Made by a program: the position numbers and the translations under genes
The notes under the pieces: generated by a model
Database searches by the model: none
What the model saw: the letters and a program-made list of their open reading frames with translations, nothing else
Told to the model about the DNA's origin: nothing
Virus record (IMG/VR): IMGVR_UViG_2636415673_000004
Coordinates: 1-48,566 of that record
Length of the DNA stretch: 48,566 bases
Direction: 5' to 3' (one strand)
Source: a virus
Taxonomy: Duplodnaviria > Heunggongvirae > Uroviricota > Caudoviricetes
Part shown: one piece after another, positions 1 through 48,566 of the stretch
Position numbering within the stretch: position 1 is the stretch's first letter
Layout of the letters: each line of letters starts with the position of its first letter

Positions 1-234
1 ATGAAATCAAAAGACACCCTAAAGTGGTTCCCTGCGCAGCTTCCTGAAGTAAGAATTATCCTAGGGGATGCTGTAGTGGAAGTAGCAAAACAGGGAAGAC
101 CTATCAATACCAGAACATTGCTTGATTACATTGAAGGAAACATAAAGAAAAAATCATGGCTGGATAACAAAGAATTATTACAAACAGCGATATCAGTTCT
201 TAAAGACAACCAAAATTTAAATGGTAAAATGTAA
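1..234 (+). CDS. ydfK: YdfK/YnaE-like prophage cold-shock protein (77 aa)
   Basis: ORF-track protein MKSKDTLKWFPAQLPEV... matches my recollection of the 77-aa Qin/Rac YdfK/YnaE; ATG at position 1. Confidence 0.6.
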   Translation: MKSKDTLKWFPAQLPEVRIILGDAVVEVAKQGRPINTRTLLDYIEGNIKKKSWLDNKELLQTAISVLKDNQNLNGKM

Positions 235-550
235 TATAATAAACTTACTTTTTTATCATTTTTCCACTTTAACAACATTTTGCTCCACTTTTCCACGACC
301 AAACAACTTGAAATCTGGTTAAAATAACACGCAACACTATTCTTCTTCCTTGAGTCCTCCCGGAACTCGAAAAACAAACCGAGTTAAAGCCATTTTTCAC
401 AAAATCGATTTTGGGTCTCACCAAAATTACGGGGTTGCATACGCATTCGTTTATTTTCGAACGTGTACATACAAATATGCACAAAAATAATCATAATTAT
501 TTTCTGAGATGCATTATGATATGAACACCAATTTCGTATAGAGTCTCACT

Positions 551-1141
551 ATGTCTCGAATTTTTGCTTACTGTCGGATATCAACGCTGGATCAGACCAC
601 CGAAAATCAACGCCGGGAAATCGAAAGTGCAGGTTTTAACATCAAATCTCAGCAAATAATCGAAGAACACATTAGCGGCTCAGCAGCAACCAGTGAGCGT
701 CCTGGTTTTAACCGGTTGCTTGCTCGCCTGAAATGTGGTGATCAATTGATTGTGACAAAACTGGATCGCCTTGGTTGTAATGCAATGGATATCAGGAAAA
801 CAGTGGAACAACTGACCGAAACAGGTATCAGAGTGCATTGCTTAGCATTGGGGGGCATTGACCTGACCAGTCCAACAGGAAAAATGATGATGCAAGTAAT
901 TTCAGCAGTCGCTGAATTTGAACGAGACCTTTTACTTGAACGCACTCATTCCGGGATAGTAAGAGCCCGCGGCGCAGGGAAACGTTTTGGTCGACCACCT
1001 GTGTTAAATGAAGAACAGAAACAGGTGGTATTCGAACGAATTAAGTCAGGTGTAAGTATAAGTGCCATTGCCCGGGAATTCAAAACCTCGCGGCAAACCA
1101 TTTTAAGAGCCAAAGCAAAACTTCAGACACCTGACATATAA
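551..1141 (+). CDS. pinQ: Serine recombinase, Pin/Gin/Hin-family DNA invertase (196 aa)
   Basis: N-terminal catalytic motif [10 protein letters not shown] and C-terminal HTH; same length as PinQ/PinR; lies next to tail-fibre genes. Confidence 0.9.
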
Positions 1142-1368
1142 AAAATAATCTCGGTGTGAGATGCTTTACGTCTTCCAAGCCCCCTTCCTTGCCGTAAATG
1201 GAAAGATACATCTAATTATAGAATTTATATGTTTTACCCTACGGCAGTGCTGGCCATTCAATATCCTGTGCAGTTGACGTATCAACACGGTTCAGCAATA
1301 CCCGATACTTTTTCCATGCTTCCAGCAATGAGATTTCTTCCTCCGTTGCATATACAGCTCACCTTTTT

Positions 1369-1662
1369 TCACCCACGATTAACCAACAGCCAGACCAGCA
1401 GACACGCCACCACCGGCACAGCAAAATCTATCAGGCTTGCCACATCCCAAACACGCGGATCAAAACCGCCCCACCACGGCATGTTAATCCGCTTGCAATG
1501 CCCGAACATTTCAATCCAGCGATATTCTGCCTGGGTGTGTTCCCGCGCAATGAAGAATGTACAACCGGCTATCGCCCCGTAAGCCCAGTTTCCGGTAAAA
1601 AGACCAACCAGTACCTGCGCAGCCACAGCACAAAGCGCATGAAGAAAAGGTGTTATATCCAT
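1369..1662 (-). CDS. Small hydrophobic (probable inner-membrane) protein; start uncertain (1662, 1668 or 1692)
   Basis: ORF with hydrophobic segments directly downstream of the S74 fibre gene; AGGA lies 5 nt before the ATG at 1662. Confidence 0.4.
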   Translation of the reverse strand: MDITPFLHALCAVAAQVLVGLFTGNWAYGAIAGCTFFIAREHTQAEYRWIEMFGHCKRINMPWWGGFDPRVWDVASLIDFAVPVVACLLVWLLVNRG

Positions 1663-1703
1663 TTTCATCCTACCCAATAAAACGGGGCGCATAGCCCTTA
1701 ATA

Positions 1704-2744
1704 TTATTTAGACGCAAGCGTCGCCTCAATTGCAGATAATCTTTGCCTTAATTCTGCGTTTTCTTCTTCCAGTACTGTTATTCTGTCGTCTGACTCTCTG
1801 GCTACCTGAACAAGCAAGCCAGTAACACCAGAATAATCTACTGTGTAATAACGTTCACCTTCTTCACCTTCCGATCCGCTTGCACCGTCCTGATATTTCA
1901 TTGCGGAACCGACAACTTCTGGGATTGCTTCCAGAGCTTCCTGTGCAATGACACCTGCATAGGGCATACCGTTTTCTTTAAGCGTGTATGTATAGCCGTT
2001 CATTTTACGGATGCGGTCGGTTGCATTATCGATCACCTGAATGTTGTCTTTCAGATCCCGGTCGGAATGCTGGTTAAATGCGGTGGCATGACATGCACCA
2101 TTAACGCTTAACATATAGGTGTTATCGGTATTTTTCTGCGCATAGAACATATACGCGCCACCATCAGCACCAACTTCATATACAACCGGACGGGTAGAGT
2201 TACCCCACAAACTAGTAGTAGCGCCAGAATGAGCGGTCCCCTGTGTGTTTAATGTCATGGTTGACCCATGATTGGCATATTTGATTTGTAATGTGTCTGT
2301 GCAGTCAAACTTAATAAGCGCGTTACTTCCCCGCACACCATACGACATGAGACAGTTCCCCATCTTAAGGTAACCATCACTGCCTGGAAAAATTAATGTT
2401 CCGCCGTAAAGATCGCTAAAATCCCAAAAGATACCTTTTGTTCCATTGTGTGTGACAATCCTTGTCATTGTATCTTTTGTACCGTCAATATTTTTTCTGG
2501 TGTACATCTCACTATAAGCGTTTTCGGTTTCTCCTGTCTTATTTGACAAGTGAATCTTACCGCTAAATATAGTTCCAGTGGTCGGCAATGCCTTTTGATC
2601 ATAGATTACATTGCAATAACTATTCCATGTTGTTTTATTGTCTACATATGATTTTGTTGCATAGCTTCCTTGATCAGTTTTTAGTTTACTAACATCGGAT
2701 TTTAGCGTTTTGATGTCATCAGGAATTACTGTTTTTGTAACCAT
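1704..2744 (-). CDS. Tail fibre/tail spike-like protein with C-terminal intramolecular-chaperone (peptidase S74) domain (346 aa)
   Basis: C-terminal DLKDNIQ...GYTYT...AGVIAQE...YYTVDYSGVTGLL block followed by a coiled-coil tail is typical of self-cleaving fibre chaperone domains; GGAG RBS 7 nt upstream. Confidence 0.6.
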   Translation of the reverse strand: MVTKTVIPDDIKTLKSDVSKLKTDQGSYATKSYVDNKTTWNSYCNVIYDQKALPTTGTIFSGKIHLSNKTGETENAYSEMYTRKNIDGTKDTMTRIVTHNGTKGIFWDFSDLYGGTLIFPGSDGYLKMGNCLMSYGVRGSNALIKFDCTDTLQIKYANHGSTMTLNTQGTAHSGATTSLWGNSTRPVVYEVGADGGAYMFYAQKNTDNTYMLSVNGACHATAFNQHSDRDLKDNIQVIDNATDRIRKMNGYTYTLKENGMPYAGVIAQEALEAIPEVVGSAMKYQDGASGSEGEEGERYYTVDYSGVTGLLVQVARESDDRITVLEEENAELRQRLSAIEATLASK

Positions 2745-2756
2745 TGTCTTACTCCA

Positions 2757-3026
2757 TTAAGCCCATGTCCTTACATGCTGATCTGTCGTAATGAAAGGCA
2801 TTAAAGAAGATATGTTTTTACTGCTATCAACAATCCTCATGTTTACGAAAAAACCACCGCGATCAATGCCTGTACATCTTTCGTTTTCTGGCTCCTCGTA
2901 ATCGATAATGCAGCCAATAACATCAACAAGAACCCCGTTTTCTTCTTCAAGACTGAACAGGCCACTGTCATATACAATTGCGTTAAACTGTTCTCTGTTA
3001 TCGAATCGTAATGTTATATCTCGCAT
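2757..3026 (-). CDS. Hypothetical protein (89 aa), translationally coupled to stf; possible fibre accessory/assembly factor
   Basis: ATG overlaps the stf stop as TAATG; no recognisable domain. Confidence 0.4.
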   Translation of the reverse strand: MRDITLRFDNREQFNAIVYDSGLFSLEEENGVLVDVIGCIIDYEEPENERCTGIDRGGFFVNMRIVDSSKNISSLMPFITTDQHVRTWA

Positions 3027-5383
3027 TATACGTATTCCTTAAGCTGCGTATCTGACAATGCTCTGTTCCAGAAACGGAGGTTTTTTATATGACCATTAAG
3101 GTGTCGTAATCCTGTCGTCGTTTGCCCCCCGATACGAATCACGGCTGCTTCACGAATATATTTCCATACTGTTTTTGTTTCAGCGCTTATATGCTTATTT
3201 GCAAATGAGCATGTCATGCCGTCAGCCTTAACCCTGAATCCCATAACGAGATCCCTTACTCCGCATGATTCATATACACGTCGGTTAGCCCCGCCTATAT
3301 CGCAATACGAATAACCGTCCTGACTGATAGTTCCAGAAGAACCAAACCCCATAATAAATGGGCCTCCGGACTGGTGATTTTCTGAATCAATGACACGCGG
3401 TGCAGCATTATGAGAAATAAACCAGTTTTTATGGACTTCCACCATGAACGTAAAAGGCATGGTATACATATTTTTCATCAGCGGAAATTTACATAAATCT
3501 GATGCACGAGTCGCTGGCTCTGTTGTCGTTATGATGAAGGAAGTTGCACAAGCACCATACTCGAATTGCGGGGTGGTTACTTCTATCCAGTCACCTGTTG
3601 CAAAAGCTCCCACAGCTCTGTCGGCTGCAATTTGCAGCTGCGTACCAACCATTCCCCATTCTGGCAGACATTTCAGTGTTGCCTGAAAATATATCCATCC
3701 ACTACCAGGGTCGATTTCAAAGTTTGCTGTTAATAGCTGGGCATTGCCACCAGTAATTTGTAGTTCATGGGTCTGTAATGACAAATAGGCGTCGCAAAGG
3801 AAGGTGTATCCTTCCGAGTTATACCGTTCAAAACGGATACGTGCGCGAACATTGAGATCACTTCTTACCCTGAACGACGCGGTAACATACGGACCTTTAC
3901 TGTACTGATCATCGCCAGTCACATCTATGCCTTTGTTACCAGCAACTGTGCATATATTTCTCCCTGTTGTCGTTCCTGCTATATCGCTTCCTACCGTGAA
4001 ACGTCCATATTTAAACTCAAATTCATCTGTTGATGATGTTACAGATATACCACCGCTTTTATTCCACGCATCAGGATTAAAACTATTTACGAACATGTTT
4101 GTTCGCTGATTCTCTATCAGCAAACCATATTTTTCAAAACGAGGAACGTTATTACCTGCCACGGTAATATGCCCGGACTTATCAATATACGTTGCAGATG
4201 AAGCCCGGCTAAATTGGCATATGCCATTAACTGGCACAGTGATTTCATCGCTGCCGATGGTTATTGTTTTATACCCCGGCGCATACCCTGTTATCGCTTC
4301 CAGAGAATCATTCAAGGGTAGCCAGATATCAGGAAGCGGAGGGACAGAAGCAGGATCAGCGGCATCTTCTGCAATCCGGGCTGCATTCTCTGCTCTTGTT
4401 GCGGCTGACGTTGCTTCTGTCTCGCTGGCTGCTGCTTTTGTTTCGCTCGCCTTTGCGTTAGTTTCACTGGTTTTTGCAGCTTTTTGGCTATTAGCTGCCG
4501 CTGTTGCAGAACCAGCTGCAGCACTCTCGCTTTCGGCTGCTGCATCCTGACTGCTTTTCGCCGCAGTTTCGCTGGCTTTGGCATTCGTTTCGCTGGTCTT
4601 CGCTGCCGTCTGGCTGGACTTTGCGTTAGTTTCACTCGTCTTCGCAGCTTTCTGGCTGTTAGCCGCAGCAGTTGCTGATCCAGCTGCTGAAGTCGCAGAA
4701 CCGGCTGCCGCGCTCTCGCTTTGGGCTGCTGCAACCTGGCTGTTTTTTGCCGCAGTTTCACTGGCTTTGGCATTCGTTTCGCTGGTCTTCGCTGCCGTCT
4801 GGCTGGACTTTGCGTTGGTTTCGCTCGTCTTTGCGGCTGTCTCGCTGTTTTTCGCGTTGGTTTCTGATTTTTTGGCTGCTGTCGCGGAGTTTGCCGATGC
4901 AGTCTGTGAGGTCGCTGCCGCCTGTGCGCTGTTAGCTGCATTCGTTTCTGAGGTTTTCGCCGCGTTCTTCGATGATGCCGCTGCAGTTTCGGATTTCTTT
5001 GCCGCCGCTGCGCTCTGAGAGGCGGCTTCGGCGTTGCGTGCCGCTTCTTCCACCATTTCCTCAAAACGGCGCAATGCCTCCGGCATGACATCATCTTCCG
5101 TCATGGCACCGAGAAAATCATTCAGCGTACCTGGTCTGGAACCTTCATAGACGGTAATGGTCCCGGCATGTGAAGGCGGAAAACCTTCAACCAGCAGGGT
5201 GACGCTGTACTGGCCATACTCAACATCCATGCTGTAACGCCCGGCTTCATCAGGATTTTCAGAGGCCACCGTGTTCACCAGTACCGTGGTGCTGTTACGC
5301 TTTGCCTTCAGTTGAATAGTGCAGTTCTGTATTGGTTTTCCCGCACCATCTTTCAGCACACCTGAGATTTTTACTGCTGCCAT
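3026..5383 (-). CDS. stf: Side tail fibre protein Stf (about 785 aa) with lambda-Stf-like N-terminus, Ala/Ser/Thr tandem repeats and LamG-like C-terminal domain
   Basis: N-terminus MAAVKISGVLKDG... resembles lambda Stf; repeated KTSETNAK units; C-terminus ends in a ...NLRFWNRALSDTQL motif. ATG at 5383 preferred over GTG at 5389. Confidence 0.8.
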   Translation of the reverse strand: MAAVKISGVLKDGAGKPIQNCTIQLKAKRNSTTVLVNTVASENPDEAGRYSMDVEYGQYSVTLLVEGFPPSHAGTITVYEGSRPGTLNDFLGAMTEDDVMPEALRRFEEMVEEAARNAEAASQSAAAAKKSETAAASSKNAAKTSETNAANSAQAAATSQTASANSATAAKKSETNAKNSETAAKTSETNAKSSQTAAKTSETNAKASETAAKNSQVAAAQSESAAAGSATSAAGSATAAANSQKAAKTSETNAKSSQTAAKTSETNAKASETAAKSSQDAAAESESAAAGSATAAANSQKAAKTSETNAKASETKAAASETEATSAATRAENAARIAEDAADPASVPPLPDIWLPLNDSLEAITGYAPGYKTITIGSDEITVPVNGICQFSRASSATYIDKSGHITVAGNNVPRFEKYGLLIENQRTNMFVNSFNPDAWNKSGGISVTSSTDEFEFKYGRFTVGSDIAGTTTGRNICTVAGNKGIDVTGDDQYSKGPYVTASFRVRSDLNVRARIRFERYNSEGYTFLCDAYLSLQTHELQITGGNAQLLTANFEIDPGSGWIYFQATLKCLPEWGMVGTQLQIAADRAVGAFATGDWIEVTTPQFEYGACATSFIITTTEPATRASDLCKFPLMKNMYTMPFTFMVEVHKNWFISHNAAPRVIDSENHQSGGPFIMGFGSSGTISQDGYSYCDIGGANRRVYESCGVRDLVMGFRVKADGMTCSFANKHISAETKTVWKYIREAAVIRIGGQTTTGLRHLNGHIKNLRFWNRALSDTQLKEYV
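4420..4935. repeat. In-frame tandem DNA repeats (about 189-bp period) inside stf
   Basis: The block ccgcagtttc(g/a)ctggctttggcattcgtttcgctggtcttcgctgccgtctggctggactttgcgtt occurs at about 4561 and 4750, with degenerate copies upstream. Confidence 0.7.
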
Positions 5384-5394
5384 ATCCACTCCAC

Positions 5395-5421
5395 AAAAAA
5401 GCCCGCCTGAACCGGCGGGCT
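5395..5421 (-). terminator. Rho-independent terminator downstream of lom
   Basis: Minus-strand AGCCCGCC-GGTTCA-GGCGGGCT followed by TTTTTT. Confidence 0.7.
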
Positions 5422-5447
5422 GTCATAACACTGTGTTACCTGGCTAA

Positions 5448-6047
5448 TCAGAATTTATAACCGACACCCACGATGAAACCGTCAGTGCGCCAGTCACCAC
5501 TGCCGGAACCTTCATAAGCAAGGTCAATGGCCACGGATTCGGTCGGGTTAAACTGCACGCCAGCTCCCCACGCCAGAGACGTGTTGCTGTGGCGACCGTC
5601 ATCACTTCCGGTCAGCACATCGTGCGTTTTCCCCTTGTTGTCAGTTACGCGGAGATAATCCCCGGAGAAAGTCGACACACGGCTGTAAGCCATACCCGCC
5701 ATCGCATACGCGCTGAACCATTCATTCACGCGTACAGACGGCCCCGCCATCACGCTGAACCAGCGGTTACGCACGGAATCTTCATGCCAGCGGGTATCGC
5801 TGTAACGGGTAAGCTGGCGATTCTTGTCTCCTGCATAGCTGAATGACGTCACCAGCCCCAGTGTGTCCGTAAACTCATAACGGTATTTCACGTTAATCCC
5901 GTTAAGATCATCGCTGCCGGGAACGTTCGTCGAGGCATGAAGATACCCCGCGCTCAGCGTGGACTGATGTTCAGATGCCCATGCAGGCGCACCGGATACG
6001 GCCAGACAAATGGCTGCGGACAAAATGGCGGCATAAAGTTTACGCAT
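5448..6047 (-). CDS. lom: Lom outer-membrane protein (Ail/Lom family), 199 aa
   Basis: Signal peptide [24 protein letters not shown] plus beta-barrel-like sequence ending GVGYKF; conserved position after J. Confidence 0.85.
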
Positions 6048-6068
6048 AATTACCTCTCGCTTTTCTGC

Positions 6069-6094
6069 AAAAAAAAGGCACCATTTCTGGTGCC
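6069..6094 (-). terminator. Rho-independent terminator downstream of J
   Basis: Minus-strand GGCACCA-GAAA-TGGTGCC followed by a T8 run. Confidence 0.65.
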
Positions 6095-6113
6095 CGTATA
6101 TGGGTTATAAAAT

Positions 6114-9100
6114 TCAGCTGATACTGATGCCTGCGGTGGCTTTCTTCATCACCACAACCAGCAAATCGCTGATACTTGCTGTGGGATACCAGTCATTTAC
6201 CAGCCATGCTGACACCGAAAACTCCAGCGTCATGTGACCGTGACCGGCAGGCATATCAATAACGCCACTGTAAATCAGCGTATTATCCAGCGCGGTACGG
6301 TTATAAATTTCAGCACCGTTTTTCCGCACTATCAGACGGCATGAGGAGTAAATATCAGTATGCTCTCTCTCATGTTTAGCGCCGCTGAATGCCACCGCCG
6401 GAATAACAATCTGCCGGTCAAACGGCTGATCGTCATAAACCCTGACGGTAATGGTCCCTGATGGCCACCGTTCCGGTGCACGGGAGTCCCGGGGGAAAGC
6501 TTTGCCCACTGTTTTAACGAGATCGCCTTCAATCTGGTTCGCGGACAGTTTTCCCAGAACCCGACAGTTCTCGTTAATCGTGACGTTGTTGAGCGTCCCG
6601 GAGTTCGCATTCACGTTACCGCTGATATCGGCATTTTTCGCCGTCAGCCGCCCATCCGGTGTCAGGGAAAATGCCGGTGGATTTCCACCACTGGTAATGG
6701 TGGGGGCCGTCAGGCGTTTCAGGAACACGTCGTTCATGAATATCTGATTGCCCTGCGCCACAAACATCGGCGTTTCATTCCCGTTTGCCGGGTCAATAAA
6801 CGCGATACGGTTAGCGGCAACCAGAAACTGGCTCAGTTTGCCTTCCTCCGTGTCCTCCATACTGAGGCCAATACCCGCGACATAATGTTTGCCGTCTTTG
6901 GTCTGCTCAATTTTGACAGCCCACATGGCATTCCATTTATCGTTGGCATCCTTCCACTCTTTCGAAAACTCATCCAGTCTGCTGGCGTTATCCTCCGTCA
7001 GATCGACTTTTTCCAGCAGCTCCTTGCCGAGATGGGATTCGGTTATCTTGCCTTTGAAAAAATCCAGGTAACCTTCCGCATCATCGCTCGCCCGACCGAC
7101 GGACTCCACGAATGCCGATTTGCCAACGGTGTTCACACTGCGGATATAAAAGTAATAATCATGGCCCGGTTTGATATTGATACTGGCGGCTATCCAGTAC
7201 AGCCCCGTGCCAAGGTAGCGGGCTGTGGTTTCAACCTGCCTGATATCGGTAATCCGCGTTTCCGAGAACCAGAACTCAAACTGTACCGTCGGATCATAAA
7301 CCGCAAGATGCGGCGTGGCGGTGATCTGAAAATAGCCCGGCGTCAGCTCAATCCTCGACGGTGCTGCCGGTGCGGCAATCCGGAACGATACCGACGCCGG
7401 ATCGCCCTGCTGCCCCCACGCATTTACCGCCCGGACTGTCAGCCTGTAGTTCCCCAGCGCCAGCTGCGTGAAGCGGTATGTGGTTTCCGCCGTCCGGGCC
7501 GTGCTGACCAGCCGCTCACTGCCGTCATCCGCTGCCACGGTCAGGCGAAGCATAAAGCTCACCCCCTTCACCACCTTCGGCGTATCCCAGCGTGCCAGCA
7601 CCTGATACTCCCCGCTGTCTGCGGTGACTTCGGCAGTCAGGTGCTGCACCGCTGGCGGCGTGACACCATTCACCGTGCCGCTCTGGTCGCCGTCAAAGTG
7701 CGCCCCGTTATCCACGATGGCTTCTTTTTCCGGTACATGCTGCACGGCGGTGATGGCATACGTGCCGTCGTCGTTCTCACGGATACTCACGCAGCGGAAC
7801 AGGCGCTGGCGCAGCGTCGGCAGCTTCAGCCCCCATACGCTGTATTCAGCAACGCCGTCAGGAACACGGCTCACTTTCACCTTCACGCCGTCGGTGACGG
7901 ACTGGACCTCCACGCTGACCGGATTGCCACTTCCGTCAACCAGGCTTATCAGCGTGGTACCGGAGGATGGCAGCGTGATTTCACGGTCGAGCGTCAGCGT
8001 CCGGGTCTGGCTGTTCACAGCCAGCACGCGCCCGCCGATGCTGATCCCCGCATAGTCATCATCGCAGATTTCAATAACATCCCCCGGCACATGGCGAAGC
8101 CCTTCGGCACCCACGCTGAAATCCACGGTCTGCGTCTCCAGCAGCTCCGTTTTAATCAGCCACAGCCCGGCGCGGTGTGCCTGCCCCCGACTGGTACAGC
8201 CAAAGGCATCCATCTTCGTGACGTTACGACCGTAACGGGCAATGGCCTGCGTGTCCTCCACAAGCTCTGTCGCCGTCTCCCAGCCGTTATCCGGGTCAAT
8301 CCAGTTCACCTCAACGGCATTATGACGGTCCTTCAGGGCGCTGAAGCTGTAGCGGAACGGCGCGCCATCATCCGGCATCACCACATTACTGCGGTTATAG
8401 GTCCACACCTTATCCGATGGCCGGTCCTGCACGAACGTCAGCGTCTGCCCGTTCCATACCGGCATACAGCGCATCGCCGAGCAGAAATCACTGAGCACAT
8501 CCCACGCCTTGCGCTGTGTGGTCAGGTACGCATTACAGGCGATGCGCGGCTCCGTGCCGCCAAAGCCGTCCGGCACCGACTGGTCGCAGTACTGGCCGAT
8601 GACATACAGCGCCCATTTATCCACATCCGCCGCACCAAGACGTTTCCCCATGCCGTAGCGCGGATGGATCAGCATATCCCACAGACACCAGGCCATGTTG
8701 TTGCTGTATGCCGGTTTTAACGTTCCGTCCCAGATACCGCTGTATTGTCGCGTCTGCGGGTTATAGTTCGACGGCACCTGCAGAATGCGCCCGCGCAGAT
8801 GATAATTACGACTCACCTGCTGACTGCCGAACTGCTCCGAGTCCACCTGTACGCCAACCAGTGCCGTGTTCGGGTAGCACTGTTTCACATCGATGATTTC
8901 GGTGTATGACGACCAGAGCGTTTTGTTCTGCAGCTGGTCTGTGGTGCTGTCCGGCGTCATCCTGCGCATCCGGATATTAAACGGGCGCGGCGGCAGGCTA
9001 CCCACCACCACCGAGGCCAGATACTGCGAGGTGGTTTTGCCCTTAATGGTGATGTCTTTTTCCGTCACCCAGCCACCGTTACGTTGTATCTGAACCAGCA

Positions 9101-9509
9101 GGCGGACTTCCGACGGATTCCTGTCACCCTTTGAGGTGGTTTCCACCAGTGCCTGCACGCCGAAAGTAAAGCGCAGACGGTCGATGTTTGCCGACGTGAT
9201 GGTGCGGGTGATCGGCATGTCATATTTCACTTCCATACCCAGCACCGTCTCGGAGCCGGAGGATTCAAACCCCTCCGGCGGAGTCTGCTCCTGCTCACCT
9301 GCCCGGAACACCACCGTGACACCGGAGATGTTGGTATTCCCCTCAGTGTCCAGCACCGGCGTACTGTTCAGCAGCACGCTTTTTAATCCATCCACCGGAC
9401 CTTCAACCGGCCCTTCGCTGATGGCATCGATCACACTCAGCAACTGCGTGGACTTCAGGTTGTCCTTCGCTTCGCGCGGGGTATGCCCCTTACTGCTTCC
9501 TTTACCCAT
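6114..9509 (-). CDS. J: Tail tip/host-specificity protein J (1131 aa)
   Basis: Matches lambda gpJ over most of its length as recalled ([21 protein letters not shown]...); C-terminal about 150 aa look divergent. Confidence 0.95.
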
Positions 9510-9569
9510 TCCTCACGCTCCATAAATGACAAAACCGCCCGCAGGCGGTTTCACATAAAACATTTTGCA

Positions 9570-10241
9570 TCAGCGACCAATCACCACAACCTGACCACCG
9601 TCCCCTTCGTCTGCCGTGCTGATCTCCTGAGAAACCACGCGTGACCCCACGCGCATTTCCCCGTACAGAACAGGCAGAACATTGCCCTGGGCAACCATGT
9701 TATCCAGTGAAGAGAAATAGGTGTTCTGCTTACCGTTATCCGTTGTCTGTGTACGGGGAGTTCTGGCTTTCGGTGCCAGCATCTGCGCCACACCACCGAG
9801 CACCATACTGGCACCGAGAGAAAACAGGATGCCGGTCATACCACCGGCCCCAATGGCTGCCCCCCATGCTGCAAGGGTGGCTCCGGCGGTAAAGAATGAT
9901 CCGGCAATGGCGGCAGCCCCCAGGACAATCTGGAATACGCCACCTGACTTGGCCCCGGCGACTCTGGGAACAATATGAATCACAGCGCCATCAGGCAGAG
10001 TCTCATGTAACTGCGCCGTTAACCCGGACGTGCTGACGTCCCGCCCGGCAATCCGTACCTGATACCAGCCGTCGCTCAGTTTCTGACGAAACGCCGGGAG
10101 CTGTGTGACCAGTGCCCGGATGGCTTCAGCCCCCGTTTTCACACGAAGGTCGATGCGGCGACCAAATCGTTGTAAATCCCCGTAAAGGCAGATGCGCGCC
10201 ATGCCCGGTGACGCCAGAGGGAGTGTGTGCGTCGCTGCCAT
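9570..10241 (-). CDS. I: Tail tip assembly protein I (223 aa)
   Basis: MAATHTLPLASPGMARICLYGDLQRF... matches lambda gpI as recalled. Confidence 0.95.
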   Translation of the reverse strand: MAATHTLPLASPGMARICLYGDLQRFGRRIDLRVKTGAEAIRALVTQLPAFRQKLSDGWYQVRIAGRDVSTSGLTAQLHETLPDGAVIHIVPRVAGAKSGGVFQIVLGAAAIAGSFFTAGATLAAWGAAIGAGGMTGILFSLGASMVLGGVAQMLAPKARTPRTQTTDNGKQNTYFSSLDNMVAQGNVLPVLYGEMRVGSRVVSQEISTADEGDGGQVVVIGR

Positions 10242-10882
10242 TTGTCGGTGTACCTCTCTCGTTTGCTCAGTTGTTCAGGAATATGGTGCAGCAGCTCGCC
10301 GTCACCACAGTAAATGGCGGCATGATTCGGCACCGATGAACCAAAACAGCACAGCAGCACATCGCCCGGCTGCGCCGCTGACAACGGCACCTGATACAGC
10401 CCTGTGGCCTCCAGATTATCCAGATAGAGATTCTGGCCGTTACGCCACCAGTCATCCTCACGATGAAAGTCCGGCATCTCAATCCCCGCCAGATGGTAAG
10501 CGTCCCGGAACAGCGTGTAACAGTCCGTCACCCCGTGCTCAAAGCGCCGCCCGGTGAGATGCGGCACACAGCGGAACTTATGAATCGCCCCCCGGCAGAC
10601 CAGCCACCACGGCAAATCACTCTGCACCTGCAGCCGCCGGTCGGCCTCACTCAGCCAGGGCAGACCACCGGGATGACTGTGGACCAGCGCCACAATCTCA
10701 CCCTGCATTTCTGCCTGCAGCCAGTCCTCCGGCGACATCCGGAAATAATCCTCCGGCTCACCGGAGATATTCACGCAGGGAAAATATCTTTCCCCCTCCG
10801 GCGTTCTCACCACGAAGCCGCACGACTCCGCTGGCGCACATCGCCGGGCGTGCGCCAGAATCGCTGATTCTGTCTCTGTCAT
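10139..10882 (-). CDS. K: Tail tip assembly protein K (MPN/JAB plus NlpC/P60-like), about 247 aa
   Basis: Starts MTETESAILAHARRC...; the ATG at 10882 sits 5 nt after the L stop; the 3' end overlaps I in another frame. Confidence 0.85.
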   Translation of the reverse strand: MTETESAILAHARRCAPAESCGFVVRTPEGERYFPCVNISGEPEDYFRMSPEDWLQAEMQGEIVALVHSHPGGLPWLSEADRRLQVQSDLPWWLVCRGAIHKFRCVPHLTGRRFEHGVTDCYTLFRDAYHLAGIEMPDFHREDDWWRNGQNLYLDNLEATGLYQVPLSAAQPGDVLLCCFGSSVPNHAAIYCGDGELLHHIPEQLSKRERYTDKWQRRTHSLWRHRAWRASAFTGIYNDLVAASTFV

Positions 10883-10886
10883 GGGA

Positions 10887-11585
10887 TTACTGCGAAAGTT
10901 TGTTAATGGAAAGGAAGCCGCCAAAGTTGCCGACGTTATTGCGGAACTTACAGCCACTCAGGCATTTGCTGCATTTATCCTTCGTGATATCGGACGTCGG
11001 CTGGTCATATTCATCCGCGACCGCCGGACCGCTATAACCGCACTCATCACCGCGATAGGTCCAGGTGCAGGTGTTGGCCAGCATGATGCGCCCCGGAAAA
11101 ACAGCACCATCCGTTTCCGTCGGCGTGGACAACACAAAGGAGGCACTGACCGCGCTCAGTTCGCTGCACTGCTCGACGCGCCAGCGGCTGATCACCTCCT
11201 GCTCCGGATCGGCATCACTGTTTCCGTTGACGAAATTCACCGCATCCAGAAAACGGGCGTAAACCTTACGCCTGACCACCGTTCCGCCGACCAGACTCTG
11301 CAGATCTTCCACCATCCCGGTGACCATACCGTACAGGTTAGAAACCGTCAGCGTGGGGCGCGTACTGGTGCCTTTGCCATTCAGTTCAAAACCGCTCCCC
11401 TGAATGGGATACGCCTGATACTGTCGCCCCTGCCAGGTGACCGGCTCACCTTTTTCGTTCTGCTCATTACAGAAAAAATAACGCTCTCCACCGACCTCTG
11501 TCAGATCGATTTCCCAGAGCACCACGCTGGCCGACTGCTCCGCACGGGTGCATTCATTCAGTGTTTCCTGCCGGATATCCTGCAT
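10887..11585 (-). CDS. L: Tail tip assembly protein L (232 aa)
   Basis: MQDIRQETLNECTRAEQSASVVLWEIDL... matches lambda gpL as recalled. Confidence 0.95.
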   Translation of the reverse strand: MQDIRQETLNECTRAEQSASVVLWEIDLTEVGGERYFFCNEQNEKGEPVTWQGRQYQAYPIQGSGFELNGKGTSTRPTLTVSNLYGMVTGMVEDLQSLVGGTVVRRKVYARFLDAVNFVNGNSDADPEQEVISRWRVEQCSELSAVSASFVLSTPTETDGAVFPGRIMLANTCTWTYRGDECGYSGPAVADEYDQPTSDITKDKCSKCLSGCKFRNNVGNFGGFLSINKLSQ

Positions 11586-11914
11586 CAGTTCACCACCTGT
11601 TTAAACTCTGCGCTGAACTCAACACGCAACATACTGACCTGCGACGACCATTTTGCGCAGGTCACCTTTATCTGCCTGTAACCATAAGGCGGCGTCCACA
11701 GAAAGGCCTTCCAGCCCCCGTGCTCAGCCAGAAACGACTCCAGCGCCGTGGCCTCCTCACGGGAGACATACAGCGTCACGCTGTACGTTTTCAGGTCAGC
11801 GTTCAGCCCGGCAGGCGCACGCTGGGAATAGCCATCACCAAAGCGCACCTCCCTGACGGAAGGAGCCGATGTCACATCCATCCCGGGTTTCACTTTCCAG
11901 CGGAAGGTTTTCAT
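11585..11914 (-). CDS. M: Tail tip protein M (109 aa)
   Basis: MKTFRWKVKPGMDVTSAP... matches lambda gpM as recalled. Confidence 0.95.
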   Translation of the reverse strand: MKTFRWKVKPGMDVTSAPSVREVRFGDGYSQRAPAGLNADLKTYSVTLYVSREEATALESFLAEHGGWKAFLWTPPYGYRQIKVTCAKWSSQVSMLRVEFSAEFKQVVN

Positions 11915-14472
11915 CGTCCACCTCCGGAGAACAGACCACCATCGCGCATCTGTGCCTGGATTTCATCACGGGCACCCTTGCGGGCCATGTCATACACCGC
12001 CTTCATCATCTGTGGACCTGGCAGACCATTCGTACCGTCGTTCTGAATCACCACGTTGTTGTTCTGCTCAAACCTGATACCCTCTGAACGCCGCATTTGC
12101 GCCGGACTTCCGGTGCCACCGACATAACCGCCGGTGGCATAGCCGCGCATCAGCCGGTAGAGATTTCCCACGCCAATCCGGCTGGTTGCCTCCTTCGTGA
12201 AGACAAATTCACCACGGTGAACAATCCCCGCTGGCTCATATTTGCCGCCGGTTCCCGTAAATCCTCCGGTTGCAAAATGGAGTTTCGCCGCAGCGGCCTG
12301 AATGGCTGTACCGCCTGACACTGATGCGCCACCACCGGCAGCACCGCCAATGACGCTGCCGATACTCCCGACAATCCCCACCATTGCCTGCTTAAGCAGA
12401 ATTTCTGTCATCATGGACAGCACGGAACGGGTGAAGCTGCGCCAGTTCTGCTCACTGCCGGTCAGCATCGCCGCCATATTCTGTGCAATTCCATCAAAGG
12501 TCTGCGTGGCTGCACTTTTTACCTGCGACATACTGTCCGTGGCGCTCTCTTCCCACTCACTCCAGCCGGACTTCAGGCCTGCCATCCAGTTCCCGCGAAG
12601 CTGGTCTTCAGCCGCCCAGGTCTTTTTCTGCTCTGACATGACGTTATTCAGCGCCAGCGGATTATCGCCATACTCCTCCTTCAGGCGCTGTTCCGTGGCT
12701 TCCTTCGCTGCCTGCCGGTCAGTCAGCCCCCGGCTTTTCGCATCAATGGCGGCCCGTTTTGCCCGTTGCTGCTGTGCGAATTTATCCGCCTGCTGCGCCA
12801 GCGCGTTCAGGTGCTCCTGATACGTGACCTTATCGCCAAGTGCAGCCAGCTGGCGTTTGTACTCCAGCGTCTCATCTTTATGCGCCAGCAGGGATTTCTC
12901 CTGTGCGGACAGCTGGCGACGTTGCGCCGCCTCCTCCAGTACCGCGAACTGACTTTCCGCCTTCCACAAATCCCGGCGCTGCTGGCTGATTTTCTCATTC
13001 GCTCCGGCATGCTTCTCCAGTGTCCGGAGTTCTGCCTGAAGCGTCAGCAGGGCAGCATGAGCACTGTCTTCCTGACGATCGCCCGCAGACACTTTCACGC
13101 CGGACTGCTTCGGCTTTTTCAGCGTCGCTTCATAGTCCTTTTTCGCCGCCGACATCAGCGTGTTGTAATCTGCCTGCAGGATTTTTCCGTCTTTCAGTGC
13201 CTTATTCAGTTCCTCCTGGCGGGCGGTATATTTCTCCAGCGGTGTCTGCAGGCGTTCGTAAGCCTTCTGCGCCTCTTCGGTATATTTCAGCCGTGACGCT
13301 TCGGTATCGCTCTGCTGCTGCGCATTTTTGTCCTGTTGACTCTGCTGTTCAGCCTTCTTTCGGGCGGCTTCAAGCGCAAGACGGGCCTTTTCACGATCAT
13401 CCCAGTAACGCGCCCGCGCTTCATCGTTAACGAAATAATCATCCTTGCGCAGATTCCAGATGTCGTCTGCTTTCTTAAACGCAGCCTCTGCCTTAATCAG
13501 CATCTCCTGAGCGGTATCAGGACGACCAATATCCAGCACCGCATCCCACATGGATTTGAATGCCCGTGCTATCCTGTCTGCCCAGGTTTCCAGCGTGCCC
13601 ATGTTCTCTTTCAGGCGGCGGGTCTGGTCATCAAACCCTTTCGTTGCGGCCTCGTTCGCTGCCTGCAATGCCCCGGCCTCATCGCCGGAACGCTGCAACT
13701 GAGCAACATACGCAATTTGCTCCGCCGTCACGTTATGGAACTGGCGCGCCATCGCCGTCAGCCCCGACGTCGGGTCAGTGGTCAGCTTCCCGAAGGCTTC
13801 AGCGACCTTGTCCACCTCCACGCCGGATGCAGAGGAGAAACGCGCCACACTCTGGCTGATGGACGCAATCTGAGCCTCACCGCTTACCCCCGCCTTAACC
13901 AGTGCGCTGAGTGACTCGCTGGTCTGGTTAAACGTCAGCCCTGCCGCCTGCCCGGCTCTGGACAGGACCAGCATACGATCTGCCGTCAGACCCGACTGAT
14001 TACCGGAAAGGACCAGCGTTTTGTTGAAATCGGACAGGGTTGAGTTACCCTGATACCAGGCATACGCCAGCGCACCGGTCGCCACCGCCAGCGAGGTGGC
14101 CCCGACCATCGGCAGGGTGATCGCACCGGCAAGCCCCCGGAACATGGGGATCATCCCGCCGAAGGAGTCCTTAACCTGACCACCCTGTTGCAGCAGGATC
14201 AGCCACGGACTTTGCCCGCCTGCAAGCTGCGTGGCCACGTCGGTGAACTGCGCAGGCAGCATACGCATGGCAGCTTTATACTGCCCGACGGAAATCCCCG
14301 CTTTCTGTGCAGCCAGCGCCTGCCGGTTCATCGACTGTTCAACGACTGCCGCTGTTTTTTTCGCATCAGTTTCCGTACCGGAAAAATGACGCCTGACTCT
14401 GGCCATCTGCTCGTCAAATCTGGCCGCATCCAGACTTAAATCAACGACCAGATCGCCTACTGGTTCAGCCAT
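11911..14472 (-). CDS. H: Tail tape-measure protein H (853 aa)
   Basis: Same length as lambda gpH; coiled-coil rich; conserved position. Confidence 0.95.
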   Translation of the reverse strand: MAEPVGDLVVDLSLDAARFDEQMARVRRHFSGTETDAKKTAAVVEQSMNRQALAAQKAGISVGQYKAAMRMLPAQFTDVATQLAGGQSPWLILLQQGGQVKDSFGGMIPMFRGLAGAITLPMVGATSLAVATGALAYAWYQGNSTLSDFNKTLVLSGNQSGLTADRMLVLSRAGQAAGLTFNQTSESLSALVKAGVSGEAQIASISQSVARFSSASGVEVDKVAEAFGKLTTDPTSGLTAMARQFHNVTAEQIAYVAQLQRSGDEAGALQAANEAATKGFDDQTRRLKENMGTLETWADRIARAFKSMWDAVLDIGRPDTAQEMLIKAEAAFKKADDIWNLRKDDYFVNDEARARYWDDREKARLALEAARKKAEQQSQQDKNAQQQSDTEASRLKYTEEAQKAYERLQTPLEKYTARQEELNKALKDGKILQADYNTLMSAAKKDYEATLKKPKQSGVKVSAGDRQEDSAHAALLTLQAELRTLEKHAGANEKISQQRRDLWKAESQFAVLEEAAQRRQLSAQEKSLLAHKDETLEYKRQLAALGDKVTYQEHLNALAQQADKFAQQQRAKRAAIDAKSRGLTDRQAAKEATEQRLKEEYGDNPLALNNVMSEQKKTWAAEDQLRGNWMAGLKSGWSEWEESATDSMSQVKSAATQTFDGIAQNMAAMLTGSEQNWRSFTRSVLSMMTEILLKQAMVGIVGSIGSVIGGAAGGGASVSGGTAIQAAAAKLHFATGGFTGTGGKYEPAGIVHRGEFVFTKEATSRIGVGNLYRLMRGYATGGYVGGTGSPAQMRRSEGIRFEQNNNVVIQNDGTNGLPGPQMMKAVYDMARKGARDEIQAQMRDGGLFSGGGR

Positions 14473-15303
14473 ACCGGACTCCTCCTGCGATCCCTTCTGA
14501 TACTGTCATCAGCATTACGTCATCCTCCGTCATGTCCGCCACATCCGGGGAAGCGGGGATAACTTTATTCCCGTCCGGACCAAAGCGGACGCCTCCGGCA
14601 AGCCCTGCCGCTTTCTGCATCAGCACATCATCTTCAGGCTCTTCGTCAGCCTCACACCGATTCAGCAGACTGAAATCCAGCGGATGCATCTCCGGATCGC
14701 TGAAAAACAGGCTGAGCACGGTGTACGTCAGCCCGGAAAAGTGCATATCCAGCAGAACATCATGAAAATAATGGGTACTGTAAAAACGGTGCCAGTCGGC
14801 ATACTCCGTGGATGACATCCCGGCAAGCATGGCGCGCCAGTCGGGTCGCCCCATCTCACGCGCCAGTTTCAGGGCAAAACTCAGCTCACCGTCGAACACT
14901 TTCCCGCAGAAACAGGCTCTGCAGGCCCGGCGTCCTCTGCCTGTTCAGGGGCATTATTCACCACAAACTCAGACATTCCGGACAGACGTAACACCACGTT
15001 TTCAGCCTGAGCAATTGCCTCCGTGGGCCAGGTGGTAAGCACTTCCTGCTCAATCTGCGTAATGGCTTCATTCATGGACAGCAGCTTTGTCTTCTGCGGA
15101 TGGTTATGCCACAGAGACATCGCCACCAGAAACGCCCCGCCTCTGATAAGATCCTCTACAGACACCTGCAGGTTGCCACTGGATTCAGCCTTTTTTTCCT
15201 GCTCTTTCAACCAGGCAAGATGCTCAATACGCTGCAGGGCTGACAGTTCAGAAAGCGTGACGGTCACGCCGTTATATTCAAATGATTCGGTTTTCAGGAA
15301 CAT
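14465..15303 (-). CDS. T: G-T fusion made by programmed -1 ribosomal frameshift (gpT portion 14465..14905)
   Basis: The -1 frame is open from the slippery site to 14465 and encodes gpT-like sequence (V)FDGELSFALKLAREMGRPDW.... Confidence 0.85.
14881..15303 (-). CDS. G: Tail assembly chaperone G (140 aa)
   Basis: MFLKTESFEYNGVTVTLSELSALQRIEHLAWLK... matches lambda gpG as recalled. Confidence 0.9.
   Translation of the reverse strand: MFLKTESFEYNGVTVTLSELSALQRIEHLAWLKEQEKKAESSGNLQVSVEDLIRGGAFLVAMSLWHNHPQKTKLLSMNEAITQIEQEVLTTWPTEAIAQAENVVLRLSGMSEFVVNNAPEQAEDAGPAEPVSAGKCSTVS
14899..14905 (-). other. Slippery heptamer GGGAAAG for the G to G-T -1 frameshift
   Basis: Plus-strand ctttccc at 14899-14905 is GGGAAAG on the minus strand, in G frame as G GGA AAG just before the G stop. 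Confidence 0.85.
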
Positions 15304-15318
15304 CGCTGACTCTCCGGA

Positions 15319-16059
15319 TTAACTGGCGGTGACGGTGATTTCTGCAACCGCAGCAAACTCACCATTACCGGATACAACCGGAATGTTGACCTTGCCTGCA
15401 GCAACGCCGTTCACGGTGATGGTCATACCACTGACCGACACGGTGGCTTTTGTTTTATCCGCTGACACCGCACGGAAGCTCTTGTCGGTTGCGCCTTCCG
15501 GCTGGAATGCCACGGTCAGCGTGGTGCTCTGCCCTTTCACTACGGAAGCACTGGCTGGCGTTACCGTCATGCCGGTTGCCGCTGTTACCGTGCTGCGATC
15601 TTCTGCCATCGACGGACGTCCCACATTGGTGACTTTCACCGTACGGGTGATCACTTCCTTCGCCGTCACCGCCTTACCGATACTGCTGACCCAGCCACGG
15701 AACACATCGACCGTGCCGTTCGGGAAGCGGATTTTATAGGCACGGGTATCACCTTCATTAAACCACGCCAGCAGCGCCTGCTGCCCCTGCTCTCCGGGCA
15801 TCCACGCCAGCGTGAAGCTGGTATCTCCGGCGGATTTCTGCCCCTGCCCGGTCGCGGTCCAGTCCGCATCTTCATCATCGAGATAACTGTCGTCATAGGA
15901 CTCAGCGGTCAGTTCGCCGGGCGTCAGGTCTTTAACTTTTGCCAGACGCGACCAGTCAACGTCTGAAAGCGGGTTCGCATAAGGGTCGCCGCTCCCGTTA
16001 TAAACCCACAGGGTGGTCCCGGCACCTTTCACCGGCATTGTAGGATTTGGTACAGGCAT
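15319..16059 (-). CDS. V: Major tail tube protein V (246 aa)
   Basis: Starts [20 protein letters not shown]...; matches lambda gpV as recalled. Confidence 0.95.
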
Positions 16060-16066
16060 AGCGTCC

Positions 16067-16462
16067 TCACATTTCATAGGTAATGACATAAGTCAGATCG
16101 GCTGAACTCCACAGGCCCGCATCATCGTCGCGCCGGTAGTCATAGCCACTGGCCACCATACTGGTGATCAAATCTGACAGTGCCGGGATATCGCTCATCA
16201 CCGGATAAATCCGGGACTCCATCCACGAATCCAGCTCTGAATCCGGCACCTGAGCAGGCAGGAAAACTTCAATATGCAGCTCCGCCTGCCAGGTATCGTT
16301 GTCCAGCTCTTCGCCCGTGTATTCAGCGCCGGTGAGATAAACGGCAATTGCCGGAAAATCTTCCTCATCAAAAACAGCGGGGCGACCATCAAAAAGCGTC
16401 GCCCCGGTGTCATGCTTCTCCAGTGCATCCAGTACGGCTGCACGTAGTTCAGTATGTTTCAT
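16067..16462 (-). CDS. U: Tail terminator protein U (131 aa)
   Basis: [26 protein letters not shown]... matches lambda gpU as recalled. Confidence 0.95.
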
Positions 16463-17034
16463 CGCTTTATCACAATCCTCAGTTGTTGTTTCAGCGCATA
16501 GCCCAGTTCTTTTGGCAGACGTTCTCGCCGGATACGGTTAACGTTCTCATCAAAAGCCTGCTTCAGTGGGGCCGCCATCGGAATTTTCACCACCTGAATG
16601 GGAAGACGATTACGCTTTTTCCTTCCCTTATCGTCATTGCCCTTCGCATACCGGGCTTCTGGCAAACGTTGCATAACATGCCAGCGCCCATTATTTAATC
16701 GCTGGATGAATGCCCGCTGATAACGATGCTGACCGGCTTTGAGTATGCTGTTCGGACGATGACCAAGCATCCTGATCCCCAGCTTAATAGCAGGGAGATC
16801 ACCGCGGTTAACGATAATTTTTGCGTTCGGATTTCTTACCGTAGCCCGTTTCAGTCTGGATCGCTCTTTAACAAGTTTTCTCGGCACCCGGGTTTCACGG
16901 GCGACCTGAGACGAAGACTGATTAATCGCCGTTGTGGCCACGCGGTTAATGGCAATTGCTGACGCACCAGGCACCGCCGTTTTGCTGATACGGCTGAGGT
17001 TTTCAACAGCCTGCTCAAGACCTTTTATGGCCAT
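16459..17034 (-). CDS. Z: Tail completion protein Z (191 aa)
   Basis: MAIKGLEQAVENLSRISKTAVPGAS... matches lambda gpZ as recalled. Confidence 0.95.
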   Translation of the reverse strand: MAIKGLEQAVENLSRISKTAVPGASAIAINRVATTAINQSSSQVARETRVPRKLVKERSRLKRATVRNPNAKIIVNRGDLPAIKLGIRMLGHRPNSILKAGQHRYQRAFIQRLNNGRWHVMQRLPEARYAKGNDDKGRKKRNRLPIQVVKIPMAAPLKQAFDENVNRIRRERLPKELGYALKQQLRIVIKR

Positions 17035-17045
17035 ACATCCCCCTT

Positions 17046-17399
17046 TCAGCGGCGACGATTAAGGACAGGCGGCACGCCCCGTCCAAGCCAGAGATGACAG
17101 CTTCCGCCATCATCCGGCGTAACCCGATCTACCCAGAAGTTTTCCTCACCGATGGTCAGCGTATCTCCACGCCGCAGTTGCCGCACATCATCAGTCCGGA
17201 CAAACAGGGACGGGCTGGAGCCTTCAACGCGCACGCCCTGTCCGGCATAGCTGATATGTTCAGGGTCATCAAAAACACCACGTATTACTGCGCCGGACTG
17301 CTCACCGGATGTCATGGTGGCTGACGTTCCCATGTACCCGCGTATCGTTTCATCGGCGCGGGCAATGGCAGCATCGAACAGGTTATCGAAATCAACCAC
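17046..17399 (-). CDS. FII: Head-tail connector protein FII (117 aa)
   Basis: MVDFDNLFDAAIARADETIRGYMG... matches lambda gpFII as recalled. Confidence 0.95.
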   Translation of the reverse strand: MVDFDNLFDAAIARADETIRGYMGTSATMTSGEQSGAVIRGVFDDPEHISYAGQGVRVEGSSPSLFVRTDDVRQLRRGDTLTIGEENFWVDRVTPDDGGSCHLWLGRGVPPVLNRRR

Positions 17400-17410
17400 A
17401 GCGCCTCCCG

Positions 17411-17809
17411 TTATTGCATTCTGGCCAGGCCACGTTCTGTCATTTCGGCTGCCACACCGGCAGAGACACGGAACGCCGTTCCCGGCAGCACAAATGCCAC
17501 AGGTTCATCCCGCGTGGCGTGAAGTGCATCGGTATGCAGCGTCACCAGTGCCACGACCGTGACCAGTTCAGCCTTATCCTGAATCACGGTGTCCGGCTGC
17601 GCTGATACCACCTCATTTTCATGCCCGGTCAGCGCATTTTCCTGGCTGAGAGGGGTGTCCTGACCGGCAATGTCATCCGTGTCATCAAGCTCCTCTTCCA
17701 GCTCTGCCACACGGAGCGCCAGTTCTTCTTTCGTCCCCGTCAGGCTGACATCACGGTTCAGTTGTTCACCCAGCGAGCGGAGACGGGCAATCAGTTCATC
17801 TTTCGTCAT
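17411..17809 (-). CDS. FI: DNA packaging/head completion protein FI (132 aa)
   Basis: Starts MTKDELIARLRSLGEQLNRDV... at the internal ATG of the ORF-track frame. Confidence 0.9.
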   Translation of the reverse strand: MTKDELIARLRSLGEQLNRDVSLTGTKEELALRVAELEEELDDTDDIAGQDTPLSQENALTGHENEVVSAQPDTVIQDKAELVTVVALVTLHTDALHATRDEPVAFVLPGTAFRVSAGVAAEMTERGLARMQ

Positions 17810-17850
17810 GGACTCCTCCACAGAGAGAAAATGGCCCCGAAGGGCCACGA

Positions 17851-18876
17851 TTACGCCAGTTGTACAGACACGAATTCATCAGGGTCAGCCAGCAGCATCA
17901 GCGGTGCTGACTGAATCATGGTGAACTCACGCGCCGGATCGCCGGTGGTCACCCAGTTTTTCGGGTAACGGGCAGAGGCGTTAATGCCTTCGCGCTGTGC
18001 GTCCGCATCCTGAATGCAACCATAGGTGCGCAGACCGCGTGCCTGAGTGTTCCCCAGCACCATCGTGTTGTCCGGCAGGAAGTTCTTTTTGACGCCGTTT
18101 TCCACGTACTGTCCGGAATACACGACGATGGCCACATCGCCATACATTCCCTTATAAGACACCGCTTTGCCCAGGTCTTTTACCGCTGTCTCCAGTTCGG
18201 AATGAGAGCCGCGACGGGTATCCAGCTTCTCCCTGACGGCTTTGAAGGAACGGAACAGCGCCCAGCCTTTCGGATCAAACACGATGATATTCACCACGCC
18301 GCTGGCGTTCAGCGCGTAGGCTTCGATATCGTCGGTCGGGTCATACGTGGACTTGTCACGCTTGCTCCACTCCGTACCACCGGACTGCGTGATGTTGTTG
18401 GCCGCACTGCGGCCCATATCCACCTCAACCGGATCGAAGGCTTCACCGGTCATGGTGTATTTGCCCTTAAGCACGGCAGAAACTGCCTGCATCTCTTCCA
18501 CCTGGGCAATGGCCAGCTCTTCGTCACGCATGTTCTGCATGATGATGCGACGGCGACGGTAAGCCGGGTCCGCCAGATTCTGCGGATCTTCATCCGGCAG
18601 GCGACGCAGGGTCATCTGCGGATTCACTTCATGCTTGGGTTTGACATATCCCGGCGTAAATTCAGAGGTGGAGCCGCCACGGGAGCGGATAACCTCACCG
18701 GAAACAATCGGCGAAACGTACAGCGCCATGTTTACCAGTCCCGGAATTTGTGAGAGATAGACTTTCTCCGTGGTGAAGGGATAGCTCTCACGGAAAAAGA
18801 GACGCAGAAACAGCGGATCAAACTTAAATTTCTGCTCATTTGCCGCCAGCAGCTGGGCGGTTGTGTACATCGACAT
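17851..18876 (-). CDS. E: Major capsid protein E (341 aa)
   Basis: Starts MSMYTTAQLLAANEQKFKFDPLFLRLFF...; matches lambda gpE as recalled. Confidence 0.95.
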   Translation of the reverse strand: MSMYTTAQLLAANEQKFKFDPLFLRLFFRESYPFTTEKVYLSQIPGLVNMALYVSPIVSGEVIRSRGGSTSEFTPGYVKPKHEVNPQMTLRRLPDEDPQNLADPAYRRRRIIMQNMRDEELAIAQVEEMQAVSAVLKGKYTMTGEAFDPVEVDMGRSAANNITQSGGTEWSKRDKSTYDPTDDIEAYALNASGVVNIIVFDPKGWALFRSFKAVREKLDTRRGSHSELETAVKDLGKAVSYKGMYGDVAIVVYSGQYVENGVKKNFLPDNTMVLGNTQARGLRTYGCIQDADAQREGINASARYPKNWVTTGDPAREFTMIQSAPLMLLADPDEFVSVQLA

Positions 18877-18931
18877 AAAAAAATCCCGTAAAAAAAGCCG
18901 CACAGGCGGCCTTTAGTGATGAAGGGTAAGG

Positions 18932-19264
18932 TTAAACGATGCTGATTGCCGTTCCGGCAAACGCGGTCCGTTTTTTCGTCTCGTCGCTGGCAGCCTCCGG
19001 CCAGAGCACATCCTCATAACGGAACGTGCCGGACTTGTAGAACGTCAGCGTGGTGCTGGTCTGGTCAGCAGCAACCGCCAGAATGCCAACGGCAGCACCG
19101 TCGGTGGTGCCATCCCACGCAACCAGCTTACGGGTGGCGGTGTCCAGCATCAGCGGGGTCATTGCAGGCGCTTTCGCACTCAATCCGCCGGGCGCGGTTG
19201 CGGTATGAGCCGGGTCACTGTTGCCCAGCGGCTGGTAATGGGTAAAGGTTTCTTTGCTCGTCAT
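18932..19264 (-). CDS. D: Capsid decoration protein D (110 aa)
   Basis: Starts [12 protein letters not shown]...; matches lambda gpD as recalled. Confidence 0.95.
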
Positions 19265-19273
19265 AAACATCCC

Positions 19274-19669
19274 TTACACTGGTGTGTTCAGCAAATCGTT
19301 AACGGCATCAGATGCCGGGTTACCTGCAGCCAGCGGTGCCGGGGCACCCTGCATCAGACGATCCAGCGCAGTGTCACTGCGCGCCTGTGCACTCTGTGGT
19401 GCTGCGGCCAGAATGCGGCGGGCCGTTTCCACGGTCATACCGGGGGTTTCAGCCAGCACGCGTGCCTGTTCTTCGCGTCCGTGAGCCTCCTCACAGTTGA
19501 GGATCCCCATAATGCGGCTGTTTTCTGCCGCAACCGCTGCGGTGATCTGCGCGTTCACGTCCGGTTGCGCCGCGCTGGCGTTTTCGCCCTCCGTCGCTGG
19601 CACCACGTCAGTAACGTCAGCCTGCGAAGCAGTGGCTGAAACAGTTGTTGATTGAGTCTCTTTGGTCAT
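19274..19669 (-). CDS. Nu3: Capsid scaffolding protein Nu3 (131 aa), nested in-frame in the 3' part of C
   Basis: Internal in-frame start MTKETQSTTVSATASQADV... sharing the C stop codon. Confidence 0.8.
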   Translation of the reverse strand: MTKETQSTTVSATASQADVTDVVPATEGENASAAQPDVNAQITAAVAAENSRIMGILNCEEAHGREEQARVLAETPGMTVETARRILAAAPQSAQARSDTALDRLMQGAPAPLAAGNPASDAVNDLLNTPV

Positions 19670-20573
19670 TCGCCCTCCTGAGAGACGGGATTTACGTGCA
19701 TCCAGTGCCTCACGCATAACGGTGATCGCATCGGTGCTGTTAACAAGTTCATCAGCCAGTCCGGCATCAATGGCCTCCTGACCGCTGTACACTGCAGCCT
19801 CGGTATCCAGCACAGCCTGCACGGACAGGCCGGTATATGCCGACACCTTCTGCGCAAACATCCGGCGGGTTGCATCCATCCGGGACTGCAGTGTCTCCCG
19901 GACGTCATCCGGAAGATGGCTGTAAGGGTTGCCATCCACCTTATGGCTGCCGCTGTAAATCAGCGTGATTTCCACGCCCTGTTTCTCCAGCGCAGCACCG
20001 TAATTACTGTGTGCCATCATGACGCCGATGGAGCCTGTCCGGGCGGTCTGCGTGACCAGACGCCGGGAAGCGGCGCTGGCAAGCAGCTGCCCTGAACTGC
20101 AGTTCATGTCATTGGCCAGCGCCCATACCGGCTTTATGTCACGCACACGGGCGATGATGTCAGCGCAGTCAAATGCCCCTGCCACCATCCCGCCGGGCGT
20201 GTCCATATCGAGCAGAATGCCGTCCACCATCGGGTCGCTGGCAGCCTGTTGCAGACGGGCGATAATGCCGTTGTAACCGGTCATCCCCGAATACGGCTGC
20301 AGCGCCCGCGTCCGGCTGACCAGCGTGCCGGACACCGGCAGAACGGCGATGCCGTTCATGACCTGATAACTGCGGGCCTGTCGTGGTCCGTCATCATCAC
20401 CGGATAACGCCAGCGTCGCGGGTGCCTCTCCGGCAGTCAGGCTGTCACCGGATACTGCATCCGTCAGGCGGCTGATCCCAAGCTGGCCTGCAAGCGCACA
20501 AAAGAAAACCCGCGCATAGGCGGGTTCAAGCATCAGCGGCTCATTAAAAGCCATGCTGGCAATATGCGGGAGA

Positions 20574-20593
<20 letters not shown>
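19274..20593 (-). CDS. C: Capsid maturation protease C (439 aa), GTG start
   Basis: Protein (M)TAELRNLPHIASMAFNEPLM...; GTG at 20591-20593 preceded by GGAGGAG; overlaps the 3' end of B. Confidence 0.9.
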
Positions 20594-24274
<3,681 letters not shown>

Positions 24275-24300
<26 letters not shown>

Positions 24301-24820
24301 TCAGCAACCCCGGTATCAGTTCATCCAGCGCGGCTGCTTTGTTCATGGCTTTGATGATATCCCGTTTCAGGAAATCAATATGCCGGTTATCCAGCTCAGG
24401 AAAACGTCGCTGCACCGACAGAGGAATACCGTCGAGAATACTGGATATTTCCCTTGCTATACGCGACAGCACGAAAGTACAGAATGCGGTTTCCACCACT
24501 TCAGCCGATTCTTTGGCATTTTTCAGTTCCTGCGCCGTCGCCTGAGCACGAGTCAGGCGATGGCGCTCAAATTCAAGTGTTCCGGGGTGAAGATCTGCCT
24601 CGCTGGCCAGCCGCAGTTCTTCAACCTCCCGGCGCAGCTTTTCGCTCTCAATTTCAGCATCCCTTTCGGCATACCATTTTATGACGGCGGCAGAGTCATA
24701 AAGCACCTCATTACCCTTGCCACCGCCTCGCAGAACGGGCATTCCCTGCTCCTGCCAGTTCTGAATGGTACGGATACTCGCACCGAAAATGTCAGCCAGC
24801 TGCTTTTTGTTGACTTCCAT
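24275..24820 (-). CDS. Nu1: Terminase small subunit Nu1 (181 aa)
   Basis: MEVNKKQLADIFGASIRTIQNWQEQGMPVLRGGGKGNEVLYD... (winged-HTH); overlaps the start of A. Confidence 0.95.
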
Positions 24821-25060
24821 TGTTCATTCCCCGGACAAAAACAGAGAAAGGAAACGACAGAGGCCAAAAAGCCCGTTTTCAGCACCTGTCGTTTCCTTTC
24901 TTTTCAGGGGGTGTTTTAAATAAAAACATTAAGTTACGGCGAAGAAGAACGGAAACGCCTTAAACCGGAAAATTTTCATAAATAGCGAAAACCCGCGAGG
25001 TCGCCGCCCCGTAACCTGTCGGATCGCCGGAAAGGACCCACAAAATGATAATAATTATCA
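24821..25060. other. cos packaging site: cosB 24821..24997, cosN cohesive-end 12-mer 24998..25009, cosQ region about 25010..25060
   Basis: Plus-strand aggtcgccgccc (reverse complement of the lambda left cohesive end GGGCGGCGACCT) at 24998-25009, flanked by sequence resembling both lambda ends as recalled. Confidence 0.85.
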
Positions 25061-25208
25061 TCTACATATCACAACGTGCGTGTACGCCATCAAACCACGT
25101 CAAATAATCAATTATGACGCAGGTATCGTATTAATTGATCCGCATCAACTTAACGTAAAAACAACTTCAGACAATACAAATCAGCGACACAGAATACGGG
25201 ACAACCTC

Positions 25209-25400
25209 ATGTCAACGAAGAACAGAACCCGCAGAACAACAACCCGCAACATCCGCTTTCCTAACCAAATGATTGAACAAATTAACATCGCTCTTGATCA
25301 AAAAGGGTCCGGGAATTTCTCAGCCTGGGTCATTGAAGCCTGCCGTCGGAGACTAACGTCAGAAAAGAGAGCATCTACATCAATCAAAAGTGATGAATAA
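25209..25400 (+). CDS. Small ribbon-helix-helix-type DNA-binding protein (63 aa); start uncertain (ORF-track frame begins with GTG at 25080)
   Basis: MSTKNRTRRTTTRNIRFPNQMIEQINIALDQKGSGNFSAWVIEACRRRL has the beta-strand plus two-helix pattern of RHH (Arc/CopG-like) proteins. Confidence 0.45.
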   Translation: MSTKNRTRRTTTRNIRFPNQMIEQINIALDQKGSGNFSAWVIEACRRRLTSEKRASTSIKSDE

Positions 25401-25653
25401 TGAATATCCCGGTTTCTTTACCTCCCCTCCCACCCCGCACAGGACTGGCGAACGTGTGGGACAAATATGTGAGTCATAAACGCCTTATCTTCAGAAATGC
25501 AGTTGGCATCCGAACAGGACGATATTGTAACTTCACCTAATTACGAGGCATTGCAGTAGTTGAATTGTAGTTCTGTATTAGCCTGACAGTGACAGAATGC
25601 GATATTGACTCTGTCACAGGTGAAATAGTTTGAATGGTTAGCAGTTATGGCGA

Positions 25654-25860
25654 TCAGTCAACCACCAGGGAATAATCCTTCGAATTCTTATCGTGCTTCA
25701 CCAACGCTGCCTCAATTGCCCTGAATGCTTCCAGAGACACTTGATGTTCTATACATGCAATTACAACATCCGGATAACTCATAGAAATGGTGCTAGTGAG
25801 CATAGTTTTTACACGGACCTGATCCAAGGATGAGTCATCAGTGTATTGATCTTTATGCAT
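25654..25860 (-). CDS. Hypothetical protein (68 aa)
   Basis: ATG with GGAG 7 nt upstream; no recognised domain. Confidence 0.4.
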
Positions 25861-26155
25861 TTTGTCGCTCCATGCGTTTGCTCTTCACTTGCGGCTAAAA
25901 ATATAACGTCAAATCACTCAGCATGAAAGTGTGAAAGTTTCAGCGCGTTTCCCTTACATAATCTGTCGTTTGTATTCTCTCCAGGCATACCGGAAAGACT
26001 AGGTATTGTCACACAACCAATACCACCGACTATCGAGATTTATATCTATTCGGTAATGTTTAAATATAACAAAACCCCGTAAAAACGAGGTTTATGGGTA
26101 AATTGTATTGTTGAATAGCATCTGATAAGAAATTGATGCTAATACTATAAACACA

Positions 26156-26329
26156 CTAGATTAAATCAATCTTGATATCATAGCTTTCAAGACCAGTCAT
26201 TTTTTCCCGTGCAGTAAACTGGATACTGGTAACTTCTTTCCCGGTCTTTTTCTTAAGCTCAATAATTTTTTTTGTTATATATTCAGAAATATCTGCTTCT
26301 GTTTTTGTTTTTAACTCTTCAATGTTCAT
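26156..26329 (-). CDS. gnsB: GnsA/GnsB-family protein (57 aa)
   Basis: MNIEELKTKTEADISEYITKKIIELKKKTGKEVTSIQFTAREKMTGLESYDIKIDLI resembles E. coli GnsB as recalled. Confidence 0.7.
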   Translation of the reverse strand: MNIEELKTKTEADISEYITKKIIELKKKTGKEVTSIQFTAREKMTGLESYDIKIDLI

Positions 26330-26501
26330 CATTTCCTCTTTTAGTCTGTTATGACTTTCCTGGTACACAGTAGTGTCAATTATATGGAGCAAACGTATAA
26401 AAGATAAGATGAAACATCGCAATAATCAACATACGACAGTCTAAATTTCGCACAAACAGATAAAGATGATTATCCTTTATTATCAAGGCATTAGAATGAA
26501 A

Positions 26502-26732
26502 TCAATTCAAGAGTCTCATTGCTGCTTCCAGAATTTCTTCTGAAGTTACATGTCGATCCGCTGCTACATAAATGACTTTATGATCTCCGGTCAGAGATGG
26601 AAACCCTGCAGCCATTACAGTGAGATGTGTTGTTTCGCCATTTGGATATTCACGCATGATGGTGTTAACTCCGGTCATCACTGGCACTACCATTGCTGGT
26701 TCAGAGTTAAAAAAAACTATTATTTTTTTCAT
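26502..26732 (-). CDS. Hypothetical protein (about 76 aa); start uncertain
   Basis: ORF-track frame; internal ATG at 26732 (MKKIIVFFNSEPAM...) preferred over the distal GTG. Confidence 0.35.
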   Translation of the reverse strand: MKKIIVFFNSEPAMVVPVMTGVNTIMREYPNGETTHLTVMAAGFPSLTGDHKVIYVAADRHVTSEEILEAAMRLLN

Positions 26733-26774
26733 GATGTTACCGTAATATGTGAGTATCCATCGACTAGACACTAA

Positions 26775-26800
26775 GCAAAAAAGCTCCCGAAGGAGCCTTC
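26775..26800 (-). terminator. Rho-independent terminator (minus strand)
   Basis: Minus-strand GGCTCC-TTCG-GGAGC followed by TTTTTT. Confidence 0.5.
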
Positions 26801-27003
26801 ATTTTCACTTTCTTAAATCTAACGACAGACGGCTAACATTTAAGTATTGTGAAATATTATCAAATGTAATCATCATTGATTTACAAAAGATACATTTTGC
26901 CCCGAAAGGATTCCTGTCAGAAACATCAAAAGATGATGTTCTATACTGAGAACCATGGCAACACGGGCATCTAAAGTGAATATGGTTTGTAATATTTTCT
27001 ACC

Positions 27004-27216
27004 TCAAAGTGCCACTACATGAACAGCCGCGGGGCCTTTAGGTCCGTTCTCAATACCAAATTCGACTTGCTGATTCTCAGTTAACGTTTTGAAATCGTTG
27101 CTCTGAATAGCTGAGAAATGGACAAACACATCTTTGCTACCATCTTTCGGCGTGATGAAACCAAAACCTTTTTCAGGGTTAAACCATTTCACTAAACCAG
27201 TCATTTTGTTAGACAT
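27004..27216 (-). CDS. cspI: Cold-shock protein CspI (70 aa)
   Basis: [45 protein letters not shown]... is a cold-shock domain with RNP motifs. Confidence 0.85.
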
Positions 27217-27584
27217 CATTATTACCTTTTGAAGAAGTTAGCCCTTGGGCAGAATGGTCCGAAAAAAATATCAGAGAGAAAAACCAACAAGGAAATCTCA
27301 AGAGGTACAAATAATAAAATTATAACAATGACTGCTTCAGATAATTTTGTAACAAACCAGAACACCATTAACGCATGATTAACCAACCATAGCAAGGATT
27401 ACTTTTGTAAAGAAAAACACACGAATGAAACAATAGCTTTATTTATTAATAAAACGTATCATTCTGTCTAATGACCTTTTATCTTACCCTTAAGATTTCA
27501 AGGATTTTGACTCATGGAAGAGTCCTTTTTATTTAAATTTCACATTCAGCGCTAAAAATAATCCGATTTAATGTTAATCTACAT

Positions 27585-28606
<1,022 letters not shown>

Positions 28607-28711
28607 GGATATTTATCAGGATTTATCGGTTTCTGAACCCTGGATATGTTTATCTGTCCCGGCCTGTTGAATCAGGCGGGGAAAAGGTAAAGACAATCAA
28701 GAGGATTATTT

Positions 28712-28984
28712 ATGGACAATAACACCATTTCTCTACAGGAGTTGCTCGACTGCATTTCAAAGCTTCGGGATGATGTAAATGCCCTCACTGTTGCATTTTC
28801 ATATTTGGCCTTATCAATTCCCAGAGAACAAATGCAACCAACACTGGCATCGCTCCTGCTTGAATCACGCAACCCCAAATGGTCCCAGGAACAACAAAAT
28901 TCTTTCAAGTGGCTGGCGGCATTACTGGAAGAAAAATATGCTGGTAAAATTACCATTTCGGTGGAGTCTTCAGAGAATCAGTAA
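28712..28984 (+). CDS. Hypothetical protein (90 aa) encoded antisense inside the lysis cassette
   Basis: Strong RBS (AAGAGGA, 6 nt, ATG) and non-repetitive sequence MDNNTISLQELLDCISKLRDDVNALTVAF...; its 3' end overlaps the convergent 28950..29294 gene by 35 nt. Confidence 0.45.
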   Translation: MDNNTISLQELLDCISKLRDDVNALTVAFSYLALSIPREQMQPTLASLLLESRNPKWSQEQQNSFKWLAALLEEKYAGKITISVESSENQ

Positions 28985-29294
28985 TTCTTCCTGGTAGCTT
29001 TCCTTTGTAAGTTATCCACACATTCTGCGCCTCTAAAATTACGGGGCGCTTTTCCGGCGACTGCTCATCCCCTTCACATAACCCGGCTGCAACTTCCAGG
29101 AAGACCTGTCTGATGCTCCTTCTGGCTGCTGCCTCATAAAACTCCAGCGCGGCACCTTCAACACGGTCCAGCGAGATGTCCAGGTCAAAAATTTCACCGT
29201 CAAAGCGTTTTTTGTCCCTTAATGCTACAGTTACCGCAACTTTATTCTCAAAATTGCGGATCCCTTTCACAATCAGTTCATAGTTTTGTGTCAT
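28950..29294 (-). CDS. Hypothetical protein between holin and endolysin (about 114 aa; possibly YdfR-like)
   Basis: ATG at 29294 with GGGGAGAG upstream, 4 nt after the holin stop; MTQNYELIVKGIRNFENKVAVT.... Confidence 0.5.
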   Translation of the reverse strand: MTQNYELIVKGIRNFENKVAVTVALRDKKRFDGEIFDLDISLDRVEGAALEFYEAAARRSIRQVFLEVAAGLCEGDEQSPEKRPVILEAQNVWITYKGKLPGRITDSLKTPPKW

Positions 29295-29298
29295 TGAA

Positions 29299-29514
29299 TT
29301 ACTCTCCCCGTGCAACCTTACGCTTGTCTTCTTTAATCTTGAAATAAAGGTTTGTCAGGTACGTCAGCAAGCCAAATACCAGACTACCCAGCACACCGAT
29401 TGCAGCCCACTGTGACGGAGTTACTTTATCGAGTAACTGCAATGCCCAGAAACCAGCATTACCAGCCGATGTGCCATAGGCGATACCTGTTGTTAACTTA
29501 TCCATTGATTTCAT
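29299..29514 (-). CDS. essQ: Phage-21-type pinholin S (dual-start, 71/68 aa)
   Basis: [28 protein letters not shown]... with two in-frame starts (M1 and M4) and two TMDs; paired with a SAR endolysin. Confidence 0.85.
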
Positions 29515-29732
29515 ATCCTCACCCCGATGTACACAGATGGTGCAATATGTTTGAAAAGATCGGAGTCTATGGGGTAGTTTTTATAGCAAACGTTGTTCTC
29601 AACGGCGCTAAAAAACAGACACATTAAAAATGTGGGTAATTATTTTAAAAGAAAATCATATATTAAATAATAATACGAGATATGTTTTCATATTTAGTGT
29701 ACTGTATACGGCCATTTATACAGGAAAAGCCT

Positions 29733-29903
29733 ATGTCAGAACGTAAAGACTCAAAATCACGCCGTAATTATCTCGTTAAATGTTCCTGCCCAAACTGCAC
29801 CCAAGAGTCAGAACACAGTTTTTCAAGAATACAAAAAGGTGCCCTTTTGATCTGCCCTCATTGCAACAAAGTATTCCAGACAAATCTTAAAGCTGTAGCT
29901 TGA
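29733..29903 (+). CDS. ynfU: Small zinc-ribbon protein (56 aa), YnfU-like
   Basis: MSERKDSKSRRNYLVKCSCPNCTQESEHSFSRIQKGALLICPHCNKVF has a CxxC...CxxC ribbon; ATG at 29733. Confidence 0.5.
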   Translation: MSERKDSKSRRNYLVKCSCPNCTQESEHSFSRIQKGALLICPHCNKVFQTNLKAVA

Positions 29904-30266
29904 TTGATTTTATTCGTAACAAGTATTTTTTATATTTTAATAACATATTTAAAGCAGATAATAAAAAACCCGCCTGAGCGGGTTTAATATTGTGGTACTT
30001 TTTGTGGGAGTCATCCACTTACGCACTTTGTTTTGCTATGCCAGCAGTTAGCTTCTGCTGTAAAACTATTCATGCAGCAAACCTGCACTTCACCACAATG
30101 GTTAGCATACTTTTCCTGATTAAGTTATTGCCAAATATGCTGGCCATTGTTTCATGTATTGGACCTCCTTACTATTTATTAAAGAGATCCAATATTCACC
30201 ACTCTGTCTGTATCTCCACTCAGGCATCAGCCTTCTTCGTTATCGTATACAGACAAACTATGAATT

Positions 30267-30482
30267 TTAATCAGTAATTATGACATTTGCTGCTGCAGGA
30301 CCTTTAGCACCACTCTCTACAGAGAAGGTAACCTTTTGACCTTCAAATAAGGTTCGATAATTATCATTCTGAATCGCAGAAAAATGCACAAACACATCTT
30401 TACTACCATCAACAGGAGAAATAAAGCCAAAACCTTTATCAGCGTTAAACCATTTTACTAAACCAGTCATTTTATTTGACAT
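30267..30482 (-). CDS. cspB: Cold-shock protein CspB (71 aa)
   Basis: [45 protein letters not shown].... Confidence 0.85.
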
Positions 30483-30782
30483 TCTACATTCCTTAACTTG
30501 AGCCTTTCGGCATAAATGGCTTGTATAACAGAAACGACTTCGTACTTAATTGGAGAGACTCAAAGAAGGAATAAGTGAATAACACCTGAAATGAGAACTG
30601 CTTTAGTAAACTACTTCGTATATCGTCTGTTCTTCAAACCGACGCAATCATTAACGCATAGTTGAACATATGAAGCAATGTTTATTTTAGACATCCAGCC
30701 ATCTTCAACCCCATCAAAAAACTATAGCTTTCTTCAGGAACGTGTGTATAGTGCGCCAAGTTATCAGTATTAAGGAATTTTT

Positions 30783-30995
30783 TTGTCCCGTAAAATGACA
30801 GGAATTCTCAAAACCTTTGACGGCAAAAGCGGCAAAGGTCTTATAACCCCATCCGATGGTCGTATCGATGTCTAGCTTCATGTTTCAGCGCTCAATCTCC
30901 GCGATGCAGAAGAAATTACCACCGGATTACGCGTGGAATTTTGCCGGATAAATGGTCTGCGTGGACCATCAGCTGCCAATGTTTACCTTTCATGA
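30783..30995 (+). pseudogene. cspF: cspF-like cold-shock gene disrupted by an in-frame amber codon; TTG at the expected start
   Basis: Frame reads (L)[32 protein letters not shown](30873-30875)[42 protein letters not shown]. Confidence 0.6.
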
Positions 30996-31274
30996 GCTAT
31001 ATTAAAGCTTTAACTTCAAGCCCCATCGAATCAAACATGGAGAGTTTTCATGAATAAACCCGTCTGTCTTGATGACTGGTTGATTGGCTTTAAAAGCTTA
31101 TGCTGTACTTTGACCTTAATAGCTCTGCTAATAATGTAATAAGCAGACTCATTGTATCTATGGACATTGTACTGGAAGAAAACATTTTAAACATCAGGCA
31201 AAAAACAAAGTCACCCGATAAATAATAAGTAAACTAACATGAATCCCGTAATGAGATTCAACATCTCTATTACC

Positions 31275-31312
31275 CTATTTAAAGCACAAAAACCCGCTCA
31301 TCAGCGGGTTTT
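31275..31312. terminator. Hairpin plus flanking A/T runs; candidate tR' for the late transcript and/or cspF terminator
   Basis: aaaaACCCGCT-catc-AGCGGGTtttctacttttt: GC stem with U-runs on both strands. Confidence 0.5.
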
Positions 31313-31347
31313 CTACTTTTTCTTAACTTCGGGTATACAAAGCCCAT

Positions 31348-31376
31348 CGTTGAAAAAATTTTATCCATATTTTTTG
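31348..31376 (-). promoter_or_regulatory. Candidate late promoter pR' just downstream of Q
   Basis: Minus-strand TTGCAT, 17-nt spacer, TAAAAT; about 45 bp below the Q stop. Confidence 0.4.
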
Positions 31377-31417
31377 AAAAATGCAAGCATCACGTCGCCA
31401 TCTTCGGCGAAAATCAC

Positions 31418-32170
31418 TTATCTCGTCACCTTTCTCAATTGTGCTTCAGCGTAAGATTCCTCCTGCCAGCACTTTGTAACCAGTTTATCAATGACATTTG
31501 CATATCCTTTATACCACTGATAATCACTCAGGTCCGGTACCAGCTTCTGGACATGATGCCGCGCCAGTGTGGTTGGTAAACGACTAAACCGTTTTCCATT
31601 GCAACGCCCACAAATCTTATAAACAGGTGTGCCATGAAGCCGGGTCCTTTTTTCATCCAGGACAATACCTTTACCCTTACACCCTCTGCACGCTGTGCTG
31701 ACTTCTCCCTTACCATGGCAATGCTGACATAGTTCCTTCACCCACTCTTCTTTGATAACAGATTCCCCGCTTCTGGAGTGTTTCACCACTTCGCGCAATA
31801 CATTATGAAATCCAGTACCAGCACAATGCTCACAACGAGCCTTACTTGCCGCAGACCTGGAATAATCAGCAAAGGCAAAATTCACAAGGTAAGGAATAAT
31901 CTGTAGCCGGGTTTCTTCACTCAATTTATTCAATGTCGGGTTATCCAGTGCCATCGCGTAATTGAGCAGACCTTCAATCGCAAACTGAGGATCCTGAACA
32001 CCAACTTTTGCCAGGAATAAGGCAAACCCAAGCGGTGCTTTCGACTGCACCATCCCCTGCGCAGCCATCACATCCGTAATCGTTAAACCACCAGAGCCTG
32101 TCGCCGGTGCGTCATCACTCAATTTTGGAGATTTTGGGGAGTAATATTTTGGTAAGGCTTCAAGGTTCAT
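31418..32170 (-). CDS. quuQ: Late-gene antiterminator Q (250 aa, QuuQ-like)
   Basis: Cys-rich zinc-binding motifs (CEHCAGTG...CQHCHGKG...CRGCKGKG...CGRCNGK); same length as QuuQ; sits before the late promoter and lysis genes. Confidence 0.8.
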   Translation of the reverse strand: MNLEALPKYYSPKSPKLSDDAPATGSGGLTITDVMAAQGMVQSKAPLGFALFLAKVGVQDPQFAIEGLLNYAMALDNPTLNKLSEETRLQIIPYLVNFAFADYSRSAASKARCEHCAGTGFHNVLREVVKHSRSGESVIKEEWVKELCQHCHGKGEVSTACRGCKGKGIVLDEKRTRLHGTPVYKICGRCNGKRFSRLPTTLARHHVQKLVPDLSDYQWYKGYANVIDKLVTKCWQEESYAEAQLRKVTR

Positions 32171-32183
32171 GCTCGTTCTCCAC

Positions 32184-33179
32184 TTACGCCAGTACGCCTA
32201 TTGCCAGCGCACGATCGATAAAACGAAATATCAGCTCCAGCTGGGAGCCATACTTCTCTTCAAATGCCACGGTATCCGCATGCAGCTCGTCGTGATGCTT
32301 TCTGCACAAAGGCAACACAAAAAGGTCATGCGCTTTTGTACCCATTCCCCCCTGACCGTGGCCTATCAGGTGGTGGGGATCATCAGCAGGTTTTCCACAA
32401 CATGCGCACGGCTGCGTCTTAACCCAGCGCGTGTACTTTTCATTAACCCAGCGGTGACGTTTTGGGCGTAACATAAAAGACTCCGGCGACTCCGGATCCA
32501 CTTTCAGCGCCAGCACCTTTTTCGCCTTATCCTGGATGATGCTGGTGGCAGGAACCGAAGGCACAAGGTCACTTTCCCGGGTAACAGACGGCACAACAGG
32601 CTTCGGTAATCTCAGTGCCTTACGGGCTGCACTTTCCGGTAAGGCATCCGCCAGATCATTACGAATCAGCCACCAGCACAGTTCCGGCATTGTCACAACA
32701 TGACAGTCATCAAAACCGAGATCCCGACGCACAACAGACAACACCCAGCGGGCACAGTTATCCGTTGCCATTGATTCCAGCCGTTCCGTGAACTGATCGC
32801 GCAGCTGGTTATCGCAGTGCCAGCACAGACGGATTGCGCCCGGAGCGTGTCGCATTGTTGTCATGTTCTCGCTGTGCCAGTCGGAATGAGGCCACTGGCA
32901 GCCTTTTTCACGAAGTAACCAGCTTTCAAGACATTCCACGCCACCAGCACGACGGATCACTGCCTCATTGCGGAACACGGCCCGAACGGCAGGATCATCC
33001 GCCAGCGGTTGTGATGCCGCCGGAACGGCACCACTGGCGAAAGATGAATAACGTTCCGGCTCAGGCTCCAGCAGGACACGCCCCTGCATAAACAAGGGCA
33101 TCAGCTCTGAACCTGGTCTGAACAATACGATCCCCATACGCGGGGCAATTTCAGGGGTCAGTAGTGCTCTCACGGTCAC
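32184..33179 (-). CDS. DUF968-family protein with C-terminal HNH-like motif (331 aa), YdfU-like
   Basis: C-terminal CACCGKPADDPHHLIGHGQGG...LCRKHHDELH motif; position between the KilA-N gene and Q. Confidence 0.5.
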   Translation of the reverse strand: MTVRALLTPEIAPRMGIVLFRPGSELMPLFMQGRVLLEPEPERYSSFASGAVPAASQPLADDPAVRAVFRNEAVIRRAGGVECLESWLLREKGCQWPHSDWHSENMTTMRHAPGAIRLCWHCDNQLRDQFTERLESMATDNCARWVLSVVRRDLGFDDCHVVTMPELCWWLIRNDLADALPESAARKALRLPKPVVPSVTRESDLVPSVPATSIIQDKAKKVLALKVDPESPESFMLRPKRHRWVNEKYTRWVKTQPCACCGKPADDPHHLIGHGQGGMGTKAHDLFVLPLCRKHHDELHADTVAFEEKYGSQLELIFRFIDRALAIGVLA

Positions 33180-33180
33180 C

Positions 33181-33996
33181 TCAATGAACGGTATCGAGCA
33201 GCTTTAACAGCTCAGGGAATCGGGATTCGAAGAAATGCGGCTGCGTCTCGCGCGGATTTGCAGGACTGGTGATGTTCTTGCCGAACATGCAGCCTTTCGC
33301 GGTCAGCGACCAGAATTTTTTGATGTTGTTAATCGCGGTACGACTGTATCGTTCGCGTTGTTCAACGATCCCCAGCTTCGCCATCTGGTGATATGCCTGA
33401 TTAGCCGTCAGGCGGATACCATACTGCTTCAGCAGTGCACTCAGCGACAGCGTAGGGCGGCTTGAACCATCTGGCGCATCAGCAGGTGCATCAATGGCAT
33501 AGATCGGCATAAGTTCAGGAAGACCAGCTACCTTTGATAATTTCTGGTATGCACCAAGTTTCGAGGAGTTTGACAGATTTAGAGTCTTCGCTGCTGATTC
33601 AAGCAGAATGACCCCGGATTTAATTTTGTCGGATGTGGTTTCTTCTGGTGATGAATTATGAAGCGCATCAAAAGTACGTATCACTTTTAAGCTGAATGCC
33701 GGGCTGATCCACATTGCATATGCATAGACCAGCTCTTTACAGACATACGTCCCACCATTGCGCCCCTGAATGGTGATGACAGGAATACTACGGGAATCTC
33801 CCGTAGTTTCTTCTTCCAATAATTCCACAAGAGCCTTCGTTTCAGGACGACGCATAAACTCGTGAACTTCCAGCGAACGGGAGGAGCGATTCTCACCAGC
33901 GGCAAGAAGAGCAGCTTTCTGAAGGTCGTTAAGACAGTAGTTAGATTCGAAGTACTGGCGCACAGAAACGCCATCAATTACAAGCAACTGATTCAT
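33181..33996 (-). CDS. KilA-N domain protein (antirepressor-like), about 271 aa
   Basis: N-terminal KilA-N signature (...ITIQGRNGGTYVCKELVYAYAMWISPAFSLKVIRTFD); ATG at 33996 with GGAG 6 nt upstream. Confidence 0.7.
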   Translation of the reverse strand: MNQLLVIDGVSVRQYFESNYCLNDLQKAALLAAGENRSSRSLEVHEFMRRPETKALVELLEEETTGDSRSIPVITIQGRNGGTYVCKELVYAYAMWISPAFSLKVIRTFDALHNSSPEETTSDKIKSGVILLESAAKTLNLSNSSKLGAYQKLSKVAGLPELMPIYAIDAPADAPDGSSRPTLSLSALLKQYGIRLTANQAYHQMAKLGIVEQRERYSRTAINNIKKFWSLTAKGCMFGKNITSPANPRETQPHFFESRFPELLKLLDTVH

Positions 33997-34092
33997 TGGT
34001 TTCTCCACAAATTTTTATCCACGAGCGGGACTGCACTCCCTTTTCGTTGATGCAGGATGAACTTACTGCGATTTTTAATAGTTATCAAGGAT

Positions 34093-34113
34093 ACACTGTT
34101 CATAAATACAGTA
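34093..34113. promoter_or_regulatory. LexA (SOS) box in the promoter region upstream of the KilA-N gene
   Basis: caCTGTtcataaatACAGta: perfect CTGT-N8-ACAG core (34096-34111) with AT-rich spacer, about 16/20 match to TACTGTATATATATACAGTA. Confidence 0.65.
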
Positions 34114-34158
34114 TCTTTAACGAGGTAATACCCAAATTTAGGGTGTTGCTCAATTCCG

Positions 34159-34554
34159 TTACCGAGTTGCTAATTTGCAACTCGCTTTTTCGTACTTACT
34201 GATAGTGATCTCGACCTTCCCCTCCGGGATAACCGGTCCCCACTCCACCAGCATTCTTTTCACCTGACTGTCGTCTTCCCACACCCCCGCGTGGGTCAGG
34301 GCGTCAAACAGCGCCTTGTTATAGTTGTCCAGATCGCGGATCCGGTTATCCGGAGGAAACAACACGATCTCCACTGAAGCAGGTGCCGACGTTGGTTTCG
34401 GCAGACGACGTAACTGCTCAACTATTGCTGCACACGCCGCGCTCTGGAATTTTCGCCCCGCCGCGCTTATCAGGCTCTTACCAGCAAACGCCCCTTTGTT
34501 GGGGTGTCGCCAGTACGTGTTCACGCTGGGCGGAAAAGGCAGGATCAGCTTCAT
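34159..34554 (-). CDS. rusA: RusA-family Holliday-junction resolvase (131 aa)
   Basis: LPFPPSVNTYWRH...RDLDNYNKALFDALTHAGVWEDDSQV has the RusA catalytic-Asp region; ATGA overlap with the upstream gene. Confidence 0.8.
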   Translation of the reverse strand: MKLILPFPPSVNTYWRHPNKGAFAGKSLISAAGRKFQSAACAAIVEQLRRLPKPTSAPASVEIVLFPPDNRIRDLDNYNKALFDALTHAGVWEDDSQVKRMLVEWGPVIPEGKVEITISKYEKASCKLATR

Positions 34555-34877
34555 ACTTTCAGGCCTCTCTCATGTAACCAATGGGCTGCACGCAGCCTGG
34601 CGTTTTCCTCACCGGCAAGCAGTGAGCGGATAATCCCGACCGCCTCGCTGTCGTCGTCCTTCGCCACGGTATGAAGCGTGATCCCCCGGGCCACACCACG
34701 CTTTATCGTGATGACGCCTTTTTTCTCCAGTGCGCGAAGATGCTCCACCGCTGCATTCACTGAACGGTATCCCAGCATGGTTGCCACCTCCAGATTGGTT
34801 GGCGGGAAGCCACGTTCTTTCTGATAAGAAATCAGCATATCCAGCACCTGCTGCTGGCATTGAGTTAACGTCGTCAT
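34551..34877 (-). CDS. LexA-like winged-HTH DNA-binding protein lacking the S24 peptidase domain (108 aa)
   Basis: MTTLTQCQQQVLDMLISYQKERGFPPTNLEVATMLGYRSVNAAVEHLRALEKKGVITIKRGVARGITL aligns with the LexA N-terminal DBD; no Ser/Lys peptidase domain follows. Confidence 0.65.
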   Translation of the reverse strand: MTTLTQCQQQVLDMLISYQKERGFPPTNLEVATMLGYRSVNAAVEHLRALEKKGVITIKRGVARGITLHTVAKDDDSEAVGIIRSLLAGEENARLRAAHWLHERGLKV

Positions 34878-35527
34878 GCCGCCATCTCCCTGACCAGTTT
34901 TTCCGCCTGCTGGCGAACCTGCGCCAGAAACGCCTCACCACATGCCTCAAGTTCATCGCGCCCGATGTAGCTGATTGCCGGTCCCTTCCAGGTCTTGTCG
35001 AAAACAGCAATAGCACCAGCGAAGAAAGCGCCTGTCGGCACCTGCTTCTCATCTTTCGGGATAAACCAGGCAGGCAGTTCAAAACCAATACGCCCGCGAA
35101 TAAAAGCAATATGATCTGCATCTTCCGGCCACCACACTTCGCTGGTGGCAGCTTTGATCAGGAAAACATAGCGCCCGCCTTTATCACGCATGGCACTGGC
35201 ATGTTTCATGATGTAACGCATGCCGGTGATGTATTGCCCCTCATGCTGACTGGCGCGGCTGTATGGGGGATTACCAAAGGCAGCACCTTTAAGCTCCGCA
35301 AGACGTTCTGACCAGTCATGCGCCAGCGCGTTGTCTTCCGCCGTGTAATACGCGGCACATTTGGCGTTATCACCATCGGTAAACAGATCCAGAACAAACG
35401 GGCCAAACAGGGTGTTAATCCCCCAGAAAATGTTATCCGGCGTGCGCCACTGATCGCCCACTTCCTTCAGTTCATGGGCTGGTTTGTTCCGCAGTTCCAC
35501 CAGTGCCTGACAATATTTATTACTCAT
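34874..35527 (-). CDS. Phage-type DNA N6-adenine methyltransferase (about 217 aa)
   Basis: NPPY catalytic motif (GNPPYSR); ATG at 35527 forms a TAATG overlap with the upstream stop (ORF-track frame begins with GTG at 35560). Confidence 0.75.
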   Translation of the reverse strand: MSNKYCQALVELRNKPAHELKEVGDQWRTPDNIFWGINTLFGPFVLDLFTDGDNAKCAAYYTAEDNALAHDWSERLAELKGAAFGNPPYSRASQHEGQYITGMRYIMKHASAMRDKGGRYVFLIKAATSEVWWPEDADHIAFIRGRIGFELPAWFIPKDEKQVPTGAFFAGAIAVFDKTWKGPAISYIGRDELEACGEAFLAQVRQQAEKLVREMAA

Positions 35528-36021
35528 TAAGCCCCCACGTAATTCCCTGACAGATACCACTCTTCACCCGATGCAGCGCGCTTGCTGCTTTTCCGTAAGC
35601 ACCGCTCACGACGCGCCAGAAAATTGTTTCGTTCTGGCTGGGAGTGGCTTTCACGGAATGCCGCCATCCACACGGTTGCAGCACGACGAAATAAGCCCCT
35701 GGACTCCAGTTCTTCAGCCTGGCGGGTCAGGCACAAAATCACCCGGGGATCGTTAGTGCCGACATAGAAATTGCGCACAGGTCTGGTTTCACGAACTGGT
35801 TGTGGTTCCGGCTCCTGCGCTCTCTCAGTCAGGCGCGGGAAATGTCTGCGTGTATCTCCTTCACAACGGTGAGCCACACGCCCGCTCTGACGTAACTTGC
35901 TTGCTGACTGCAGTACGCGCTGCCGTGAGTAACCTGCAAAAGCATCCGCAATGTCTCCGGAAGTACACCCCGGATGGGCTTCAATGAATTTCTGAACGTC
36001 ATTCAAAAGACTCATGCTCAC
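35527..36021 (-). CDS. Hypothetical protein with PerC-like C-terminal region (164 aa)
   Basis: ELESRGLFRRAATVWMAAF...ERNNFLARRERCL resembles the PerC/Pch motif (LExRGLWRRAA); N-terminal half unassigned. Confidence 0.4.
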   Translation of the reverse strand: MSMSLLNDVQKFIEAHPGCTSGDIADAFAGYSRQRVLQSASKLRQSGRVAHRCEGDTRRHFPRLTERAQEPEPQPVRETRPVRNFYVGTNDPRVILCLTRQAEELESRGLFRRAATVWMAAFRESHSQPERNNFLARRERCLRKSSKRAASGEEWYLSGNYVGA

Positions 36022-36959
36022 CCCCTGAATCCTGCCGGGATCTGGCTGTAGTCCACATTGTCGTAACTGGCTTTGAAGTACGGGTCTTCGCGTTTTTCTG
36101 TGTACGTGCTGATGGACGGCGATAAGCGCAGGGAAAGCTCATCCCATTTTTCCCGCAGCTTCGACGGGCTGAGCACGTTACGGCACCAGAACGGATCGCG
36201 GCTGATGCGGCTGTACATCTCGCAGATTTGTTTGTGAGTACGACCATCCTGCACACACATCAGGCGAATTTCGTTTGCCCAGGCTGTCCAGTTCGGTTCT
36301 TTGGGACGAACCACCTCGCCGTCACATTCGGCGGCCTGCTCGTACAGGGCGATGATTTTTTTCCAGAGCCACTGTGCGCAGGTCAAATCATCCTGCGTTC
36401 CCCACTGGCACTTTTTAGGGCTGAATACAACCGCATCAGGATGGCGAGTTAAAAAATCCTGTTCAGCCGTCTGCGTGTCCGGTTGCGAAACGTCCGGACG
36501 AGAAGGTTTTTTATCTGACGGATCATATTTTGATTTTACTGACGGATCCCCGCCAGATTCTGACGGGTGAAAACCCGCTTTTTTGCCAGATTTCGACGCA
36601 TCAAATTTTGACGGGTCAGATTTTGATGCGTCAGATTTTGACGGGTCAGAATCTGACAGTTGAGAAAATGCCGCGGCCTGAAGCTTCGCAACGTTAAGCT
36701 GATAAACATTCGACGCATTACGGTTACCCTGGCGACGCGCCTTACGCGTTAACCAGCCTTCTGCTTCCAGCCGTGCAATAGCCGTTCTGACGGTACTCAT
36801 CCCCGCGCCAATCTGGCGGGCAATGGTTTCAATCGATGGCCAGCACACACCTTCGTCATTACTGAAATCAGCCAGGCGGGCCATAATTGCCACACTGGAT
36901 AATTTCATGCCTGACGCTGCGCAACCATCCCATACATAGCCGGTTAATTTAGTGCTCAT
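36018..36959 (-). CDS. Replication initiation protein (N-terminal HTH, repeat-encoded linker, C-terminal helical domain), 313 aa
   Basis: HTH region (SIETIARQIGAGMSTVRTAIARLEAEGWL); the SDPSKSDASKSDPSKFDASKS linker is encoded by DNA iterons; sits in the O position after cro/cII-like genes. Confidence 0.6.
   Translation of the reverse strand: MSTKLTGYVWDGCAASGMKLSSVAIMARLADFSNDEGVCWPSIETIARQIGAGMSTVRTAIARLEAEGWLTRKARRQGNRNASNVYQLNVAKLQAAAFSQLSDSDPSKSDASKSDPSKFDASKSGKKAGFHPSESGGDPSVKSKYDPSDKKPSRPDVSQPDTQTAEQDFLTRHPDAVVFSPKKCQWGTQDDLTCAQWLWKKIIALYEQAAECDGEVVRPKEPNWTAWANEIRLMCVQDGRTHKQICEMYSRISRDPFWCRNVLSPSKLREKWDELSLRLSPSISTYTEKREDPYFKASYDNVDYSQIPAGFRG
36510..36665. repeat. Iteron array (candidate replication origin) inside the replication gene
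   Basis: About 8 copies of a TGACGG(G/A)T-centred 15-bp unit at 15-24 bp spacing (for example ttttgacgggtcaga twice). Confidence 0.55.
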
Positions 36960-36968
36960 GACCGACCT

Positions 36969-37307
36969 CTATTTCCCTGAATTTACGACGAAACTGTTCG
37001 AGCGGGCTGAAGCACTCATGCTCATAGCCTTCGCGGAGGTAGATAACCCGTTGTGTTTCCGGTTCCCAACGAATGACTCTGACGGGTACTCCGTAGTGAT
37101 CTTTGAACCAGCGGTTAACTTGTCGCAAAGGACTGTCTCCTTCTGCCGGTTGAAATCACCCACAGCCCACTCAGCAAAGCTGTGGGTTACAATTTCCCTG
37201 TCACCTGGTACATTTACTGCATAGCAATACTCCACCTTCGCTTTTCCACCCGGTACAGGAAGCGCAATCAGTTGCGAGCGACGGTAGTGTGTTGTTAAAC
37301 TGTTCAT
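36969..37307 (-). CDS. Hypothetical ORF coupled to the CII-like gene; possibly frame-disrupted
   Basis: ATG overlaps the upstream stop (ATGA); N-terminal half looks protein-like, C-terminal half is low-complexity while an alternative frame encodes a better sequence. Confidence 0.35.
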
Positions 37308-37918
37308 GCGTTAGTTTCTCCACAACCAGAAGCAATCGACGCCACGACGCCCGGAGCTGCACACTCGCGGGCGTCATTACTTTCTGAAACGCAAAAAATT
37401 TTGTAGACAAGTGCTGCATGCTCCTGCAGCTTCGAAATTGAGAGGTACAGCTCGTCGTTAATTGCTGTCTTCTCATGCGGTTCCACTACACCGTCTTCGA
37501 TTGCCGAACGAATCTGTTTTGAATAACTGCCGATCTGTTCAATGACTTCCAGTAAACGCTGGTTAATATCGGCATTGTCCACATCCTCGACGTCAGGAAG
37601 AGACACAAAGACGCCATTTGCAGACTGCGCCACAGCGTCAGCAATGAAGTGAGTGCCACCAGCACGTTGTAAAATCATTGCCCATCCCAGCGGGAAAATC
37701 TGATCGCCATCGGCACGAAGGCGGTTAAATAATGCGTTCTCTGTTACATCCAGCCAGTCAGCTGCTTCAGCGTAACCACCCGGCAACGCTGCGATAGTTT
37801 TTCTGACAGCTTTCACGTACCACTCAGGCTGTTTTTCTACTTTCCAGTGATACTTACCCACGGTTAGCCTCATCGTTCTGTGGTTTCTGTTAATCGATTT
37901 ATCCATTAGATTTTTCAT
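37304..37918 (-). CDS. CII-like/YdaT-like regulatory protein (about 204 aa); start uncertain (37918, 37906 or 37975)
   Basis: Follows cro; central region [21 protein letters not shown]...FPLGWAMIL resembles the lambda CII HTH region. Confidence 0.45.
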
Positions 37919-38099
37919 AAAGCTCAGGTTTAAATGGCAACCGTCCGCAAGTTCTATATGCTGCTTCTGCTGCACGTCCTTTTGGAATTAACTGGCCCGG
38001 ACGGTTTCGCCACTGATAAACGGCCTCAGTTGTTATGCCGAAAAAAGCAGCAACTTTCTCAATACTGCCGAAGTAGCTTTCGATATCGTCAGTTGTCAT
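37899..38099 (-). CDS. Cro-like repressor, DicC/YdaS family (66 aa)
   Basis: HTH SIEKVAAFFGITTEAVYQW and overall pattern similar to DicC as recalled; divergent from the CI-like gene; GGAGG RBS. Confidence 0.75.
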   Translation of the reverse strand: MTTDDIESYFGSIEKVAAFFGITTEAVYQWRNRPGQLIPKGRAAEAAYRTCGRLPFKPELYEKSNG

Positions 38100-38197
38100 A
38101 CGCCCTCCAAAACTAAGTTTTATTAGATGTTAATTATCAATCTATCTTAGGTCAATAAAAACTAAGATTACTTAGTAATTTAAGAAATGGTGCTCCT
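38100..38197. promoter_or_regulatory. Divergent immunity promoter/operator region between cro and cI
   Basis: Perfect 16-bp palindrome ACTAAGATTACTTAGT (38161-38176) plus further ACTAAG/CTTAG half-sites; minus-strand TTGACC, 17 nt, TAACAT as candidate PR. Confidence 0.55.
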
Positions 38198-38824
38198 ATG
38201 GAAACGGTTGGTCAGCGTATAAAAGCTCTGAGAAGGGTTACCAGAACGTCCCAGAAAGAATTGGGTAAATTTTGTGGGGTAAGTGACGTTGCTGTGGGGT
38301 ACTGGGAAAAAGACATCAATGTCCCTGGCGGGGAAGCACTTTCGAAATTAGCGAAGTTCTTTAATACGTCAATAGATTACATTCTTTATGGTGCTGAGTT
38401 TGAAGGCAAACTAGTCACAAACATGCGCAGAGTTCCTGTAATTTCGTGGGTTCAGGCTGGGCAGTTTACTGAGTGCAGGGCAGCAGAAGTGTTTAGTGAA
38501 GTGGACAAGTGGGTAGATACATCTTTAAAGATTGGTGATAACTCATTTGCATTAGAAGTTAAAGGCGACTCCATGACTAATCCTAATGGCCTCCCAACAA
38601 TACCAGAAGGTGCAACAGTGATTGTAGATCCTGATGCAGAACCTCGTCATGGAAAAATAGTCATTGCTCGACTTGATGGAACGAACGAAGCTACAGTAAA
38701 AAAATTAGTCATCGATGGTCCTCAAAAGTTTTTAGTGCCATTAAATCCACGGTATCCCAACATCCCAATCAATGGTAATTGCCTGATCATTGGTGTAGTC
38801 AAAGGAGTTCAATACGAACTCTAG
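38198..38824 (+). CDS. cI: CI-type prophage repressor (HTH-XRE plus S24 LexA-like autopeptidase), 208 aa
   Basis: N-terminal HTH (QKELGKFCGVSDVAVGYWEKD); C-terminal S24 motifs GDSM (Ser) and a downstream Lys (ATVKKL). Confidence 0.85.
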   Translation: METVGQRIKALRRVTRTSQKELGKFCGVSDVAVGYWEKDINVPGGEALSKLAKFFNTSIDYILYGAEFEGKLVTNMRRVPVISWVQAGQFTECRAAEVFSEVDKWVDTSLKIGDNSFALEVKGDSMTNPNGLPTIPEGATVIVDPDAEPRHGKIVIARLDGTNEATVKKLVIDGPQKFLVPLNPRYPNIPINGNCLIIGVVKGVQYEL

Positions 38825-38846
38825 TACCTCCCTTCTCTAACCAAGG

Positions 38847-38880
38847 CACCAAACTAAGAAAAGTTTGGTGTTTCCTCTTG
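38847..38880 (+). terminator. Candidate terminator downstream of cI
   Basis: CACCAAACT-aagaaa-AGTTTGGTG followed by TTTCCTCTT; AT-rich stem, so only moderate. Confidence 0.4.
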
Positions 38881-38988
38881 CCTTAAAAACTAAGTTAAGT
38901 TAGATTTAATATCAAAGATAACGAACAGGCAGGACGCCCACAAAGTAGCCTCCTGGGGCAAATGAAGTCCAGGATGATTCGTTAGCAA

Positions 38989-39012
38989 CAAAAAAGCGCC
39001 CTATAGGACGCT
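38989..39012 (-). terminator. Rho-independent terminator downstream of the 39055..39576 gene
   Basis: Minus-strand AGCGTCC-TATA-GGGCGCT followed by TTTTTT. Confidence 0.6.
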
Positions 39013-39054
39013 TCGATCTTTAACAATCTGGGTATCATCCAACCAATGCAAGAT

Positions 39055-39576
39055 TTAAGGAATCCAAGGCGAATTCAGATCTCGCCCCGACTCACGTAAT
39101 GATCTTGGTCGTTCGTACATCGGATTTTTTTCCATAAGAAATTTATTTTCACAGTGAAGGCAACGGCTTGTAAGAAAATGAGAAGTTTTACCTACTGGAA
39201 GCGGATGAAGTATCGATTTTATATTTTTGGAATAACAAAGTGGGCACAGATGCACAGTTATTTCTTTTCCACTCACAATTTCATTTTTAGAGTAAACAAA
39301 AGCACCAGAGTCAAGCTGATCAAGGACATATCCTTCTACCTTGGCACAAAAATCTTCAAACTCTGCAATTTTTGCTTTGAGATGCATCACCTCTTCATCA
39401 CGAAGGCGGATCGCATCGCCAAGAGAGAAGCATTCTGCCTGAAGCGTGATTAGTTTGTTCTGGAGTTCAATGGTTGCAGCTTTAACTTCTGCATCCGTTT
39501 TCGCGTCATTAATAACCTTAGCAAGACCGGCAGTCTCCTTTATAGCAGCCATAGCCGCAGACAGTTCAGCTATCAC
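39055..39576 (-). CDS. Hypothetical protein (173 aa; coiled-coil N-terminus, CxxC...CxxC C-terminus), antisense to cI and the early-left operon
   Basis: Non-repetitive ORF with its own terminator; CPLCYSK...CLHCENKF motif; start codon GTG (39576) or ATG (39552), both with weak RBS. Confidence 0.45.
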   Translation of the reverse strand: MIAELSAAMAAIKETAGLAKVINDAKTDAEVKAATIELQNKLITLQAECFSLGDAIRLRDEEVMHLKAKIAEFEDFCAKVEGYVLDQLDSGAFVYSKNEIVSGKEITVHLCPLCYSKNIKSILHPLPVGKTSHFLTSRCLHCENKFLMEKNPMYERPRSLRESGRDLNSPWIP

Positions 39577-40045
39577 GTTGAATACTCAGCTAGTTGTTGG
39601 GGGTATCCAGATTAACCAAATCCTTGTTGTTGGGGAATAACCAGGTCCACCTCGCCTGATGTGGCTAAAAGCAGGCACATAACAGCTAAGTATTTTCAAC
39701 CAGAGAGAATCCTTAGCGTTGTGGTGAATGCGGCTCAGCGCACGCGGGTTAAGGTTGAGGCTGACAGTCGACCTTCTGTGGATACCCACCCGTCTGGTGT
39801 GCAACCTTCGCCAGGCACCGGGAGGCACCCGGCACCACAACTTTATGCTGTGTGTAGTCCTGGCGGTACCAGTTTGTACCCTTGCTTCCGGCTGGTACCG
39901 TCCTTTTTACAAAACAGAGAAGAGCATCACCGGACGACGGGCTCATAACCCAATCCATCCGGGCGGCTGCCACCGCAGGTGTTCTTCTCTGTTTTGTGGA
40001 GAAACTAATCGGCCTTGCAGGGTCGATATGATGAGGAGCAGCAAA

Positions 40046-40408
40046 ATGGCTAGCGAACGCAGTACTGATGTGCAGGCATTTATCGGGGAGCTGGACGGCG
40101 GCGTATTTGAAACCAAAATCGGCGCAGTTCTCAGTGAAGTCGCTTCCGGTGTGATGAACACGAAAACCAAAGGTAAGGTCTCACTCAACCTGGAAATCGA
40201 ACCATTTGATGAGAACCGTGTGAAAATCAAACACAAACTCTCATATGTTCGCCCGACTAACCGCGGGAAAATTTCCGAAGAAGACACCACCGAAACGCCG
40301 ATGTATGTCAATCGCGGTGGTCGCCTGACTATTCTGCAGGAAGACCAGGGACAATTACTGACTCTTGCCGGTGAGCCTGACGGAAAATTACGCGCAGCAG
40401 GTCATTAA
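40046..40408 (+). CDS. YfdP-like hypothetical protein (120 aa)
   Basis: Strong RBS (GAGGAG, 7 nt, ATG at 40046); first gene of a YfdP/Q/R/S-like cluster. Confidence 0.6.
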   Translation: MASERSTDVQAFIGELDGGVFETKIGAVLSEVASGVMNTKTKGKVSLNLEIEPFDENRVKIKHKLSYVRPTNRGKISEEDTTETPMYVNRGGRLTILQEDQGQLLTLAGEPDGKLRAAGH

Positions 40409-40473
40409 TATCGTTCTTAATTAACTGATTATTTATCTCATCACTGAATATCTTTATATAGTGAGGACTTATT

Positions 40474-41298
40474 ATGTCTCAGAACTTAGACGCAACCGCA
40501 ATTAATCAAATCCATGCCCTTATTTCTGCTCAGGGTGTTAATGAAATTATCAGTAAGATTGGTGCCGATGCTGTGGCATTGCCTGAGAATTTCCGCATTC
40601 ATGATCTGGAAAAATTTAATTTAAATCGCTTCCGTTTCCGTGGTGCGCTTTCCACTGCCAGCATCGATGACTTTACCCGTTATTCTAAAGATCTTGCAGA
40701 TGAAGGCACCCGCTGCTTTATCGATGCCGATAATATGCGAGCCGTCAGTGTGCTTAACCTGGGTACTATTGGTGAACCAGGTCACGCAGATAACACCGCC
40801 ACACTCAAACTGAAAAAGACAGCACCGTTCTCTGCTCTGTTGTCTGTTAATGGCGAGCGTAACTCCCAGAAGTCACTGGCAGAATGGATTGAAGACTGGG
40901 CCGACTACCTTGTGGGCTTTGATGCTAATGGTGACGCTATTCAGGCAACAAAAGCGGCTGCGGCGGTCCGAAAAATCACGATTGAAGCAAACCAGACCGC
41001 TGATTTTGAAGATAATGACTTCAGCGGCAAACGCTCCCTGATGGAGTCTGTCGAAGCGAAGACCAAAGATATTATGCCAGTGGCATTTGAATTTAAATGC
41101 GTTCCGTTTGAAGGTCTGAAAGAACGTCCATTTAAATTACGCCTCAGCATTATCACTGGCGATCGTCCTGTACTGGTTCTGCGCATTATTCAGCTGGAAG
41201 CAGTGCAGGAAGAAATGGCTAACGAATTTCGTGATCTGCTTGTTGAGAAATTCAAAGACAGCAAAGTAGAAACCTTTATTGGTACTTTCACCGCCTGA
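40474..41298 (+). CDS. yfdQ: YfdQ-like (DUF2303-family) protein (274 aa)
   Basis: Same length as K-12 CPS-53 YfdQ and in the same neighbourhood as YfdR/YfdS-like genes; GTGAGGA RBS. Confidence 0.6.
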
Positions 41299-41426
41299 TT
41301 TCATTACTGCAAATGCCCCTGCGGGGGCATTTATGGAAACGTAATTAACTCAATAATCGCCGGATGGTGAGGGCTTCCTTTTACCCGAATTCAGCGCGGT
41401 GCAGCGCATATAACGTGGAGAACAAA

Positions 41427-41963
41427 ATGTCATTTATTAAAACTTTTTCCGGGAAACATTTTTATTATGACAGGATAAATAAAGACAACATCGATATTAA
41501 CGATATCGCGGTTTCCCTTTCAAATATCTGTCGCTTTGCTGGTCATCTTTCACACTTCTACAGCGTTGCCCAACATGCGGTGCTTTGCAGCCAGCTGGTA
41601 CCGGAGGAGTTTGCTTTTGAAGCGTTAATGCATGATGCAACAGAAGCGTATTGCCAGGACATCCCCGCACCACTGAAACGCCTTCTTCCTGACTATAAAC
41701 GGATGGAAGAAAAAATAGATGCCGTAATCCGTGAGAAATACGGGTTACCCCCAGTTATGAGTACGCCCGTGAAATATGCCGATCTTATCATGCTGGCAAC
41801 CGAACGCCGCGATCTCGGGCTTGATGATGGCTCTTTCTGGCCTGTACTGGAAGGCATCCCGGCAACAGAGATGTTCAACGTGATTCCACTGGCACCTGGC
41901 CATGCCTACGGGATGTTTATGGAACGTTTTAACGAGTTATCGGAGTTACGCAAATGCGCATGA
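41427..41963 (+). CDS. yfdR: HD-domain phosphohydrolase, YfdR-like 5'-deoxynucleotidase (178 aa)
   Basis: MSFIKTFSGKHFYYDRINKDN... with HD-family residues (...FAGHLSHF...HDATEAY...). Confidence 0.7.
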   Translation: MSFIKTFSGKHFYYDRINKDNIDINDIAVSLSNICRFAGHLSHFYSVAQHAVLCSQLVPEEFAFEALMHDATEAYCQDIPAPLKRLLPDYKRMEEKIDAVIREKYGLPPVMSTPVKYADLIMLATERRDLGLDDGSFWPVLEGIPATEMFNVIPLAPGHAYGMFMERFNELSELRKCA

Positions 41964-42316
41964 ATGTTTTCGAAATGGAAGGGTTTCTTCGCGGGAAATG
42001 TGTACCGCGAGATCTGAAAGTGAACGAAACAAATGCTGAGTACCTGGTACGTAAATTCGACGCGCTTGAAGCTAAATGTGCGGCACTGGAAAACAAAATA
42101 ATACCAGTGTCAGCTGAACTGCCACCAGCAAATGAAAGTGTTCTGTTATTTGATGCTAACGGAGAAGGCTGGCTGATTGGCTGGCGTTCTCTCTGGTACA
42201 CCTGGGGACAAAAAGAAACCGGAGAATGGCAGTGGACATTTCAGGTCGGGGACCTTGAAAACTTCAATATCACTCACTGGGCAGTAATGCCCAAAGCGCC
42301 GGAGGCTGGAGCATAA
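41954..42316 (+). CDS. DUF551-domain protein (120 aa), YfdS-like
   Basis: C-terminal W-rich block ending ...NITHWAVMPKAPE; overlaps the yfdR-like stop. Confidence 0.55.
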   Translation: MRMNVFEMEGFLRGKCVPRDLKVNETNAEYLVRKFDALEAKCAALENKIIPVSAELPPANESVLLFDANGEGWLIGWRSLWYTWGQKETGEWQWTFQVGDLENFNITHWAVMPKAPEAGA

Positions 42317-42936
42317 TGACCACATTTACCAATAAAGAACTGATTAAAGAAATCAAAGAACGAATCAGCAGCCTAGAGGTTCGAGACGATATTGAGCGCC
42401 GTGCTTATGAAATTGCTCTGGCATCGCTGGAAGAGGAGCCGGTGGCATGGCTGCATTCAGACAATGGCTTAGGTATTCCGGCAATAACCAGGAGCAAAAA
42501 CATTGCTGACAGTTGGTTATCAATGGGCTGGTATGTTCAGCCGCTATATATAGCCAAGCCAGTACTGGTGGTGCCAGATGCTCGTCCGTCTTTAAATAAT
42601 GGCATAGTCGGTTTTGATGAAGGCTGGAACGCCTGCCGCGCCACCATGCTTCATGGTGCCAAACCTGTAAGCCAGACTTACAAGTTGAACAAGCTGTCGG
42701 GCAACTCTCCGGTAACTCAGGATGGTTGGATAAGCTGTAGTGAGCGAATGCCGAACGATAAACAGTATGTTTGGTGTTGGGGTAAGTCTTACGGCTGGAC
42801 TGAGTGCGATACCTTCGAAGGGTATTACGATTGGTCGAGAAACAAATGGTGGGCAGTTACAGACGATGGGGAAGAACCGGCATCGAAAGTAACCCACTGG
42901 ATGCCGCTACCGGAGCCACCGCAGGAGGTGAAGTAA
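42316..42936 (+). CDS. DUF551-domain protein (206 aa)
   Basis: C-terminal GWISCSERMPNDKQYVWCWGK...VTHWMPLPEPP; TAATG coupling to the upstream gene. Confidence 0.55.
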   Translation: MTTFTNKELIKEIKERISSLEVRDDIERRAYEIALASLEEEPVAWLHSDNGLGIPAITRSKNIADSWLSMGWYVQPLYIAKPVLVVPDARPSLNNGIVGFDEGWNACRATMLHGAKPVSQTYKLNKLSGNSPVTQDGWISCSERMPNDKQYVWCWGKSYGWTECDTFEGYYDWSRNKWWAVTDDGEEPASKVTHWMPLPEPPQEVK

Positions 42937-43130
42937 TGAACAACTTAATGACAACTAAACAAGTCGCCGACTTCTGTGGTGTTTCAGTATCGACCGTTCT
43001 TCGCTGGAACAGCGTAAACAGGAGAACTGGCCAGAAATACAGGCCTGACTTTCCAGATCCTGATATTAAATCCTGCCCAAATAAATGGGCATCACGCAAG
43101 ATATACAGGTTTGCTGGAGTTATTGAGTGA
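42936..43130 (+). CDS. xis: Excisionase/AlpA-like small HTH protein (64 aa)
   Basis: MNNLMTTKQVADFCGVSVSTVLRWNS... HTH; last gene of the early-left operon; TAATG coupling. Confidence 0.6.
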   Translation: MNNLMTTKQVADFCGVSVSTVLRWNSVNRRTGQKYRPDFPDPDIKSCPNKWASRKIYRFAGVIE

Positions 43131-43332
43131 TGGGTATTAGCTCATATCAGAACTAATACCCATCAATGACACAGAGCCAACTACCCACCCTGTGTCAGGG
43201 GCTAACTTTTAACACCATAATTCACCGCTAGATAAAAACTGTATTGCATTGCACGAGCGGCGCAGCATTATCAGTTAGAGTGTCTTTACCTTGTTAGGCT
43301 CCACAGTTCGCACTGTCCAACGCCTGTCACTT

Positions 43333-46300
43333 TCACACGCTGCGCCTTCGAGAATATTCATTTAATCGCTGATAACGAACATCTTGCTCCAGTTGTGGAG
43401 CAGCTTGAACAATTTGAAGCAAGCATTGCCCCAACTCTCGAGGCCCCCAGTGTTGTTCGGCAATCACGGCATTCAGCAGGGATAGAGCGTCCGCAGGATA
43501 TCGGCTGCAAATATCTGATTCTAGCAAAAGGCGAACGTCGTAGCTAAGGTGTTCGAGCGGTTGCAGCCAGTCCTGCACCACTGCCAAAGCCGCCGGAAAT
43601 TCACCTCGGGCAGCAATCACCATACGAGTCAACGATTCGGATATGCGTGGGGTGGCCAAGTTGCGGGACTTTGGCCAAACCTGTTGCCAAAATGGCTGGA
43701 CACGATTTTTCCAATACTCCTCGCGCTGATCGCCCGCACCTTCAAGTGCCTGGTATAACGCCTGCGCGGCTACCTCCAGACCTTCTTGTGGAAGAGCACT
43801 AATTGCCGTTCGGAACTCCTCCACGGTATATCCCTCGGTAGGGCCCAGAGCTGCATAAGTCAGGAAAGTAGCGAATTGCTGCCGGTGCTCGCCAAGATCA
43901 GAATAGTGATTGGCGCTCTCCAAAAAATCTGACTTGAAAGCTATCAGCAACGGTTCATACAGGCGTGGCGACCAGAGGAAGCCTTCCCACACAGCTTTTG
44001 CTTCGACGGGATTACTCCAAGCAAACAAGGGCAATAGATACTGTTCGGTCCAAGGTCGATCTACGCGAAAAAATGCGATCAGCCGCGACCCCAGCAACAC
44101 CCGACCATGGCGGAATAGCTCTATCTGTACATTACACAATTTGGTGAAAAGTGTTTTCAATTCAACAGGAAGCAAATCATTGTCATTCGGGTTCTGTTTG
44201 AACCATAGGGTGATCAGTGATTGCGTGACATGCCCAATGGGATGATTGATCGCCGTAGAAACAGGATCATAGGTCTCAATTCCGTTTCGAATGGTGCTAG
44301 ACTCTGGGCTTGTTTCTATCATCAGAACCCGACGACAAAGGGCCAGTAGAATCTCCTCGTGGCAGAGGATGGTCTTCGAAGCCTCCTCCATCCACCAAGT
44401 GACAGCGTGGGAAATCTCCTGAAGTACTGCGTCAGGCATGTCAAGCACCAACGGTGCGGCGTACCGCCACGAACGCAAAATCATCCCTGGTTCAGCCCAA
44501 GTCTGCAGAGCTTCACGCCACCGACCAACAGGCCACACATCATCTTGTGATAGTTTACTTAACGCATACAGACTGTGAAAAAAGCGCGTACGGCAAACAT
44601 CACTCCAAGTGTCCTCATAGAAAGGCAGTCTTTCTGGCATAGGCTTTGCGAGCCATTGCACTAATTCCTGCCACTTACGGGGCGCAATGTCGACATCTAT
44701 ATTCTCCTCGAAGCCTGGATCACCGGTTCCGCTCATCCAGTGAGAGAATTCATCACGCTCGTTGGTTGCCAGTTGCCATTTTGGGTATGCTGTGGATATT
44801 TCCGTCAAACGTGTAGCCGCAGACTCTCCCAAAACAAGGCCCGCTCCCCTGAGCTTCGCTAGACACAACCAGACGGAATGAGCCACCAAATAATGCCACC
44901 TGTCTGCTTCCAAATTATCCTCGTACATCTCGCGCGGAGGCCCTGCCAAGATAGCAGTTTCCAGACGCTCTTGTGCAATTCCTGTCAGATGTCGTCCCTG
45001 CAAAACAAACAGTCTGAATACCTCTCGCCCAGTATCCGTGGCCCACAACCACCATGAACCGTCCTCTAACAACCAATTAACCCACCGCTCAGGTGGTATG
45101 CAGTTGTCTTGGCTTGCGGCAAACAGTGCCAGACGTTTGAAGGTGGGATATGGCAACTCAAACCAATTCTGAGCAATGCGCGTGGCCTGATCGCTGTCTT
45201 TGGCTCGAACGGCTAACCATGAATCCCGAAGTAATTCAATCAGGCTCACCCAATCGCGGAACCCCCGGTTCTGCCAGTGCGGAGTGATGGACGGCAAATC
45301 CCAATGCGAGCGGTCGTGACGATCGTCGGACTCTCCCAACTCCCGCAACAAGTCCAGTGCATCACGCAACAACTGCTGAAAATCTTCCAACAGGTATGGC
45401 AAGGACGATTTCCATGACTCGTCAGCAAGGTCGAACAGGGTTGAACGTACGTAATCAGCAGTCAGCACCAGCTCCCAATCCACCAATTGCTTGATTCGCA
45501 AGGGTTCATCAGTGCTGCTCGAATCGTCTTCACTATAGCGAAACGGCCGCCTCAACATAACCTTGGGAGAAAGCAACTCGCGTAACTCCAAGCGCAATGT
45601 AGTCGTCAAGCCTTCATTCTTTAAGCGGTTTTGCCAACGATACAAATCCAGGTTCTGCAATGGCGATTTCACACGACCACTAAGCAGAAGCCGCCATAAA
45701 GTAGACATAGGTGGACCAGGAATAGCCAGGGGGGAATGCAAGAGAATTTCATCTAACTCAAAAGTCTTACGCTCCCGCATCAGTGCTGCTAAGCGATCTA
45801 GTTCGCTCTCAATCAGAAACATCCAACGGTCGTGTATTTGTCCGCCGCGTTCAGCAATCCATATGATCAACCTAGGGTCGCCCAGATAACGAACTAGCCA
45901 ACGGGCTATATGGGACATTACGTCATCCCATTTGCTAGCACTGACACATCCAGAAACCAGCGACATCTGCAGGGCCAGCTCATAGGGCGCAGGACGCTGA
46001 ACCAGACTGAATCGGAGTTTCGGGTCAATTTCGACATGCGGAGATACACAAAAGCGTGGCAGATCGCTGTATTTAAATCGTTCGTCCGAGAAAGCTTTCA
46101 ATAACCAATCCAGCGGCGGTGCAGGATTGAGTTCCGCAAAGCGTTTTGCTGGTAAACCTGATTTATCTGACAAGGCCCACAACATCCGACCAACGAAATC
46201 GTCCTGACGAGTGCTGTCCTGCGGGCGGGCCAGAGCATGTTTGACGACTATAGCCTCTTTGCCCTGTATACCATCTCGATAAGTATCTGCCCAAGCGTGC

Positions 46301-47160
46301 AACGTTTGATGCAGCACTGAATGATCAGTGGAGCCCGCCGGTACGGTGTAAAGGATAGGAGTGACCCCTTTGGCCTCCCACTCGATGGCTTTCCGGTGCT
46401 CCTGCCCCGGCTCACACTCCCCCAGTGCCCATACTTGTGGTGTGACTTCACCGAGCCTCCGATCTGCTGCAAGCGCATCCATCATGTAGCGCAGTACCGG
46501 GTCGTTGATGCTGTAGCCAACGAAGCAGACCACATAGTTACGAAATAACTCACTCACAAAGCGAGCTGCCCAACGCTCAGTGAGATAAGCCAAGCCAAAG
46601 TCACCGCTGGTAACAACCAGACGATTCAGGGCAGTATCATCCGCCTTTTCCGGTAACAGCCCATGCAGGTATACAAGTCCATCCCAGCGGCTGTTTTTTG
46701 GAATTGGCAGCATCGGCGCTACATAGGCCTGAAAAGCCTGGCCTGTACGTTTAGCTGCCACATGAAAGAGACGGTCAAAGTTGGTAGTGACCAATCGAAG
46801 GGCACCCTCGCGGCTACGGGCTAAACGTAACAGCGCCGCCTGAGTATCAATAGCGCCCCTACGACGGAGCTTTGGCTTAAGGGCTTTTTCCAACGCGCGT
46901 CGGACGGCTATACGCTGCCCTGGTAAGCGCCGTTCCAGCAAATCTAATGTGCCGTCAAATTGCCCACGCTCGAAAACCTCACGCTCAATTTCTGAAAGTG
47001 TTGTTCCGTTCCTCTGGTAAATTAGTTCTACCAACCCTTTGAAACCAGGTAAACCAGCAGGGTAGGAAATGCCTGCTCCACAGAAGAACACAACGCGCCC
47101 TTCCTCGTGCGCCTGCAAAAGCTCATCAGGAATATCAGGGCCGTTGGTAATGAATTGCAT
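43333..47160 (-). CDS. Large SIR2-domain protein (1275 aa): N-terminal sirtuin-like NADase domain (about aa 20-290) plus about 1000-aa helical C-terminal region of unknown function; candidate antiphage defence protein
   Basis: Sirtuin motifs GAGIS-x-P-x-GLPGF (aa 28-40), TTNFD (N127) and YLHG (H166); strong RBS (AGGAGG, 7 nt, ATG); cargo position between xis and int. Confidence 0.8.
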   Translation of the reverse strand: MQFITNGPDIPDELLQAHEEGRVVFFCGAGISYPAGLPGFKGLVELIYQRNGTTLSEIEREVFERGQFDGTLDLLERRLPGQRIAVRRALEKALKPKLRRRGAIDTQAALLRLARSREGALRLVTTNFDRLFHVAAKRTGQAFQAYVAPMLPIPKNSRWDGLVYLHGLLPEKADDTALNRLVVTSGDFGLAYLTERWAARFVSELFRNYVVCFVGYSINDPVLRYMMDALAADRRLGEVTPQVWALGECEPGQEHRKAIEWEAKGVTPILYTVPAGSTDHSVLHQTLHAWADTYRDGIQGKEAIVVKHALARPQDSTRQDDFVGRMLWALSDKSGLPAKRFAELNPAPPLDWLLKAFSDERFKYSDLPRFCVSPHVEIDPKLRFSLVQRPAPYELALQMSLVSGCVSASKWDDVMSHIARWLVRYLGDPRLIIWIAERGGQIHDRWMFLIESELDRLAALMRERKTFELDEILLHSPLAIPGPPMSTLWRLLLSGRVKSPLQNLDLYRWQNRLKNEGLTTTLRLELRELLSPKVMLRRPFRYSEDDSSSTDEPLRIKQLVDWELVLTADYVRSTLFDLADESWKSSLPYLLEDFQQLLRDALDLLRELGESDDRHDRSHWDLPSITPHWQNRGFRDWVSLIELLRDSWLAVRAKDSDQATRIAQNWFELPYPTFKRLALFAASQDNCIPPERWVNWLLEDGSWWLWATDTGREVFRLFVLQGRHLTGIAQERLETAILAGPPREMYEDNLEADRWHYLVAHSVWLCLAKLRGAGLVLGESAATRLTEISTAYPKWQLATNERDEFSHWMSGTGDPGFEENIDVDIAPRKWQELVQWLAKPMPERLPFYEDTWSDVCRTRFFHSLYALSKLSQDDVWPVGRWREALQTWAEPGMILRSWRYAAPLVLDMPDAVLQEISHAVTWWMEEASKTILCHEEILLALCRRVLMIETSPESSTIRNGIETYDPVSTAINHPIGHVTQSLITLWFKQNPNDNDLLPVELKTLFTKLCNVQIELFRHGRVLLGSRLIAFFRVDRPWTEQYLLPLFAWSNPVEAKAVWEGFLWSPRLYEPLLIAFKSDFLESANHYSDLGEHRQQFATFLTYAALGPTEGYTVEEFRTAISALPQEGLEVAAQALYQALEGAGDQREEYWKNRVQPFWQQVWPKSRNLATPRISESLTRMVIAARGEFPAALAVVQDWLQPLEHLSYDVRLLLESDICSRYPADALSLLNAVIAEQHWGPRELGQCLLQIVQAAPQLEQDVRYQRLNEYSRRRSV

Positions 47161-47342
47161 TCCTTTTCCTCCTATCCAATGTGCACGTTCATTCGAGTAA
47201 ATGAAGGCAAGGGGTTACATCTTATTATACCGACCGTGCAAATCCGGCTTCCTAGCAAGCTACTTTACTTGCCAACTCATAATGTCCGAACTCCGAACAA
47301 AGCGGACTGCTAGATTTGATTGCGTTCTAGCTACGCAAAATA

Positions 47343-48566
47343 TCATTTCGAGCCTGAACGAGTACAAGTAACAATCGATTCAACTCTCTCCCACCATGCC
47401 TGGTAGGCTTTACGCTGTTCTTCTAGATAATCACTCTTGTCATAAACTTGCCATACACCTGGCAGTTTATGACCGAGCATTATTTCAGCAATATGAGGCG
47501 CAGTAAGATCAGAAAAGTTTGTTCGTGCTGTTCGTCTCAAATCATGAAGAGACCAATGAGGAAATTGATACCCCAAACGCCGCCATGCGTACTGCATTAA
47601 ATTGTAAGGTAGCGACTGCAATGATGTCCGACCAACTGGTTCCCTGCTTCCTTCCTTAGTAAAAAGCATATCGGAACCGTTGTTCATAGAGATAACGTAT
47701 TTTATAAGCTCTTCAACCGGTTCAATAATGGGCCGCTTTAGCGGTTCGCCTGTTATATCCCCTGTCTTATGTCGTTCTGGTGGTACAGTCCATATTTTAT
47801 TAATGAAATCAAAATCGTCCACCTTGGCAGTAATTAGCTCTGAACTACGGCAACCAAAATGCAGCAATAGTTTAATGAAGGCCCGGTATTTAGGAACCAT
47901 TCGAGAACCATCGATCGCAGCATAAAGGATTTTAATTTCATCATGTGTCAGAAACCGTTTCTTCTGACCTTTACGGATATCCATATCTTTACCCGTGATA
48001 TCCGACAGCGGGCGAGTTTCAATGAGCTTTCTCTTATACGCCCAGACATGGGCCTGCTTTGCGTTAATTAGCAATCGGTCTGCTATTGCTGGAGTCTTAG
48101 TGCTAAGAGGCTCCAGGACTTCTAACCAATCATGCAATGTAGCTGCATCGTGAGGGATATTCCCGATTTTAGAGAACAGGTGCAGCTCAAACGAGCGGAG
48201 TATCTGTTCAGAACCTTTTTTATTTTTTACACAATATGCTTCATACCAAGCACGGATCACAGATTCTACCGTCATGGCTTCAGTAGCTTTACGTTTTTCT
48301 GCCAGCTTGACCAATCGTGGATTGCGGTTTGACTCGAGTTCACCACGAAGACGGATAACTTCTTCTCTGGCCTCTTTTAGTCCAGTTGCCGGGTAAGTTC
48401 CGATATCAAGACGCTCACCTTTCCCCGCCCACTGATAACGATATTGGAACACTACGCGACCTTTCGGTGATACTCTAACAGACAGACCATCACGATCGGA
48501 TTTAACCAAAACCTTATCACGTTCCTTTCCAACAACTGAACGCAACCACGCATCAGACAGCGCCAT
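47343..48566 (-). CDS. int: Tyrosine-type phage integrase (407 aa); ATG at the window edge
   Basis: N-terminus MALSDAWLRSVVGKERDKVL...GLSVRVSPKGRVVFQYRY typical of P4-like integrases; C-terminal catalytic region with HDLRRT and HxxG-Y motifs. Confidence 0.85.
   Translation of the reverse strand: MALSDAWLRSVVGKERDKVLVKSDRDGLSVRVSPKGRVVFQYRYQWAGKGERLDIGTYPATGLKEAREEVIRLRGELESNRNPRLVKLAEKRKATEAMTVESVIRAWYEAYCVKNKKGSEQILRSFELHLFSKIGNIPHDAATLHDWLEVLEPLSTKTPAIADRLLINAKQAHVWAYKRKLIETRPLSDITGKDMDIRKGQKKRFLTHDEIKILYAAIDGSRMVPKYRAFIKLLLHFGCRSSELITAKVDDFDFINKIWTVPPERHKTGDITGEPLKRPIIEPVEELIKYVISMNNGSDMLFTKEGSREPVGRTSLQSLPYNLMQYAWRRLGYQFPHWSLHDLRRTARTNFSDLTAPHIAEIMLGHKLPGVWQVYDKSDYLEEQRKAYQAWWERVESIVTCTRSGSK

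Follow-up and report, generated by a model that had tools for sequence, protein, structure and literature searches.

A DUF4222 gene nested out of frame in ymfM of an e14-like prophage, and an overlapping ymfM tail whose frame is kept free of stop codons

Introduction

Between a CII-like regulator gene and a lambda-O-like replication gene, an e14-like prophage presents two overlapping reading frames, and the question that this locus raises is whether one of them is the gene, whether they are the pieces of a broken one, or whether both are real. The window (the whole stretch of phage DNA analyzed, 48,566 nt) has here a 112-codon frame, A, and a 59-codon frame, B, which share 160 nt, with frame B being the -1 frame relative to A. 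A preliminary description had proposed that either a frameshift mutation had split one gene or a small gene lay hidden. All of its coordinates for the ORFs, the TTG start, and the overlap with the replication gene were borne out when we re-read the sequence, and the layout is the following.

37304..37861, minus strand: ymfL, CII-like regulator (Phage_CP76; Pfam PF06892, E = 1.4e-13; NCBIfam YmfL equivalog, E = 9e-50)
ATG 37307 to TAG 36971-36969, minus strand: frame A, ymfM of e14-like prophages, 112 aa
37128..37307, minus strand: ymfM N-terminal domain, frame A codons 1-60, delimited by tblastn, SNPs, and stand-alone ORFs
36969..37127, minus strand: tail of ymfM (codons 61-112 of frame A and the TAG), running in the +1 frame across the DUF4222 gene
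37137..37142, minus strand: Shine-Dalgarno sequence AAGGAG of the DUF4222 gene, 8 nt 5' of the TTG, read from the sequence
TTG 37128-37126 to TAA 36951-36949, minus strand: frame B, DUF4222-family gene, 59 aa
36957..36971, minus strand: junction TAGAGGTCGGTCATG, where the frame-A stop sits within the replication gene's Shine-Dalgarno sequence (GAGG)
36018..36959, minus strand: lambda-O-like replication initiator with an HTH_36 N-terminal domain (Pfam HTH_36, E = 4e-11) and internal iterons

The ymfL gene is also carried in the RefSeq annotation of an identical stretch, and its TGA overlaps the ymfM ATG as ATGA. At the other end, the frame B stop falls 11 nt inside the replication gene (ATG at 36959). 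That gene contains 15-nt periodic repeats at 36516-36661, and the annotations of related phages name its counterparts "DNA replication protein O" or "primosomal protein". Upstream of its start, frame B is open only to 37155 because of a TGA at 37158-37156, leaving 9 open codons in the window.

Frame B is a DUF4222 gene

Strong purifying selection acts on the 59-aa ORF, which is a true DUF4222 gene and has a Shine-Dalgarno sequence and a start codon of its own. Its product matches Pfam DUF4222 (PF13973) at 67.3 bits against a cut-off of 27 (E = 8.6e-19), with residues 2-53 aligned to positions 3-52 of the 53 in the profile, and it matches phrog_1343 with an E value of 2e-34. This match and the presence of the same ORF pair across Enterobacterales place the two-ORF layout far beyond chance. 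The hidden small gene of the preliminary description is thus real and already catalogued: it is a small prophage gene, lying out of frame in the second half of ymfM, that RefSeq carries as the CDS WP_001250269.1 and that is identical in K-12 e14.

Among the e14-like sequences, the 14 variable sites in the overlap fall at frame-B codon positions 3, 1, and 2 as 13/1/0, and the 52 DNA variants encode 2 distinct DUF4222 proteins versus 22 distinct ymfM tails. This third-position bias, together with the small number of protein variants, points to purifying selection and a real coding frame B. The scan of viral contigs gave nothing but copies with 97-98% identity, and these were used for population SNPs, not for divergence tests. 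At greater distance, the DUF4222 protein has 88% amino acid identity to that of Klebsiella, compared with about 44% for the frame-A tail there.

Comparisons across species used 48 loci from genomes of about 45 species, each species represented by one genome; in one of these loci the DUF4222 frame is disrupted, and in one it is truncated by the end of the contig. The start column of the gene is always ATG, GTG, or TTG, with ATG in 42 of the 48 loci and TTG in the window, and purine-rich GGAG-like motifs, judged by eye, precede it in most homologous loci. The position of the stop relative to the replication-gene ATG ranges from +11 to +92. AlphaFold predicts the protein to be a small beta-barrel (pLDDT 83.7); a fold search with this model returned no match at E <= 1e-3, the matches being to generic small barrels only (KOW, Tudor, SH3-like, KorB C-terminal domain, and DUF1653). 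We also considered a hairpin masking the ribosome-binding site, in which the AAGGAG of the window pairs with a UCCUUU preceding the start (z-score of -2.6 for the 101-nt region), and dropped it because RNAalifold on 31 diverse loci gave no conserved pairs.

A split gene or ribosomal frameshifting

The other proposal of the preliminary description, a single N-domain::DUF4222 gene broken by a frameshift mutation (or by a sequencing error), did not stand, and we consider it extremely improbable. A few database proteins (P0150, P0178, P0184, and P0085) are in-frame fusions of the kind that it calls for, but their junctions all differ, and most of them stem from single metagenome or read-archive assemblies. 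The two modules are found apart elsewhere, the N-terminal domain alone in Providencia, Hafnia, and Citrobacter phages and DUF4222 alone after rha or kilA-N, and the presence of a start codon at the head of DUF4222 in every case is likewise at odds with a broken gene. The layout itself is conserved. Both ORFs are kept in 80 of 80 e14-like viral contigs, which rules out a homopolymer or sequencing error, and the two-frame arrangement is present in every complete locus of the 48, so that with fusions only sporadic, a frameshifted pseudogene was rejected as well. In E. coli, 2,003 genomes match at least 80% of a 501-nt query by megablast, a count that reflects coverage and not reading frames.

The two frames might instead be joined during translation, by a programmed -1 ribosomal frameshift that leads out of ymfM into the frame of DUF4222 and yields a fusion protein. 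The relation between the frames and the 9 open codons 5' of the frame B start in the window would allow this, but only 2 of 47 loci have a canonical X_XXY_YYZ heptamer in register, in 9 loci frame B meets a stop 0-2 codons before its start, the search for a conserved structure near the start found none, and a start codon is conserved at precisely the point where DUF4222 begins. Such frameshifting is, in our judgment, very improbable. An Rfam search of the window region gave only spurious sub-threshold matches, which are due to the iterons.

The two parts of YmfM

The preliminary description had called the first half of the frame A product protein-like and the second half low-complexity, and this impression was sound, as tblastn conservation, SNP pattern, and AlphaFold confidence all shift at the junction. 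Judged by sequence comparison, the conserved domain of YmfM is only its first ~55-60 residues. This N-terminal module, with the motif MNSLT..QLR..PVPG..NH..VGDF, is found by tblastn at 38-65% identity in Klebsiella, Citrobacter, Pantoea, Providencia, and Hafnia phages, its members form one alignable family, and where it occurs alone, it is an ORF of 59-65 aa. It matches phrog_20047 and phrog_1170 (the latter with YmfM residues 1-112 at E = 2e-69); Pfam and NCBIfam searches with the domain, including 15 diverse members, returned no match. In the e14-like sequences, the SNPs of this domain divide 14/6/2 among codon positions 3, 2, and 1 of frame A. The AlphaFold model of the whole of YmfM is too poor for a structure search (pLDDT 52.6).

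The remaining 52 aa, the tail, are a +1-frame read-through of the DUF4222 gene without sequence conservation of their own. The tail is predicted to be disordered (pLDDT of <50 for residues 67-112), and the 4 residues at which the window ORF differs from K-12 YmfM (108/112 identical) all lie within it. Amino acid constraint on the tail was considered and rejected, as within the overlap the divergence at DUF4222 four-fold sites equals that at the four-fold sites of the N-terminal domain. Relative to synonymous resampling, the tail is somewhat less hydrophobic (21% versus 30%) and enriched in Ser, Thr, Ala, Gly, and Pro, a shift which could mean that the tail protein itself is selected for its composition.

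Homologues with a single uninterrupted frame A and the same C terminus, which the preliminary description had held to be decisive, do exist (111-117 aa, in Klebsiella, Pantoea, and others), and the nested gene is real nonetheless. Both frames are maintained, and the finding does not separate a split gene from a hidden one.

Stop codons are removed from the tail frame

All 52 of the diverged sequences have an open tail frame, against a median expectation of 0.053 for each. In every complete genome locus, and in phages as well, the frame runs on for 52-54 codons free of stops, whereas the +2 frame over the same stretch contains 1-10 stops per locus. For 11 mutually saturated lineages, the joint probability of openness is about 1e-13.7, with the qualification that the openness counts come from related loci and so are not fully independent. 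Control DUF4222 genes that follow rha or kilA-N (12 of 12 phiNP-like and 23 Serratia-like loci) have 3-6 stops in the tail frame.

The codons of DUF4222 tell the same story. Before an A-initial codon, Val is encoded by GTT (88 times) or GTC (40 times) and never by GTA or GTG (128/128 GTT/GTC), whereas in the flanking ORFs of the same loci, 48% of the Val codons in this context are GTA or GTG; before C or T, GTA and GTG do occur in DUF4222 too. Parsimony at V18 gives 12 changes, all T<->C, while at context-safe Val and Leu sites A or G is involved in 14 of 20 changes. These results show that selection removes stops from the tail frame and that the synonymous DUF4222 codons that would make them are never used.

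It might be argued that DUF4222 alone matters, the open tail frame being a by-product of DUF4222 composition and shared ancestry and the translation of the tail being an accident due to the loss of the stop from the N-domain gene. The free evolution of the tail and the phylogenetic relatedness of the loci are in keeping with this idea, as are the YeP3-like loci, where the +1 frame is open and yet the N-domain ORF stops early, on the DUF4222 start, in 20 of 33. It leaves unaccounted for, however, a Val codon choice that depends on the following base, a V18 codon that has changed 12 times independently without acquiring a purine, the openness of all eleven synonymous-saturated lineages, and the stops in close DUF4222 relatives after rha or kilA-N, and we regard it as improbable. 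The overlap is best read as a dual-coding region, in which selection maintains both frames, as seen for frame B in amino acid conservation and for frame A in the avoidance of stop codons.

A possible relay of translation to the replication gene

The frame-A stop lies 9 nt before the replication-gene ATG in 44 of 48 loci and shares its frame in 48 of 48; of these stops, 27 are TAG and 21 TAA. The stand-alone N-domain genes share 4 nt with the next gene in Providencia and Hafnia. To a dual-coding stretch with a translation relay from ymfL through ymfM to O, taken as the whole explanation of the locus, we assign a probability of about 0.7. The early-right operon of the e14-like lambdoid prophage would then carry a conserved dual-coding stretch, with selection acting on uninterrupted translation and not on a particular tail sequence. 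Ribosomes would reach ymfM by coupling from ymfL via the ATGA overlap, pass over the nested gene, and stop at the Shine-Dalgarno sequence that serves the replication gene, 9 nt short of its ATG; the geometry of the junctions suggests that O expression would thereby be coupled to ymfL and ymfM, while DUF4222 may be produced separately from its own, weaker start. By read-through of this sort, translation is probably handed on from ymfL and ymfM to O, so far as can be told from the sequence.

A different reason for the open frame would be that the full-length 112-aa protein, and not coupling to O, is what the phage needs, the tail being a functional disordered C-terminal region of the YmfM division inhibitor (a linker, degradation tag, or interaction segment). 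Such a role would be consistent with the maintenance of the frame, with the shift in composition away from hydrophobic residues, and with the predicted disorder, which is typical of younger overprinted frames, as well as with the linker-like course of the frame into the Rha domain in ST64B-type phages and the nested frame-A ORF with its own ATG in the L184-L192 loci. Against it, the tail has no conservation beyond that of DUF4222 itself, as the saturated four-fold sites and the diversity of e14-like tails attest, N-domain proteins do without a tail in Providencia, Hafnia, and phiNP phages, and the function of a tail would not require a fixed 9-nt spacing between stop and ATG. We consider this explanation rather unlikely.

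In the L184-L192 loci, the +1 frame is open without N-domain read-through, there being only a short ATG-initiated nested ORF, and this openness, like that of the YeP3-like loci, counts against the relay reading. In ST64B-type phages, the tail frame is open for >330 codons, across two sRNA genes into rha, an extent that is not covered by a simple "terminate at O" model.

A bolder proposal, for which we would give somewhat less than even odds, is that the +1 frame serves as a "translation bridge" to the replication gene (to rha in ST64B-type phages) and that the SfiC activity discussed below sits in the N-terminal domain or in DUF4222. If true, such a bridge would be an ORF extension in which continuity matters and sequence does not, bringing ribosomes over from ymfL and ymfM across an independently initiated nested gene. 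The nested arrangement recurs across Enterobacterales prophages and offers a well-controlled natural case of selection for ORF continuity without selection on protein sequence.

YmfM, SfiC, and annotation

The ymfM gene (b1148) of the E. coli K-12 prophage e14 has been reported as the SOS-inducible division inhibitor SfiC and is the sole candidate for this long-sought inhibitor. The gene order (cI-like, cro-like, ymfL, ymfM, and O) is the same in the window and in K-12 e14. Published work handles ymfM as one 112-aa gene, whereas in the window the conserved domain is limited to residues 1 to ~60 and the remainder overlaps a second gene. For overexpression, "the open reading frame" of ymfM was cloned in pBAD24, and an earlier library clone spans both genes. 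The filamentation phenotype published for SfiC comes from the pBAD-ymfM clone and the ymfM deletion, and it can be inferred that the clone also carries, and the deletion also removes, the DUF4222 start and the whole Pfam domain. The published overexpression and deletion constructs therefore do not separate YmfM from the DUF4222 product, and because both frames are kept intact, the cell-division phenotype, including the block of Z-ring assembly, is not yet creditable to either. We found no paper in the literature that ties ymfM to an overlapping gene or to ribosome profiling, and no proteomic data on the two products.

The annotations disagree correspondingly. RefSeq/PGAP annotates the DUF4222 gene and omits ymfM in both records inspected, including a K-12 MG1655 assembly, whereas published work lists ymfM, as does the K-12 reference annotation. 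Our results indicate that both frames are real features.

Comparison with known systems

One protein reported to have a DUF4222 domain is RgdR (ECs1581) of the EHEC cryptic prophage CP-933C, a small protein described as a pleiotropic regulator that binds DNA weakly and non-specifically (PMC10877973, PMC3378721), whose RGD tripeptide is needed for LEE activation (PMC3378721). The window protein shares this domain with RgdR, which activates LEE1 and represses motility, and it matches the profile over its whole length. RgdR has 99 aa and belongs to a P4-like element, compared with 59 aa for the window protein, the sequence of which lacks the RGD tripeptide, and unlike the RgdR gene, the e14-type DUF4222 gene is always directly upstream of a replication gene.

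Out-of-frame nested gene pairs are familiar in phages from lambda Rz/Rz1. As in that pair, a longer gene has here a whole second gene in one of its other frames, and each of the two frames is maintained. Unlike in Rz/Rz1, the nested DUF4222 gene is the older one and strongly conserved, and the host frame merely reads through it, free of any set sequence. The overlap is also incomplete, as DUF4222 ends 20 nt past the ymfM stop and enters O by 11 nt.

Translationally coupled operons, finally, use termination-reinitiation at ATGA or stop-in-Shine-Dalgarno junctions, and both kinds are present here, in the ATGA of ymfL/ymfM and in the ymfM stop within the Shine-Dalgarno sequence of O; the 4-nt overlaps of the stand-alone N-domain genes fit the same pattern. 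What would set this locus apart from such operons is that the proposed coupling ORF would cross an entire independent gene in another frame, which would be an unusual arrangement.

Gene layout and identity of the two overlapping ORFs

The region belongs to an e14-like lambdoid prophage and, in minus-strand orientation, covers its immunity and early-right segment, with these features:

38198-38824, plus: LexA/cI-like repressor
38099-37899, minus: cro-like gene
37861-37304, minus: ymfL, CII/CP76-family regulator
37307-36969, minus: 112-codon ORF (ymfM; frame A)
37128-36949, minus: 59-codon ORF with TTG start (DUF4222)
36959-36018, minus: lambda-O-like replication gene

The arrangement outlined in the preliminary description holds in every detail: the 112-codon ORF starts in an ATGA overlap with the stop of the CII-like gene ymfL, and the 59-codon ORF, in the -1 frame of the former, follows a Shine-Dalgarno sequence (AAGGAG, 8 nt upstream of its TTG) and extends 11 nt into the replication gene. 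Its frame is closed upstream by a TGA nine codons before the TTG.

A perfect 11-bp hairpin, CCCACAGCUUUGCUGAGUGGGCUGUGGG, lies at 37158-37187 (minus) within the coding sequence of the YmfM N-terminal domain (N-domain, codons ~1 to 60), just upstream of the nested gene; the surrounding 101 nt have a folding z-score of -2.6. A conserved hairpin masking the ribosome-binding site was considered and rejected. Within the O-like gene, at 36516-36661, five to six iteron-like repeats of the TGACGGGTCAGATTT type, spaced 15 nt apart and many in inverted pairs, encode a repetitive DPSKSDASKSDPSK segment of the protein; by analogy with lambda, they are probably the phage origin. These repeats also cause spurious, sub-threshold Rfam mir-5880 matches. 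Directly after the replication gene, a 164-aa GTG-initiated ORF (35527-36021, minus) corresponds to a gene, yfdN, whose annotation is PerC-family regulator; the RefSeq genome that matches best marks it as a pseudogene because of an internal stop.

The 112-codon ORF is ymfM: it shares 108 of its 112 residues with K-12 YmfM, all four differences falling in the second half, and it matches phrog_1170. The 59-aa product has a hit spanning the entire Pfam DUF4222 domain (E 8.6e-19; 67 bits, cut-off 27) and a further match to phrog_1343. In both RefSeq/PGAP records inspected, one a K-12 MG1655 assembly, the 59-codon ORF is named "DUF4222 domain-containing protein" (WP_001250269.1, identical in K-12 and the strain matching the window) and the 112-codon ORF is unannotated; among the feature names given for the other E. 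coli genomes sampled, DUF4222 appears and ymfM does not. The annotations therefore conflict, in that the ymfM literature and some phage records give the 112-aa ORF and the inspected RefSeq/PGAP records give DUF4222 instead; the two ORFs sit separately in PHROGs, Pfam, and RefSeq. The small DUF4222 gene is thus already catalogued, and that part is ordinary.

Two modules and a switch of the selected frame

The two parts of the overlap travel separately. A tblastn search with the first 60 residues of YmfM found the N-domain in Klebsiella phages (60 to 62% identity), Citrobacter phiNP (65%), Pantoea (51%), Providencia (41%), and Hafnia (38%). Providencia and Hafnia phages carry it as a free-standing gene of 59 to 63 aa with a 4-nt overlap with the next gene, and in phiNP a rha gene lies between it and DUF4222. 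DUF4222 occurs in 111 phage records and the N-domain in 42, and DUF4222 is also found after rha or kilA-N with no N-domain nearby. Fifteen diverse N-domains align as one family of ~55 aa (MxSLT..QLR..PVxG..NH..VGDF), for which there is no Pfam model. Across 48 diverse loci, the DUF4222 start column reads ATG (42 loci), GTG (3), or TTG (3), with GGAG-like motifs upstream in most contexts displayed.

A few database proteins fuse the N-domain to DUF4222 in frame (P0150, P0178, P0184, and P0085), each with a different junction; most are singletons from read-archive assemblies, and P0184 represents 14 sequences. The most likely origin of these fusions is an indel error or a rare natural frameshift mutation. 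The two-ORF layout occurs in 80/80 e14-like viral contigs, and on this basis, together with the differing junctions, a sequencing error or pseudogene was rejected. A -1 programmed frameshift into the DUF4222 frame was likewise rejected. Of the two readings first offered, a small hidden gene stands, being present in Pfam and RefSeq, and a frameshift that split one gene does not, since the modules occur separately.

Variation among 52 distinct e14-like DNA variants locates the frame under selection.

Variable sites by codon position in 52 e14-like variants
N-domain, frame A: position 3, 14; position 2, 6; position 1, 2
Overlap, DUF4222 frame: position 3, 13; position 1, 1; position 2, 0

These variants encode 2 distinct DUF4222 proteins versus 22 distinct YmfM tails (codons 61 to 112), and identity between the E. 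coli and Klebsiella sequences is 88% for DUF4222 versus about 44% for the tail. AlphaFold2 confidence splits in agreement with selection (pLDDT 52 to 72 over the YmfM N-domain in blocks of ten residues, below 50 for residues 67 to 112). The frame discontinuity noted earlier is thus real, as variable sites and AlphaFold2 both indicate, but it is a switch of the selected frame and not a lesion.

Stop avoidance in the tail frame

Frame A nevertheless stays open across DUF4222, where it is the +1 frame. In 48 loci (one genome per species; DUF4222 67 to 98% identical to the window) plus phage loci, this frame is open for 52 to 54 codons, with the same stop place, in every complete locus; the +2 frame has 1 to 10 stops over the same stretch. 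When each DUF4222 sequence was resampled synonymously with local codon usage, the expected probability of an open tail frame had a median of 0.053 (range, 0.02 to 0.17), versus 52/52 observed open. For 11 lineages mutually differing at at least 50% of four-fold sites, the joint probability is about 1e-13.7.

The stop-avoidance signal depends on codon context. Before an A-initial codon, DUF4222 valines are GTT (88) or GTC (40) and never GTA or GTG, versus 48% GTA/GTG (239/494) in the ORFs that flank DUF4222 at these loci; where C or T follows, valine uses all four of its codons. Leucine before A or G is always CTC or CTT (72/72). On a neighbour-joining tree, all 12 changes at V18 are between T and C, and purines are involved in 14/20 changes at context-safe valine and leucine columns.

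As natural controls, DUF4222 genes after rha or kilA-N carry stops in this frame (phiNP-like, after rha, 3 to 5 in 12/12; Serratia-like, after rha or kilA-N, 3 to 6 in 23 loci), and Serratia-like genes entered by another frame-A ORF carry none (20 loci). There are exceptions, in that some loci are open without the N-domain reading through. In YeP3-like phages (within viral contigs L207-L246) the stop of the N-domain gene overlaps the DUF4222 start (ATGA), and single +1-frame stops occur in 13/33 loci, at five different positions. In viral contigs L184-L192 the N-domain occupies the third frame, and an ATG-initiated ORF of ~58 codons is still open in the DUF4222 +1 frame.

In ST64B-, Stx1a-, and PhiR40-type phages, isrK (RF01394) and the C4 antisense RNA (RF01695) lie between DUF4222 and rha/ant (1712-1788 and 1813-1900 in ST64B, L137; same in L138, L139, and L134). 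Both RNA genes fall inside one ORF, which is annotated as one protein of 340 to 385 aa ("Sb41," "Rha," or "Ant"). This ORF also runs across DUF4222 in the +1 frame and has no stop for >330 codons.

Proposed coupling to the replication gene

The tail-frame stop, TAG or TAA, precedes the downstream ATG by exactly 9 nt in 44/48 loci and shares the frame of the downstream gene in 48/48; it forms part of that gene's Shine-Dalgarno sequence (TAGAGG or TAAAGG). By contrast, the position of the DUF4222 stop relative to this ATG varies, in the same 48 loci, from +11 to +92. Taken together, the fixed stop, the ymfL ATGA junction, and the 4-nt overlaps of free-standing N-domain genes suggest that frame-A continuity may serve to couple translation of the replication gene to that of ymfL and ymfM, with DUF4222 presumably initiated separately. 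Nested out-of-frame genes and coupling by a stop within a Shine-Dalgarno sequence are both familiar in phages.

The coupling proposal must accommodate the loci that are open without N-domain read-through and the ST64B-type frame, which runs through isrK and C4 into rha. The main rival is that YmfM itself needs its disordered tail. The tail shows a mild composition shift (21% hydrophobic residues versus 30% expected; Ser/Thr/Ala/Gly/Pro, 54% versus 44%), but its amino acid sequence is not constrained, because, at four-fold sites, DUF4222 within the overlap has diverged as much as the N-domain outside it (saturation near 0.56 to 0.61).

The published ymfM phenotype and the DUF4222 product

A literature search found no paper describing the ymfM/DUF4222 overlap. 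Beyond the catalogued gene, the analysis contributes evidence that both frames are maintained and the observation that a published phenotype may belong to the product of either. That study attributes the SOS-inducible SfiC filamentation phenotype of e14 to ymfM (bioRxiv 10.1101/2020.11.19.390815). The pBAD24 clone is described as containing "the open reading frame" of ymfM; this ORF, at 339 bp, takes in the Shine-Dalgarno sequence and TTG of DUF4222 and 53/59 of its codons, the whole Pfam domain. An earlier library clone spanned ymfL' through ymfN', a UTI89 screen mapped only a 1.8-kb region, and a ymfM deletion would also remove the DUF4222 start. The active product could therefore be the N-domain, full-length YmfM, or DUF4222.

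AlphaFold2 models DUF4222 as a confident small beta-barrel (pLDDT 83.7) of five strands and a short helix, for which fold searches returned only generic KOW, Tudor, and SH3-like barrels. The single studied member of the family is RgdR (ECs1581; 99 aa), encoded by the cryptic prophage CP-933C of EHEC. It is an activator of LEE1 and of type III secretion and a repressor of motility, and its binding to DNA is weak and non-specific (PMC3378721, PMC10877973). The 59-aa window protein differs from RgdR in having no RGD motif and resembles it in belonging to the same Pfam family, DUF4222.

Follow-up and report, generated by a model that had tools for sequence, protein, structure and literature searches.

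A probable replication origin inside the solo O-like initiator gene of an SfIV-type lambdoid phage, and a DnaT-like tail as a candidate for helicase recruitment

Origins of replication that lie inside initiator genes are classic for phage lambda, the iterons of which are ~19 bp long. Winged-helix iteron initiators include the pSC101/R6K/P1-type plasmid Reps, P22 gene 18 and SPP1 G38P, whose own gene contains oriL; as a rule, the plasmid Reps work with DnaA and with the DnaC of the host. In ori-lambda, iterons and an AT-rich tract occupy the central part of gene O (PMC7466680; also PMC6022878), and the number of iterons differs between lambda and Stx phages, altering the length of O (PMC7466680). 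Modules that contain O only, e.g. those of phage LLS and mEp460_4F5, are found in 34 of 314 lambdoid phages; according to a 2025 survey, none of them has been studied and their replication 'is not yet understood' (PMC12315714). Its account of these modules mentions neither an origin nor iterons nor a DnaT-like tail, and the terms 'origin of replication' and 'initiator' are absent from the paper. The genome paper of SfIV makes no mention of an origin. For the O-only lambdoid prophages (SfII/SfIV/SfV, mEp460, several Stx2 phages and others Enterobacterales-wide) the origin and the helicase-loading route are so far undescribed.

The window, i.e. the whole 48.5-kb stretch of DNA that was analysed (48,566 nt), is overall the genome of a lambda-like siphovirus whose early region is of the SfIV type. 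Its replication module has one replication gene only, a 'solo' initiator on the minus strand (36018-36959, 313 aa plus stop), located past cro-like and cII-like genes and facing a cI-like repressor, as the lambda gene is placed in its pR-type operon past cro and cII. At the nucleotide level this gene is 98.5% identical to gp41 of Shigella phage SfIV and 98.2% identical to the 'O protein family' gene of SfII. PHROG 391, 'replication initiation O-like', covers the protein from end to end (E 5e-134), and an NCBIfam scan of it returned no useful family. Three parts can be distinguished: an HTH_36 winged-helix domain, a low-complexity linker (aa ~99-160) and a C-terminal domain. The N-terminal DNA-binding domain (aa 1-98, 36666-36959, minus strand) matches Pfam HTH_36 at aa 23-70 (E 4e-11) and, more weakly, GntR, MarR and DnaD_N. 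A sequence search of the whole initiator against solved structures gave weak matches to MarR/PaaX winged helices, with no DnaT and no O C-domain structure. The C-terminal domain (aa 166-277, 36129-36464, minus strand) is homologous to that of lambda O (aa 171-270 of lambda O; 39% identical across 112 aa in BLASTP, E 6e-25), and tblastn likewise hits lambda, gene 15 of phi80 and Stx1 phages. The AF2 model built for the last 150 aa (pLDDT 74.9) contains a helical bundle at pLDDT 76-93 and a C-terminal tail that is predicted to be disordered (pLDDT 43-56); Foldseek found no match to this model in the PDB below E=2.7. Judged by the PHROG assignment and the lambda O C-domain, the protein is an initiator.

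In this gene as in ori-lambda and O, repeats occupy the linker-coding middle of the initiator gene, and on their promoter-distal side comes a stretch that is richer in AT, though only moderately so here. The sites have a partly palindromic character in both, and the repeat number varies between phages, changing the length of the protein (PMC7466680). An initial annotation of this DNA had drawn the same parallel, and the likeness goes beyond what it described, since the homology with lambda O includes the C-terminal domain (aa 166-277). However, lambda O matches PF04492 (Phage_rep_O) at 5.7e-36, whereas the window protein has HTH_36 and no PF04492 match. The units here are 15-bp hexamer units, whereas the lambda iterons are longer, the AT-rich tract is weak, and the window has no P gene to make up an O-P system. 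On these comparisons the arrangement would work like ori-lambda and O, but its DNA-binding domain places the protein outside the lambda O family. The module shares with the O-only lambdoid modules a single O-like gene and the lack of a helicase or loader (PMC12315714). Like the plasmid and phage iteron initiators, it pairs a winged-helix protein with tandem short repeats beside or inside the protein's own gene. Weak Pfam matches connect the initiator to DnaD_N and to the Replication protein C N-terminal domain, and at curated Pfam thresholds it has no membership of the plasmid or phage iteron-initiator families. A further difference from the plasmid Reps is the lack of DnaA boxes: a DnaA-box scan returned fewer matches than shuffles and none in or near the array.

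The repeat array itself lies at 36514-36657 (plus-strand coordinates), within the part of the gene that codes for the linker (aa 99-160). The window contains eight exact copies of TGACGGRT where 2.3 would be expected from shuffles, none of 100 shuffles reaching eight, and five of these copies fall within 131 bp in the array (36516, 36540, 36561, 36609 and 36639). Degenerate copies are found at 36594 (CGACGCAT), 36624 (TGATGCGT) and 36654 (TGACAGTT). The initial annotation had counted about eight TGACGG(G/A)T repeats 15-24 bp apart; the count stands as five exact and three degenerate units, but the spacing does not hold throughout, the successive distances being 24, 21, 33, 15, 15, 15 and 15 bp. 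The interval that it had given for the array (36510-36665) was right. Read on the minus strand, each unit specifies xD(P/A)S(K)S in the linker, which the initial annotation had given as SDPSKS/DASKS, and the linker peptide reads ...SDSDPSKSDASKSDPSKFDASKS...FHPSESGGDPSVKSKYDPSDKK.... TRF detects a 15-bp period with 4.3 copies at 36587-36650, and the only short-period arrays in the 48.5-kb window are this one and a coding repeat in the tail fibre. Two ORFs that cross the array in alternative frames (36530-36697, plus strand; 36536-36718, minus strand) were dismissed as by-products of the repeats and not genes.

A closer inspection reveals that the array is better described by a hexamer in alternating orientation, TCTGAC / GTCAGA, giving a unit of 6+2+6+1 = 15 bp. 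The tandem iterons at 36592-36657 consist of nine such alternating hexamers, 2 and 1 nt apart with a 15-bp period: TTCGAC GC ATCAAA T TTTGAC GG GTCAGA T TTTGAT GC GTCAGA T TTTGAC GG GTCAGA A TCTGAC. An imperfect inverted repeat of 35 nt spans 36584-36658. Across 346 units from relatives, the family consensus on the coding strand is TCTGAC-NNN-TCAAAA, with TCA at 97-100% and no constraint on the three bases in the centre; the copy number of the array ranges from ~3 to 8 among relatives. The hexamers are short, and the register of the binding site may be TGAC-N2-GTCA or GTCAGA-N-TCTGAC. The site that is best conserved in the family is a single-copy 17-bp palindrome at 36550-36566, CCGCCAGATTCTGACGG (coding strand CCGTCAGAATCTGGCGG), which encodes (F)HPSESGG; its codon identity is 0.85 (aa 131-140), with consensus columns of at least 95%, and in the 52%-identical distant relatives L086 and L088 its position is taken by CCTCCAGAATCTGGAGG. 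The promoter-distal part of the array (36500-36549) holds two extra half-site copies (TCTGACGGATCA at 36514 and ACTGACGGATCC at 36538), two GATC sites (36521 and 36545) and an AT-rich stretch of 40 bp. The latter (36500-36539) has 70% AT, the highest value for 40 bp within the local kilobase, but reaches only the 96th percentile in the window. The 36500-36549 stretch is a candidate unwinding element whose AT-richness is weak.

Selection on the DNA of this segment was assessed in six phage homologues and 80 loci from species-representative genomes of many Enterobacterales genera, which left 81 distinct genes once truncated or fused genes were dropped. Per-column synonymous codon identity was 0.44 over aa 1-100 and 0.82 over aa 101-160 (Mann-Whitney, p=5e-19, 81 genes). 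It ranged from 0.73 to 0.94 in the linker segment, peaking at aa 141-150 (0.94), against 0.34-0.57 upstream, where the N-domain keeps its amino acids and synonymous sites are nearly saturated, and dropped again to 0.56 at aa 161-170. For D138 and D146, the GAT codon is kept in 100% of cases. In five gene pairs, columns with the same amino acid had an identical codon in 33-53% of cases in the N-domain vs 81-95% in the linker (Fisher p from 3e-7 to 8e-4 in the five comparisons). Recent transfer cannot explain this codon pattern, because amino-acid identity in the compared genes is lower in the linker than in the N-domain. The repeats show an extreme choice of codons: TCA stands for the Ser of D-x-S in 463/507 instances (91%) vs 21% elsewhere in the same genes, the second Ser of the repeat is TCT in 253/325 and the repeat Lys is AAA in 279/279. 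Moreover, the motif is not tied to reading frame. Phage phiP27 has TTTGACCCTTCAGAWTCTGG twice, 32 bp apart and in two reading frames, and a Citrobacter locus (L079) has TTTCACCCGTCAGAWTCTGAC twice, also in two frames; by frame, these ~20-nt motifs encode FDPSDSG / VLTLQNL and FHPSDSD / VFTRQNL respectively. These patterns make it almost certain that the array segment has a function at the DNA level, beyond coding for protein. The constrained segment, at ~36480-36660, is slightly wider than the interval of the initial annotation, and the proposed origin region is placed at 36480-36665, the DNA that codes for linker aa 99-160.

The repeats also behave as one module with the DNA-binding domain. 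One type of N-domain and array was found joined to three unrelated C-domains: a lambda-O type in the window and Klebsiella phage 1 LV-2017, Pfam Phg_2220_C in Flotzy, YeP3, phiNP and most genome loci, and a SfV/phiP27 type. Conversely, mEp460_4F5 is a natural chimera that has the 3' part of this gene at ~97% nucleotide identity, counted from window position ~36505, preceded by an unrelated N-domain with five repeats of its own at a 23-bp period; the sequence switches exactly at the edge of the array. With a period of 23 bp these repeats cannot be a peptide repeat. Orf39 of SfV carries another HTH_36 domain and different repeats at the equivalent place (spacings 24/42 and 17/12), and L086 and L088 combine a changed recognition helix with different repeats there. 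The repeats thus change with the DNA-binding domain and stay when only the C-domain is swapped. Such co-inheritance and co-variation of an N-domain with the adjoining repeats is, at the level of sequence comparison, the signature of an initiator and its iterons, and we infer that the repeats are read by the N-terminal winged-helix domain. As a rule for the family, each DNA-binding domain travels with a set of in-gene repeats of its own, and the array accounts for the hypervariable linker of these genes.

Taken together, these data point to the array at ~36480-36660, inside the phage's own initiator gene, as its replication origin, a reading to which we give a probability of roughly three in four. 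The parallel with oriLambda inside gene O is borne out by the selection on DNA, the motif in two frames, the co-inheritance with the N-domain and the repeats specific to each N-domain. The reading would supply a defined candidate origin of ~180 bp with a consensus iteron. It is improbable that the array is a protein-bound cis element of another kind, either an autoregulatory roadblock or operator or a hotspot of recombination for the exchange of initiator modules. The constraint on DNA and the co-inheritance with the N-domain show a DNA function without specifying which, the edge of the array is exactly where mEp460_4F5 has its recombination joint, and the neighbouring AT-rich element is a weak one. 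However, any phage that has an O-like initiator needs an origin, and a non-origin role for this array would leave the phage without a candidate since the 48.5-kb window has no second iteron-like array. The C-domain has one well-studied relative, lambda O, and there the corresponding repeats within the gene are the origin (PMC7466680); joints at the origin are to be expected if origin and DNA-binding domain must stay together.

A very unlikely alternative places the constraint on the mRNA, where the inverted hexamers would fold into a long hairpin acting on translation, on stability or on transcription through the rep gene. The predicted fold of the array RNA is indeed more stable than that of shuffles (MFE -57.9 kcal/mol vs -39.0 +/- 4.2, z=-4.5), so that a contribution at the RNA level is conceivable, and the 35-nt inverted repeat would suit it, but the most constrained codons (aa 141-150) are predicted to be unpaired in that fold. 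A repeat number of ~3 to 8 would alter any hairpin, the sites vary in their centres of 2-3 nt with no paired compensation seen, and an RNA hairpin does not predict repeats that differ with the N-domain. An Rfam match of the array to a microRNA family scored 30.7 bits against a threshold of 97 and was set aside as spurious. Hardly credible is a mere low-complexity protein linker of SDxSKS repeats, produced by replication slippage and without function as DNA: it would fit the single frame of all the window copies, the 15-bp period (a multiple of 3) and a copy number that varies as in slippage products, but is largely refuted by the codon and frame data, as linker amino acids vary more than those of the domain whilst synonymous sites vary much less, the extreme codon choice is common to many genera, phiP27 and L079 have out-of-frame copies, and the spacings of 23 bp in mEp460_4F5 and 17 bp in SfV orf39 are not multiples of 3.

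If the array is the origin, initiation could proceed as follows. Dimers of the HTH_36 domain would bind the palindromic pairs of hexamers and, along the ~150-bp array, build up into a nucleoprotein complex. The part that opens would be the adjoining, moderately AT-rich and GATC-bearing stretch (36500-36540), helped by transcription of the cro-cII-rep operon, which crosses the array. More tentatively, the DnaB helicase of the host may be brought in by the initiator itself, as genes for P, DnaC and DnaB are absent. This recruitment might run through the lambda-O-like C-domain and above all through the disordered, DnaT-derived tail, which could engage the usual host partner of the DnaT tail, whether DnaB-DnaC or a protein of the PriA pathway.

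The statement in the initial annotation that no helicase loader follows the initiator agrees with the gene order, the downstream genes being PerC-like, Dam methylase, LexA-like and RusA, and with a tblastn search of the window (E<=1e-5) using E. coli DnaC, lambda P and the DnaC-like and DnaB-like proteins of phiP27, which found no match. SfIV has the same solo initiator arrangement. The PerC-like gene was considered as a hidden loader and rejected because it is missing from phages with the same type of initiator (Klebsiella phage 1 LV-2017, Flotzy and phiNP). A search of protein databases with the C-terminal 150 aa, which had been proposed together with direct recruitment of host factors by this part of the protein, yielded, besides variants of a DnaT-like tail, mostly fragmentary relatives without a Pfam domain in this part. 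For direct recruitment, the DnaT-derived tail is now a concrete candidate.

This tail, SQIPAGFRG (aa 305-313, 36021-36047, minus strand), is a candidate host-recruitment motif, sharing 8/9 residues with SQIPPGFRG, the very C-terminal end of DnaT from E. coli. The conserved extreme C-terminal tail of DnaT, ...SEPDxxIPPGFRG, is present in the family: relatives such as P0072 match DnaT residues 150-179 at 19/30 positions (E 2e-8), and hhalign gives the DnaT tail a probability of 89%, for the tail only. The window protein aligns with DnaT over its last 9 residues only, and relatives over 20-30. In Pfam and in sequence comparison with the DnaT structure, the initiator has no counterpart of the DnaT N-domain or of its ssDNA-binding three-helix bundle (residues 84-153), so that the tail alone is in common with E. 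coli DnaT (primosomal protein i). The tail match is probably behind the database name 'primosomal protein I' of these phage genes. By the same comparison the name is misleading, because the likeness to DnaT is confined to the tail; the initiator is not DnaT.

The tail offers a specific candidate for the missing loader function, and it is possible, though we hold it at somewhat less than even odds, that it acts as a device for helicase recruitment. In this tentative proposal, which we judge to be equally uncertain, O-only lambdoid phages would need no loader because their initiators have captured a short linear motif of host DnaT (residues ~150-179, ...SEPDxxIPxGFRG), through which the origin-bound initiator would plug directly into DnaB-DnaC or the PriA pathway by mimicry of the DnaT tail. 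The DnaT papers covered report no partner for residues 150-179 and state that how DnaT recruits DnaB/DnaC is unknown. The tail also gives a handle on a question of E. coli replication restart, namely the link from DnaT to DnaB/DnaC; were the mimicry true, the phage data would identify the element by which DnaT hands over to them. Among tailed genes, 49/51 are without a DnaC, P or DnaB homologue within 4 kb, and seven of nine genes with a loader or helicase neighbour are without the tail (Fisher p=0.01, kinship ignored). The tail cannot be the sole solution, because 22 relatives have neither tail nor loader; these carry a different C-terminal extension of ~50 aa. Lambda O is without a DnaT-like tail, in which it differs from the window protein. 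The tail occurs on all three unrelated types of C-domain, and the SfV-type initiators of Stx2a_1447, mEp460 and Ayreon are both solo and tailed.

The C-terminal end of the initiator (aa 305-313, encoded at 36021-36047) resembles the C-terminal tail of host DnaT, an assignment based on a sequence match in which 8 of 9 residues are identical. Among relatives cited for this tail (P0072, P0077 and P0033 from the protein-database search, and rep-gene locus L012), the likeness to DnaT residues 150-179 reaches 19 matching positions out of 30. DnaT-like tails were found on three initiator C-domains that are unrelated to one another. Moreover, the tail is mostly missing from initiators that have a DnaC or P gene nearby. 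A further 22 members of the family have neither the tail nor a nearby loader gene (loci L022, L028, L030, L045, L047, L051, L058, L061-L063 and L068-L077 and phage YeP3, L006, among them). These carry another C-terminal extension of approximately 50 aa, ending in ...(N)IWKECxQR...AA or GIWQQAAEQAAKEVAA, which may be an alternative device for host recruitment.

Phage mEp460_4F5 has a rep gene (L093) that is a natural chimera: the C-terminal half shares ~97% identity with the window gene, and the junction falls at ~36505 in window coordinates. The N-domain of this rep gene is unrelated and matched no Pfam family. Five CATYRGGTCAAAATG-like repeats with a 23-bp period lie within its linker (L093:3534-3649). 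Parts of the initiator are also found in two E. coli chromosomes (CP178308, L064; CP178306, L087), where aa 1-79 are joined in frame to an unrelated ORF of 455 aa; this fusion looks like what a deletion has left of a prophage.

Within the proposed origin, the two GATC sites (36521 and 36545) are invariant in 80 relatives: D138 and D146 are encoded by GAT without exception (100% conservation), with CC following the codon in each case. A gene for a Dam-family methylase (34874-35560, minus strand) lies a short way downstream of the initiator, and an adenine methylase gene is located just 3′ of the initiator in many such phages (the window phage, SfV, Klebsiella phage 1 LV-2017, phiNP, YeP3 and Flotzy). 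It is possible that initiation at the proposed origin is under methylation control. On the plus strand, antisense to the rep gene, a terminator-like hairpin (CGGGTGAAAACCCG, 36564-36577, then the T-run CTTTTTTGCC), recognised only by consensus match, lies in the interval that separates the tandem iterons from the 17-bp palindrome.

A PerC-family gene (35527-36021, minus strand) starts in or beside the initiator stop codon, with a GTGA overlap. In SfIV, SfV, mEp460, Ayreon and Stx2 phages such a gene comes next after the initiator. It is missing from this position in Klebsiella phage 1 LV-2017, Flotzy and phiNP and is therefore ruled out as an obligatory replication partner. Immediately upstream of the initiator, two minus-strand ORFs that are read in different frames share ~160 nt. 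The 112-aa ORF (36969-37307) matches phrog_1170 end to end (E 2e-69), its N-terminal 63 aa additionally matching phrog_20047; the 59-aa ORF (36949-37128) matches phrog_1343 end to end (E 2e-34). The pair may represent two genes that overlap or else a frameshifted fusion of a kind that is often annotated.

Elsewhere in the window, tandem repeats of 189 and 42 bp (4506-4864) fall within a side-tail-fibre-like gene of 787 aa (3026-5389, minus strand). They encode KTSETNAKSSQTAA-type repeats and are an ordinary coding repeat.

Follow-up and report, generated by a model that had tools for sequence, protein, structure and literature searches.

Predicted operators of a P22-type lambdoid immunity switch in an SfV/e14-like Escherichia coli prophage

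In the immC region of phage P22, the repressor gene and cro are divergent, as they are in the locus described here. In known lambdoid switches Cro shares the operators of cI, and the C-terminal domain of lambda cI mediates both pairwise cooperativity and looping through octamers. Phages SfV and e14 (ymfK/cohE-ymfT/croE), which belong to the same prophage family as the present locus, have the gene order ymfL, cro, cI, PL leader and yfdP/Q. In the SfV record, the stretch separating cI from cro is marked as a putative operator region and a terminator is marked after cI; the SfV and e14 records carry no annotation of OL or PL.

Here, we have analysed a stretch of 48,566 nucleotides (IMG/VR record IMGVR_UViG_2636415673_000004), hereafter the window, and compared its immunity region with those of related and heteroimmune phages. 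For the cI allele found here, the operator consensus, the three switch promoters and the cI terminator are unannotated in the records examined, and we found no operator, binding, transcription-start or expression study of it in the searchable literature. Our analysis suggests that an SfV/e14-like prophage of E. coli carries here a lambdoid immunity switch of P22 type, and that the ACTAAG repeats around cI are very probably its operators.

The immunity module and its repressor

Over its 2.4 kb, the immunity region matches an E. coli chromosome at 100% identity, and 155 of 5,426 complete E. coli genomes contain at least 80% of it. Phages 569R4, mEp460, SfIV, SfV and e14 match it in part, and the genes of the matching phages go by the names cI/ymfK, cro/ymfT and ymfL. 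The region represents the immunity module of a prophage of E. coli that is SfV/e14-like. The cI repressor gene (38198..38824, plus strand) encodes 208 residues with the Pfam domains HTH_3 and Peptidase_S24. A cro-like gene of 66 residues on the minus strand (37899..38099; Pfam P22_Cro, PF14549, E = 4.4e-11), annotated in relatives as a Cro/CI family regulator or as ymfT, opens the PR operon; next come a YmfL/CII-like ORF and an O-like replication gene. As is characteristic of lambdoid phages, the locus pairs cro with a divergent cI-type repressor that combines a helix-turn-helix domain with an S24 domain bearing the Ala-Gly site and the Ser/Lys dyad.

The two halves of cI resemble different repressors. 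Its N-terminal 65 residues align with the DNA-binding domain of P22 C2 (1adr, 2r1j; E = 6e-11), and residues 75-205 align with the C-terminal domain of lambda cI (2ho0; E = 7e-28). The recognition helix reads GVSDVAVGYWE, compared with GVSNVAISQWE in P22 C2, a difference that would fit a related but distinct half-site. The alignment with lambda cI shows the equivalents Ala87-Gly88 (VQAG), Ser125 (GDSM) and Lys168 (VKKL). Residues D197, F202 and Y210 of lambda cI, which we take to be cooperativity residues, have conserved equivalents in this cI, whereas R196, S198 and M212 do not. Since the C-terminal domain is lambda cI-like, a loop that joins OL to OR across some 0.75 kb is plausible by analogy.

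Predicted operators and promoters on both sides of cI

A preliminary description of the locus had noted recurrent ACTAAG half-sites and likened them to OR/OL operator sets on both sides of cI. The hexamer or its complement is found at 38112-38117, 38161-38166, 38853-38858 and 38889-38894 on the plus strand and at 38171-38176 on the minus strand, and a CTTAG lies at 38146-38150. The motifs first noted are thus real, although two of them had been placed one base off, at 38145 and 38888 rather than 38146 and 38889. The 16-mer at 38161-38176 had been called a perfect palindrome; its 6-bp inverted arms are perfect, but the ATTA centre is not self-complementary and so the 16-mer as a whole is not.

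When the motif frequency is compared with the whole window, as had been proposed, ACTAAG is not enriched (10 copies found against 12.8 ± 3.4 expected), but its clustering around cI is strong. Five of the ten copies flank cI and lie within 783 bp of sequence (P = 6.5e-5 for uniform placement; P = 2.5e-4 against a Markov null of the local AT-rich sequence). The signal is therefore in the clustering, together with a 14-bp core, and not in the window-wide count of the hexamer.

This core emerged from comparison of 80 close relatives, in which cI is about 99-100% identical, and of distant relatives from Enterobacter, Kosakonia, Kluyvera, Serratia, Rahnella, Yersinia, Rouxiella, Providencia and Proteus, in which cI is 63-90% identical. 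What is conserved across relatives is CTAA-N6-TTAG (equivalently CTAAG-N4-xTTAG) rather than ACTAAG. The exact core occurs three times in 48.5 kb, at 38113-38126, 38162-38175 and 38890-38903, and all three copies flank cI; the expectation is 0.35, and three copies were reached in one of 100 shuffles. With a weight matrix derived solely from relatives outside E. coli (29 distinct sites), the matches at 38889, 38112 and 38161 score 24.4, 23.2 and 22.9 bits. They lead by more than 12 bits over the next-best match elsewhere in the window (10.9 bits), and Markov-shuffled windows gave a mean maximum of 12.4 bits and a highest score of 20.5 bits. The motifs at 38853 (about 10 bits, core 7/8) and at 38136/38146 (5.8 bits, core 6/8) are weak. 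A core with one mismatch inside cI (38542) and a match at 1697 were set aside as chance, matches with at most one mismatch numbering 8 against about 12 expected.

Two of the strong sites and one of the weak sites lie between cI and cro. The predicted operator OR1 (O-a; 38113..38126, CTAAGTTTTATTAG) has the exact core and scores 23.2 bits. It adjoins the -10 hexamer of PR on the downstream side and covers the predicted PR start. PR, called by the promoter scan on the minus strand (38127..38155), has the -35 hexamer TTGACC (38155..38150), a 17-nt spacer and the -10 hexamer TAACAT (38132..38127). Read on the plus strand, its -35 hexamer GGTCAA is kept in most relatives, with GATCAA, TATCAA and AGTCAA also found, and the -10 hexamer is TAATAT in most other genera. 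Of 17 aligned sequences, 16 have the complete OR1 core (8/8) and the remaining one, from Proteus, has 7/8 of it; among the 80 close relatives OR1 varies at the tenth base only (A or G).

The predicted operator OR3 (O-c; 38162..38175, CTAAGATTACTTAG) likewise has the exact core, scores 22.9 bits, is invariant in all 80 close relatives and keeps 7-8/8 of the core across genera. A candidate PRM -10 hexamer, TAAGAT (38164-38169, plus strand), lies inside OR3 and is invariant in all relatives; no -35 hexamer of PRM was recognisable. Midway is a degenerate putative operator, OR2 (O-b; 38137..38150, TCAATCTATCTTAG), which sits in the PR spacer, touches the -35 hexamer and retains 6/8 of the core. Each of the 17 aligned sequences keeps 5-8/8 of the core in the OR2 column, where that of Rahnella is perfect, against only 10.6% of background 14-mers that reach at least 5/8; its CTTAG at 38146 reads CTTTG in most relatives. 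The three centres (38119.5, 38143.5 and 38168.5) are spaced by 24 and 25 bp. The spacer between cI and cro thus contains several pseudo-palindromes of one consensus about two helical turns apart, the outer two strong and the central one weak. Taken purely as sequences, OR2 and the OL2-like site described below match no better than chance, and the basis for naming them is position and conservation only.

On the other side of cI, the third strong site, OL1 (38890..38903, CTAAGTTAAGTTAG), is an exact core and the best weight-matrix match of the window (24.4 bits). It had been stated that the downstream motif pair is not next to an obvious leftward promoter, but OL1 lies inside TTGCCT-17-TAGATT, an arrangement kept in relatives. 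This predicted PL (38878..38906, plus strand) has its -35 hexamer at 38878-38883, its -10 hexamer at 38901-38906 and a start at about 38912-38914, and OL1 spans the spacer and the first three bases of the -10 hexamer. The promoter scan did not call PL in the window because its hexamers match at 8/12 positions (4/6 each) and the threshold was 9/12; PL was read from the sequence and then established through relatives and P22. The spacer of 17 nt and the -10 hexamer TAGATT are found in all 80 close relatives, with the -35 hexamers TTGCCA (65), TTGCCT (7), TTGTCA (5) and TTGCTA (3). Across genera, the -35 hexamer is TTGACC in six of the seven relatives aligned there and TTGAAT in Serratia Ag1, and four further genera have TTGACA or TTGACG. 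Sites of one consensus are thus present at a second, distal early promoter, where OL1 represents them, and the predicted operators overlap the -35, the -10 or the start of PR, PRM and PL, these promoters being consensus matches only.

The remaining copy, at 38853, lies in a hairpin after cI (38847..38879, plus strand) with the stem CACCAAAC / GTTTGGTG and the loop TAAGAAAA, followed by TTTCCTCTT. Its predicted RNA fold has -14.7 kcal/mol (z = -3.0) and is conserved across genera, and the hairpin is likely to be the cI terminator. The OL2-like site within it (38854..38867, CTAAGAAAAGTTTG), which takes in the ACTAAG at 38853, has 7/8 of the core and lies 36 bp upstream of OL1. We rejected it as a strong operator, given its place in the terminator hairpin, its score of about 10 bits and its variability: CTAAG is changed to CCAAG in five of the 80 close relatives, and GCTAAG is also found among relatives. 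In the Yersinia, Providencia and Proteus relatives, a site with the full core lies 33-34 bp from OL1. It is possible that the 38854 site is an OL2, at best a weak one.

These weaknesses on the downstream side could be taken to mean that only the sites between cI and cro are operators, and that the copies at 38853 and 38889 have no regulatory role and are by-products of AT-rich sequence, the terminator hairpin or an old duplication. Such an account would accommodate the 38853 copy, which is mutable, lies in a stem-loop and scores within the null range, as well as the weak PL hexamers missed by the scan. The first ORF past PL (39055-39576) also speaks for it, being on the strand opposite to PL, so that transcription from PL would have to run antisense through it. 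The account is very unlikely in view of the site at 38890-38903 itself. It is invariant in all 80 close relatives within a fixed 17-nt frame of -35 and -10, whereas the 6-nt stretches that border the promoter-operator block occur in 10 and 6 versions, and it is identical in Enterobacter, Kosakonia, Kluyvera, Rahnella and Serratia Ag1, beside TTGACC in the first four and TTGAAT in the last. Heteroimmune phages carry their own OR-type repeat in its place, and P22 has annotated OL1-3 and PL at the same position relative to c2. In E. coli, the sequence beyond OR1 resembles that beyond OL1; since this similarity is absent in other genera, we did not take it as a sign of a duplicated promoter.

Conservation and exchange of the repeats both favour operators. 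The cores of OR1, OR3 and OL1 are kept at 7-8/8 across all nine distant genera while their flanks vary. In most relatives the sites are offset from the cI start by -86/-87 and -37/-38, and the offset from the cI stop is fixed too. The cI proteins of SfV, e14 and PhiR29 have an unrelated N-terminal domain, which gives no alignment here. These phages have TGTACC..GGTACA-type repeats in the spacer between cI and cro, and the same repeat recurs by a TTGACA between the cI terminator and a leader that they share with the window. A third allele, of XRE type (strain 23AR0922), has TTGCR..YGCAA repeats at both positions. Because each of the three immunity types carries its own repeat there, the repeat type swaps with the repressor at both positions, so that the co-variation is alike on the two sides of cI. 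OR and OL would be expected to be exchanged jointly in this way.

A related question is whether the sites serve mainly Cro, or another prophage regulator, rather than cI. What is observed directly are the sites with their statistics and conservation, the promoter-like hexamers, the homologies of the proteins and the way in which the sites co-vary with repressor type. Sequence analysis by itself does not identify the binding protein, and the divergent gene does encode a P22_Cro-family protein. Against a role mainly for such a protein, the AAG-N4-CTT geometry and the resemblance of CTAAG to the TTAAG of P22 fit a cI whose N-terminal domain is P22 C2-like, and the motif changes with the cI/cro cassette. 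That the sites serve mainly a protein other than cI is, in our view, highly improbable. To our knowledge, cI and Cro use the same sites in every lambdoid phage studied, and a role for Cro is thus more a complement to cI operators than a rival.

An unrelated regulator that recognises CTAAG could also be invoked, such as the C protein of a restriction-modification system. The C-box of C.Csp231I is CTAAG-n5-CTTAG, and its binder is also a small helix-turn-helix regulator (PMC9638921); its pentamer half-sites are identical to those found here. It differs in its context, which is a restriction-modification control promoter, and its regulator has no S24 domain. Its spacer is n5, and all three strong sites have a spacer of 4 nt, which led us to reject a C-box of this type. 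We noticed no C-protein or restriction-modification genes in the ORF listing for 36000-41000, and the sites coincide precisely with the switch promoters and change together with cI, leaving this possibility hardly credible.

We argue, then, for operators of cI, graded by sequence into the probably strong OR1, OR3 and OL1 and the weak OR2 and possible OL2. The predicted OR and OL sets of the preliminary description are strongly supported by footprinting across relatives, by the heteroimmune swap and by the match to P22, except that the motifs at 38853 and 38146 are weak or degenerate.

We propose a possible working of the switch, in which binding, relative affinities, transcription starts, cooperativity and any OL-OR loop are inferred. 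Dimers of cI would bind pseudo-palindromes of 14-18 bp with the core CTAA-N6-TTAG, and the cro product would probably bind the same sites. Occupation of OR1 and OR2 would turn off cro and the early-right operon, the binding to OR2 probably depending on cooperativity with OR1. OR3, lying over the PRM -10 hexamer, could mediate negative autoregulation by cI and allow Cro to shut off cI, and cI at OL1 would repress PL and the early-left operon. RecA-stimulated self-cleavage at Ala87-Gly88 would lead to prophage induction.

The cI allele thereby gains an operator consensus, CTAA-N6-TTAG, three predicted switch promoters and a terminator, and a further immunity specificity would be defined within the P22 C2 structural class. 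The change from TTAAG to CTAAG, together with four changes in the recognition helix, could be useful for specificity studies and as a source of orthogonal repressor-operator parts, and the induction circuit of the prophage is now directly testable. The general understanding of lysogeny switches is unchanged.

A structured leader RNA downstream of PL

Transcripts from PL would begin with a predicted structured leader (38920..38983, plus strand). Its stem P1 pairs 38920-38925 with 38978-38983 and encloses a small invariant hairpin (38928-38930 / 38936-38938) and P2, a stem of 5 bp (38952-38956 / 38969-38973) capped by a conserved loop of 12 nt. The leader is kept downstream of PL in the heteroimmune phages and prophages SfV, SfII, SfIV, e14, PhiR29, ST64B, phiNP, mEp237, Yersinia YeP1-3 and Pantoea AH07, and is also found in Photorhabdus and Xenorhabdus prophages. 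Pectobacterium ZF40 matches the conserved 5' part of the leader over 29 nt, or 34% of the query. Under the leader match, 35 of 43 phage records have no feature or no annotation, and the other eight have only 'hypothetical protein'.

Pairing is supported by covariation. Paired cells make up 95.5% of the total, compared with at most 44% in slid controls, and 42 cells show double changes; the observed score was reached in none of 500 shuffles. P2 varies among AU, GC, UA and CG, and one pair of P1 among AU, UA and GC. RNAalifold proposed another closing stem (columns 27-30 with 65-68), which is uninformative because it is invariant; we set it aside in favour of P1 (columns 6-11 with 65-70), with its AU/UA/GC covariation. 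The leader matched no family in Rfam, and a search of the window with its covariance model gave a single copy. Nor is it, by this search, the put element of HK022, for which homology to putL/putR and a copy after each of PL and PR would be expected: the model has no match in the HK022 immunity region. Rfam contains no put family for comparison. A 12-mer at 39015-39026 that resembles rrn boxA is not statistically enriched in the window. The leader RNA is covarying and unannotated, and is more unusual than the operator finding.

Farther downstream, a terminator-like hairpin (39864-39907) precedes the yfdP-like gene. Given this hairpin, and since SfV-type phages are reported to have no N homologue (PMC3851460), a role of the leader in antitermination is conceivable, though a guess. 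A doubtful extension of the switch would make the OL side a composite unit, formed by a weak OL2 in the cI terminator DNA and a new cis-acting leader RNA for processive antitermination, shared by the heteroimmune SfV, ST64B, e14 and phiNP-type phages. If this were the case, one sequence would act twice, encoding the RNA terminator of cI and providing a DNA site that aids the lambda-like C-terminal domain of cI in bridging OL and OR over about 0.75 kb, and the leader RNA would work like HK022 put while being unrelated to it.

Comparison with known systems

Within its own prophage family, the locus differs from SfV and e14 in the N-terminal domain of cI and in having CTAAG-type rather than TGTACC-type repeats. 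It resembles lambda in its tripartite OR, in a spacing of 23-24 bp, in the logic of a weak middle site and in the homologous C-terminal domain of cI (E = 7e-28). Unlike lambda, it has a single strong OL site and a distance of about 0.75 kb between OL and OR, compared with 2.4 kb, and the DNA-binding domain of its cI is not lambda-like.

The closest counterpart is P22, whose repressor has a homologous helix-turn-helix domain. In both systems OR1 lies downstream of the PR -10 hexamer and OR2 in the PR spacer, and the OR centres are spaced by 23 and 25 bp in P22 and by 24 and 25 bp here; PR is TTGACT ... GATAAT in P22 and TTGACC-17-TAACAT here. The PRM -10 hexamer TAAGAT lies within OR3 in P22 and the window alike, and the annotated PRM region of P22 ends at this TAAGAT, 6 nt before the annotated RM transcript start. 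OL and PL follow directly downstream of the repressor gene in both, with no rex-type genes between. The PL of P22, TTGACC-17-TAAATT, has OL1 in the spacer and -10, the same place as here, and OL1 and OL2 are 35 bp apart in P22 and 36 bp here.

There are also differences. OL has three annotated sites in P22, as against one strong site and a degenerate one in the cI terminator here. PL of P22 is followed by nutL and gene 24 (N), neither of which is found here, where a different, structured leader RNA takes their place. The operators are TTAAG-N4-CTTAA in P22 and CTAAG-N4-xTTAG here, and share the AAG-N4-CTT centre and the 18-bp class. The recognition helices differ at four positions (D30, V33, G34 and Y35 here; N, I, S and Q in P22), and the two repressors should therefore be heteroimmune. 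We rejected membership in the specificity class of P22 C2, that is, the same immunity, on this difference in the helix and on the half-site ACTAAG, which is ATTTAAG/TTAAG in P22. Since the layout is almost exactly as in P22, the locus appears to be an ordinary, previously unannotated lysogeny switch, which by its sequence would share the architecture of P22 but have a different specificity.

RNA element in the predicted PL leader

Downstream of PL, the predicted plus-strand promoter past the repressor gene cI, the predicted leader contains an RNA element (38920-38983, +) that is structured and shows covariation. The element is kept in the heteroimmune phages SfV, e14, ST64B and phiNP-type phages and in several genera. 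Among 43 phage records, 35 list no annotation under it or are unannotated, and the remaining eight carry only 'hypothetical protein'. Rfam holds no family for the element, and it is not an HK022 put site as judged by a covariance-model search.

A hairpin at 38993-39014 acts as an intrinsic terminator of a minus-strand ORF (39055-39576) and is directly followed by a boxA-like 12-mer, GATCTTTAACAA (39015-39026, +). The core consensus of rrn boxA is GCTCTTTAACAA, and comparison with this consensus gives one mismatch. PhiR29 has a perfect boxA-like 12-mer at the equivalent place, and a second copy in the window, at 16863-16874, is also a perfect match; statistical enrichment of the motif within the window was not found.

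Variable ground between PL and the early-left genes

The minus-strand ORF is a reverse-oriented insert of 173 aa between PL and the early-left genes. It has CxxC...CxxC motifs close to its C-terminus, and a Pfam search returned no significant match. Since different genes fill this slot in 569R4, PhiR29, SfV and e14, the insert seems to occupy a variable 'moron' position. In two Enterobacter relatives (L003, L019), the counterpart of 39640-39690 lies almost directly after PL, so that these loci lack both the leader and the minus-strand gene.

Further downstream, 39688-39910 (+) gave a match to the sRNA family STnc100 (RF02076) at 41.2 bits (E 1e-6), which is below the Rfam gathering score of 47. 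The stretch ends in a long hairpin with a T-run (39864-39907), shortly upstream of a yfdP-like ORF (about 40046-40408).

Candidate replication origin

At 36587-36661, within the O-like gene (36018-36959, -), iterons resembling CAGATTTTGACGGGT recur four to five times with a 15-bp period and contain nested inverted repeats. This stretch is probably a replication origin within the initiator gene, an arrangement that would resemble that of lambda. An Rfam match to mir-5880 from the same region was judged spurious.

Predicted operators in relatives and a restriction-modification C-box

In related loci from Yersinia, Providencia and Proteus (L012, L016, L017, L018), two to three full-core operators lie 18-90 nt past the cI stop, around a TTGACA -35 element; in the Proteus relative, one of them is downstream of the -10. 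The lineage of E. coli and Enterobacter has a terminator hairpin at the position of OL2, the candidate weak operator. Because of these full-core operators around the -35, the predicted OL is fuller in the four loci than in that lineage.

The C-box of the C.Csp231I restriction-modification system is CTAAG-n5-CTTAG (PMC9638921). It shares identical half-sites with the predicted operators in 38113-38175 and 38890-38903, but has a spacer of 5 nt where theirs is 4 nt. Cross-talk between the C.Csp231I C protein and the repressor region of the Rac prophage is known, so similar cross-talk with the present prophage is conceivable.

Follow-up and report, generated by a model that had tools for sequence, protein, structure and literature searches.

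The window (the whole 48,566-nucleotide stretch of DNA analysed here) carries, on the plus strand, a gene for a cI-like repressor with HTH_3 and Peptidase_S24 domains (38198-38824), followed by a block of left operators with a candidate PL promoter (38853..38906, plus strand) and, on the minus strand, by a gene for a 173-aa protein that is read from the ORF listing with a GTG start (39055..39576) and that we refer to below as the rip1-like gene. The repeat families to which the two operators (38853-38868 and 38889-38904) belong are also represented between cro and cI, and the candidate promoter found by a hexamer scan, TTGCCT-17-TAGATT (38878-38906, plus strand), encloses the operator at 38889. 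In the whole 48.5-kb window, the palindrome ACTAAG-N4-CTTAGT occurs with at most two mismatches only at 38112 and 38161, in the cro-cI gap (OR), and at 38889 (OL), so that all such copies flank cI; a copy with three mismatches lies at 38853. Since the operators and the candidate PL occupy 38853-38906, the rip1-like gene is part of the PL leader, downstream of PL/OL and antisense to PL. An earlier note on this DNA had put the gene between cI and the early-left operon; this position has to be corrected, with PL/OL lying upstream of the gene and the gene itself within the PL leader. Transcription from PL thus crosses the rip1-like gene in antisense and continues across a conserved GC-rich leader into yfdP, yfdQ (DUF2303), yfdR and the genes beyond. 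Phage PhiR29_1 has a different repressor and its own TTGACA promoter at the PL position, and its homology with the window resumes at about 38920.

Several lines of evidence bear on whether the rip1-like ORF is a gene and where it starts. An in-frame TGA is present four codons 5' of the GTG at 39576, and homologues from many Enterobacterales begin at the same place as the window protein, with MIAEL...; together, these two features identify GTG 39576 as the start codon. In E. coli genomes, RefSeq/PGAP annotates exactly this CDS (WP_000559914.1), with 'hypothetical protein' as its product. In the translation-initiation region read from the sequence (39577..39592, minus strand), the only Shine-Dalgarno-like element is a partial GAG located 8 nt before the GTG, which makes for weak initiation signals; in the PhiR29_1 allele, AAGAG is found at this distance. 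More than 160 homologues were found at the 90%-identity cluster level, all from Enterobacterales and all unnamed, and a profile search of 1.84 billion representatives returned 2,503 proteins at E<=1e-3 (784 of them at E<=1e-10), which gives a family of about 2500 representatives as counted at the 50%-identity level. Between the window and PhiR29_1 alleles, dN/dS is 0.26 and dS 1.46, indicating that the protein is under purifying selection. A plus-strand ORF (39154-39453, 99 aa) overlaps the gene, but both dN/dS and homology favour the minus-strand frame. The rip1-like gene is thus real, conserved and under purifying selection. The earlier note, made from the letters alone, had described a 173-aa ORF on the minus strand with poor translation-initiation signals and had made its reading depend on conservation of the ORF in related prophages. 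The ORF is as described (GTG start, 39055-39576, the same CDS as called by RefSeq), its initiation signals are indeed weak, with a GTG start and GAG as sole Shine-Dalgarno-like element, and it is conserved, both in the more than 160 homologues and in the 57%-identical allele of PhiR29_1.

The same note had also reported a Rho-independent terminator 3' of the gene, and our terminator scan agrees: an intrinsic terminator whose 9-bp stem is closed by the 4-nt loop UAUA and followed by a U6GUU tail (TTTTTTGTT) lies at 38983..39014 on the minus strand, the scan itself placing it at 39014-38993, 40 nt beyond the rip1-like stop codon. Its hairpin folds with -12.9 kcal/mol when read on the minus strand, versus -7.2 kcal/mol on the plus strand, where no U-run follows; the stronger fold and the U-run on the minus strand alone indicate that it works for minus-strand transcription only. 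The terminator is kept in PhiR29_1, SfIV and vB_EcoS-569R4 (569R4) regardless of what lies next to it and, as judged from these alignments, it is part of the conserved backbone, outside the exchangeable segment described below. An Rfam 'Phe_leader' match over the terminator was discarded as a chance hit (24 bits where the gathering score is 55, E 0.78).

The gene itself is exchangeable. In alignments with PhiR29_1, SfIV and 569R4, a 0.56-kb segment (39034..39592) is bordered by flanks that are about 98% identical, while its interior is occupied in the relatives either by a rip1-like allele 57% identical to that of the window (PhiR29_1) or by an unrelated gene set. More specifically, the backbone shared with SfIV and 569R4 ends at about 39033 and resumes at 39593, which defines the rip1-like gene as a swappable cassette of 0.56 kb containing this gene only, with 16 nt before its start and about 21 nt after its stop codon. 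Two alleles that are 57% identical, with a dS of 1.46, within flanks that are about 98% identical must both be old relative to these flanks. No minus-strand promoter of the rip1-like gene was found within 540 nt upstream by sigma-70-like hexamer scans (at least 9/12 hexamer matches in the tool scan; at least 8/12, or an extended -10, in further scans); because the cassette supplies only 16 nt 5' of the start codon, any promoter of the gene must lie in the shared backbone. The alternative cassette found in slot 39034-39592 of SfIV and 569R4 (L003 2831-3265, minus strand; L002 2773-3385) encodes, on the minus strand, a 144-aa protein of the ECs1072 family (phrog_5286, NF033230), plus a 68-aa ORF on the plus strand; neither product has a match in Pfam, the PDB or PADLOC. 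The slot has the appearance of a hotspot for cargo, with the ECs1072-family gene as a candidate defence gene. The locus (at least 80% of 38900-39700) is present in 373 of 5,426 complete E. coli genomes, and the backbone in 1,871. On its right side, the cassette is edged by a direct repeat that reads (C)TNGTTGTTGGGG then (G/A)ATANCCAG and is present twice, at 39590-39602 and 39623-39635, 33 bp apart; it is kept in all four phages compared (4/4) and could be a regulator-binding or a recombination site.

What the rip1-like protein might be emerged from profile and structure searches. A profile built from 39 homologues and run against all PDB chains retrieved a single entry, 9oox chain L (E 3.2e-20), with an alignment that takes in positions 5-152 of the 171 in the profile and residues 15-161 of the 164 in the chain; the window protein used as a single query retrieved 9oox_L again (E 1.7e-9), and BLASTP aligned it with the 9oox Rip1 over 147 aa at 25% identity (E 1e-13). 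The title of 9oox describes a cryo-EM structure of Escherichia phage HK446 Rip1 with the small terminase of phage T6, and the Rip1 protein in it corresponds to HK446 gp37. Structure prediction followed by a Foldseek search, as the earlier note had proposed, led to the same structure: at E <1e-3, the only PDB matches of our model were 9oox_L and 9oox_M (probability 1.00, TM 0.54/0.70). Besides, the phrog_1244 family ('unknown function') is matched end to end by the window protein (2.7e-52), by HK446 gp37 (2.2e-53) and by JBD30 gp30 (2.7e-61), the last of which also came up, with its DMS3 and MP42 counterparts, in a tblastn search of phage genomes (about 30% identity, E 1e-12), together with D3112-type relatives that are about 29% identical to the window protein. 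Pfam (E<=1), NCBIfam and PADLOC gave nothing significant for the rip1-like ORF; the characterised Rip1 proteins likewise have no Pfam match, and the PADLOC null is uninformative, as the PADLOC-DB used dates from 2023 and predates the description of Rip1.

The alignment-based AlphaFold2 model of the window protein, which covers the single chain (mean pLDDT 91.2), consists of two helices (residues 2-23 and 28-79) followed by six strands, which form a predicted C-terminal beta/zinc-ribbon domain carrying C111, C114, C139 and C142. The helical N-terminal part and the CxxC...CxxC C-terminus recognised earlier from the translation alone are therefore both present, as two long helices and then a zinc-ribbon beta domain. 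The two cysteine pairs, C111-x2-C114 and C139-x2-C142, are invariant in the 39 homologues and across the wider family, and their spacing inside the six-stranded domain is CxxC-x24-CxxC. Altogether, seven residues (L66, Y83, C111, C114, L123, C139 and C142) are invariant between the window protein, HK446 Rip1, JBD30 gp30 and 16 distant homologues. The Ala/Gly/Ile-rich character of the N-terminus is common to the window protein and the characterised HK446 and JBD30 members, and no transmembrane segment is predicted in the rip1-like protein by Kyte-Doolittle analysis with a 19-residue window, the maximal 19-residue mean being 1.06 for the window protein, 1.28 for HK446 and 0.96 for JBD30. Within the enterobacterial subfamily, column entropy is lowest in the N-terminal helices (mean 0.8-1.0), which are the most conserved part of the protein, and reaches 2.3-2.4 in the loop between the CxxC pairs and in the C-terminal tail, which are hypervariable. 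This pattern, read from the alignment columns, would fit a protein in which a pore-forming effector part stays constant while the part that senses rings diversifies. Two traits are specific to the subfamily and missing from the reference Rip1 proteins, namely an invariant Cys49 in helix 2 and about 20 extra C-terminal residues.

A 2026 review (PMC13434031) summarises, in its passages on Rip1, the work of Patel et al. 2026 on this protein, whose name stands for 'ring interacting pore 1'. [quoted passage not shown] Cryo-EM places 12 Rip1 subunits around an 11-mer ring of small terminase, with the C-terminal half of Rip1 contacting the ring and the N-terminal part forming an amphipathic helix, and Rip1 assemblies cause dye to leak from liposomes and perforate cells (PMC13434031). 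Relatives of Rip1 are described there as widespread in Proteobacteria, chiefly in prophages, and a further source names Rip1 as one of the defence systems that detect the small terminase subunit (PMC13601566). From the position that the review gives for the gene, JBD30 gp30 is probably the protein that was named Rip1.

The resemblance of the window protein to HK446 Rip1 extends from size and layout (173 versus 164 aa, both with N-terminal helices and a C-terminal CxxC...CxxC beta domain) to full-length alignment, membership of phrog_1244 and a matching predicted fold, and each protein is the product of a single gene located on the opposite strand within the PL operon of a lambdoid E. coli phage. 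The two differ in sequence, with only 25% identity, in the invariant Cys49 and longer C-terminal tail of the window protein and in exact position, as HK446 rip1 lies directly after N whereas the window gene precedes the first PL gene and sits in the leader. The Mu-like phages of Pseudomonas aeruginosa provide a second point of comparison: their gene (JBD30 gp30/DMS3/D3112 orf25) specifies a phrog_1244 protein about 30% identical to ours over 152 aa (E 1e-12) and, like the window gene, is oriented against its surroundings, being located on the opposite strand between the small- and large-terminase genes. It belongs, however, to another host and phage type, and to a late packaging module rather than an early-left leader. 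A Klebsiella prophage homologue lies between kil and the repressor gene, again on the opposite strand, so that counter-orientation inside a lytic operon recurs in HK446, JBD30 and this prophage; a Serratia homologue adjoins tail-sheath genes.

The protein thus displays full-length homology to Rip1, its fold, the residues conserved across the family and the organisation of a single-gene prophage system. By its sequence, it is a new enterobacterial member of the Rip1 family already described, and its homology to Rip1 in sequence and predicted fold is the part of the explanation established here. Although its identity to the experimentally tested Rip1 proteins is only 25-30%, we consider it likely that the protein belongs to the Rip1 family as prophage cargo and that the gene is, by homology, a pore-forming antiphage gene. 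The literature other than the primary Rip1 paper yielded no reported activity for the enterobacterial subfamily.

In phage lambda, the two genes for RexAB share a transcript with cI, and one of their products, RexB, spans the membrane several times. The earlier note had pointed to a superinfection-exclusion or abortive-infection moron comparable to rexAB: the kind of gene was well guessed, since the window protein is homologous to Rip1, a pore-forming defence encoded by prophages, but there is no relation to rexAB. The likeness to RexAB is one of role and by analogy only, both being prophage-encoded and repressor-proximal, and RexAB acting in lysogens to abort superinfection by compromising the membrane, as the rip1-like protein may do. 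There is no homology between them, and the window has instead one protein predicted to be soluble, with no transmembrane segment, encoded downstream of PL on the strand opposite cI. A RexAB-type system was accordingly rejected as a candidate, since the locus shows neither a pair of genes, nor co-transcription with cI, nor a polytopic membrane protein, and PADLOC gave no match.

By homology with the characterised Rip1, the following mechanism can be proposed. In a lysogen, the rip1-like protein would be present at a low level as a soluble and harmless monomer. A superinfecting phage that reaches late gene expression would make a ring oligomer, either its small terminase or its portal, around which the variable C-terminal zinc-ribbon domain would dock; the Rip1 ring templated in this way would draw together the amphipathic helices of the conserved N-terminal part, which would form an inner-membrane pore, and the cell would be permeabilised before progeny phage are finished, in other words an abortive infection. 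The antisense position in the PL leader would make the gene expressible while PL is repressed, the strand-specific terminator would shield PL, OL and cI from minus-strand transcription and, after prophage induction, convergent PL transcription would probably damp the rip1-like gene. The recurrence of counter-orientation inside lytic operons across the family points to the same scheme, i.e. expression while the operon is repressed and damping after induction. For the window protein, its presence in the lysogen, the trigger and the pore are extrapolated from the characterised members, and the antisense control from the placement of the gene. Note that the window also encodes a lambda-type Nu1 (24275-24820, minus strand) and a lambda-family portal (20574-22175, minus strand) among its packaging genes (20574-24820); the type of these two proteins may bear on why the morphogenesis proteins of the phage itself would not trigger the rip1-like protein.

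Common descent with Rip1 could nevertheless hide another function, in which the protein would respond to a trigger other than a ring, exclude superinfecting phages at DNA entry or serve the phage's own lysis or packaging. The identity of only 25-30% to the tested members leaves room for such a divergence, as do the invariant Cys49 and extra C-terminal tail of the subfamily, the hypervariability of the loop on the sensor side and the different context of the Serratia homologue beside tail-sheath genes. However, the match to Rip1 runs over the full length in one stretch, the predicted fold agrees with it and every residue invariant across the family is kept, while the orientation of the gene against the lytic operon makes a function in the lytic cycle of the phage itself less plausible; we therefore regard a change of function as unlikely. 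The suggestion, made in the earlier note, of a DksA/TraR-like zinc-finger protein binding RNA polymerase draws on a superficial resemblance, a long helical hairpin followed by four cysteines, and fares much worse: there is no match to zf-dskA_traR or to any other Pfam family at E<=1 and none in NCBIfam, the cysteines are set as CxxC-x24-CxxC within a six-stranded beta domain, and none of the significant fold matches is a DksA-like structure, so that this identity can be given practically no credence.

It might also be that the protein is incidental and that what matters at the locus is transcription, with convergent minus-strand transcripts, stopped at the terminator, modulating PL or the neighbouring small RNA. 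The antisense location of the gene within the PL leader would suit such a role, and so would a terminator that is encoded by the backbone and conserved whichever cassette is present. Purifying selection on the protein (dN/dS 0.26, dS 1.46) between flanks that are about 98% identical is hard to reconcile with it, as are the existence of about 2500 family representatives at the 50%-identity level and the fact that no promoter was detected, and we hold it to be very improbable. We thus retain the assignment of the protein to the Rip1 family as a prophage-borne antiphage factor. A bolder version of this assignment would make the enterobacterial subfamily, with its Cys49, extra tail and hypervariable loop, a distinct branch of Rip1 in which cassette-swapped alleles are each directed at a different phage ring and in which an antisense switch in the PL leader silences the pore protein on induction, thereby sparing the phage's own packaging rings; this scenario is speculative and, in our opinion, rather doubtful.

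The assignment provides a name and a testable mechanism for a gene that RefSeq still labels 'hypothetical protein'. It also suggests that the PL leader of lambdoid prophages of the SfV/SfIV/mEp460/CPS-53 type may serve as a cassette slot for cargo expressed in the lysogen, the alternatives seen in the slot being either a rip1-like allele or a gene of the ECs1072 family. With its conserved N-terminal effector and its hypervariable C-terminal sensor, the allelic series would constitute a natural panel for studying how Rip1 proteins choose their trigger, and the antisense placement offers a simple model of how a prophage could avoid killing itself on induction. These results extend Rip1 biology and leave its general picture unchanged, the mechanism having already been published in 2026; the gene is worth annotating, and a specialist would find no surprise in it.

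The PL leader contains additional features. Directly after the terminator hairpin, a boxA-like sequence, GATCTTTAACAA, is present at 39015-39026 on the plus strand, and PhiR29_1, SfIV and 569R4 display a perfect GCTCTTTAACAA at the same position; this element suggests antitermination of the early-left operon of the NusB/NusE type, although an N-like gene is not evident. Farther along, between the rip1-like gene and yfdP, a stretch of the plus strand (39688-39910) matches the prophage small RNA STnc100 below the Rfam threshold (41.2 bits versus a gathering score of 47, E 1.5e-7). At its end, the STnc100-like element forms a strong hairpin (39862-39902; -23.8 kcal/mol, z -3.8) with UCCUUUUU after it; this hairpin would also terminate PL transcripts unless these are antiterminated. 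STnc100 is reportedly related, according to a 2026 preprint, to the PasD prophage small RNAs. Just 5' of the yfdP start (40046), the conserved GC-rich leader contains a 25-nt inverted repeat (39909-39997, plus strand; 84% complementary, 39-nt loop). The 226-aa ORF at 39728-40408, which follows the annotation of SfIV gp34, probably over-extends yfdP into the non-coding RNA region.

Finally, at 43333-47160 on the minus strand, beside the integrase gene (47343-48566, minus strand), lies a gene for a SIR2-domain protein of 1,275 aa that aligns from end to end with the Dsr1 model of PADLOC (2,729 bits). This match in the same prophage points to a second antiphage defence gene besides the rip1-like gene.

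Follow-up and report, generated by a model that had tools for sequence, protein, structure and literature searches.

In phage lambda, the early-left leader carries boxA, boxB and, ahead of the ribosome-binding site of N, a hairpin sensitive to RNase III. The group of lambdoid phages without N is large and includes SfV, SfII, SfIV, ST64B, LLS, phiNP, mEp460, many Stx2c phages and Stx2a phages such as Stx2a_1447 and Stx2a_WGPS2. For LLS, Casjens and colleagues offered a put-like RNA as a guess (PMC12315714). The put RNA of HK022 is ~70 nt long, folds into two stem-loops with a triplex and binds the zinc-binding domain of the beta' subunit (PMC9378689). A second set of phage RNAs, STnc100/PasD, is among the most abundant annotated "sRNAs" of pathogenic E. 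coli and Salmonella prophages and may not be simple base-pairing sRNAs. PasD has been validated by Northern blot and RIL-seq (bioRxiv 10.64898/2026.05.13.724894). EcOnc27 is an experimentally detected Hfq-binding sRNA that overlaps the family copies downstream of stx2, and variants of the stx2-adjacent copy have been linked to clinical outcome (PMC12711010).

A probable early-left leader and its promoter

The interval 39577-40045 of the window (the whole 48,566-nucleotide stretch of phage DNA analysed here) had been described in an earlier note as a possible sRNA or cis-acting RNA element. That class is correct, since the interval is non-coding, has no N-like gene, holds conserved RNAs at the place of the lambda nutL/N leader and includes a member of a family of Hfq-binding sRNAs. 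We hold with moderate confidence that these 470 bp form the 3′ part of a long untranslated PL leader in a lambdoid prophage without N, of the kind represented by SfV, ST64B and LLS, and we are about as confident that the leader carries three RNA elements in series: an STnc100-type core, a terminator preceded by a linker, and a three-way-junction RNA with a small hairpin. The sequence features listed in the earlier note are all present within 2 nt of where it placed them. Their treatment as one element did not survive: the direct repeats belong to the flank of a moron, the GGCACC cluster to the STnc100-type core and the 9-bp hairpin to the predicted terminator, and the 15-nt arms close a separate RNA.

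By analogy with related phages, we infer that PL lies at 38878-38906 (+ strand; TTGCCT, 17 nt, TAGATT), overlapped by the operator-like AAAACTAAGTTAAGTTAG. Operator-like 14-mers near this site are also found in the cI/cro intergenic region. In LLS the corresponding sequence, TTGACC, 17 nt, TAGATT, comes immediately 3′ of the repressor gene, and in ST64B and Stx2a_1447 an equivalent promoter and operators directly follow cI. No cI operators were found in 39577-39716, operator-like matches being confined to 38881-38898. The position of this promoter falls outside the coordinates covered by the earlier note. With PL at 38878-38906, the whole region would lie within the PL transcript, in which the untranslated leader is 0.5-1.1 kb long.

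A moron ORF of 173 aa (39055..39576, - strand, phrog_1244) with its own terminator (39014-38993) forms an insertion that separates PL from the leader RNA, and it is absent at the equivalent position in LLS, ST64B and Stx2a_1447. PADLOC matched no defence system to the moron, yfdP or yfdQ. The stretch at 39577..39646, in which two GTTGTTGGGG repeats occupy 39593-39602 and 39626-39635, is the 5′ flank of the moron and lies outside the conserved RNA. The two copies start 33 nt apart, and there is no third copy in the 48.6-kb window. In the moron-bearing PhiR29 and SfIV the match begins at query position 2 or 17, and in SfV and SfII it begins at 71 (39647); the repeat stretch is missing from SfV, SfII and LLS, and in LLS the homologue of 39648-39678 joins PL directly. 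The leader segment common to SfV, SfII and LLS (39647..39716, + strand) ends in AAUCCUUAGC (39707-39716), a degenerate version, agreeing at 4 of 8 positions, of a boxA-like UGCUCUUUCC that stands immediately 5′ of the closing helix described below in phages P1/SJ46, in loci L078 and L099 and in a lambda remnant; Kp4866-6 has UGCUCUCUUC instead. The likeness of AAUCCUUAGC and UGCUCUUUCC to boxA was judged by eye against what we take to be the boxA consensus and is weak in the window.

A promoter-less STnc100/PasD core and its family

Module 1 (39717..39842, + strand) is a divergent, promoter-less member of the STnc100/PasD/EcOnc27 family, of the embedded type that we call type B. Its closing helix P1 pairs 39718-39726 with 39833-39841, a 9-nt inverted repeat (GTTGTGGTG/CACCACAAC) absent from the earlier note. 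An AAU junction (39727-39729) leads into P2 (39730-39734 with 39740-39741 and 39743-39745, A39742 bulged); the pseudoknot P3 joins AAGGUUG (39751-39757) to CAACCUU (39802-39808); P4 pairs 39792-39799 with 39809-39816; and P5 (CCGGG-AGGCA-CCCGG, 39818-39832) abuts the 3′ strand of P1. The three GGCACC copies (39814, 39824 and 39831) are accounted for by the P4 3′ strand, both P5 strands and the P1 3′ strand.

The Rfam STnc100 model (RF02076) scores 41.2 bits in the window (E 4.3e-7), below its gathering score of 47, and its alignment covers model positions 1-206 of 206, terminator included, at 39688-39910; the near-identical SfIV scores 38.4 and ST64B 35.1 bits. At gathering threshold, Rfam finds two cspA thermoregulators elsewhere in the window and nothing more. 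Our own covariance model, R1, gives the window 80 bits (E 7e-16), partly by construction since the window's core is among the 42 diverse cores of the seed, and reaches 79 and 73 bits on the non-seed ST64B and phage P1. All core motifs are present in the window: RUGGUG-AAU, P2, P4, ACCGGGAGGCACCCGGCACCA and the closing helix P1. No second module 1 was found in the PR operon, in the manner of putL/putR, when R1 was run over the window, the only other R1 match in the window (14.8 bits, E 0.27, 12126-12219) being noise. There is no promoter-like site directly upstream of module 1, which lies ~800 nt downstream of the putative PL. Placed downstream of PL, this copy would be under cI control, and, embedded in a cI-controlled transcript, it is not expected in the lysogen.

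The fold of the family is four arms plus a pseudoknot. Across 105 distinct sequences P1, P2 and P4 covary with compensatory changes, and 92.4% of cells are paired; the helix covariation score is 0.44, against 0.14 for shuffled controls and at most 0.13 for slid partners. Since the MAFFT alignment is unreliable in the variable middle of module 1, the pseudoknot between the P4 loop and the segment 3′ of P2 was tested without an alignment: the mean longest helix is 6.73 compared with 4.82 ± 0.12 when loops are swapped between sequences, and the complementary pairs come in more than 12 different sequences. P5 covaries to GGUGG/CCACC in diverged members around an unchanged AGGCA loop, and the P2 of the family has a conserved U..GCG loop and a bulged A. 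Near-invariant positions are AAU, the bulged A, the GCG in the loop of P2 and AGGCA in that of P5. Neither the structure line displayed for the Rfam model nor the consulted passages of Zhu et al. have the pseudoknot or four-arm topology. Such strong covariation argues for a specific molecular partner. STnc100 is recast as an RNA with a complex fold and thousands of copies, one of them adjoining stx2.

The R1 search returned 130 matches in 100 loci, and the family falls into two architectural classes, stand-alone genes and operon-embedded copies. The stand-alone copies (type A) are bona fide STnc100, at 57-132 bits. Among 90 non-redundant ones, a promoter-like site directly adjoins the 5′ side in 52 (26 at a stricter score, where the -10 hexamer usually ends 2 nt upstream of the model start) and a terminator follows within 160 nt in 64; some form tandem promoter-RNA-terminator arrays. 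No promoter-like site precedes 15 of the 17 copies that our script classed as embedded; in the remaining two the site is weak in one, and the other (L107) is apparently a misclassified stand-alone copy. Embedded copies lie in sense orientation within long operons, namely early-left leaders and, upstream of tciA, the ban operons of phages P1 and SJ46. The genes found downstream differ: yfdP, kil or tciA and, at the lambda remnant, lysis genes. That remnant of module 1, visibly deleted, sits in the lambda late leader downstream of tR′ and is below R1 detection.

Predicted terminator, module 2 and coding capacity

Between core and terminator lies the linker UGCUGUGUGUAGUC (39846..39859, + strand), which is a candidate for a seed or Hfq-proximal segment. 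Its sequence is conserved in the window, phiES15, LLS and the Klebsiella phage Kp4866-6, and ST64B differs from it by one change. No complementary site for the linker above chance was found elsewhere in the window. The predicted intrinsic terminator (39861..39908, + strand) combines a GG-CGGUACCAG/CUGGUACCGUCC stem and a 19-nt loop (hairpin 39861-39903) with a U tract (39904-39908), and it aligns with the terminator part of the STnc100 model. It contains the 9-nt inverted repeat CGGTACCAG/CTGGTACCG (39864-39872 / 39892-39900), followed by TCCTTTTT at 39901, that had been called terminator-like. At this place the stems of ST64B, LLS, phiES15 and Kp4866-6 are unrelated, and all lead into an identical U tract; judged from these sequences, the position of the putative terminator is conserved and its sequence is not. 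Given its 19-nt loop and 5-U tract, how efficiently it terminates is uncertain. Pairing of the P1 3′ strand or the linker with the terminator, as an anti-terminator would need, offers at most weak, non-conserved possibilities. No other convincing + strand intrinsic terminator occurs in the early-left operon and no strong one was found between cro and Q, so that processive antitermination is not obviously required.

Module 2 (39909..39997, + strand) starts at the end of the U tract. Its long stem of ~20 bp (arms 39909-39930 / 39978-39997) caps a three-way junction with hairpin A (39931-39962), which contains the invariant core ACGGGCUCAUAACCCAAUCC at 39937-39956, and hairpin B (39963-39976). 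The 15-nt arms seen earlier, ACAAAACAGAGAAGA/TCTTCTCTGTTTTGT, are perfect (39909-39923 / 39983-39997) and extend to 25 nt at 84% complementarity. Seven of the 33 pairs of the consensus fold show compensatory changes, and hairpin B varies in length and sequence while its pairing is kept. Module 2 occurs in at least 120 IMG/VR loci, and a search of Rfam 15 at E up to 10 returned nothing matching it; it is a widespread second motif of these leaders. Its position is fixed: of 86 non-redundant copies, 75 have a run of T in the 60 nt upstream. Module 2 precedes the first early-left gene in many N-less phages, with a start codon ~110 nt downstream of the core motif; that gene is yfdP-like in 54 of the 86, and unrelated first genes are found as well. 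Between module 2 and the ribosome-binding site in the window is a small hairpin with a UGCAG-containing loop (40008..40027, + strand), whose shape recurs among relatives with different stems. The Shine-Dalgarno sequence GAGGAG (40033-40038) and the yfdP-like gene follow (40033..40408, + strand; ATG 40046, 120 aa, phrog_204). PGAP picks the same ATG, and no Pfam family matches the product.

The claim that the region is highly structured holds by folding energy for 39900-40050 (-62.5 kcal/mol, z = -5.5 against shuffles) and to a lesser degree for 39688-39912 (z = -1.9), the structure of which we accept because of covariation, not folding energy. "ORF-poor" has to be qualified: stop-free stretches reach 110 codons, but shuffles of the same composition give 85 ± 20 on average, 12% of them attain the observed length, and no frame is kept in diverged homologues.

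The leader interval is non-coding. That it instead encodes protein, with the RNA folds incidental, is very improbable, although the following speak for it: SfIV carries CDSs here, among them a 226-aa extended YfdP, PGAP calls a "frameshifted" pseudogene in RefSeq, a minus-strand ORF matches phrog_3651 (E 8e-50), phrog_33599 is matched at E 1e-15, and in the window and ST64B 100-126 stop-free codons precede the yfdP start in frame. Among relatives this upstream open length ranges from 5 to 126 codons, no better than in another frame, and in several diverged lineages the extension is cut by in-frame stops that lie 5-12 codons 5′ of the start. Neither strand has a consistently open frame in diverged relatives, open stretches are not longer than in shuffles, and the substitutions in the helices of both modules are compensatory, hairpin B varying and yet pairing. 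Near-identical DNA common to many E. coli phages explains the PHROG families. With no conserved frame and shuffle-like open lengths, none of the protein readings (extended YfdP, minus-strand ORFs, PGAP pseudogene) was retained; one PGAP pseudogene and two PHROG "protein families" are annotation errors over RNA. The earlier note had seen no N-like protein in the region, and indeed no ORF between PL and yfdP has a Pfam or PHROG antiterminator match. The only Arg-rich start, MRLSARGLRLRL (39728, in the in-frame yfdP extension), lies inside the GC-rich RNA core and is not conserved.

Proposed working of the leader and comparison with known systems

Family membership, folds, conservation, non-coding status and genomic position are established for the leader, and from them we infer how it may work. 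Once cI is inactivated, PL transcripts would traverse the leader, and most would halt at the 39861-39908 terminator, so that the early-left operon is attenuated. The terminated transcript, trimmed at its 5′ end, could give a stable STnc100-type RNA with a 3′ hairpin and U tail as in Hfq-binding sRNAs. Transcripts that read through would fold module 2, by which the leader RNA may be split from the mRNA and the expression of yfdP and downstream genes set. Because a ~20-bp helix starts at the U tract, module 2 is a likely RNase III or other processing site and translation-control element; RNase III cleavage is suggested by the length of the helix and by analogy with the lambda N leader. Attenuation together with release of an STnc100-type RNA and processing or translation control by module 2 is the most likely mechanism, with a probability that we put at about even. 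A point against it is that an RNA derived from PL would require 5′ processing ~800 nt from its start. The invariant and intricate core also exceeds what a base-pairing sRNA needs and points to a protein, RNA polymerase or a ligand as partner. The lysogen-phase role proposed for PasD/STnc100 is not simply transferable, since the window copy would be silent in the lysogen.

Two other ways in which the core could act in cis have to be weighed. Module 1 might be an RNA-based, N-independent antiterminator acting on RNA polymerase, either like put or as a nut-like platform in which a boxA-like sequence and structured RNA serve host Nus factors or a phage protein; with its help, early-left transcription would get past the leader terminator and withstand Rho over the long untranslated stretch. 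We regard this as unlikely, though it would fit the lack of an N-like gene, the terminator that separates PL from every early-left gene in all relatives examined, an untranslated leader of 0.5-1.1 kb that would be an obvious Rho target, the sense orientation of embedded copies within long operons and the boxA-like UGCUCUUUCC 5′ of P1 in several of them. A put-like RNA has, moreover, been proposed for N-less LLS, whose leader is of the window type (PMC12315714). Against it speaks that stand-alone members, tandem arrays included, evidently stop at the terminators that follow them and are detected as ~200-nt sRNAs, so that the fold is not a constitutive antiterminator. In addition, the boxA-like motif of the window is degenerate (4 of 8 positions), there are no further strong intrinsic terminators to bypass, the fold is unlike the two-stem put (PMC9378689) and no sequence similarity to HK022 was found. 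Improbable, too, is a riboswitch-like attenuator in which occupancy of module 1 by a ligand or protein decides whether the adjacent terminator forms. The layout would suit it: a promoter, a compact pseudoknotted domain closed by P1, a 20-45-nt spacer and an intrinsic terminator, with near-invariant junction and loop nucleotides and, read off the sequences, some stand-alone P1 3′ strands that could pair with a downstream AUGGUG instead. In the window, however, no pairing that would convincingly exclude the terminator stem was found, no Rfam riboswitch matches, the downstream genes vary with no linked class hinting at a ligand, and tandem arrays of complete units would be unusual for riboswitches.

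Comparison with Qin had suggested a division-inhibiting antisense sRNA of the DicF type, a possibility that we consider negligible. The order of repressor, leader RNA and early genes is analogous, and the Rfam check proposed at the time does give a DicF (RF00039) match on the terminator hairpin (39849-39903); scoring 15.7 bits (E 3.2) where the gathering score is 48, it is at chance level, and other conserved elements account for the whole region.

More speculatively, and with low confidence, we suggest that STnc100/PasD may be a pseudoknotted RNA of tRNA shape with one particular binding partner, for example RNA polymerase, a small molecule, Nus factors or an enzyme of RNA processing, and that the window version with its terminator and module 2 may provide N-independent early-left control in phages of the ST64B/LLS/SfV type. 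If this were true, it would be the long-sought N-independent early-left control system. In either case, the PL leaders of N-less phages share a fixed series of conserved RNA elements that makes early-left control testable, and the helices, pseudoknot and invariant loops are now defined exactly as mutagenesis targets. Module 1 has the cloverleaf topology of tRNA, in which the closing helix stacks on a 5-bp hairpin abutting its 3′ strand, with 3 nt after the 5′ strand and two further arms following. Its P5 loop, at 5 nt, does not qualify as a T loop; module 2 lacks a D arm and, in the window, a CCA end as well. ARAGORN found no tRNA or tmRNA in the window, ST64B, Stx2a_1447 or Kp4866-6, and the Rfam tRNA model has no match in the interval. 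A Klebsiella-phage variant of module 2 immediately follows tRNA-Asn, and its end consists of a 6-bp helix and, after it, ACCA. The invariant loop of module 2 resembles what we take to be the anticodon arm of tRNA-fMet (GGG/CCC stem, CUCAUAA loop), which serves as a lead and not as a test.

The RNAs C4 (P1/P7), CI RNA (P4), IsrK (Gifsy-1) and DicF (Qin) are, as is proposed for the window RNA, cut from, or terminated in, phage early or immunity leaders; they differ in being simple hairpins with known antisense targets, and none of their models matches the interval above chance. C4 and isrK are present in ST64B and Stx2a_1447, on the opposite side of the immunity region. HK022 putL and putR share with the window a cis-encoded structured RNA with an early promoter upstream and terminators downstream in a lambdoid phage without N. 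The earlier note's suggestion of a put-type element found no sequence counterpart in the HK022 early region, which was compared as a region rather than at the put sites directly: HK022 20000-40751 has no match to Rfam STnc100 or R1, and blastn gave only chance 10-13-mers. The put RNA has ~70 nt and two stem-loops and module 1 ~125 nt, four arms and a pseudoknot; polymerase modified by put passes the next terminator, whereas stand-alone members of the STnc100 family evidently stop there.

STnc100, PasD1 and PasD2 (EPEC) and EcOnc27 = sRNA103 (O157:H7, downstream of stx2) have in common with the window the core RUGGUG-AAU, P2, the variable middle and ACCGGGAGGCACCCGGCACCA, the order of core, spacer and intrinsic terminator, and hosts among phages of Enterobacterales. 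The window differs in a compensatory second type of P2 (GCGGC/GC-CGC instead of CCCCC/GG-GGG), in scoring below the gathering threshold and in lying, without a promoter of its own, ~800 nt into a cI-controlled PL transcript. Compared with the lambda nutL/N leader, the window has no N protein, a degenerate boxA-like motif and a predicted terminator within the leader, and nothing resembling boxB, a 5-bp stem closed by a GNRA-like pentaloop, was seen there, the P5 loop being AGGCA. The map order of repressor, PL, structured untranslated leader and first early-left gene is nevertheless that of lambda, as are the long helix just 5′ of the ribosome-binding site and, in some embedded copies, the boxA-like motif.

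An STnc100-type core ahead of yfdP

In a permissive Rfam scan, the covariance-model check proposed in the earlier note, STnc100 was the one significant match in the interval 39577–40045 between the repressor gene and the first early-left gene, yfdP. Positions 39717–39842 (module 1, an STnc100/PasD-family core) match the full model at 41.2 bits, just below the gathering score of 47. The exact 19-mer CCGGGAGGCACCCGGCACC is found in at least 120 IMG/VR contigs. Our covariance model of the core, R1, was built from 42 diverse cores, and the window, itself in this seed, scores 80 bits. R1, whose E-values are rough, also matches ST64B, phiES15, SJ46 and P1, where the copy precedes tciA within the ban operon. 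Its matches to LLS, Klebsiella phage Kp4866-6 and Stx2a_1447 are weaker, and its search of HK022 and lambda gave no match in either. On 100 loci it gave 130 copies, 105 of them distinct. Because the IMG/VR sets for module 1 and for the downstream three-way-junction RNA (module 2, 39909–39997) were both seeded with exact motifs, they under-sample diverged members.

Module 1 folds into four arms in a cloverleaf-like topology (helices P1, P2, P4 and P5; P3 is a pseudoknot). Each repeat listed in the earlier note was found in its place, and a further 9-nt inverted repeat, GTTGTGGTG/CACCACAAC (39718–39726 and 39833–39841), had been missed. The description of the region as highly structured holds for the 3′ part (z = −5.5 against shuffles) but not, by energy alone, for the 5′ part (z = −1.9), whose structure rests on comparative evidence rather than folding energy. 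Standard pairs make up 92.4% of pair cells in the module 1 alignment, and the covariation score is 0.44, compared with 0.14 when shuffled and ≤0.13 with partners slid, the latter control being more telling since the alignment was fitted to the model. Two-sided changes occur in 7/9 pairs of helix P1, 3/5 of P2 and all eight of P4. The invariance of P5 in this set is partly a product of selection on P5; in Kp4866-6 and LLS the arm reads GGUGG-AGGCA-CCACC with the loop retained, and in phage P1 the loop is AAGCA, not AGGCA. The pseudoknot joins the P4 loop to the segment right after P2 (AAGGUUG, 39751–39757, with CAACCUU, 39802–39808, in the window), and other copies pair as AUCAGC/GCUGAU, CCAGUC/GACUGG, CUGGUGU/ACACCGG, AAGGCUGG/UCAGCCUU and AGACUGACAAA/UUUGUCAGUCU, among others. 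The longest helix averages 6.73, against 4.82 ± 0.12 with loops swapped among sequences. An AAU trinucleotide follows helix P1, and P5 adjoins the 3′ strand of P1; the likeness to tRNA is our own reading, and a tRNA-finder search did not call module 1 as a tRNA.

Several annotations place proteins here. SfIV has two overlapping CDSs (L002 2904–3248 and 3136–3816), namely an extended YfdP of 226 aa and an ORF on the minus strand; RefSeq/PGAP has a pseudogene, a "frameshifted hypothetical protein", across the RNA modules (39721–40031; L237 3397–3707); and the families phrog_3651 and phrog_33599 match ORFs within the interval. Open frames in the region are within the length expected by chance from shuffles, and no frame is conserved on either strand of the interval. 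The SfIV, PGAP and PHROG annotations are most plausibly ORFs called across conserved RNA, and both PHROG families appear to have been built from such calls. The extended YfdP frame has 5–126 open codons upstream of the start among 64 non-redundant relatives and does no better than another frame. The true yfdP start is not certain, because two further in-frame ATGs (40028 and 40031) precede the annotated 40046; both fall within the GAUAUGAUGAGGAGC stretch, which also provides the Shine-Dalgarno sequence.

Stand-alone and embedded copies

Stand-alone copies score 57–132 bits against STnc100 and are bona fide members. Among 90 non-redundant ones, a promoter-like site is present in 52 (26 by a stricter score, the −10 hexamer typically ending 2 nt before the model start) and a terminator in 64, with a T run that starts at a median of 45 nt downstream of the core. 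Some form tandem arrays of 3–5 complete units ~250 nt apart (L017 2265–3380, L036 1702–2340, L074 4349–5513 and L027 371–990); the L074 array also contains an isrI match (RF01392). Two members of this class, EcOnc27 (PMC12711010) and PasD (bioRxiv 10.64898/2026.05.13.724894), have been seen experimentally as Hfq-binding RNAs.

In embedded copies, including that of the window, P2 is of a second, compensatory type, and 15 of the 17 copies have no promoter-like site. They lie inside operons, either in early-left leaders (ST64B, phiES15, LLS, Kp4866-6) or in the ban operons of P1 (L005 1501–1626, P1 70077–70202) and SJ46 (L007 2501–2626), just upstream of tciA, where they score 73–79 bits. Besides tRNA genes, the P1 ban operon has a region annotated as dicF-like. 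A boxA-like UGCUCUUUCC precedes many embedded copies; the version in the window, AAUCCUUAGC, is degenerate.

The early-left leader and module 2

The window is a lambdoid prophage. Its LexA-type repressor gene (38198–38824, +; HTH_3 and Peptidase_S24 domains) is opposed by a P22-Cro-type gene (37899–38099, −) and a CII/CP76-type gene, and a Q82-type late antiterminator gene lies at 31418–32170 (−; PF03589). Downstream of the repressor gene on the same strand, the early-left operon comprises yfdP-, yfdQ- (DUF2303) and yfdR-like genes and two DUF551 genes. The order cI, a gap of 0.5–1.2 kb, yfdP, yfdQ, yfdR is common to the window, SfIV, ST64B, Stx2a_1447 and LLS; SfV, SfII and mEp460 also have the non-coding interval itself, and 2788 of 5426 complete E. 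coli genomes match 38825–40046 in whole or part. Two full-length cspA thermoregulator matches (RF01766; 26958–27373 and 30204–30643, both −; 113.7 and 156.7 bits) point to a pair of cold-shock-protein genes with structured 5′ UTRs; they lie in the late region, downstream of the Q82-type gene. On the PR side of ST64B and Stx2a_1447, across the immunity region, C4 antisense RNA (RF01695) and isrK (RF01394) lie beside an antirepressor gene (L003 409–597 and L004 1268–1469); neither was found in the window at the gathering threshold.

Promoter, operator and boxA assignments were made by sequence analogy. Sequences resembling the cI/cro operators recur only at 38881–38898, overlapping a promoter-like TTGCCT, 17 nt, TAGATT (putative PL, 38878–38906). 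LLS, with the same immunity sequences, has TTGACC, 17 nt, TAGATT at the equivalent place, and in ST64B and Stx2a_1447 cI is directly followed by operators and a promoter of their own. Because of the site in the window, and because the sequence just upstream of 39717 has no promoter-like site, we infer that the interval belongs to the cI-repressed PL transcript. In LLS the homologue of 39648–39678 begins within ~25 nt of PL; the window has 38913–39646 in addition. This holds a moron, which is inserted in antisense orientation between PL and the leader RNA and through which PL transcription would run: a 173-aa minus-strand ORF (39055–39576; phrog_1244) with its own terminator (39014–38993, −), whose product has a helical N-terminal part and a C-terminal CxxC...CxxC and matched no Pfam or PADLOC family. 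The GTTGTTGGGG repeats sit in its 5′ flank (39577–39646). Since they are absent from SfV and SfII, where matches start at 39647, and from LLS, they are not part of the RNA elements; they may be regulatory sites with a role in moron expression.

Between core and terminator lies a linker, UGCUGUGUGUAGUC (39846–39859), kept in the window, phiES15, Kp4866-6 and LLS, with one change in ST64B. Seeds and Hfq sites usually lie in this position, and the linker is a candidate for either; no target for it was found within the window. The terminator-like hairpin noticed earlier is borne out by its relatives: the sequence differs entirely among these phages, and the position and following U tract are kept. 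LLS (L238 1895–1945) and ST64B (L003 2905–2960) have a second terminator-like hairpin upstream of module 1, followed by AGCUUUUU(A/C)AGG and an incomplete copy of the module 2 5′ arm. As that hairpin runs straight into module 2 at two loci without module 1 (L150 and L215), module 1, linker and terminator may have been inserted as a cassette.

The inverted repeat with 15-nt arms is part of a separate ~20-bp stem, which starts right at the U tract of the terminator and caps a three-way junction. In its consensus fold module 2 has 33 pairs, seven with two-sided changes among 11 diverged sequences (one position splits 6:5 between GC and CG). Both the length and the sequence of hairpin B vary freely. 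The hairpin A 20-mer, ACGGGCUCAUAACCCAAUCC, is unchanged across E. coli, Salmonella and Klebsiella phages; a degenerate form was used for selection, and the finding is its breadth, not its invariance. Module 2 occurs at at least 120 IMG/VR loci. In 75 of 86 non-redundant copies a T run lies ≤60 nt upstream, and in 54 a yfdP-like gene comes next, starting ~110 nt from the motif; the remainder mostly precede unrelated genes. In the window, module 2 is followed by a small hairpin whose loop contains UGCAG (40008–40027), then by GAGGAG and the ATG at 40046. Rfam 15 gave no match over the module 2 interval at E up to 10.

About ten copies are a late-region variant directly 3′ of a tRNA gene, as in Klebsiella phage Chronis (L129 1203–1268, after tRNA-Asn) and at L134, L141, L158 and L162. 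A closing 6-bp helix, GGCCUG/CAGGCC, followed by ACCA gives this variant a tRNA-like acceptor end; ARAGORN did not call it. In module 2 the GGG/CCC stem and CUCAUAA loop recall the initiator tRNA anticodon arm, a likeness that is a lead only. To judge by the tRNA-adjacent variant, module 2 may derive from a tRNA with a CAU anticodon loop and no D arm, or mimic one.

Attenuation, antitermination and known systems

Family membership, folds and genomic position are well supported; the mechanism itself, read from sequence, is not. We prefer a reading in which the terminator would attenuate transcription and release an STnc100-type RNA, and the leader would be processed at module 2. Family members that share this core evidently stop at the adjacent terminator, which is the one constant barrier ahead of the operon, and no further terminators demand processive modification: neither the early-left operon nor the stretch from cro to Q yielded another convincing intrinsic terminator.

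The main rival is RNA-based antitermination. The phage is without N, as the earlier note had held, and no ORF from the repressor gene to yfdP matches an N-type antiterminator; its long leader would be exposed to Rho, a boxA-like motif is present, copies lie in sense orientation within long operons, and others have proposed a put-like RNA for LLS (PMC12315714). The behaviour of the stand-alone copies speaks against simple antitermination, as does the comparison with the HK022 early region (20000–40751), which shows no likeness to the interval and no match to R1. Neither attenuation nor antitermination accounts for the elaborate invariant core, which suggests that it has a partner.

Lambda offers a further comparison. 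Below detection by the covariance model, its late leader carries between tR′ and gene S (L128 1048–1108, lambda 44847–44907) a deleted remnant of an embedded STnc100-type element, GUGCUCUUUCC-GUUGUGCUG-AAU-UAAGCG...ACCGG-AAGCAGA-ACCGG-AUCACCA, its boxA-like prefix included.

Follow-up and report, generated by a model that had tools for sequence, protein, structure and literature searches.

Dsr1, a known defence-associated sirtuin, as very probable anti-phage cargo between xis and int of a λ-like Escherichia coli prophage

The Dsr1 family has reportedly carried its name since 2020, and Gao et al. 2020, Science 369:1077, is said to be the reference for E. coli Dsr1. DSR1 depletes NAD+ upon infection, and in tests in B. 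subtilis a DSR1 homologue blocked phi29 with no collapse of the culture, the loss of NAD+ being transient and followed by recovery (bioRxiv 10.1101/2021.12.14.472415). Because of this transient loss and the absence of collapse, what results may be something other than classical abortive infection. The E. coli protein EcDsr1 (WP_029488749.1) defends against some Drexlerviridae (PMC12803255, a preprint, and its April 2026 version). When 73 phage genes were compared, the major capsid protein of phage ZL19 was the unique activator of EcDsr1 (PMC12803255, preprint). Co-expression of EcDsr1 and the ZL19 capsid protein in E. coli led to cell death that depended on the NADase domain, and disruption of that domain abolished toxicity (PMC12803255). 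Phage NARP3 has an NAD+-salvage system that counters EcDSR1 (PMC13464706). The reported trigger is the major capsid protein for E. coli Dsr1 versus the tail tube for DSR2 (PMC12803255). Avs7, of the STAND NTPase family, has been reported to possess a homologous sensor, bilobed and built of helical repeats, whose ligand is the major capsid protein of tailed phages; the homology of the Dsr1 and Avs7 sensors is claimed from PSI-BLAST (PMC12803255).

The DNA analysed here, the window, is a stretch of 48,566 nucleotides that holds a complete λ-like prophage, with terminase, portal, major head protein, tape measure and a J-like tail tip, and that also encodes a Q-like antiterminator and a cI-like repressor. 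The original prediction, made from these letters, singled out a 1275-aa SIR2-domain gene between xis and int as cargo and as a candidate single-protein, NAD+-depleting defence, and asked whether it was a known DSR variant or a new family. The gene and the two parts of its product are as follows.

43333..47160, minus strand: dsr1 coding sequence, anti-phage defence-associated sirtuin Dsr1; 1275 aa plus stop, ATG start, a single open reading frame
46291..47160, minus strand: predicted SIR2-type NADase effector domain (aa 1-290), with Rossmann GAGIS, N127/D129 and H166, and without a Zn module
43336..46290, minus strand: C-terminal sensor region (aa 291-1275), a predicted ARM/HEAT-like helical-repeat α-solenoid with many invariant Trp residues

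The question of family has a simple answer. The NCBIfam Dsr1 equivalog model, NF041818, matches the window protein with 2054.9 bits against a cut-off of 1400, aligning aa 1-1271 with profile positions 1-1263. Defence-system annotation, which had been proposed as a check, gave a full-length match to the PADLOC Dsr1 model PDLC02183 (E=0, 2729 bits, 1-1275 of 1275 profile positions, the profile having the length of the window protein), and a second PADLOC model, PDLC04167, matches at 1.1e-193. The RefSeq protein WP_039720274.1, named “anti-phage defense-associated sirtuin Dsr1”, gene dsr1, is 100% identical to the window protein. Since the curated models are matched end to end and an identical RefSeq protein is so named, the identity is settled at the level of sequence: the window gene belongs to the known and already named family Dsr1, and it founds no new one. 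Curated HMMs exist for this family and PGAP annotates it automatically, so the window adds nothing new on Dsr1 as such.

Among 5426 complete E. coli genomes, dsr1 is found in 76, and the copy is full length in 72 of them. All 72 full-length copies are 93.8-100% identical in nucleotide sequence; the alleles fall into two mosaic classes, set apart chiefly by the 5′ third, the part that codes for SIR2. The dN/dS ratio of 0.10-0.17 shows that dsr1 is under purifying selection, and internal stops are absent. A candidate for a sensor-swapped SIR2 protein, in which only the 5′ 570 nt were matched (H91), proved to be a truncated pseudogene within a prophage that has itself decayed. EcDsr1 is of the same family (NCBIfam NF041818; PADLOC Dsr1) and the same species as the window protein. 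Given the identity among the full-length E. coli copies, the window protein is probably nearly identical to the tested EcDsr1, with a difference at the level of alleles only.

The N-terminal domain contains Pfam SIR2_2, PF13289, at aa 123-269 (E=8.9e-23), the sole Pfam domain in the protein. The motifs on which the prediction was built are all in place: GAGIS at aa 28-32, GLPGF at 36-40, TTNFD at 125-129, which includes N127 and D129, and LHG at 165-167, which includes H166. An alignment of 61 homologues at 37-56% identity shows that G28, G30, N127, D129 and H166 are invariant, and N127 and H166 do not vary in a second alignment either. The proposal that N127 and H166 are the residue pair of defence SIR2 NADases agrees with the alignments, in which they are in register with N112/H152 of ThsA, and H166 is in register with H146 of KomC, the residue changed in the H146N mutant of PDB 9xvc. 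By these alignments, the catalytic Asn/His pair is intact and the domain is of the SIR2_2 NADase type.

The rest of the protein had been described as helical and rich in Trp and Leu, and this description holds: Leu makes up 14.3% and Trp 4.4% of the C-terminal 975 aa, and the AF2 model of aa 281-1275 (pLDDT 88.4) is an ARM/HEAT-like α-solenoid, a fold class that we assign to the sensor region with confidence on the strength of the model. The model consists of helical repeats, and a fold search with it gave no P-loop fold and no close solved relative of the sensor among the matches. When the sensor alone was used as a sequence query, the best 120 matches listed were Dsr1 proteins, 75-99% identical over 99-100% of the query. 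An exhaustive sensor search found 2781 representatives, and all of the best 120-150 matches listed are SIR2 fusions; eight relatives with short N-termini, among the best matches listed, carry a truncated SIR2_2.

The setting of dsr1 in the prophage is also as predicted, and involves these features.

42936..43130, plus strand: xis, encoding an excisionase of 64 aa; it closes the early-left operon (phrog_1553, E=7.7e-36, aa 1-64 on positions 1-63 of 65)
43128..43165, no strand assigned: strong hairpin from the xis stop codon, with 16-nt arms and a 6-nt loop; conserved left border of the cassette
43181..47297 (about), no strand assigned: exchangeable cargo cassette of 4.1 kb, dsr1 with its own flanks; sharp borders by blastn against sister prophages
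47343..48566, minus strand: tyrosine integrase at the yjjG-side edge of the prophage (Arm-DNA-bind_3, Phage_int_M, Phage_integrase; phrog_1)

The xis gene has GGAGG 8 nt upstream of its ATG, and its product shows a weak HTH_17 match. The int gene lies directly upstream of dsr1 and is co-directional with it, while the early-left operon, yfdP-yfdQ-yfdR-yfdS-DUF551-xis, is on the plus strand and converges on dsr1. The insertion site of the prophage adjoins yjjG, and the context in RefSeq is int-yjjG. With a threshold of 95% identity, this int is present in 700 of the 5426 genomes. Homology to sister prophages with other cargo stops at 43169-43180 and restarts at 47298-47314 by blastn, and the cassette so delimited contains dsr1 alone. 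In one sister prophage, the slot between int and xis is occupied by a dGTPase defence gene recognised by PADLOC; other sister prophages have uncharacterised genes there, four of them with no match in Pfam, PADLOC or NCBIfam, and these four could be undescribed defence genes. It is therefore this slot in a common E. coli prophage, not dsr1, where novelty should be sought. A PADLOC scan of 10 accessory ORFs of the window gave nothing but a weak partial PDC-S22 match on a KilA-N protein.

Outside E. coli, Rahnella, V. cholerae and Thauera also have dsr1, each time by itself and on unrelated mobile elements. Compared between the E. coli prophage, an island in Rahnella, a Tn7-like element in V. cholerae and an ICE in Thauera, its neighbours are wholly different. 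Dsr1 is a stand-alone, single-gene system without a conserved partner.

Expression of the gene in the lysogen had been predicted from a strong ribosome-binding site and from the convergent arrangement. The relevant segment is the following.

47161..47297, minus strand: 5′ flank that travels with dsr1, containing a Shine-Dalgarno sequence, a −10-like box and a conserved leader; a putative own promoter and 5′ UTR

The strong Shine-Dalgarno sequence, AGGAGG at 47173->47168, lies 7 nt before the dsr1 ATG. A perfect TATAAT stands at 47229->47224, alone, without a usable −35. No sigma-70 promoter turned up between int and dsr1 in a consensus scan, the promoter and terminator scan gave counts not above those of shuffles, and a hairpin after the int stop was not significant (z −0.99). 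About 85-130 nt upstream of dsr1 are conserved in Rahnella and V. cholerae on the unrelated mobile elements, and the 5′ flank falls inside the swapped cassette. It is probable that the gene comes with a promoter and leader of its own. From the gene layout and the conserved 5′ flank, we infer that dsr1 is expressed in the lysogen. The hairpin at the left border is predicted to fold as RNA with a dG of −20.8 kcal/mol on the plus strand and −25.6 kcal/mol on the minus strand (z −4.6 and −5.7); 0 of 200 shuffles were as good, and a U-tract is absent. One might imagine that the 5′ leader, the hairpin at the xis stop and convergent pL-type transcription form a switch that keeps Dsr1 on in the lysogen and silences it at induction. 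We consider such a switch unlikely; if it existed, the phage’s own capsid assembly would escape sensing by Dsr1 during induction. In sequence, the prophage's own major head protein (17851-18903) does not resemble the capsid protein of T1 (E=2.4).

We propose that dsr1 is very probably a one-gene anti-phage NADase system carried as cargo by a λ-like prophage. The present analysis itself supplies the assignment to the family, the unbroken catalytic pair, the evidence of purifying selection, the sensor's fold class and the structure of the cassette and hotspot; defence and NAD+ depletion are taken from the literature on EcDsr1 and the B. subtilis-tested DSR1, and the capsid trigger from that on EcDsr1. 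The N-terminal SIR2-family NAD+ hydrolase would be held inactive until the sensor is engaged. The α-solenoid of roughly 1000 aa would bind a protein that the phage makes late in infection; for EcDsr1, this role is reported for the major capsid protein of T1-like Drexlerviridae. Activated Dsr1 would then deplete NAD+ and block phage propagation, by abortive infection or by growth arrest. The predicted sensing of a phage structural protein followed by NAD+ depletion agrees with what is reported for Dsr1, the trigger there being the major capsid protein. In the prophage, dsr1 would be moron-type cargo in the exchangeable xis-int cassette, and, with a promoter and leader that are probably its own, it would shield the lysogen against superinfecting phages.

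Two other readings concern what the protein does. It might be a classical NAD+-dependent protein deacylase fused to a scaffold, modifying host or phage proteins and not destroying NAD+. A PDB profile search did retrieve SIRT2, SIRT3 and Hst2 at E about 1e-3, and the NCBIfam deacylase models NF001752 and NF001753 gave E=0.17; but the PDB matches are limited to profile positions 13-64, in the Rossmann N-terminus, and the deacylase models reach 11 bits versus cut-offs of 221-243. A deacetylase-type profile with a zinc module had been named as the finding that would speak against a defence NADase. What was found is a protein that has just 3 Cys among its first 320 aa and CxxC nowhere, no Pfam match to the classical sirtuin family PF02146, and the defence NADases KomC and ThsA as best structural-sequence relatives, so that a deacylase is hardly credible. 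The layout of an N-terminal SIR2 domain with a large helical C-terminal domain is also that of DSR2, the analogy on which the original prediction drew, and Dsr1 might work in the DSR2 manner, its C-terminal domain sensing the phage tail tube protein and being open to inhibition by a DSAD1-like protein. Neither sequence nor fold searches found the DSR2-type middle and C-terminal domains, those of the tail-tube sensor, in Dsr1, and we hold this reading to be very improbable.

The remaining alternatives concern whether and how Dsr1 acts. The view of dsr1 as cargo that is silent or in decay and at present does nothing for the prophage could be argued from the lack of a detected consensus promoter, from a truncated dsr1 remnant in one degraded prophage (L008) and from a 58% fragment in another genome (H90). 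Against it stand the intact 1275-codon reading frame with its strong Shine-Dalgarno sequence, the low dN/dS, the invariant catalytic residues, the predominance of full-length copies in E. coli and a 5′ flank conserved across mobile elements, and this view is accordingly highly unlikely. It is possible, if somewhat doubtful, that a transient and non-lethal dip in NAD+ stalls phage replication while the cell survives, so that the response is not abortive infection. This is what the B. subtilis-tested homologue did with phi29, whereas EcDsr1 together with the ZL19 capsid protein killed E. coli in a manner that needed the NADase domain; the outcome may vary with phage and dose.

Among described systems, one-gene NADase defence as proposed for dsr1 has its closest solved SIR2 domains in Thoeris ThsA and KomC (PDB 6lhx, 8zsf), with the catalytic Asn and His in register. 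In ThsA, a small-molecule signal acts on the SLOG domain to activate the protein, whereas Dsr1 lacks SLOG and has its own putative protein-sensing solenoid; the C-terminal SLOG/STALD domain of ThsA was not found in Dsr1, and the PADLOC ThsA models match the SIR2 part, aa 13-230, at E=3e-5. KomC is part of a multi-protein system, and Dsr1 is not. DSR2 of Bacillus subtilis (PDB 8k98, 8wkt and others) resembles Dsr1 as a single protein with an N-terminal SIR2 NADase bearing the N/H pair, and it likewise has a large α-helical C-terminal sensor and depletes NAD+ once a phage structural protein is sensed. The sequence likeness of the two is confined to SIR2 positions 18-144 (E=2e-3), their sensors are unrelated by sequence, and the fold search did not bring up DSR2. 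Solved chains of Avs7 were not retrieved with Dsr1 in the PDB profile search or the fold search. In Avs7, effector and sensor are separated by a STAND NTPase (NOD) module, whereas Dsr1, with SIR2_2 as its one Pfam domain, has no such module, and its SIR2 effector likewise sets it apart from the architecture of Avs7.

The gene at 43333-47160 (-), dsr1, encodes Dsr1, a system that has already been named, curated and studied by experiment, rather than a new family. The original prediction took it for a defence-associated sirtuin and left open whether the family was known. The reading was right in kind, as curated Dsr1 models match the protein end to end, and defence annotation (PADLOC, NCBIfam) places it in the known family. 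The PADLOC model Dsr1 PDLC02183 aligns over positions 1-1275 of its 1275-position profile (E=0, 2729 bits), and the NCBIfam equivalog NF041818, "anti-phage defense-associated sirtuin Dsr1", scores 2054.9 bits (cut-off 1400). In NCBI, the exact amino acid sequence bears the Dsr1 name and occurs on 178 contigs; the cluster around it at 90% identity comprises 418 members, and E. coli 2021CK-01784 carries a 100% identical gene annotated dsr1 (WP_039720274.1). It follows from these model matches and named identical sequences that the question of family is closed. Pfam finds SIR2_2 (PF13289) alone, at aa 123-269; the PHROGs entry, phrog_15208, reads "unknown function". Among complete E. coli genomes, 76 of 5426 contain dsr1, and 72 of the copies are close to full length, with 93.8-100% identity at the nucleotide level. 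The sole deposited phage record with the gene is that of the Stx2c-converting phage Stx2c_JNE082796 (LC727881.1:2049-5876, 99.8% identity), where the region is unannotated.

The ORF listing of the window bears out the predicted stand-alone gene: a single uninterrupted frame of 1275 codons with an ATG start, which is the correct start since homologues keep the N-terminus MQFIT. All the motifs originally named are present where they were placed, as follows: GAGIS (28-32), GLPGF (36-40), TTNFD (125-129, with N127 and D129) and LHG (165-167, with H166). The C-terminal part is indeed W/L-rich (Leu 14.3%, Trp 4.4% over the last 975 residues), and the strong ribosome-binding site is an AGGAGG Shine-Dalgarno sequence 7 nt 5′ of the ATG. 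Judged from substitution patterns, purifying selection acts on dsr1: comparison with Rahnella, V. cholerae and two E. coli alleles at 94% identity gives dN/dS of 0.10-0.17, and in the same comparisons the SIR2 part has smaller values (0.04-0.08) than the sensor (0.12-0.24).

The window is a complete lambda-like prophage which, in identical RefSeq genomes, adjoins yjjG with int at its edge. At 48566 it stops on the A of the integrase start codon, so that both the yjjG junction and the attachment site fall beyond its edge, and this context is read from those genomes. The placing of dsr1 between xis and int is correct, because the small ORF on the other side of dsr1 from int matches phrog_1553:

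42936-43130, + strand: excisionase (xis), 64 aa, phrog_1553, E=7.7e-36

PGAP leaves xis unannotated in the RefSeq records L001 and L002, and the homologue in the sister prophage L005 is named only "helix-turn-helix domain-containing protein".

This integrase, at an identity of at least 95%, is found in 700 of 5426 genomes. In five sister prophages lacking dsr1 (L003-L007), the slot is filled by one other single gene each:

L005:5392-6618, + strand: dGTPase defence gene, PADLOC dGTPase 8e-105
L003:5639-6634, + strand: "hypothetical protein", no Pfam, PADLOC or NCBIfam match
L004:5564-6805, - strand: "hypothetical protein", no Pfam, PADLOC or NCBIfam match
L006:5849-6886, + strand: "hypothetical protein", no Pfam, PADLOC or NCBIfam match
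L007:5978-6697, - strand: "hypothetical protein", no Pfam, PADLOC or NCBIfam match

The four unannotated proteins, all different, are 239-413 aa long, and their genes are, by position, candidates for undescribed defence genes. Homology to these sisters stops at 43169-43180 and restarts at 47298-47314, which defines a cassette of ~4.1 kb consisting of dsr1 and its own flanks. The exact cassette borders, the unannotated slot occupants and the mosaic E. coli alleles described below are the by-products of most use.

A consensus promoter scan finds none in the int-dsr1 spacer; a perfect TATAAT stands alone at 47229->47224, lacking a good -35. The 85-130 nt 5′ of the ATG (TATAAT, leader and Shine-Dalgarno) are kept in Rahnella and V. 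cholerae, as cross-locus comparison shows, and are not seen in Thauera:

window 47161-47297: conserved dsr1 5′ flank
L012:5860-6003: the same flank in Rahnella
L013:5860-6003: the same flank in V. cholerae

Since the surroundings are unrelated, a promoter and leader of its own most likely travel with dsr1. A very stable hairpin with 16-nt arms (43128-43165) starts at the xis stop codon, at the conserved left edge of the cassette; its dG is -20.8 kcal/mol on the plus strand (z -4.6) and -25.6 kcal/mol on the minus strand (z -5.7). It has no U-tract, and a small site resembling a terminator comes next, at 43188-43210. Together they separate convergent transcription units; the hairpin itself may terminate transcription or serve as a processing site between these units, or may mark a recombination border.

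All divergent E. coli dsr1 copies occupy the same prophage slot. The E. coli dsr1 alleles are mosaic. Compared with L010, the 94% allele, identity is only 73-90% (dS about 0.6) over window 46170-47370, which takes in the promoter region and codons 1 to ~330 (the SIR2 part), and 95-99% (dS about 0.10) over the sensor-coding remainder. This pattern points to recombination within the gene, close to the boundary of SIR2 and sensor. The sensor family is large, with 2781 relatives (representatives at 50% clustering, E 1e-3 or lower), and identity stays strikingly high, at 75-82%, across Enterobacterales, Vibrio and Betaproteobacteria among the matches listed. Every relative inspected (the best 120-150 matches listed) carries SIR2, and thus the published Avs7 link is not reproduced among them.

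Beyond E. coli, too, dsr1 stands alone, on mobile elements of other kinds. In Rahnella it lies on an integrase island; in Thauera its carrier is a conjugative element, with TrbL and a relaxase adjacent. In V. cholerae, a Tn7-like element (TnsA-like, rve transposase, TniB) carries it next to Csy3/Csy4 and a VspR regulator, an arrangement that looks like a CRISPR-associated transposon. The stretches L013:1-13524 and L014:1-13524 cover the V. cholerae and Thauera settings.

Elsewhere in the prophage, a Pin/Gin-like serine invertase (Resolvase and HTH_7; 551-1141, +) adjoins tail-fibre genes (1704-2744 and 3026-5389, both -) at the other end, which suggests an invertible host-range segment. Between the early-left operon and the cI-like repressor (38198-38824), a 173-aa ORF of opposite orientation (39055-39576, -; phrog_1244; no Pfam or PADLOC match) marks a second moron-like position. 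From terminase to the Q-like antiterminator, a low-GC stretch (25000-31400, 34-43% GC) holds small accessory ORFs and no tRNA genes; it includes:

26156-26422: GnsA/GnsB-family gene
25080-25400: DUF3950 gene

Later papers credit Gao et al. 2020 with naming DSR1 as a defence gene. During phi29 infection, a DSR1 depleted NAD+ transiently, with no culture collapse (bioRxiv 10.1101/2021.12.14.472415). E. coli Dsr1 (WP_029488749.1) gave protection against a few Drexlerviridae, its unique activator among 73 phage genes was the ZL19 major capsid protein, and its toxicity was lost on disruption of the NADase domain (PMC12803255 and its April 2026 version). The NAD+-salvage system of phage NARP3 counteracts EcDSR1 (PMC13464706). 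Sequence comparison of the T1 capsid protein with the major head protein that this prophage encodes (17851-18903) shows no similarity (E=2.4), which is compatible with, and no proof of, a lack of self-triggering.

Among solved sequences, those nearest to the SIR2 part belong to defence NADases rather than deacetylases; matches to classical sirtuins and DSR2 run through the Rossmann N-terminus only (E about 1e-3, profile search of solved structures). The zinc module is absent, with three Cys in aa 1-320 and CxxC nowhere in the protein. Since the closest relatives are KomC and ThsA and there is no such module, the deacetylase reading, named at the outset as the finding that would count against a defence role, is set aside. 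Residues G28, G30, N127, D129 and H166 are invariant in 61 homologues at 37-56% identity. The KomC (8zsf) alignment covers aa 12-245, with KomC H146 opposite H166; PDB 9xvc is the H146N mutant of KomC. In the 61-sequence profile, ThsA (6lhx) N112 and H152 align to N127 and H166. The catalytic-residue positions of these two defence NADases are thus in register with those of Dsr1, at N127/H166 for ThsA and at H166 for KomC.

What the first reader, a model, noticed from the sequence alone, without database searches (positions are those of the whole stretch)
47161..47342. Independent expression signals for the SIR2 gene downstream of int
The 182-bp spacer between the int stop and the SIR2 start ends in a near-ideal SD (AGGAGGAAAAGGA-ATG) and contains a TATAAT hexamer on the minus strand. 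Because int is normally silent in a lysogen, a private promoter here would fit a gene expressed from the prophage state.
Basis: inference. Interest (0 to 1): 0.4.

Follow-up and report, generated by a model that had tools for sequence, protein, structure and literature searches.

The report
Own promoter region for prophage dsr1
The 182-base gap between a prophage integrase gene and the anti-phage gene dsr1 carries a strong ribosome-binding site and probably dsr1's own promoter, which is ordinary for prophage defence cargo, but the gene and its leader turn out to be a former integron cassette.

Summary
The spacer is 47161..47342, the SD is AGGAGG-7 nt-ATG, and one TATAAT lies on the sense (minus) strand at 47229..47224.

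The "SIR2 gene" is Dsr1, a known single-gene anti-phage system. It sits in an E. coli lambdoid prophage inserted between yjjG and prfC.

A private promoter is supported mainly by published work, not by the hexamer. Srikant et al. 2022 cloned dsr1 with 300 bp of upstream DNA, and their primers match window 47460 and 43333 exactly. That fragment protected E. coli K-12 without the int promoter. Deleting dsr1 in ECOR17 abolished defence without prophage induction.

TATAAT has no usable -35. It is TCTAAT, TACAAT, TATAAC or TTTAGT in relatives. It scores no better than chance allows in 300 bp, so the start site is still unmapped.

New here: the spacer is a three-part mosaic.
- About 45 bp travel with int.
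- About 80 bp occur only in enterobacterial dsr1 loci and hold both promoter candidates.
- A 57-nt leader with the SD is conserved across phyla and starts at an integron cassette crossover (G|TTAGACCC).

The slot itself is a defence-gene hotspot. Interest is modest.

The parts
47343..48566 (-). int: tyrosine recombinase with an Arm-DNA-binding N-terminus (P4-type). It is the backbone gene of a prophage inserted between yjjG and prfC.
   Evidence: Pfam PF00589, PF13356 and PF22022. RefSeq annotation of the identical locus L001. It is present in 700 E. coli records, of which only 76 also carry dsr1.
47161..47342 (-). The 182-bp int-dsr1 spacer, which is the finding itself. It is a mosaic of three segments of different ancestry.
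47298..47342 (-). int-linked segment of the spacer. It is kept in int-bearing prophages whatever the cargo.
   Evidence: In megablast of 46900-47700, int-only genomes lose homology at window 47298-47301 (largest group), 47314-47319, 47333-47341 or inside int. Alignment A2 shows the same.
47320..47338 (-). Weak hairpin TTGCGT-7-ACGCAA just after the int stop. It is not a convincing terminator.
   Evidence: dG is -6.7 kcal/mol with z -1.3 and no U tract on the sense strand. The stem is not conserved in allele 2.
47284..47307 (-). Type (b) palindromic hairpin GTCCGCTTTGTTCGGAGTTCGGAC. The junction between backbone and dsr1 module falls inside it.
   Evidence: Homologues GTCCGCTnTGAGCGAnGAGCGGAC lie upstream of dsr1 in L009, L010, L012, L078 and L172.
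47262..47290 (-). Candidate promoter P1: TTCGGA (47290..47285), 17 nt, TAAAGT (47267..47262).
   Evidence: PWM score 8.22. The homologous position reads TTGGAC-17-TAGAGT in L009, L010 and L012 (score 8.63). It reads TTGGAC-17-TAGATT on Pantoea plasmid L172 and TTGTGA-16-TAGCTT in allele 2. This is a prediction only.
47224..47229 (-). It is a perfect -10 without a usable -35.
   Evidence: Located. PWM score 8.56 with TAGGAA at 19 nt. Relatives read TCTAAT (allele 2), TACAAT (L009), TATAAC (L010, L012) and TTTAGT (L172). This is a prediction only.
47161..47217 (-). Cassette leader: a 57-nt 5' UTR that travels with dsr1 across phyla. It begins at the degenerate integron crossover G(47218)|TAACCCC.
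   Evidence: About 19 of 80 genomes from many phyla carry GTTAGACCC-like 61-64 nt before the ATG, followed by a conserved leader. There is no conserved RNA structure. The window leader folds no better than shuffles (z +0.74).
47168..47173 (-). Shine-Dalgarno AGGAGG, 7 nt before the ATG at 47160.
   Evidence: It is invariant in both E. coli alleles. Most other leaders have the weaker TAGGAA.
47174..47194 (-). Six-codon mini-ORF ATG AAC GTG CAC ATT GGA TAG inside the leader. Probably not functional.
   Evidence: Read. It is present in about half of the 24 aligned leaders. The start is ATA or ACG, or the frame is broken, in the rest. No SD precedes it.
43333..47160 (-). dsr1: defence-associated sirtuin 1. 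It has an N-terminal SIR2 NADase domain and a long C-terminal region.
   Evidence: PADLOC Dsr1 PDLC02183, E=0, residues 1-1275. NCBIfam NF041818 equivalog, 2054.9 bits against a cut-off of 1400. Pfam SIR2_2. The RefSeq name is dsr1.
43200..43299 (-). Degenerate attC-like element 3' of dsr1. R''-like GCCTAAC lies at 43299..43293, 33 nt after the stop. Imperfect inverted repeats follow, then GTTAAAAG / GTTAGCC.
   Evidence: Homologues have R'' at the same +33 offset. L099 has a canonical 61-nt attC, GTCTAAC...GTTAGGT. Support for the window copy is weak (RNAalifold -3.3 kcal/mol).
43181..43206 (-). Diverged type (a) hairpin (GTTAGCCCCTGACACAGGGTGGGTAG) at the xis-side end of the variable cargo.
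   Evidence: Canonical GTCCGCTTCTGGCACAAAGCGGAC occupies the same position in L098, L109, L111-113, L119 and L172.
43181..47297 (-). The whole dsr1 cargo module (4117 bp). Sister prophages carry other genes in its place.
   Evidence: blastn against UTI89 (L003) and GDSC2239PM (L004). Alternative cargos are listed.
43333..47460 (-). The fragment cloned as pBR322-Dsr1(ECOR17) by Srikant et al. 2022: dsr1 plus 300 bp upstream.
   Evidence: The gene-specific parts of primers SS-43 and SS-44 match exactly at 47460..47433 and 43333..43348. SS-43 matches only allele-1 loci.

Best explanation
dsr1 is an autonomous single-gene anti-phage module. It sits in the variable slot between int and the xis/DUF551 end of the early-left operon of an E. 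coli lambdoid prophage integrated between yjjG and prfC.

The 182-bp spacer supplies its expression signals in two layers.
- The 57 nt next to the ATG (47217..47161) are an unstructured leader with a strong SD. The leader has travelled with dsr1 since it was an integron gene cassette. It starts at the cassette crossover G|TTAGACCC, and such cassettes normally carry no promoter.
- The about 80 bp upstream of the leader (47297..47218) occur only in enterobacterial dsr1 loci. They provide a sigma-70-type promoter that keeps dsr1 expressed at a basal level in the uninduced lysogen, independently of int.

There are two candidates. One is TATAAT at 47229..47224, whose predicted start falls at the cassette boundary at about 47217. 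The other is the better-conserved P1, TTCGGA-17-TAAAGT at 47290..47262. Because no terminator separates int from dsr1, int transcripts probably read through and add to expression.

Shown: gene identity, the SD, the mosaic structure, the cargo hotspot, and (from the literature) that 300 bp upstream suffice for function and that the chromosomal gene is active without induction.

Inferred: that the promoter lies in the spacer rather than in the last 118 bp of int, which hexamer is used, and the integron ancestry of the E. coli copy.
For: Identity:
- Dsr1 HMMs match full length and above cut-off.

Function and promoter:
- PMC9391042 reports that ECOR17 delta-dsr1 loses defence, and that dsr1 with '300 bp upstream promoter' on pBR322 protects MG1655.
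- The primers map exactly to window 47460 and 43333 and only to this allele.

Module boundaries:
- 700 E. coli records have int, but only 76 have the spacer beyond about 47298 together with dsr1.
- The variable DNA is 43181..47297.

The flank travels with dsr1 without int:
- In L009 the upstream genes are divergent.
- On Pantoea plasmid L172 there is a 655-bp gap to a divergent neighbour.

Slot autonomy:
- dGTPase, dCTP deaminase and a 331-aa gene sit in the slot convergent with int.
- AIPR and HNH genes sit there co-directional with int.

Leader:
- It is conserved from G|TTAGACCC to the ATG in about 19 of 80 genomes of several phyla.
- No RNA structure is conserved.

Cassette origin:
- An attC ends exactly at the leader start in L023 and L040.
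- An integron integrase (TIGR02249, 217.7 + 109.5 bits in two frames) lies 0.8 kb upstream in L023.
- A canonical attC lies 33 nt after the stop in L099.

Promoter candidates:
- Both lie only in the non-cassette flank.

Composition:
- dsr1 is about 50-55% GC, against about 43% for int.
Against: - No transcript data exist for this locus.
- Neither candidate promoter exceeds chance. About 0.7 sites of that score are expected per 300 nt, and the tool scan finds none.
- TATAAT is mutated at its most critical bases in relatives with intact dsr1: TCTAAT in allele 2, TATAAC in L010 and L012, TTTAGT in L172.
- The cloned 300 bp include 118 bp of int coding DNA, which could hold the promoter.
- Vector read-through in pBR322 cannot be formally excluded. 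My reading that primers SS-39/40 remove the tet promoter rests on my own knowledge of the pBR322 sequence.
- The window's cassette ends are degenerate (G|TAACCCC; the attC-like element is weakly supported). There is no IntI in the window.
Confidence: 0.7

Rival explanations
1. There is no private promoter. dsr1 is the distal gene of an int-dsr1 operon and is expressed only by read-through from the int promoter, which lies outside the window.
For: - The genes are co-oriented and only 182 bp apart.
- There is no convincing intrinsic terminator. The hairpin at 47338..47320 has dG -6.7, no U tract, and is not conserved.
- Promoter predictions in the spacer are at chance level.
- A sigma-70-like site, TTGAAA-17-TAAATT, lies upstream of int in L001 at 13787..13759.
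Against: - The 300-bp fragment without the int promoter suffices for protection in K-12.
- The same flank precedes dsr1 where no co-directional gene is upstream (L009 and L172).
- Convergent cargos in the same slot must be self-expressed.
Confidence: 0.12
2. A private promoter exists, but it is P1 (TTCGGA-17-TAAAGT, 47290..47262) rather than the TATAAT. TATAAT is an incidental or recently gained allele-specific element.
For: - P1 is conserved as TTGGAC-17-TAGAGT or TAGATT in four independent enterobacterial loci (L009, L010, L012, L172).
- A version exists in allele 2.
- TATAAT is not conserved in any of them.
Against: - In the window allele an 8-nt deletion has replaced the ancestral -35. P1 matches only 7 of 12 consensus positions here.
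- TATAAT is a perfect -10, and the hexamer is rare in this window.
- Both promoters could be active.
Confidence: 0.3
3. The functional promoter lies in the last 118 bp of the int coding sequence (47343..47460), not in the spacer.
For: - The published construct includes this DNA.
- Weak sigma-70-like matches exist there: GATATT at 47344..47339 with TTGTAC, score 7.47, and GATTAT at 47432..47427.
Against: - This DNA belongs to the int backbone. It is absent upstream of dsr1 in L009, L010, L012 and L172, where dsr1 still needs a promoter.
- Its scores are lower than those of P1 and P2.
Confidence: 0.1
4. The plasmid result is a vector artefact (read-through from pBR322), and the chromosomal gene is expressed from a distant phage promoter.
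For: No transcription terminator upstream of the insert is described in the paper's methods.
Against: - The vector primers end immediately before the tet -35. From my own knowledge of pBR322, the remaining vector promoters (bla, RNAII) read the other way.
- The neighbouring phage operon (38198..43130) is on the opposite strand and converges on dsr1.
Confidence: 0.05

Closest known systems
Dsr1 (defence-associated sirtuin 1; Gao et al. 2020; Garb et al. 2022; E. coli ECOR17 copy in Srikant et al. 2022)
   Same: The protein matches Dsr1 models full length and above curated cut-offs, with an N-terminal SIR2_2 domain. The ECOR17 cloning primers match this window exactly. The gene is single, and its native upstream DNA has been used successfully as a promoter.
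   Different: Nothing differs in the protein. What is added here is the anatomy of the upstream DNA and the ancestry of the module.
Phage morons and prophage defence hotspots (for example the P2/P4 hotspots of Rousset et al. 2022, and the gtr lysogenic-conversion genes next to int in CPS-53, P22 and SfV)
   Same: A variable, self-expressed accessory gene lies between conserved backbone genes next to int. In sister prophages it is replaced by other defence genes (dGTPase, dCTP deaminase, AIPR, HNH). Its GC content differs from that of its neighbours.
   Different: No clear terminator bounds the module on the int side. Its ends coincide with conserved 24-nt palindromes, which to my knowledge have not been described for such hotspots.
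Integron gene cassettes encoding phage defence (for example bioRxiv 10.1101/2024.07.02.601719, 'Mobile Integrons Encode Phage Defense Systems')
   Same: In other genomes dsr1 begins at a G|TTRRRY crossover, directly after the attC of a preceding cassette. It is followed by an attC. In L023 it lies 0.8 kb from an integron integrase. It has a short promoterless leader with an RBS.
   Different: At 3.8 kb dsr1 is very large for a cassette. In the window there is no IntI, both cassette ends are degenerate, and the promoter is supplied by non-cassette flank. The one paper in the searched library that mentions both integrons and Dsr1 is a review I did not read, so I found no reported link.
Lambda int retroregulation (the sib/tI hairpin downstream of int)
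   Same: Hairpins lie immediately downstream of an integrase gene.
   Different: The hairpins here are weak, are not followed by a U tract, and are not conserved as structures between alleles. Nothing suggests RNase III control. Considered and set aside.

Membership tests
Dsr1 anti-phage system | Full-length match to curated Dsr1 profiles above cut-off | tested here: met
   NCBIfam NF041818 equivalog, 2054.9 bits against a cut-off of 1400, profile 1-1263. PADLOC PDLC02183, E=0, residues 1-1275.
Dsr1 anti-phage system | N-terminal SIR2 (NADase) domain | tested here: met
   Pfam PF13289 SIR2_2, 8.9e-23, residues 123-269. The motifs TTNFD and YLHG are visible in the translation. Catalytic activity was not tested.
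Dsr1 anti-phage system | Confers phage resistance | not testable with these tools
   From the literature only. ECOR17 delta-dsr1 and pBR322-Dsr1(ECOR17) act against a T4 clone lacking nrdC.5 (PMC9391042). The primers are identical to the window.
Sigma-70 promoter | -10 hexamer close to TATAAT, with A at position 2 and T at position 6 | tested here: met
   TATAAT at 47229..47224. P1 has TAAAGT at 47267..47262.
Sigma-70 promoter | -35 hexamer close to TTGACA, 16-18 bp upstream (or an extended -10 TGn) | tested here: not met
   For TATAAT the hexamer at 17 bp is GGAAGC, and the best is TAGGAA at 19 bp. There is no TG at -15/-14 (CGG). The tool scan finds no site in the spacer. P1 has TTCGGA at 17 bp, 3 of 6.
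Sigma-70 promoter | Conservation of the hexamers in orthologous upstream regions | tested here: inconclusive
   TATAAT becomes TCTAAT, TACAAT, TATAAC or TTTAGT in relatives. P1 is conserved in 4 enterobacterial loci but altered in the window.
Sigma-70 promoter | A mapped transcription start or reporter activity | not testable with these tools
   There is indirect evidence only: function of the 300-bp upstream fragment on a plasmid.
Prophage moron / defence hotspot cargo | Present or absent, or replaced, between conserved flanking genes in related prophages | tested here: met
   700 records carry int and 76 carry dsr1. The variable block is 43181..47297. Five other cargos occupy the slot.
Prophage moron / defence hotspot cargo | Own promoter and own terminator | tested here: inconclusive
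   The promoter is inferred (see above). On the dsr1 strand, only hairpins without a U tract follow the gene.
Integron gene cassette | 5' boundary at the G|TTRRRY crossover of an attC or attI | tested here: inconclusive
   Met in homologues. GTTAGACCC-like lies 61-64 nt before the ATG in about 19 loci, and an attC ends there in L023 and L040. The window reads G|TAACCCC, which is degenerate.
Integron gene cassette | attC (R''-L''...L'-R' imperfect palindrome) at the 3' end | tested here: inconclusive
   A canonical attC is present in L099, with similar elements in L107 and L121. The window has GCCTAAC at +33 and imperfect repeats, but the consensus fold is weak. My attC heuristic finds none in the window.
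Integron gene cassette | An integron integrase (IntI) nearby | tested here: not met
   The window int is not IntI: there is no TIGR02249 hit. IntI was found only in L023. The window copy is therefore at most an ex-cassette.

The most novel reading that the evidence does not exclude
The dsr1 module is an integron cassette that was captured, together with a promoter-bearing flank, into a prophage cargo slot. The two ends of that slot are marked by conserved 24-nt palindromes, GTCCGCTTyTGGCACArAGCGGAC and GTCCGCTnTGAGCGAnGAGCGGAC.

These palindromes border highly diverse defence and accessory cargo in at least 84 viral contigs. They flank dsr1 on both sides on a Pantoea plasmid. On this reading they would be recombination sites of a so far undescribed cassette-exchange system for prophage cargo, rather than passive terminators or repeats.
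Probability: 0.15. Interest if true: 0.7.

Novelty: new member of a known kind. Interest (0 to 1): 0.35.

Why it matters
For the finding as written, little changes. A prophage defence gene with its own promoter and a strong SD is the expected arrangement, and the native upstream DNA of this very gene has already been used successfully in the laboratory.

Three results go beyond that:
- The promoter is not part of the unit that moves between phyla. The conserved cassette brings only a leader and an RBS. The enterobacterial flank brings the promoter. This is a concrete example of how a promoterless integron cassette can become a self-expressed prophage gene.
- Dsr1 joins the list of defence systems carried as integron cassettes. 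This fits with its more than 80% protein identity across distant phyla.
- The int-xis slot of yjjG/prfC prophages is a single-gene defence hotspot. It could be mined for new systems, and its palindromic borders are unexplained.

Tried and rejected
- **Known RNA families.** Rfam on 46900-47700, and on three loci carrying the palindromes, found nothing relevant. There was a sub-threshold mir-3204 chance hit, and CyaR and STnc100 elsewhere.
- **Structured leader, riboswitch or thermosensor.** RNAalifold on 24 leaders gives no pairs. The window leader folds no better than shuffles.
- **Leader peptide.** A 6-codon ATG-N15-TAG ORF exists in about half of the leaders. It loses its start or frame in the others and has no SD.
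- **Extended inverted repeat between the leader and the post-stop region beyond the R'/R'' boxes.** The score equals the shuffled control, 2.7 against 2.5.
- **Promoter inside the cassette leader.** The only recurring match, TAGACC-18-TCGAAT, lacks the essential A at -11.
- **Sigma-54 reading of TTGGCA...TTGC.** The spacing is wrong (by eye).
- **Intrinsic terminator after int.** The hairpin is weak, has no U tract, and is not conserved.
- **Strict attC scan.** My first criteria were too strict and missed true sites. A relaxed version hit the dsr1 boundaries in L023, L040 and L099 but not in the window.
- **att core search.** The window does not contain the prophage ends, so no direct repeat was found between the window's left end and the int-upstream DNA of L001.
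- **Gao et al. 2020.** The paper could not be retrieved, so I do not cite its cloning details.
- **Literature search for the palindrome sequence.** No paper was found.

Full report
**1. What is at the coordinates**

The window's right end carries two co-oriented minus-strand genes.
- A 407-aa tyrosine recombinase lies at 47343..48566. It has Pfam Phage_integrase, Arm-DNA-bind_3 and Phage_int_M domains.
- A 1275-aa ORF lies at 43333..47160.

Read on the sense strand, it ends in ATAGGAGGAAAAGGA-ATG.
- AGGAGG is at 47173..47168, 7 nt before the start codon.
- One TATAAT lies at 47229..47224.

**2. Identity and setting**

The large protein is Dsr1.
- It matches PADLOC model PDLC02183 over residues 1-1275 with E=0.
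- It passes the NCBIfam Dsr1 equivalog NF041818, with 2054.9 bits against a cut-off of 1400.
- It has a SIR2_2 domain.

The DNA is 100% identical to E. coli chromosomes. There it belongs to a CPS-53-like lambdoid prophage (yfdN, yfdP-S, cI/cro-type genes) inserted between yjjG and prfC. On the other side of dsr1, the plus-strand early-left operon (38198..43130) converges on it.

**3. Is the TATAAT a promoter?**

Sequence alone cannot say.
- The hexamer is rare here, with 6 copies in the window against 14.3 expected.
- It has no -35 at 16-18 bp and no extended -10.
- The sigma-70 scan finds nothing in the spacer.
- A rough position-weight score of my own, built on approximate textbook frequencies, ranks it in the top 0.22% of window positions. 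That still predicts about 0.7 equally good sites per 300 nt.
- A second candidate scores almost the same: P1, TTCGGA-17-TAAAGT at 47290..47262.

Comparison with relatives weakens the case for TATAAT.
- The second E. coli dsr1 allele is about 85% identical, occurs in 9 genomes, and lies at the same site. It has TCTAAT there, while its SD and ATG are invariant.
- Enterobacteriaceae bacterium G50 has TACAAT. Citrobacter and Leclercia have TATAAC. A Pantoea plasmid has TTTAGT.
- P1 is kept as TTGGAC-17-TAGAGT or TAGATT in those four loci. In the window it is damaged by an 8-nt deletion.

TATAAT is thus specific to this allele, and it may compensate for the weakened P1.

**4. Functional evidence from the literature**

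Srikant, Guegler and Laub (eLife 2022, PMC9391042) reported three relevant results.
- Disrupting dsr1 in E. coli ECOR17 restores plating of a T4 clone lacking nrdC.5.
- The construct held "the upstream promoter (300 bp)".

The gene-specific parts of their primers SS-43 and SS-44 match the window exactly, at 47460..47433 and 43333..43348. SS-43 matches only allele-1 loci among those I fetched.

The cloned piece is therefore window 43333..47460. That is the spacer plus 118 bp of the int 3' end, and it excludes the int promoter.

By my own knowledge of the pBR322 sequence, the vector primers end just before the tet -35 hexamer. No known vector promoter then reads into the insert.

This is the strongest support for independent expression. 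The ECOR17 deletion phenotype also shows expression without prophage induction. It does not locate the start site.

**5. The spacer is a mosaic**

*Segment i, 47342..47298.* Of 700 E. coli records that carry this int, only 76 carry dsr1. The others lose homology at window 47298-47301 (the largest group), 47314-47319, 47333-47341, or inside int. This segment goes with int.

*Segment ii, 47297..47218.* This segment aligns only with enterobacterial dsr1 loci. It contains both promoter candidates.

*Segment iii, 47217..47161.* This segment is conserved far more widely.
- The first 300 residues of Dsr1 are 82-93% identical in 80 genomes. These include Proteobacteria, Nitrospira, Cyanobacteria, Chlorobium, Planctomycetes and Chloroflexi.
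- About 19 of them share a leader that starts sharply at GTTAGACCC, 61-64 nt before the ATG. It ends ...CTCGAATGAAC...CATTGGATAGGAA...AGGA-ATG.
- The leader has no conserved secondary structure. In the window it folds no better than shuffled sequence.
- It looks like a plain, open translation-initiation region. E. coli has sharpened TAGGAA to TAGGAGG.

**6. The sharp boundary is an integron cassette crossover**

G|TTAGAC fits the core site GTTRRRY. Four observations support the cassette reading.
- In L023 and L040 the DNA just upstream is a 99-nt imperfect palindrome running from GCCTAAC to ...G|TTAGAC. That is an attC of a preceding cassette.
- In L023 a frameshifted integron integrase lies 0.8 kb upstream. 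It matches TIGR02249 with 217.7 + 109.5 bits, covering profile positions 8-312. One small cassette lies between it and dsr1.
- On the 3' side, an R''-type box (GTCTAAC or GCCTAAC) sits 33 nt after the stop in many loci, including the window at 43299..43293. L099 has a canonical 61-nt attC there.
- The R'' flank GGGTCTAAC is the complement of the 5' boundary GTTAGACCC, as expected for a circularised cassette (listing).

The window copy is degenerate at both ends (G|TAACCCC; the attC-like fold is weak) and has no IntI. It is at most a former cassette.

Cassettes are normally promoterless. This fits the finding that both promoter candidates lie in segment ii, outside the cassette. The predicted start from TATAAT (about 47217) coincides with the cassette boundary.

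A second architecture exists in about 17 genomes. There the dsr1 GTG start overlaps the stop of an HsdS-like gene in a type I R-M operon.

**7. The slot**

Against UTI89 and GDSC2239PM, the variable block is window 43181..47297. Other strains carry other genes in it.

| Cargo | Orientation relative to int |
|---|---|
| 331-aa hypothetical gene | convergent |
| 876-aa HNH endonuclease | co-directional |
| dGTPase | convergent |
| anti-phage dCTP deaminase | convergent |
| AIPR protein | co-directional |

This is a single-gene defence hotspot. Cargo in the convergent orientation must be self-expressed.

dsr1 also occurs with the same flank where no co-directional gene lies upstream. Examples are L009 and Pantoea plasmid pASB05p3, which has a 655-bp gap to a divergent neighbour.

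**8. Read-through**

The only hairpin after int (47338..47320) has dG -6.7 kcal/mol and no U tract, and it is not conserved. Transcripts from the int promoter probably continue into dsr1. A candidate int promoter, TTGAAA-17-TAAATT, lies in L001 outside the window.

**9. Unexplained palindromes**

The module ends coincide with two kinds of 24-nt palindrome.
- Type (b), GTCCGCTnTGAGCGAnGAGCGGAC, has its window copy at 47307..47284, directly upstream of P1.
- Type (a), GTCCGCTTyTGGCACArAGCGGAC, has a diverged window copy at 43206..43181.

On the Pantoea plasmid, type (a) flanks dsr1 on both sides.

An exact scan finds type (a) in 84 IMG/VR contigs.
- They show 47 different sequences on one side and a few conserved backbones on the other.
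- The adjacent genes include a retron RT, PDC-S39, GmrSD, DarT, Mrr, AbiC and pPIWI-nuclease genes.

No Rfam family or paper matches the sequence. The role of these palindromes, whether recombination site, insulator or terminator, is open.

**10. Verdict**

The TATAAT itself remains an unproven, allele-specific candidate.

The arrangement is ordinary for prophage defence cargo. The added value is the three-part ancestry of the spacer, the integron-cassette origin of dsr1, and the palindrome-bordered hotspot.

Noticed in passing
window 43333..47160; loci L009-L088: The first 300 residues of Dsr1 are 82-93% identical in 80 genomes. These span Proteobacteria, Nitrospira, Cyanobacteria, Chlorobium, Planctomycetes and Chloroflexi. 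That is unusually high conservation and breadth for a defence gene.
   Followed up: partly
L023 756..2443; L040 2348..2446; L099 2434..2494: In some genomes dsr1 is a genuine integron cassette. In L023 a frameshifted IntI (TIGR02249) is followed by one small cassette and an attC that ends at the dsr1 leader. L099 has a canonical attC 33 nt after the dsr1 stop. The one paper holding both terms is a review I did not read, so I found no reported link between Dsr1 and integrons.
   Followed up: partly
L017 1361..2500 and about 16 other loci (L022, L027-L029, L032, L044, L045, L049 and others): A second dsr1 architecture exists. The GTG start overlaps the TGA stop of an HsdS-like type I R-M specificity gene, which is preceded by a YhcG/DUF1016-like gene. 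In these loci dsr1 is embedded in an R-M operon with no leader at all.
   Followed up: partly
window 47307..47284 and 43206..43181; L172 1478-1501, 3856-3879, 7995-8018; L173-L252: Two families of 24-nt palindromes, GTCCGCTTyTGGCACArAGCGGAC and GTCCGCTnTGAGCGAnGAGCGGAC, mark the ends of the dsr1 module. The first occurs in 84 IMG/VR contigs at the border between conserved prophage backbone and highly diverse, largely defence-type cargo. There is no Rfam or literature match.
   Followed up: partly
E. coli loci L003, L004, L168, L169, L170 (equivalent to window 43181..47297): The int-xis slot of yjjG/prfC prophages is a single-gene defence hotspot. Apart from dsr1 it holds a dGTPase, an anti-phage dCTP deaminase, an AIPR protein, a large HNH endonuclease or an unknown 331-aa gene, in either orientation.
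   Followed up: partly
window 42804..43130 (+), probably from the internal ATG near 42936: This is an HTH_17/MerR-like small ORF at the end of the early-left operon and is probably the excisionase. It is not annotated in the identical RefSeq record. The corresponding ORF is annotated as an HTH protein in O157:H7 NE122.
   Followed up: no
window 43128..43165: A 16-nt inverted repeat, 94% complementary with a 6-nt loop, overlaps the stop of the Xis-like ORF. It lies in conserved backbone just outside the cargo. It could be a bidirectional terminator or a protein-binding site.
   Followed up: no
whole window: TATAAT is depleted: 6 copies on both strands against 14.3 +/- 3.8 in shuffles.
   Followed up: no
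window 47174..47194 (-): A six-codon ORF (MNVHIG*) lies in the dsr1 leader, and its stop overlaps the SD. It is present in about half of the 24 aligned leaders from other taxa but is lost or frameshifted in the rest.
   Followed up: yes
records LC727881.1 and NZ_CP134663.1: A deposited 'Stx2c-converting phage' record of 92.9 kb contains the whole dsr1 module at 99.8% identity with no annotation under it. A 4.9-Mb E. coli record listed in the plasmid collection is evidently a chromosome.
   Followed up: no
L171 (Shewanella xiamenensis plasmid pXY8M34-1) 4014..7844: dsr1 is also plasmid-borne in Shewanella and Pantoea, at 77-80% DNA identity. In Shewanella, homology with the window stops at about the cassette boundary (window 47208-47227).
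   Followed up: partly
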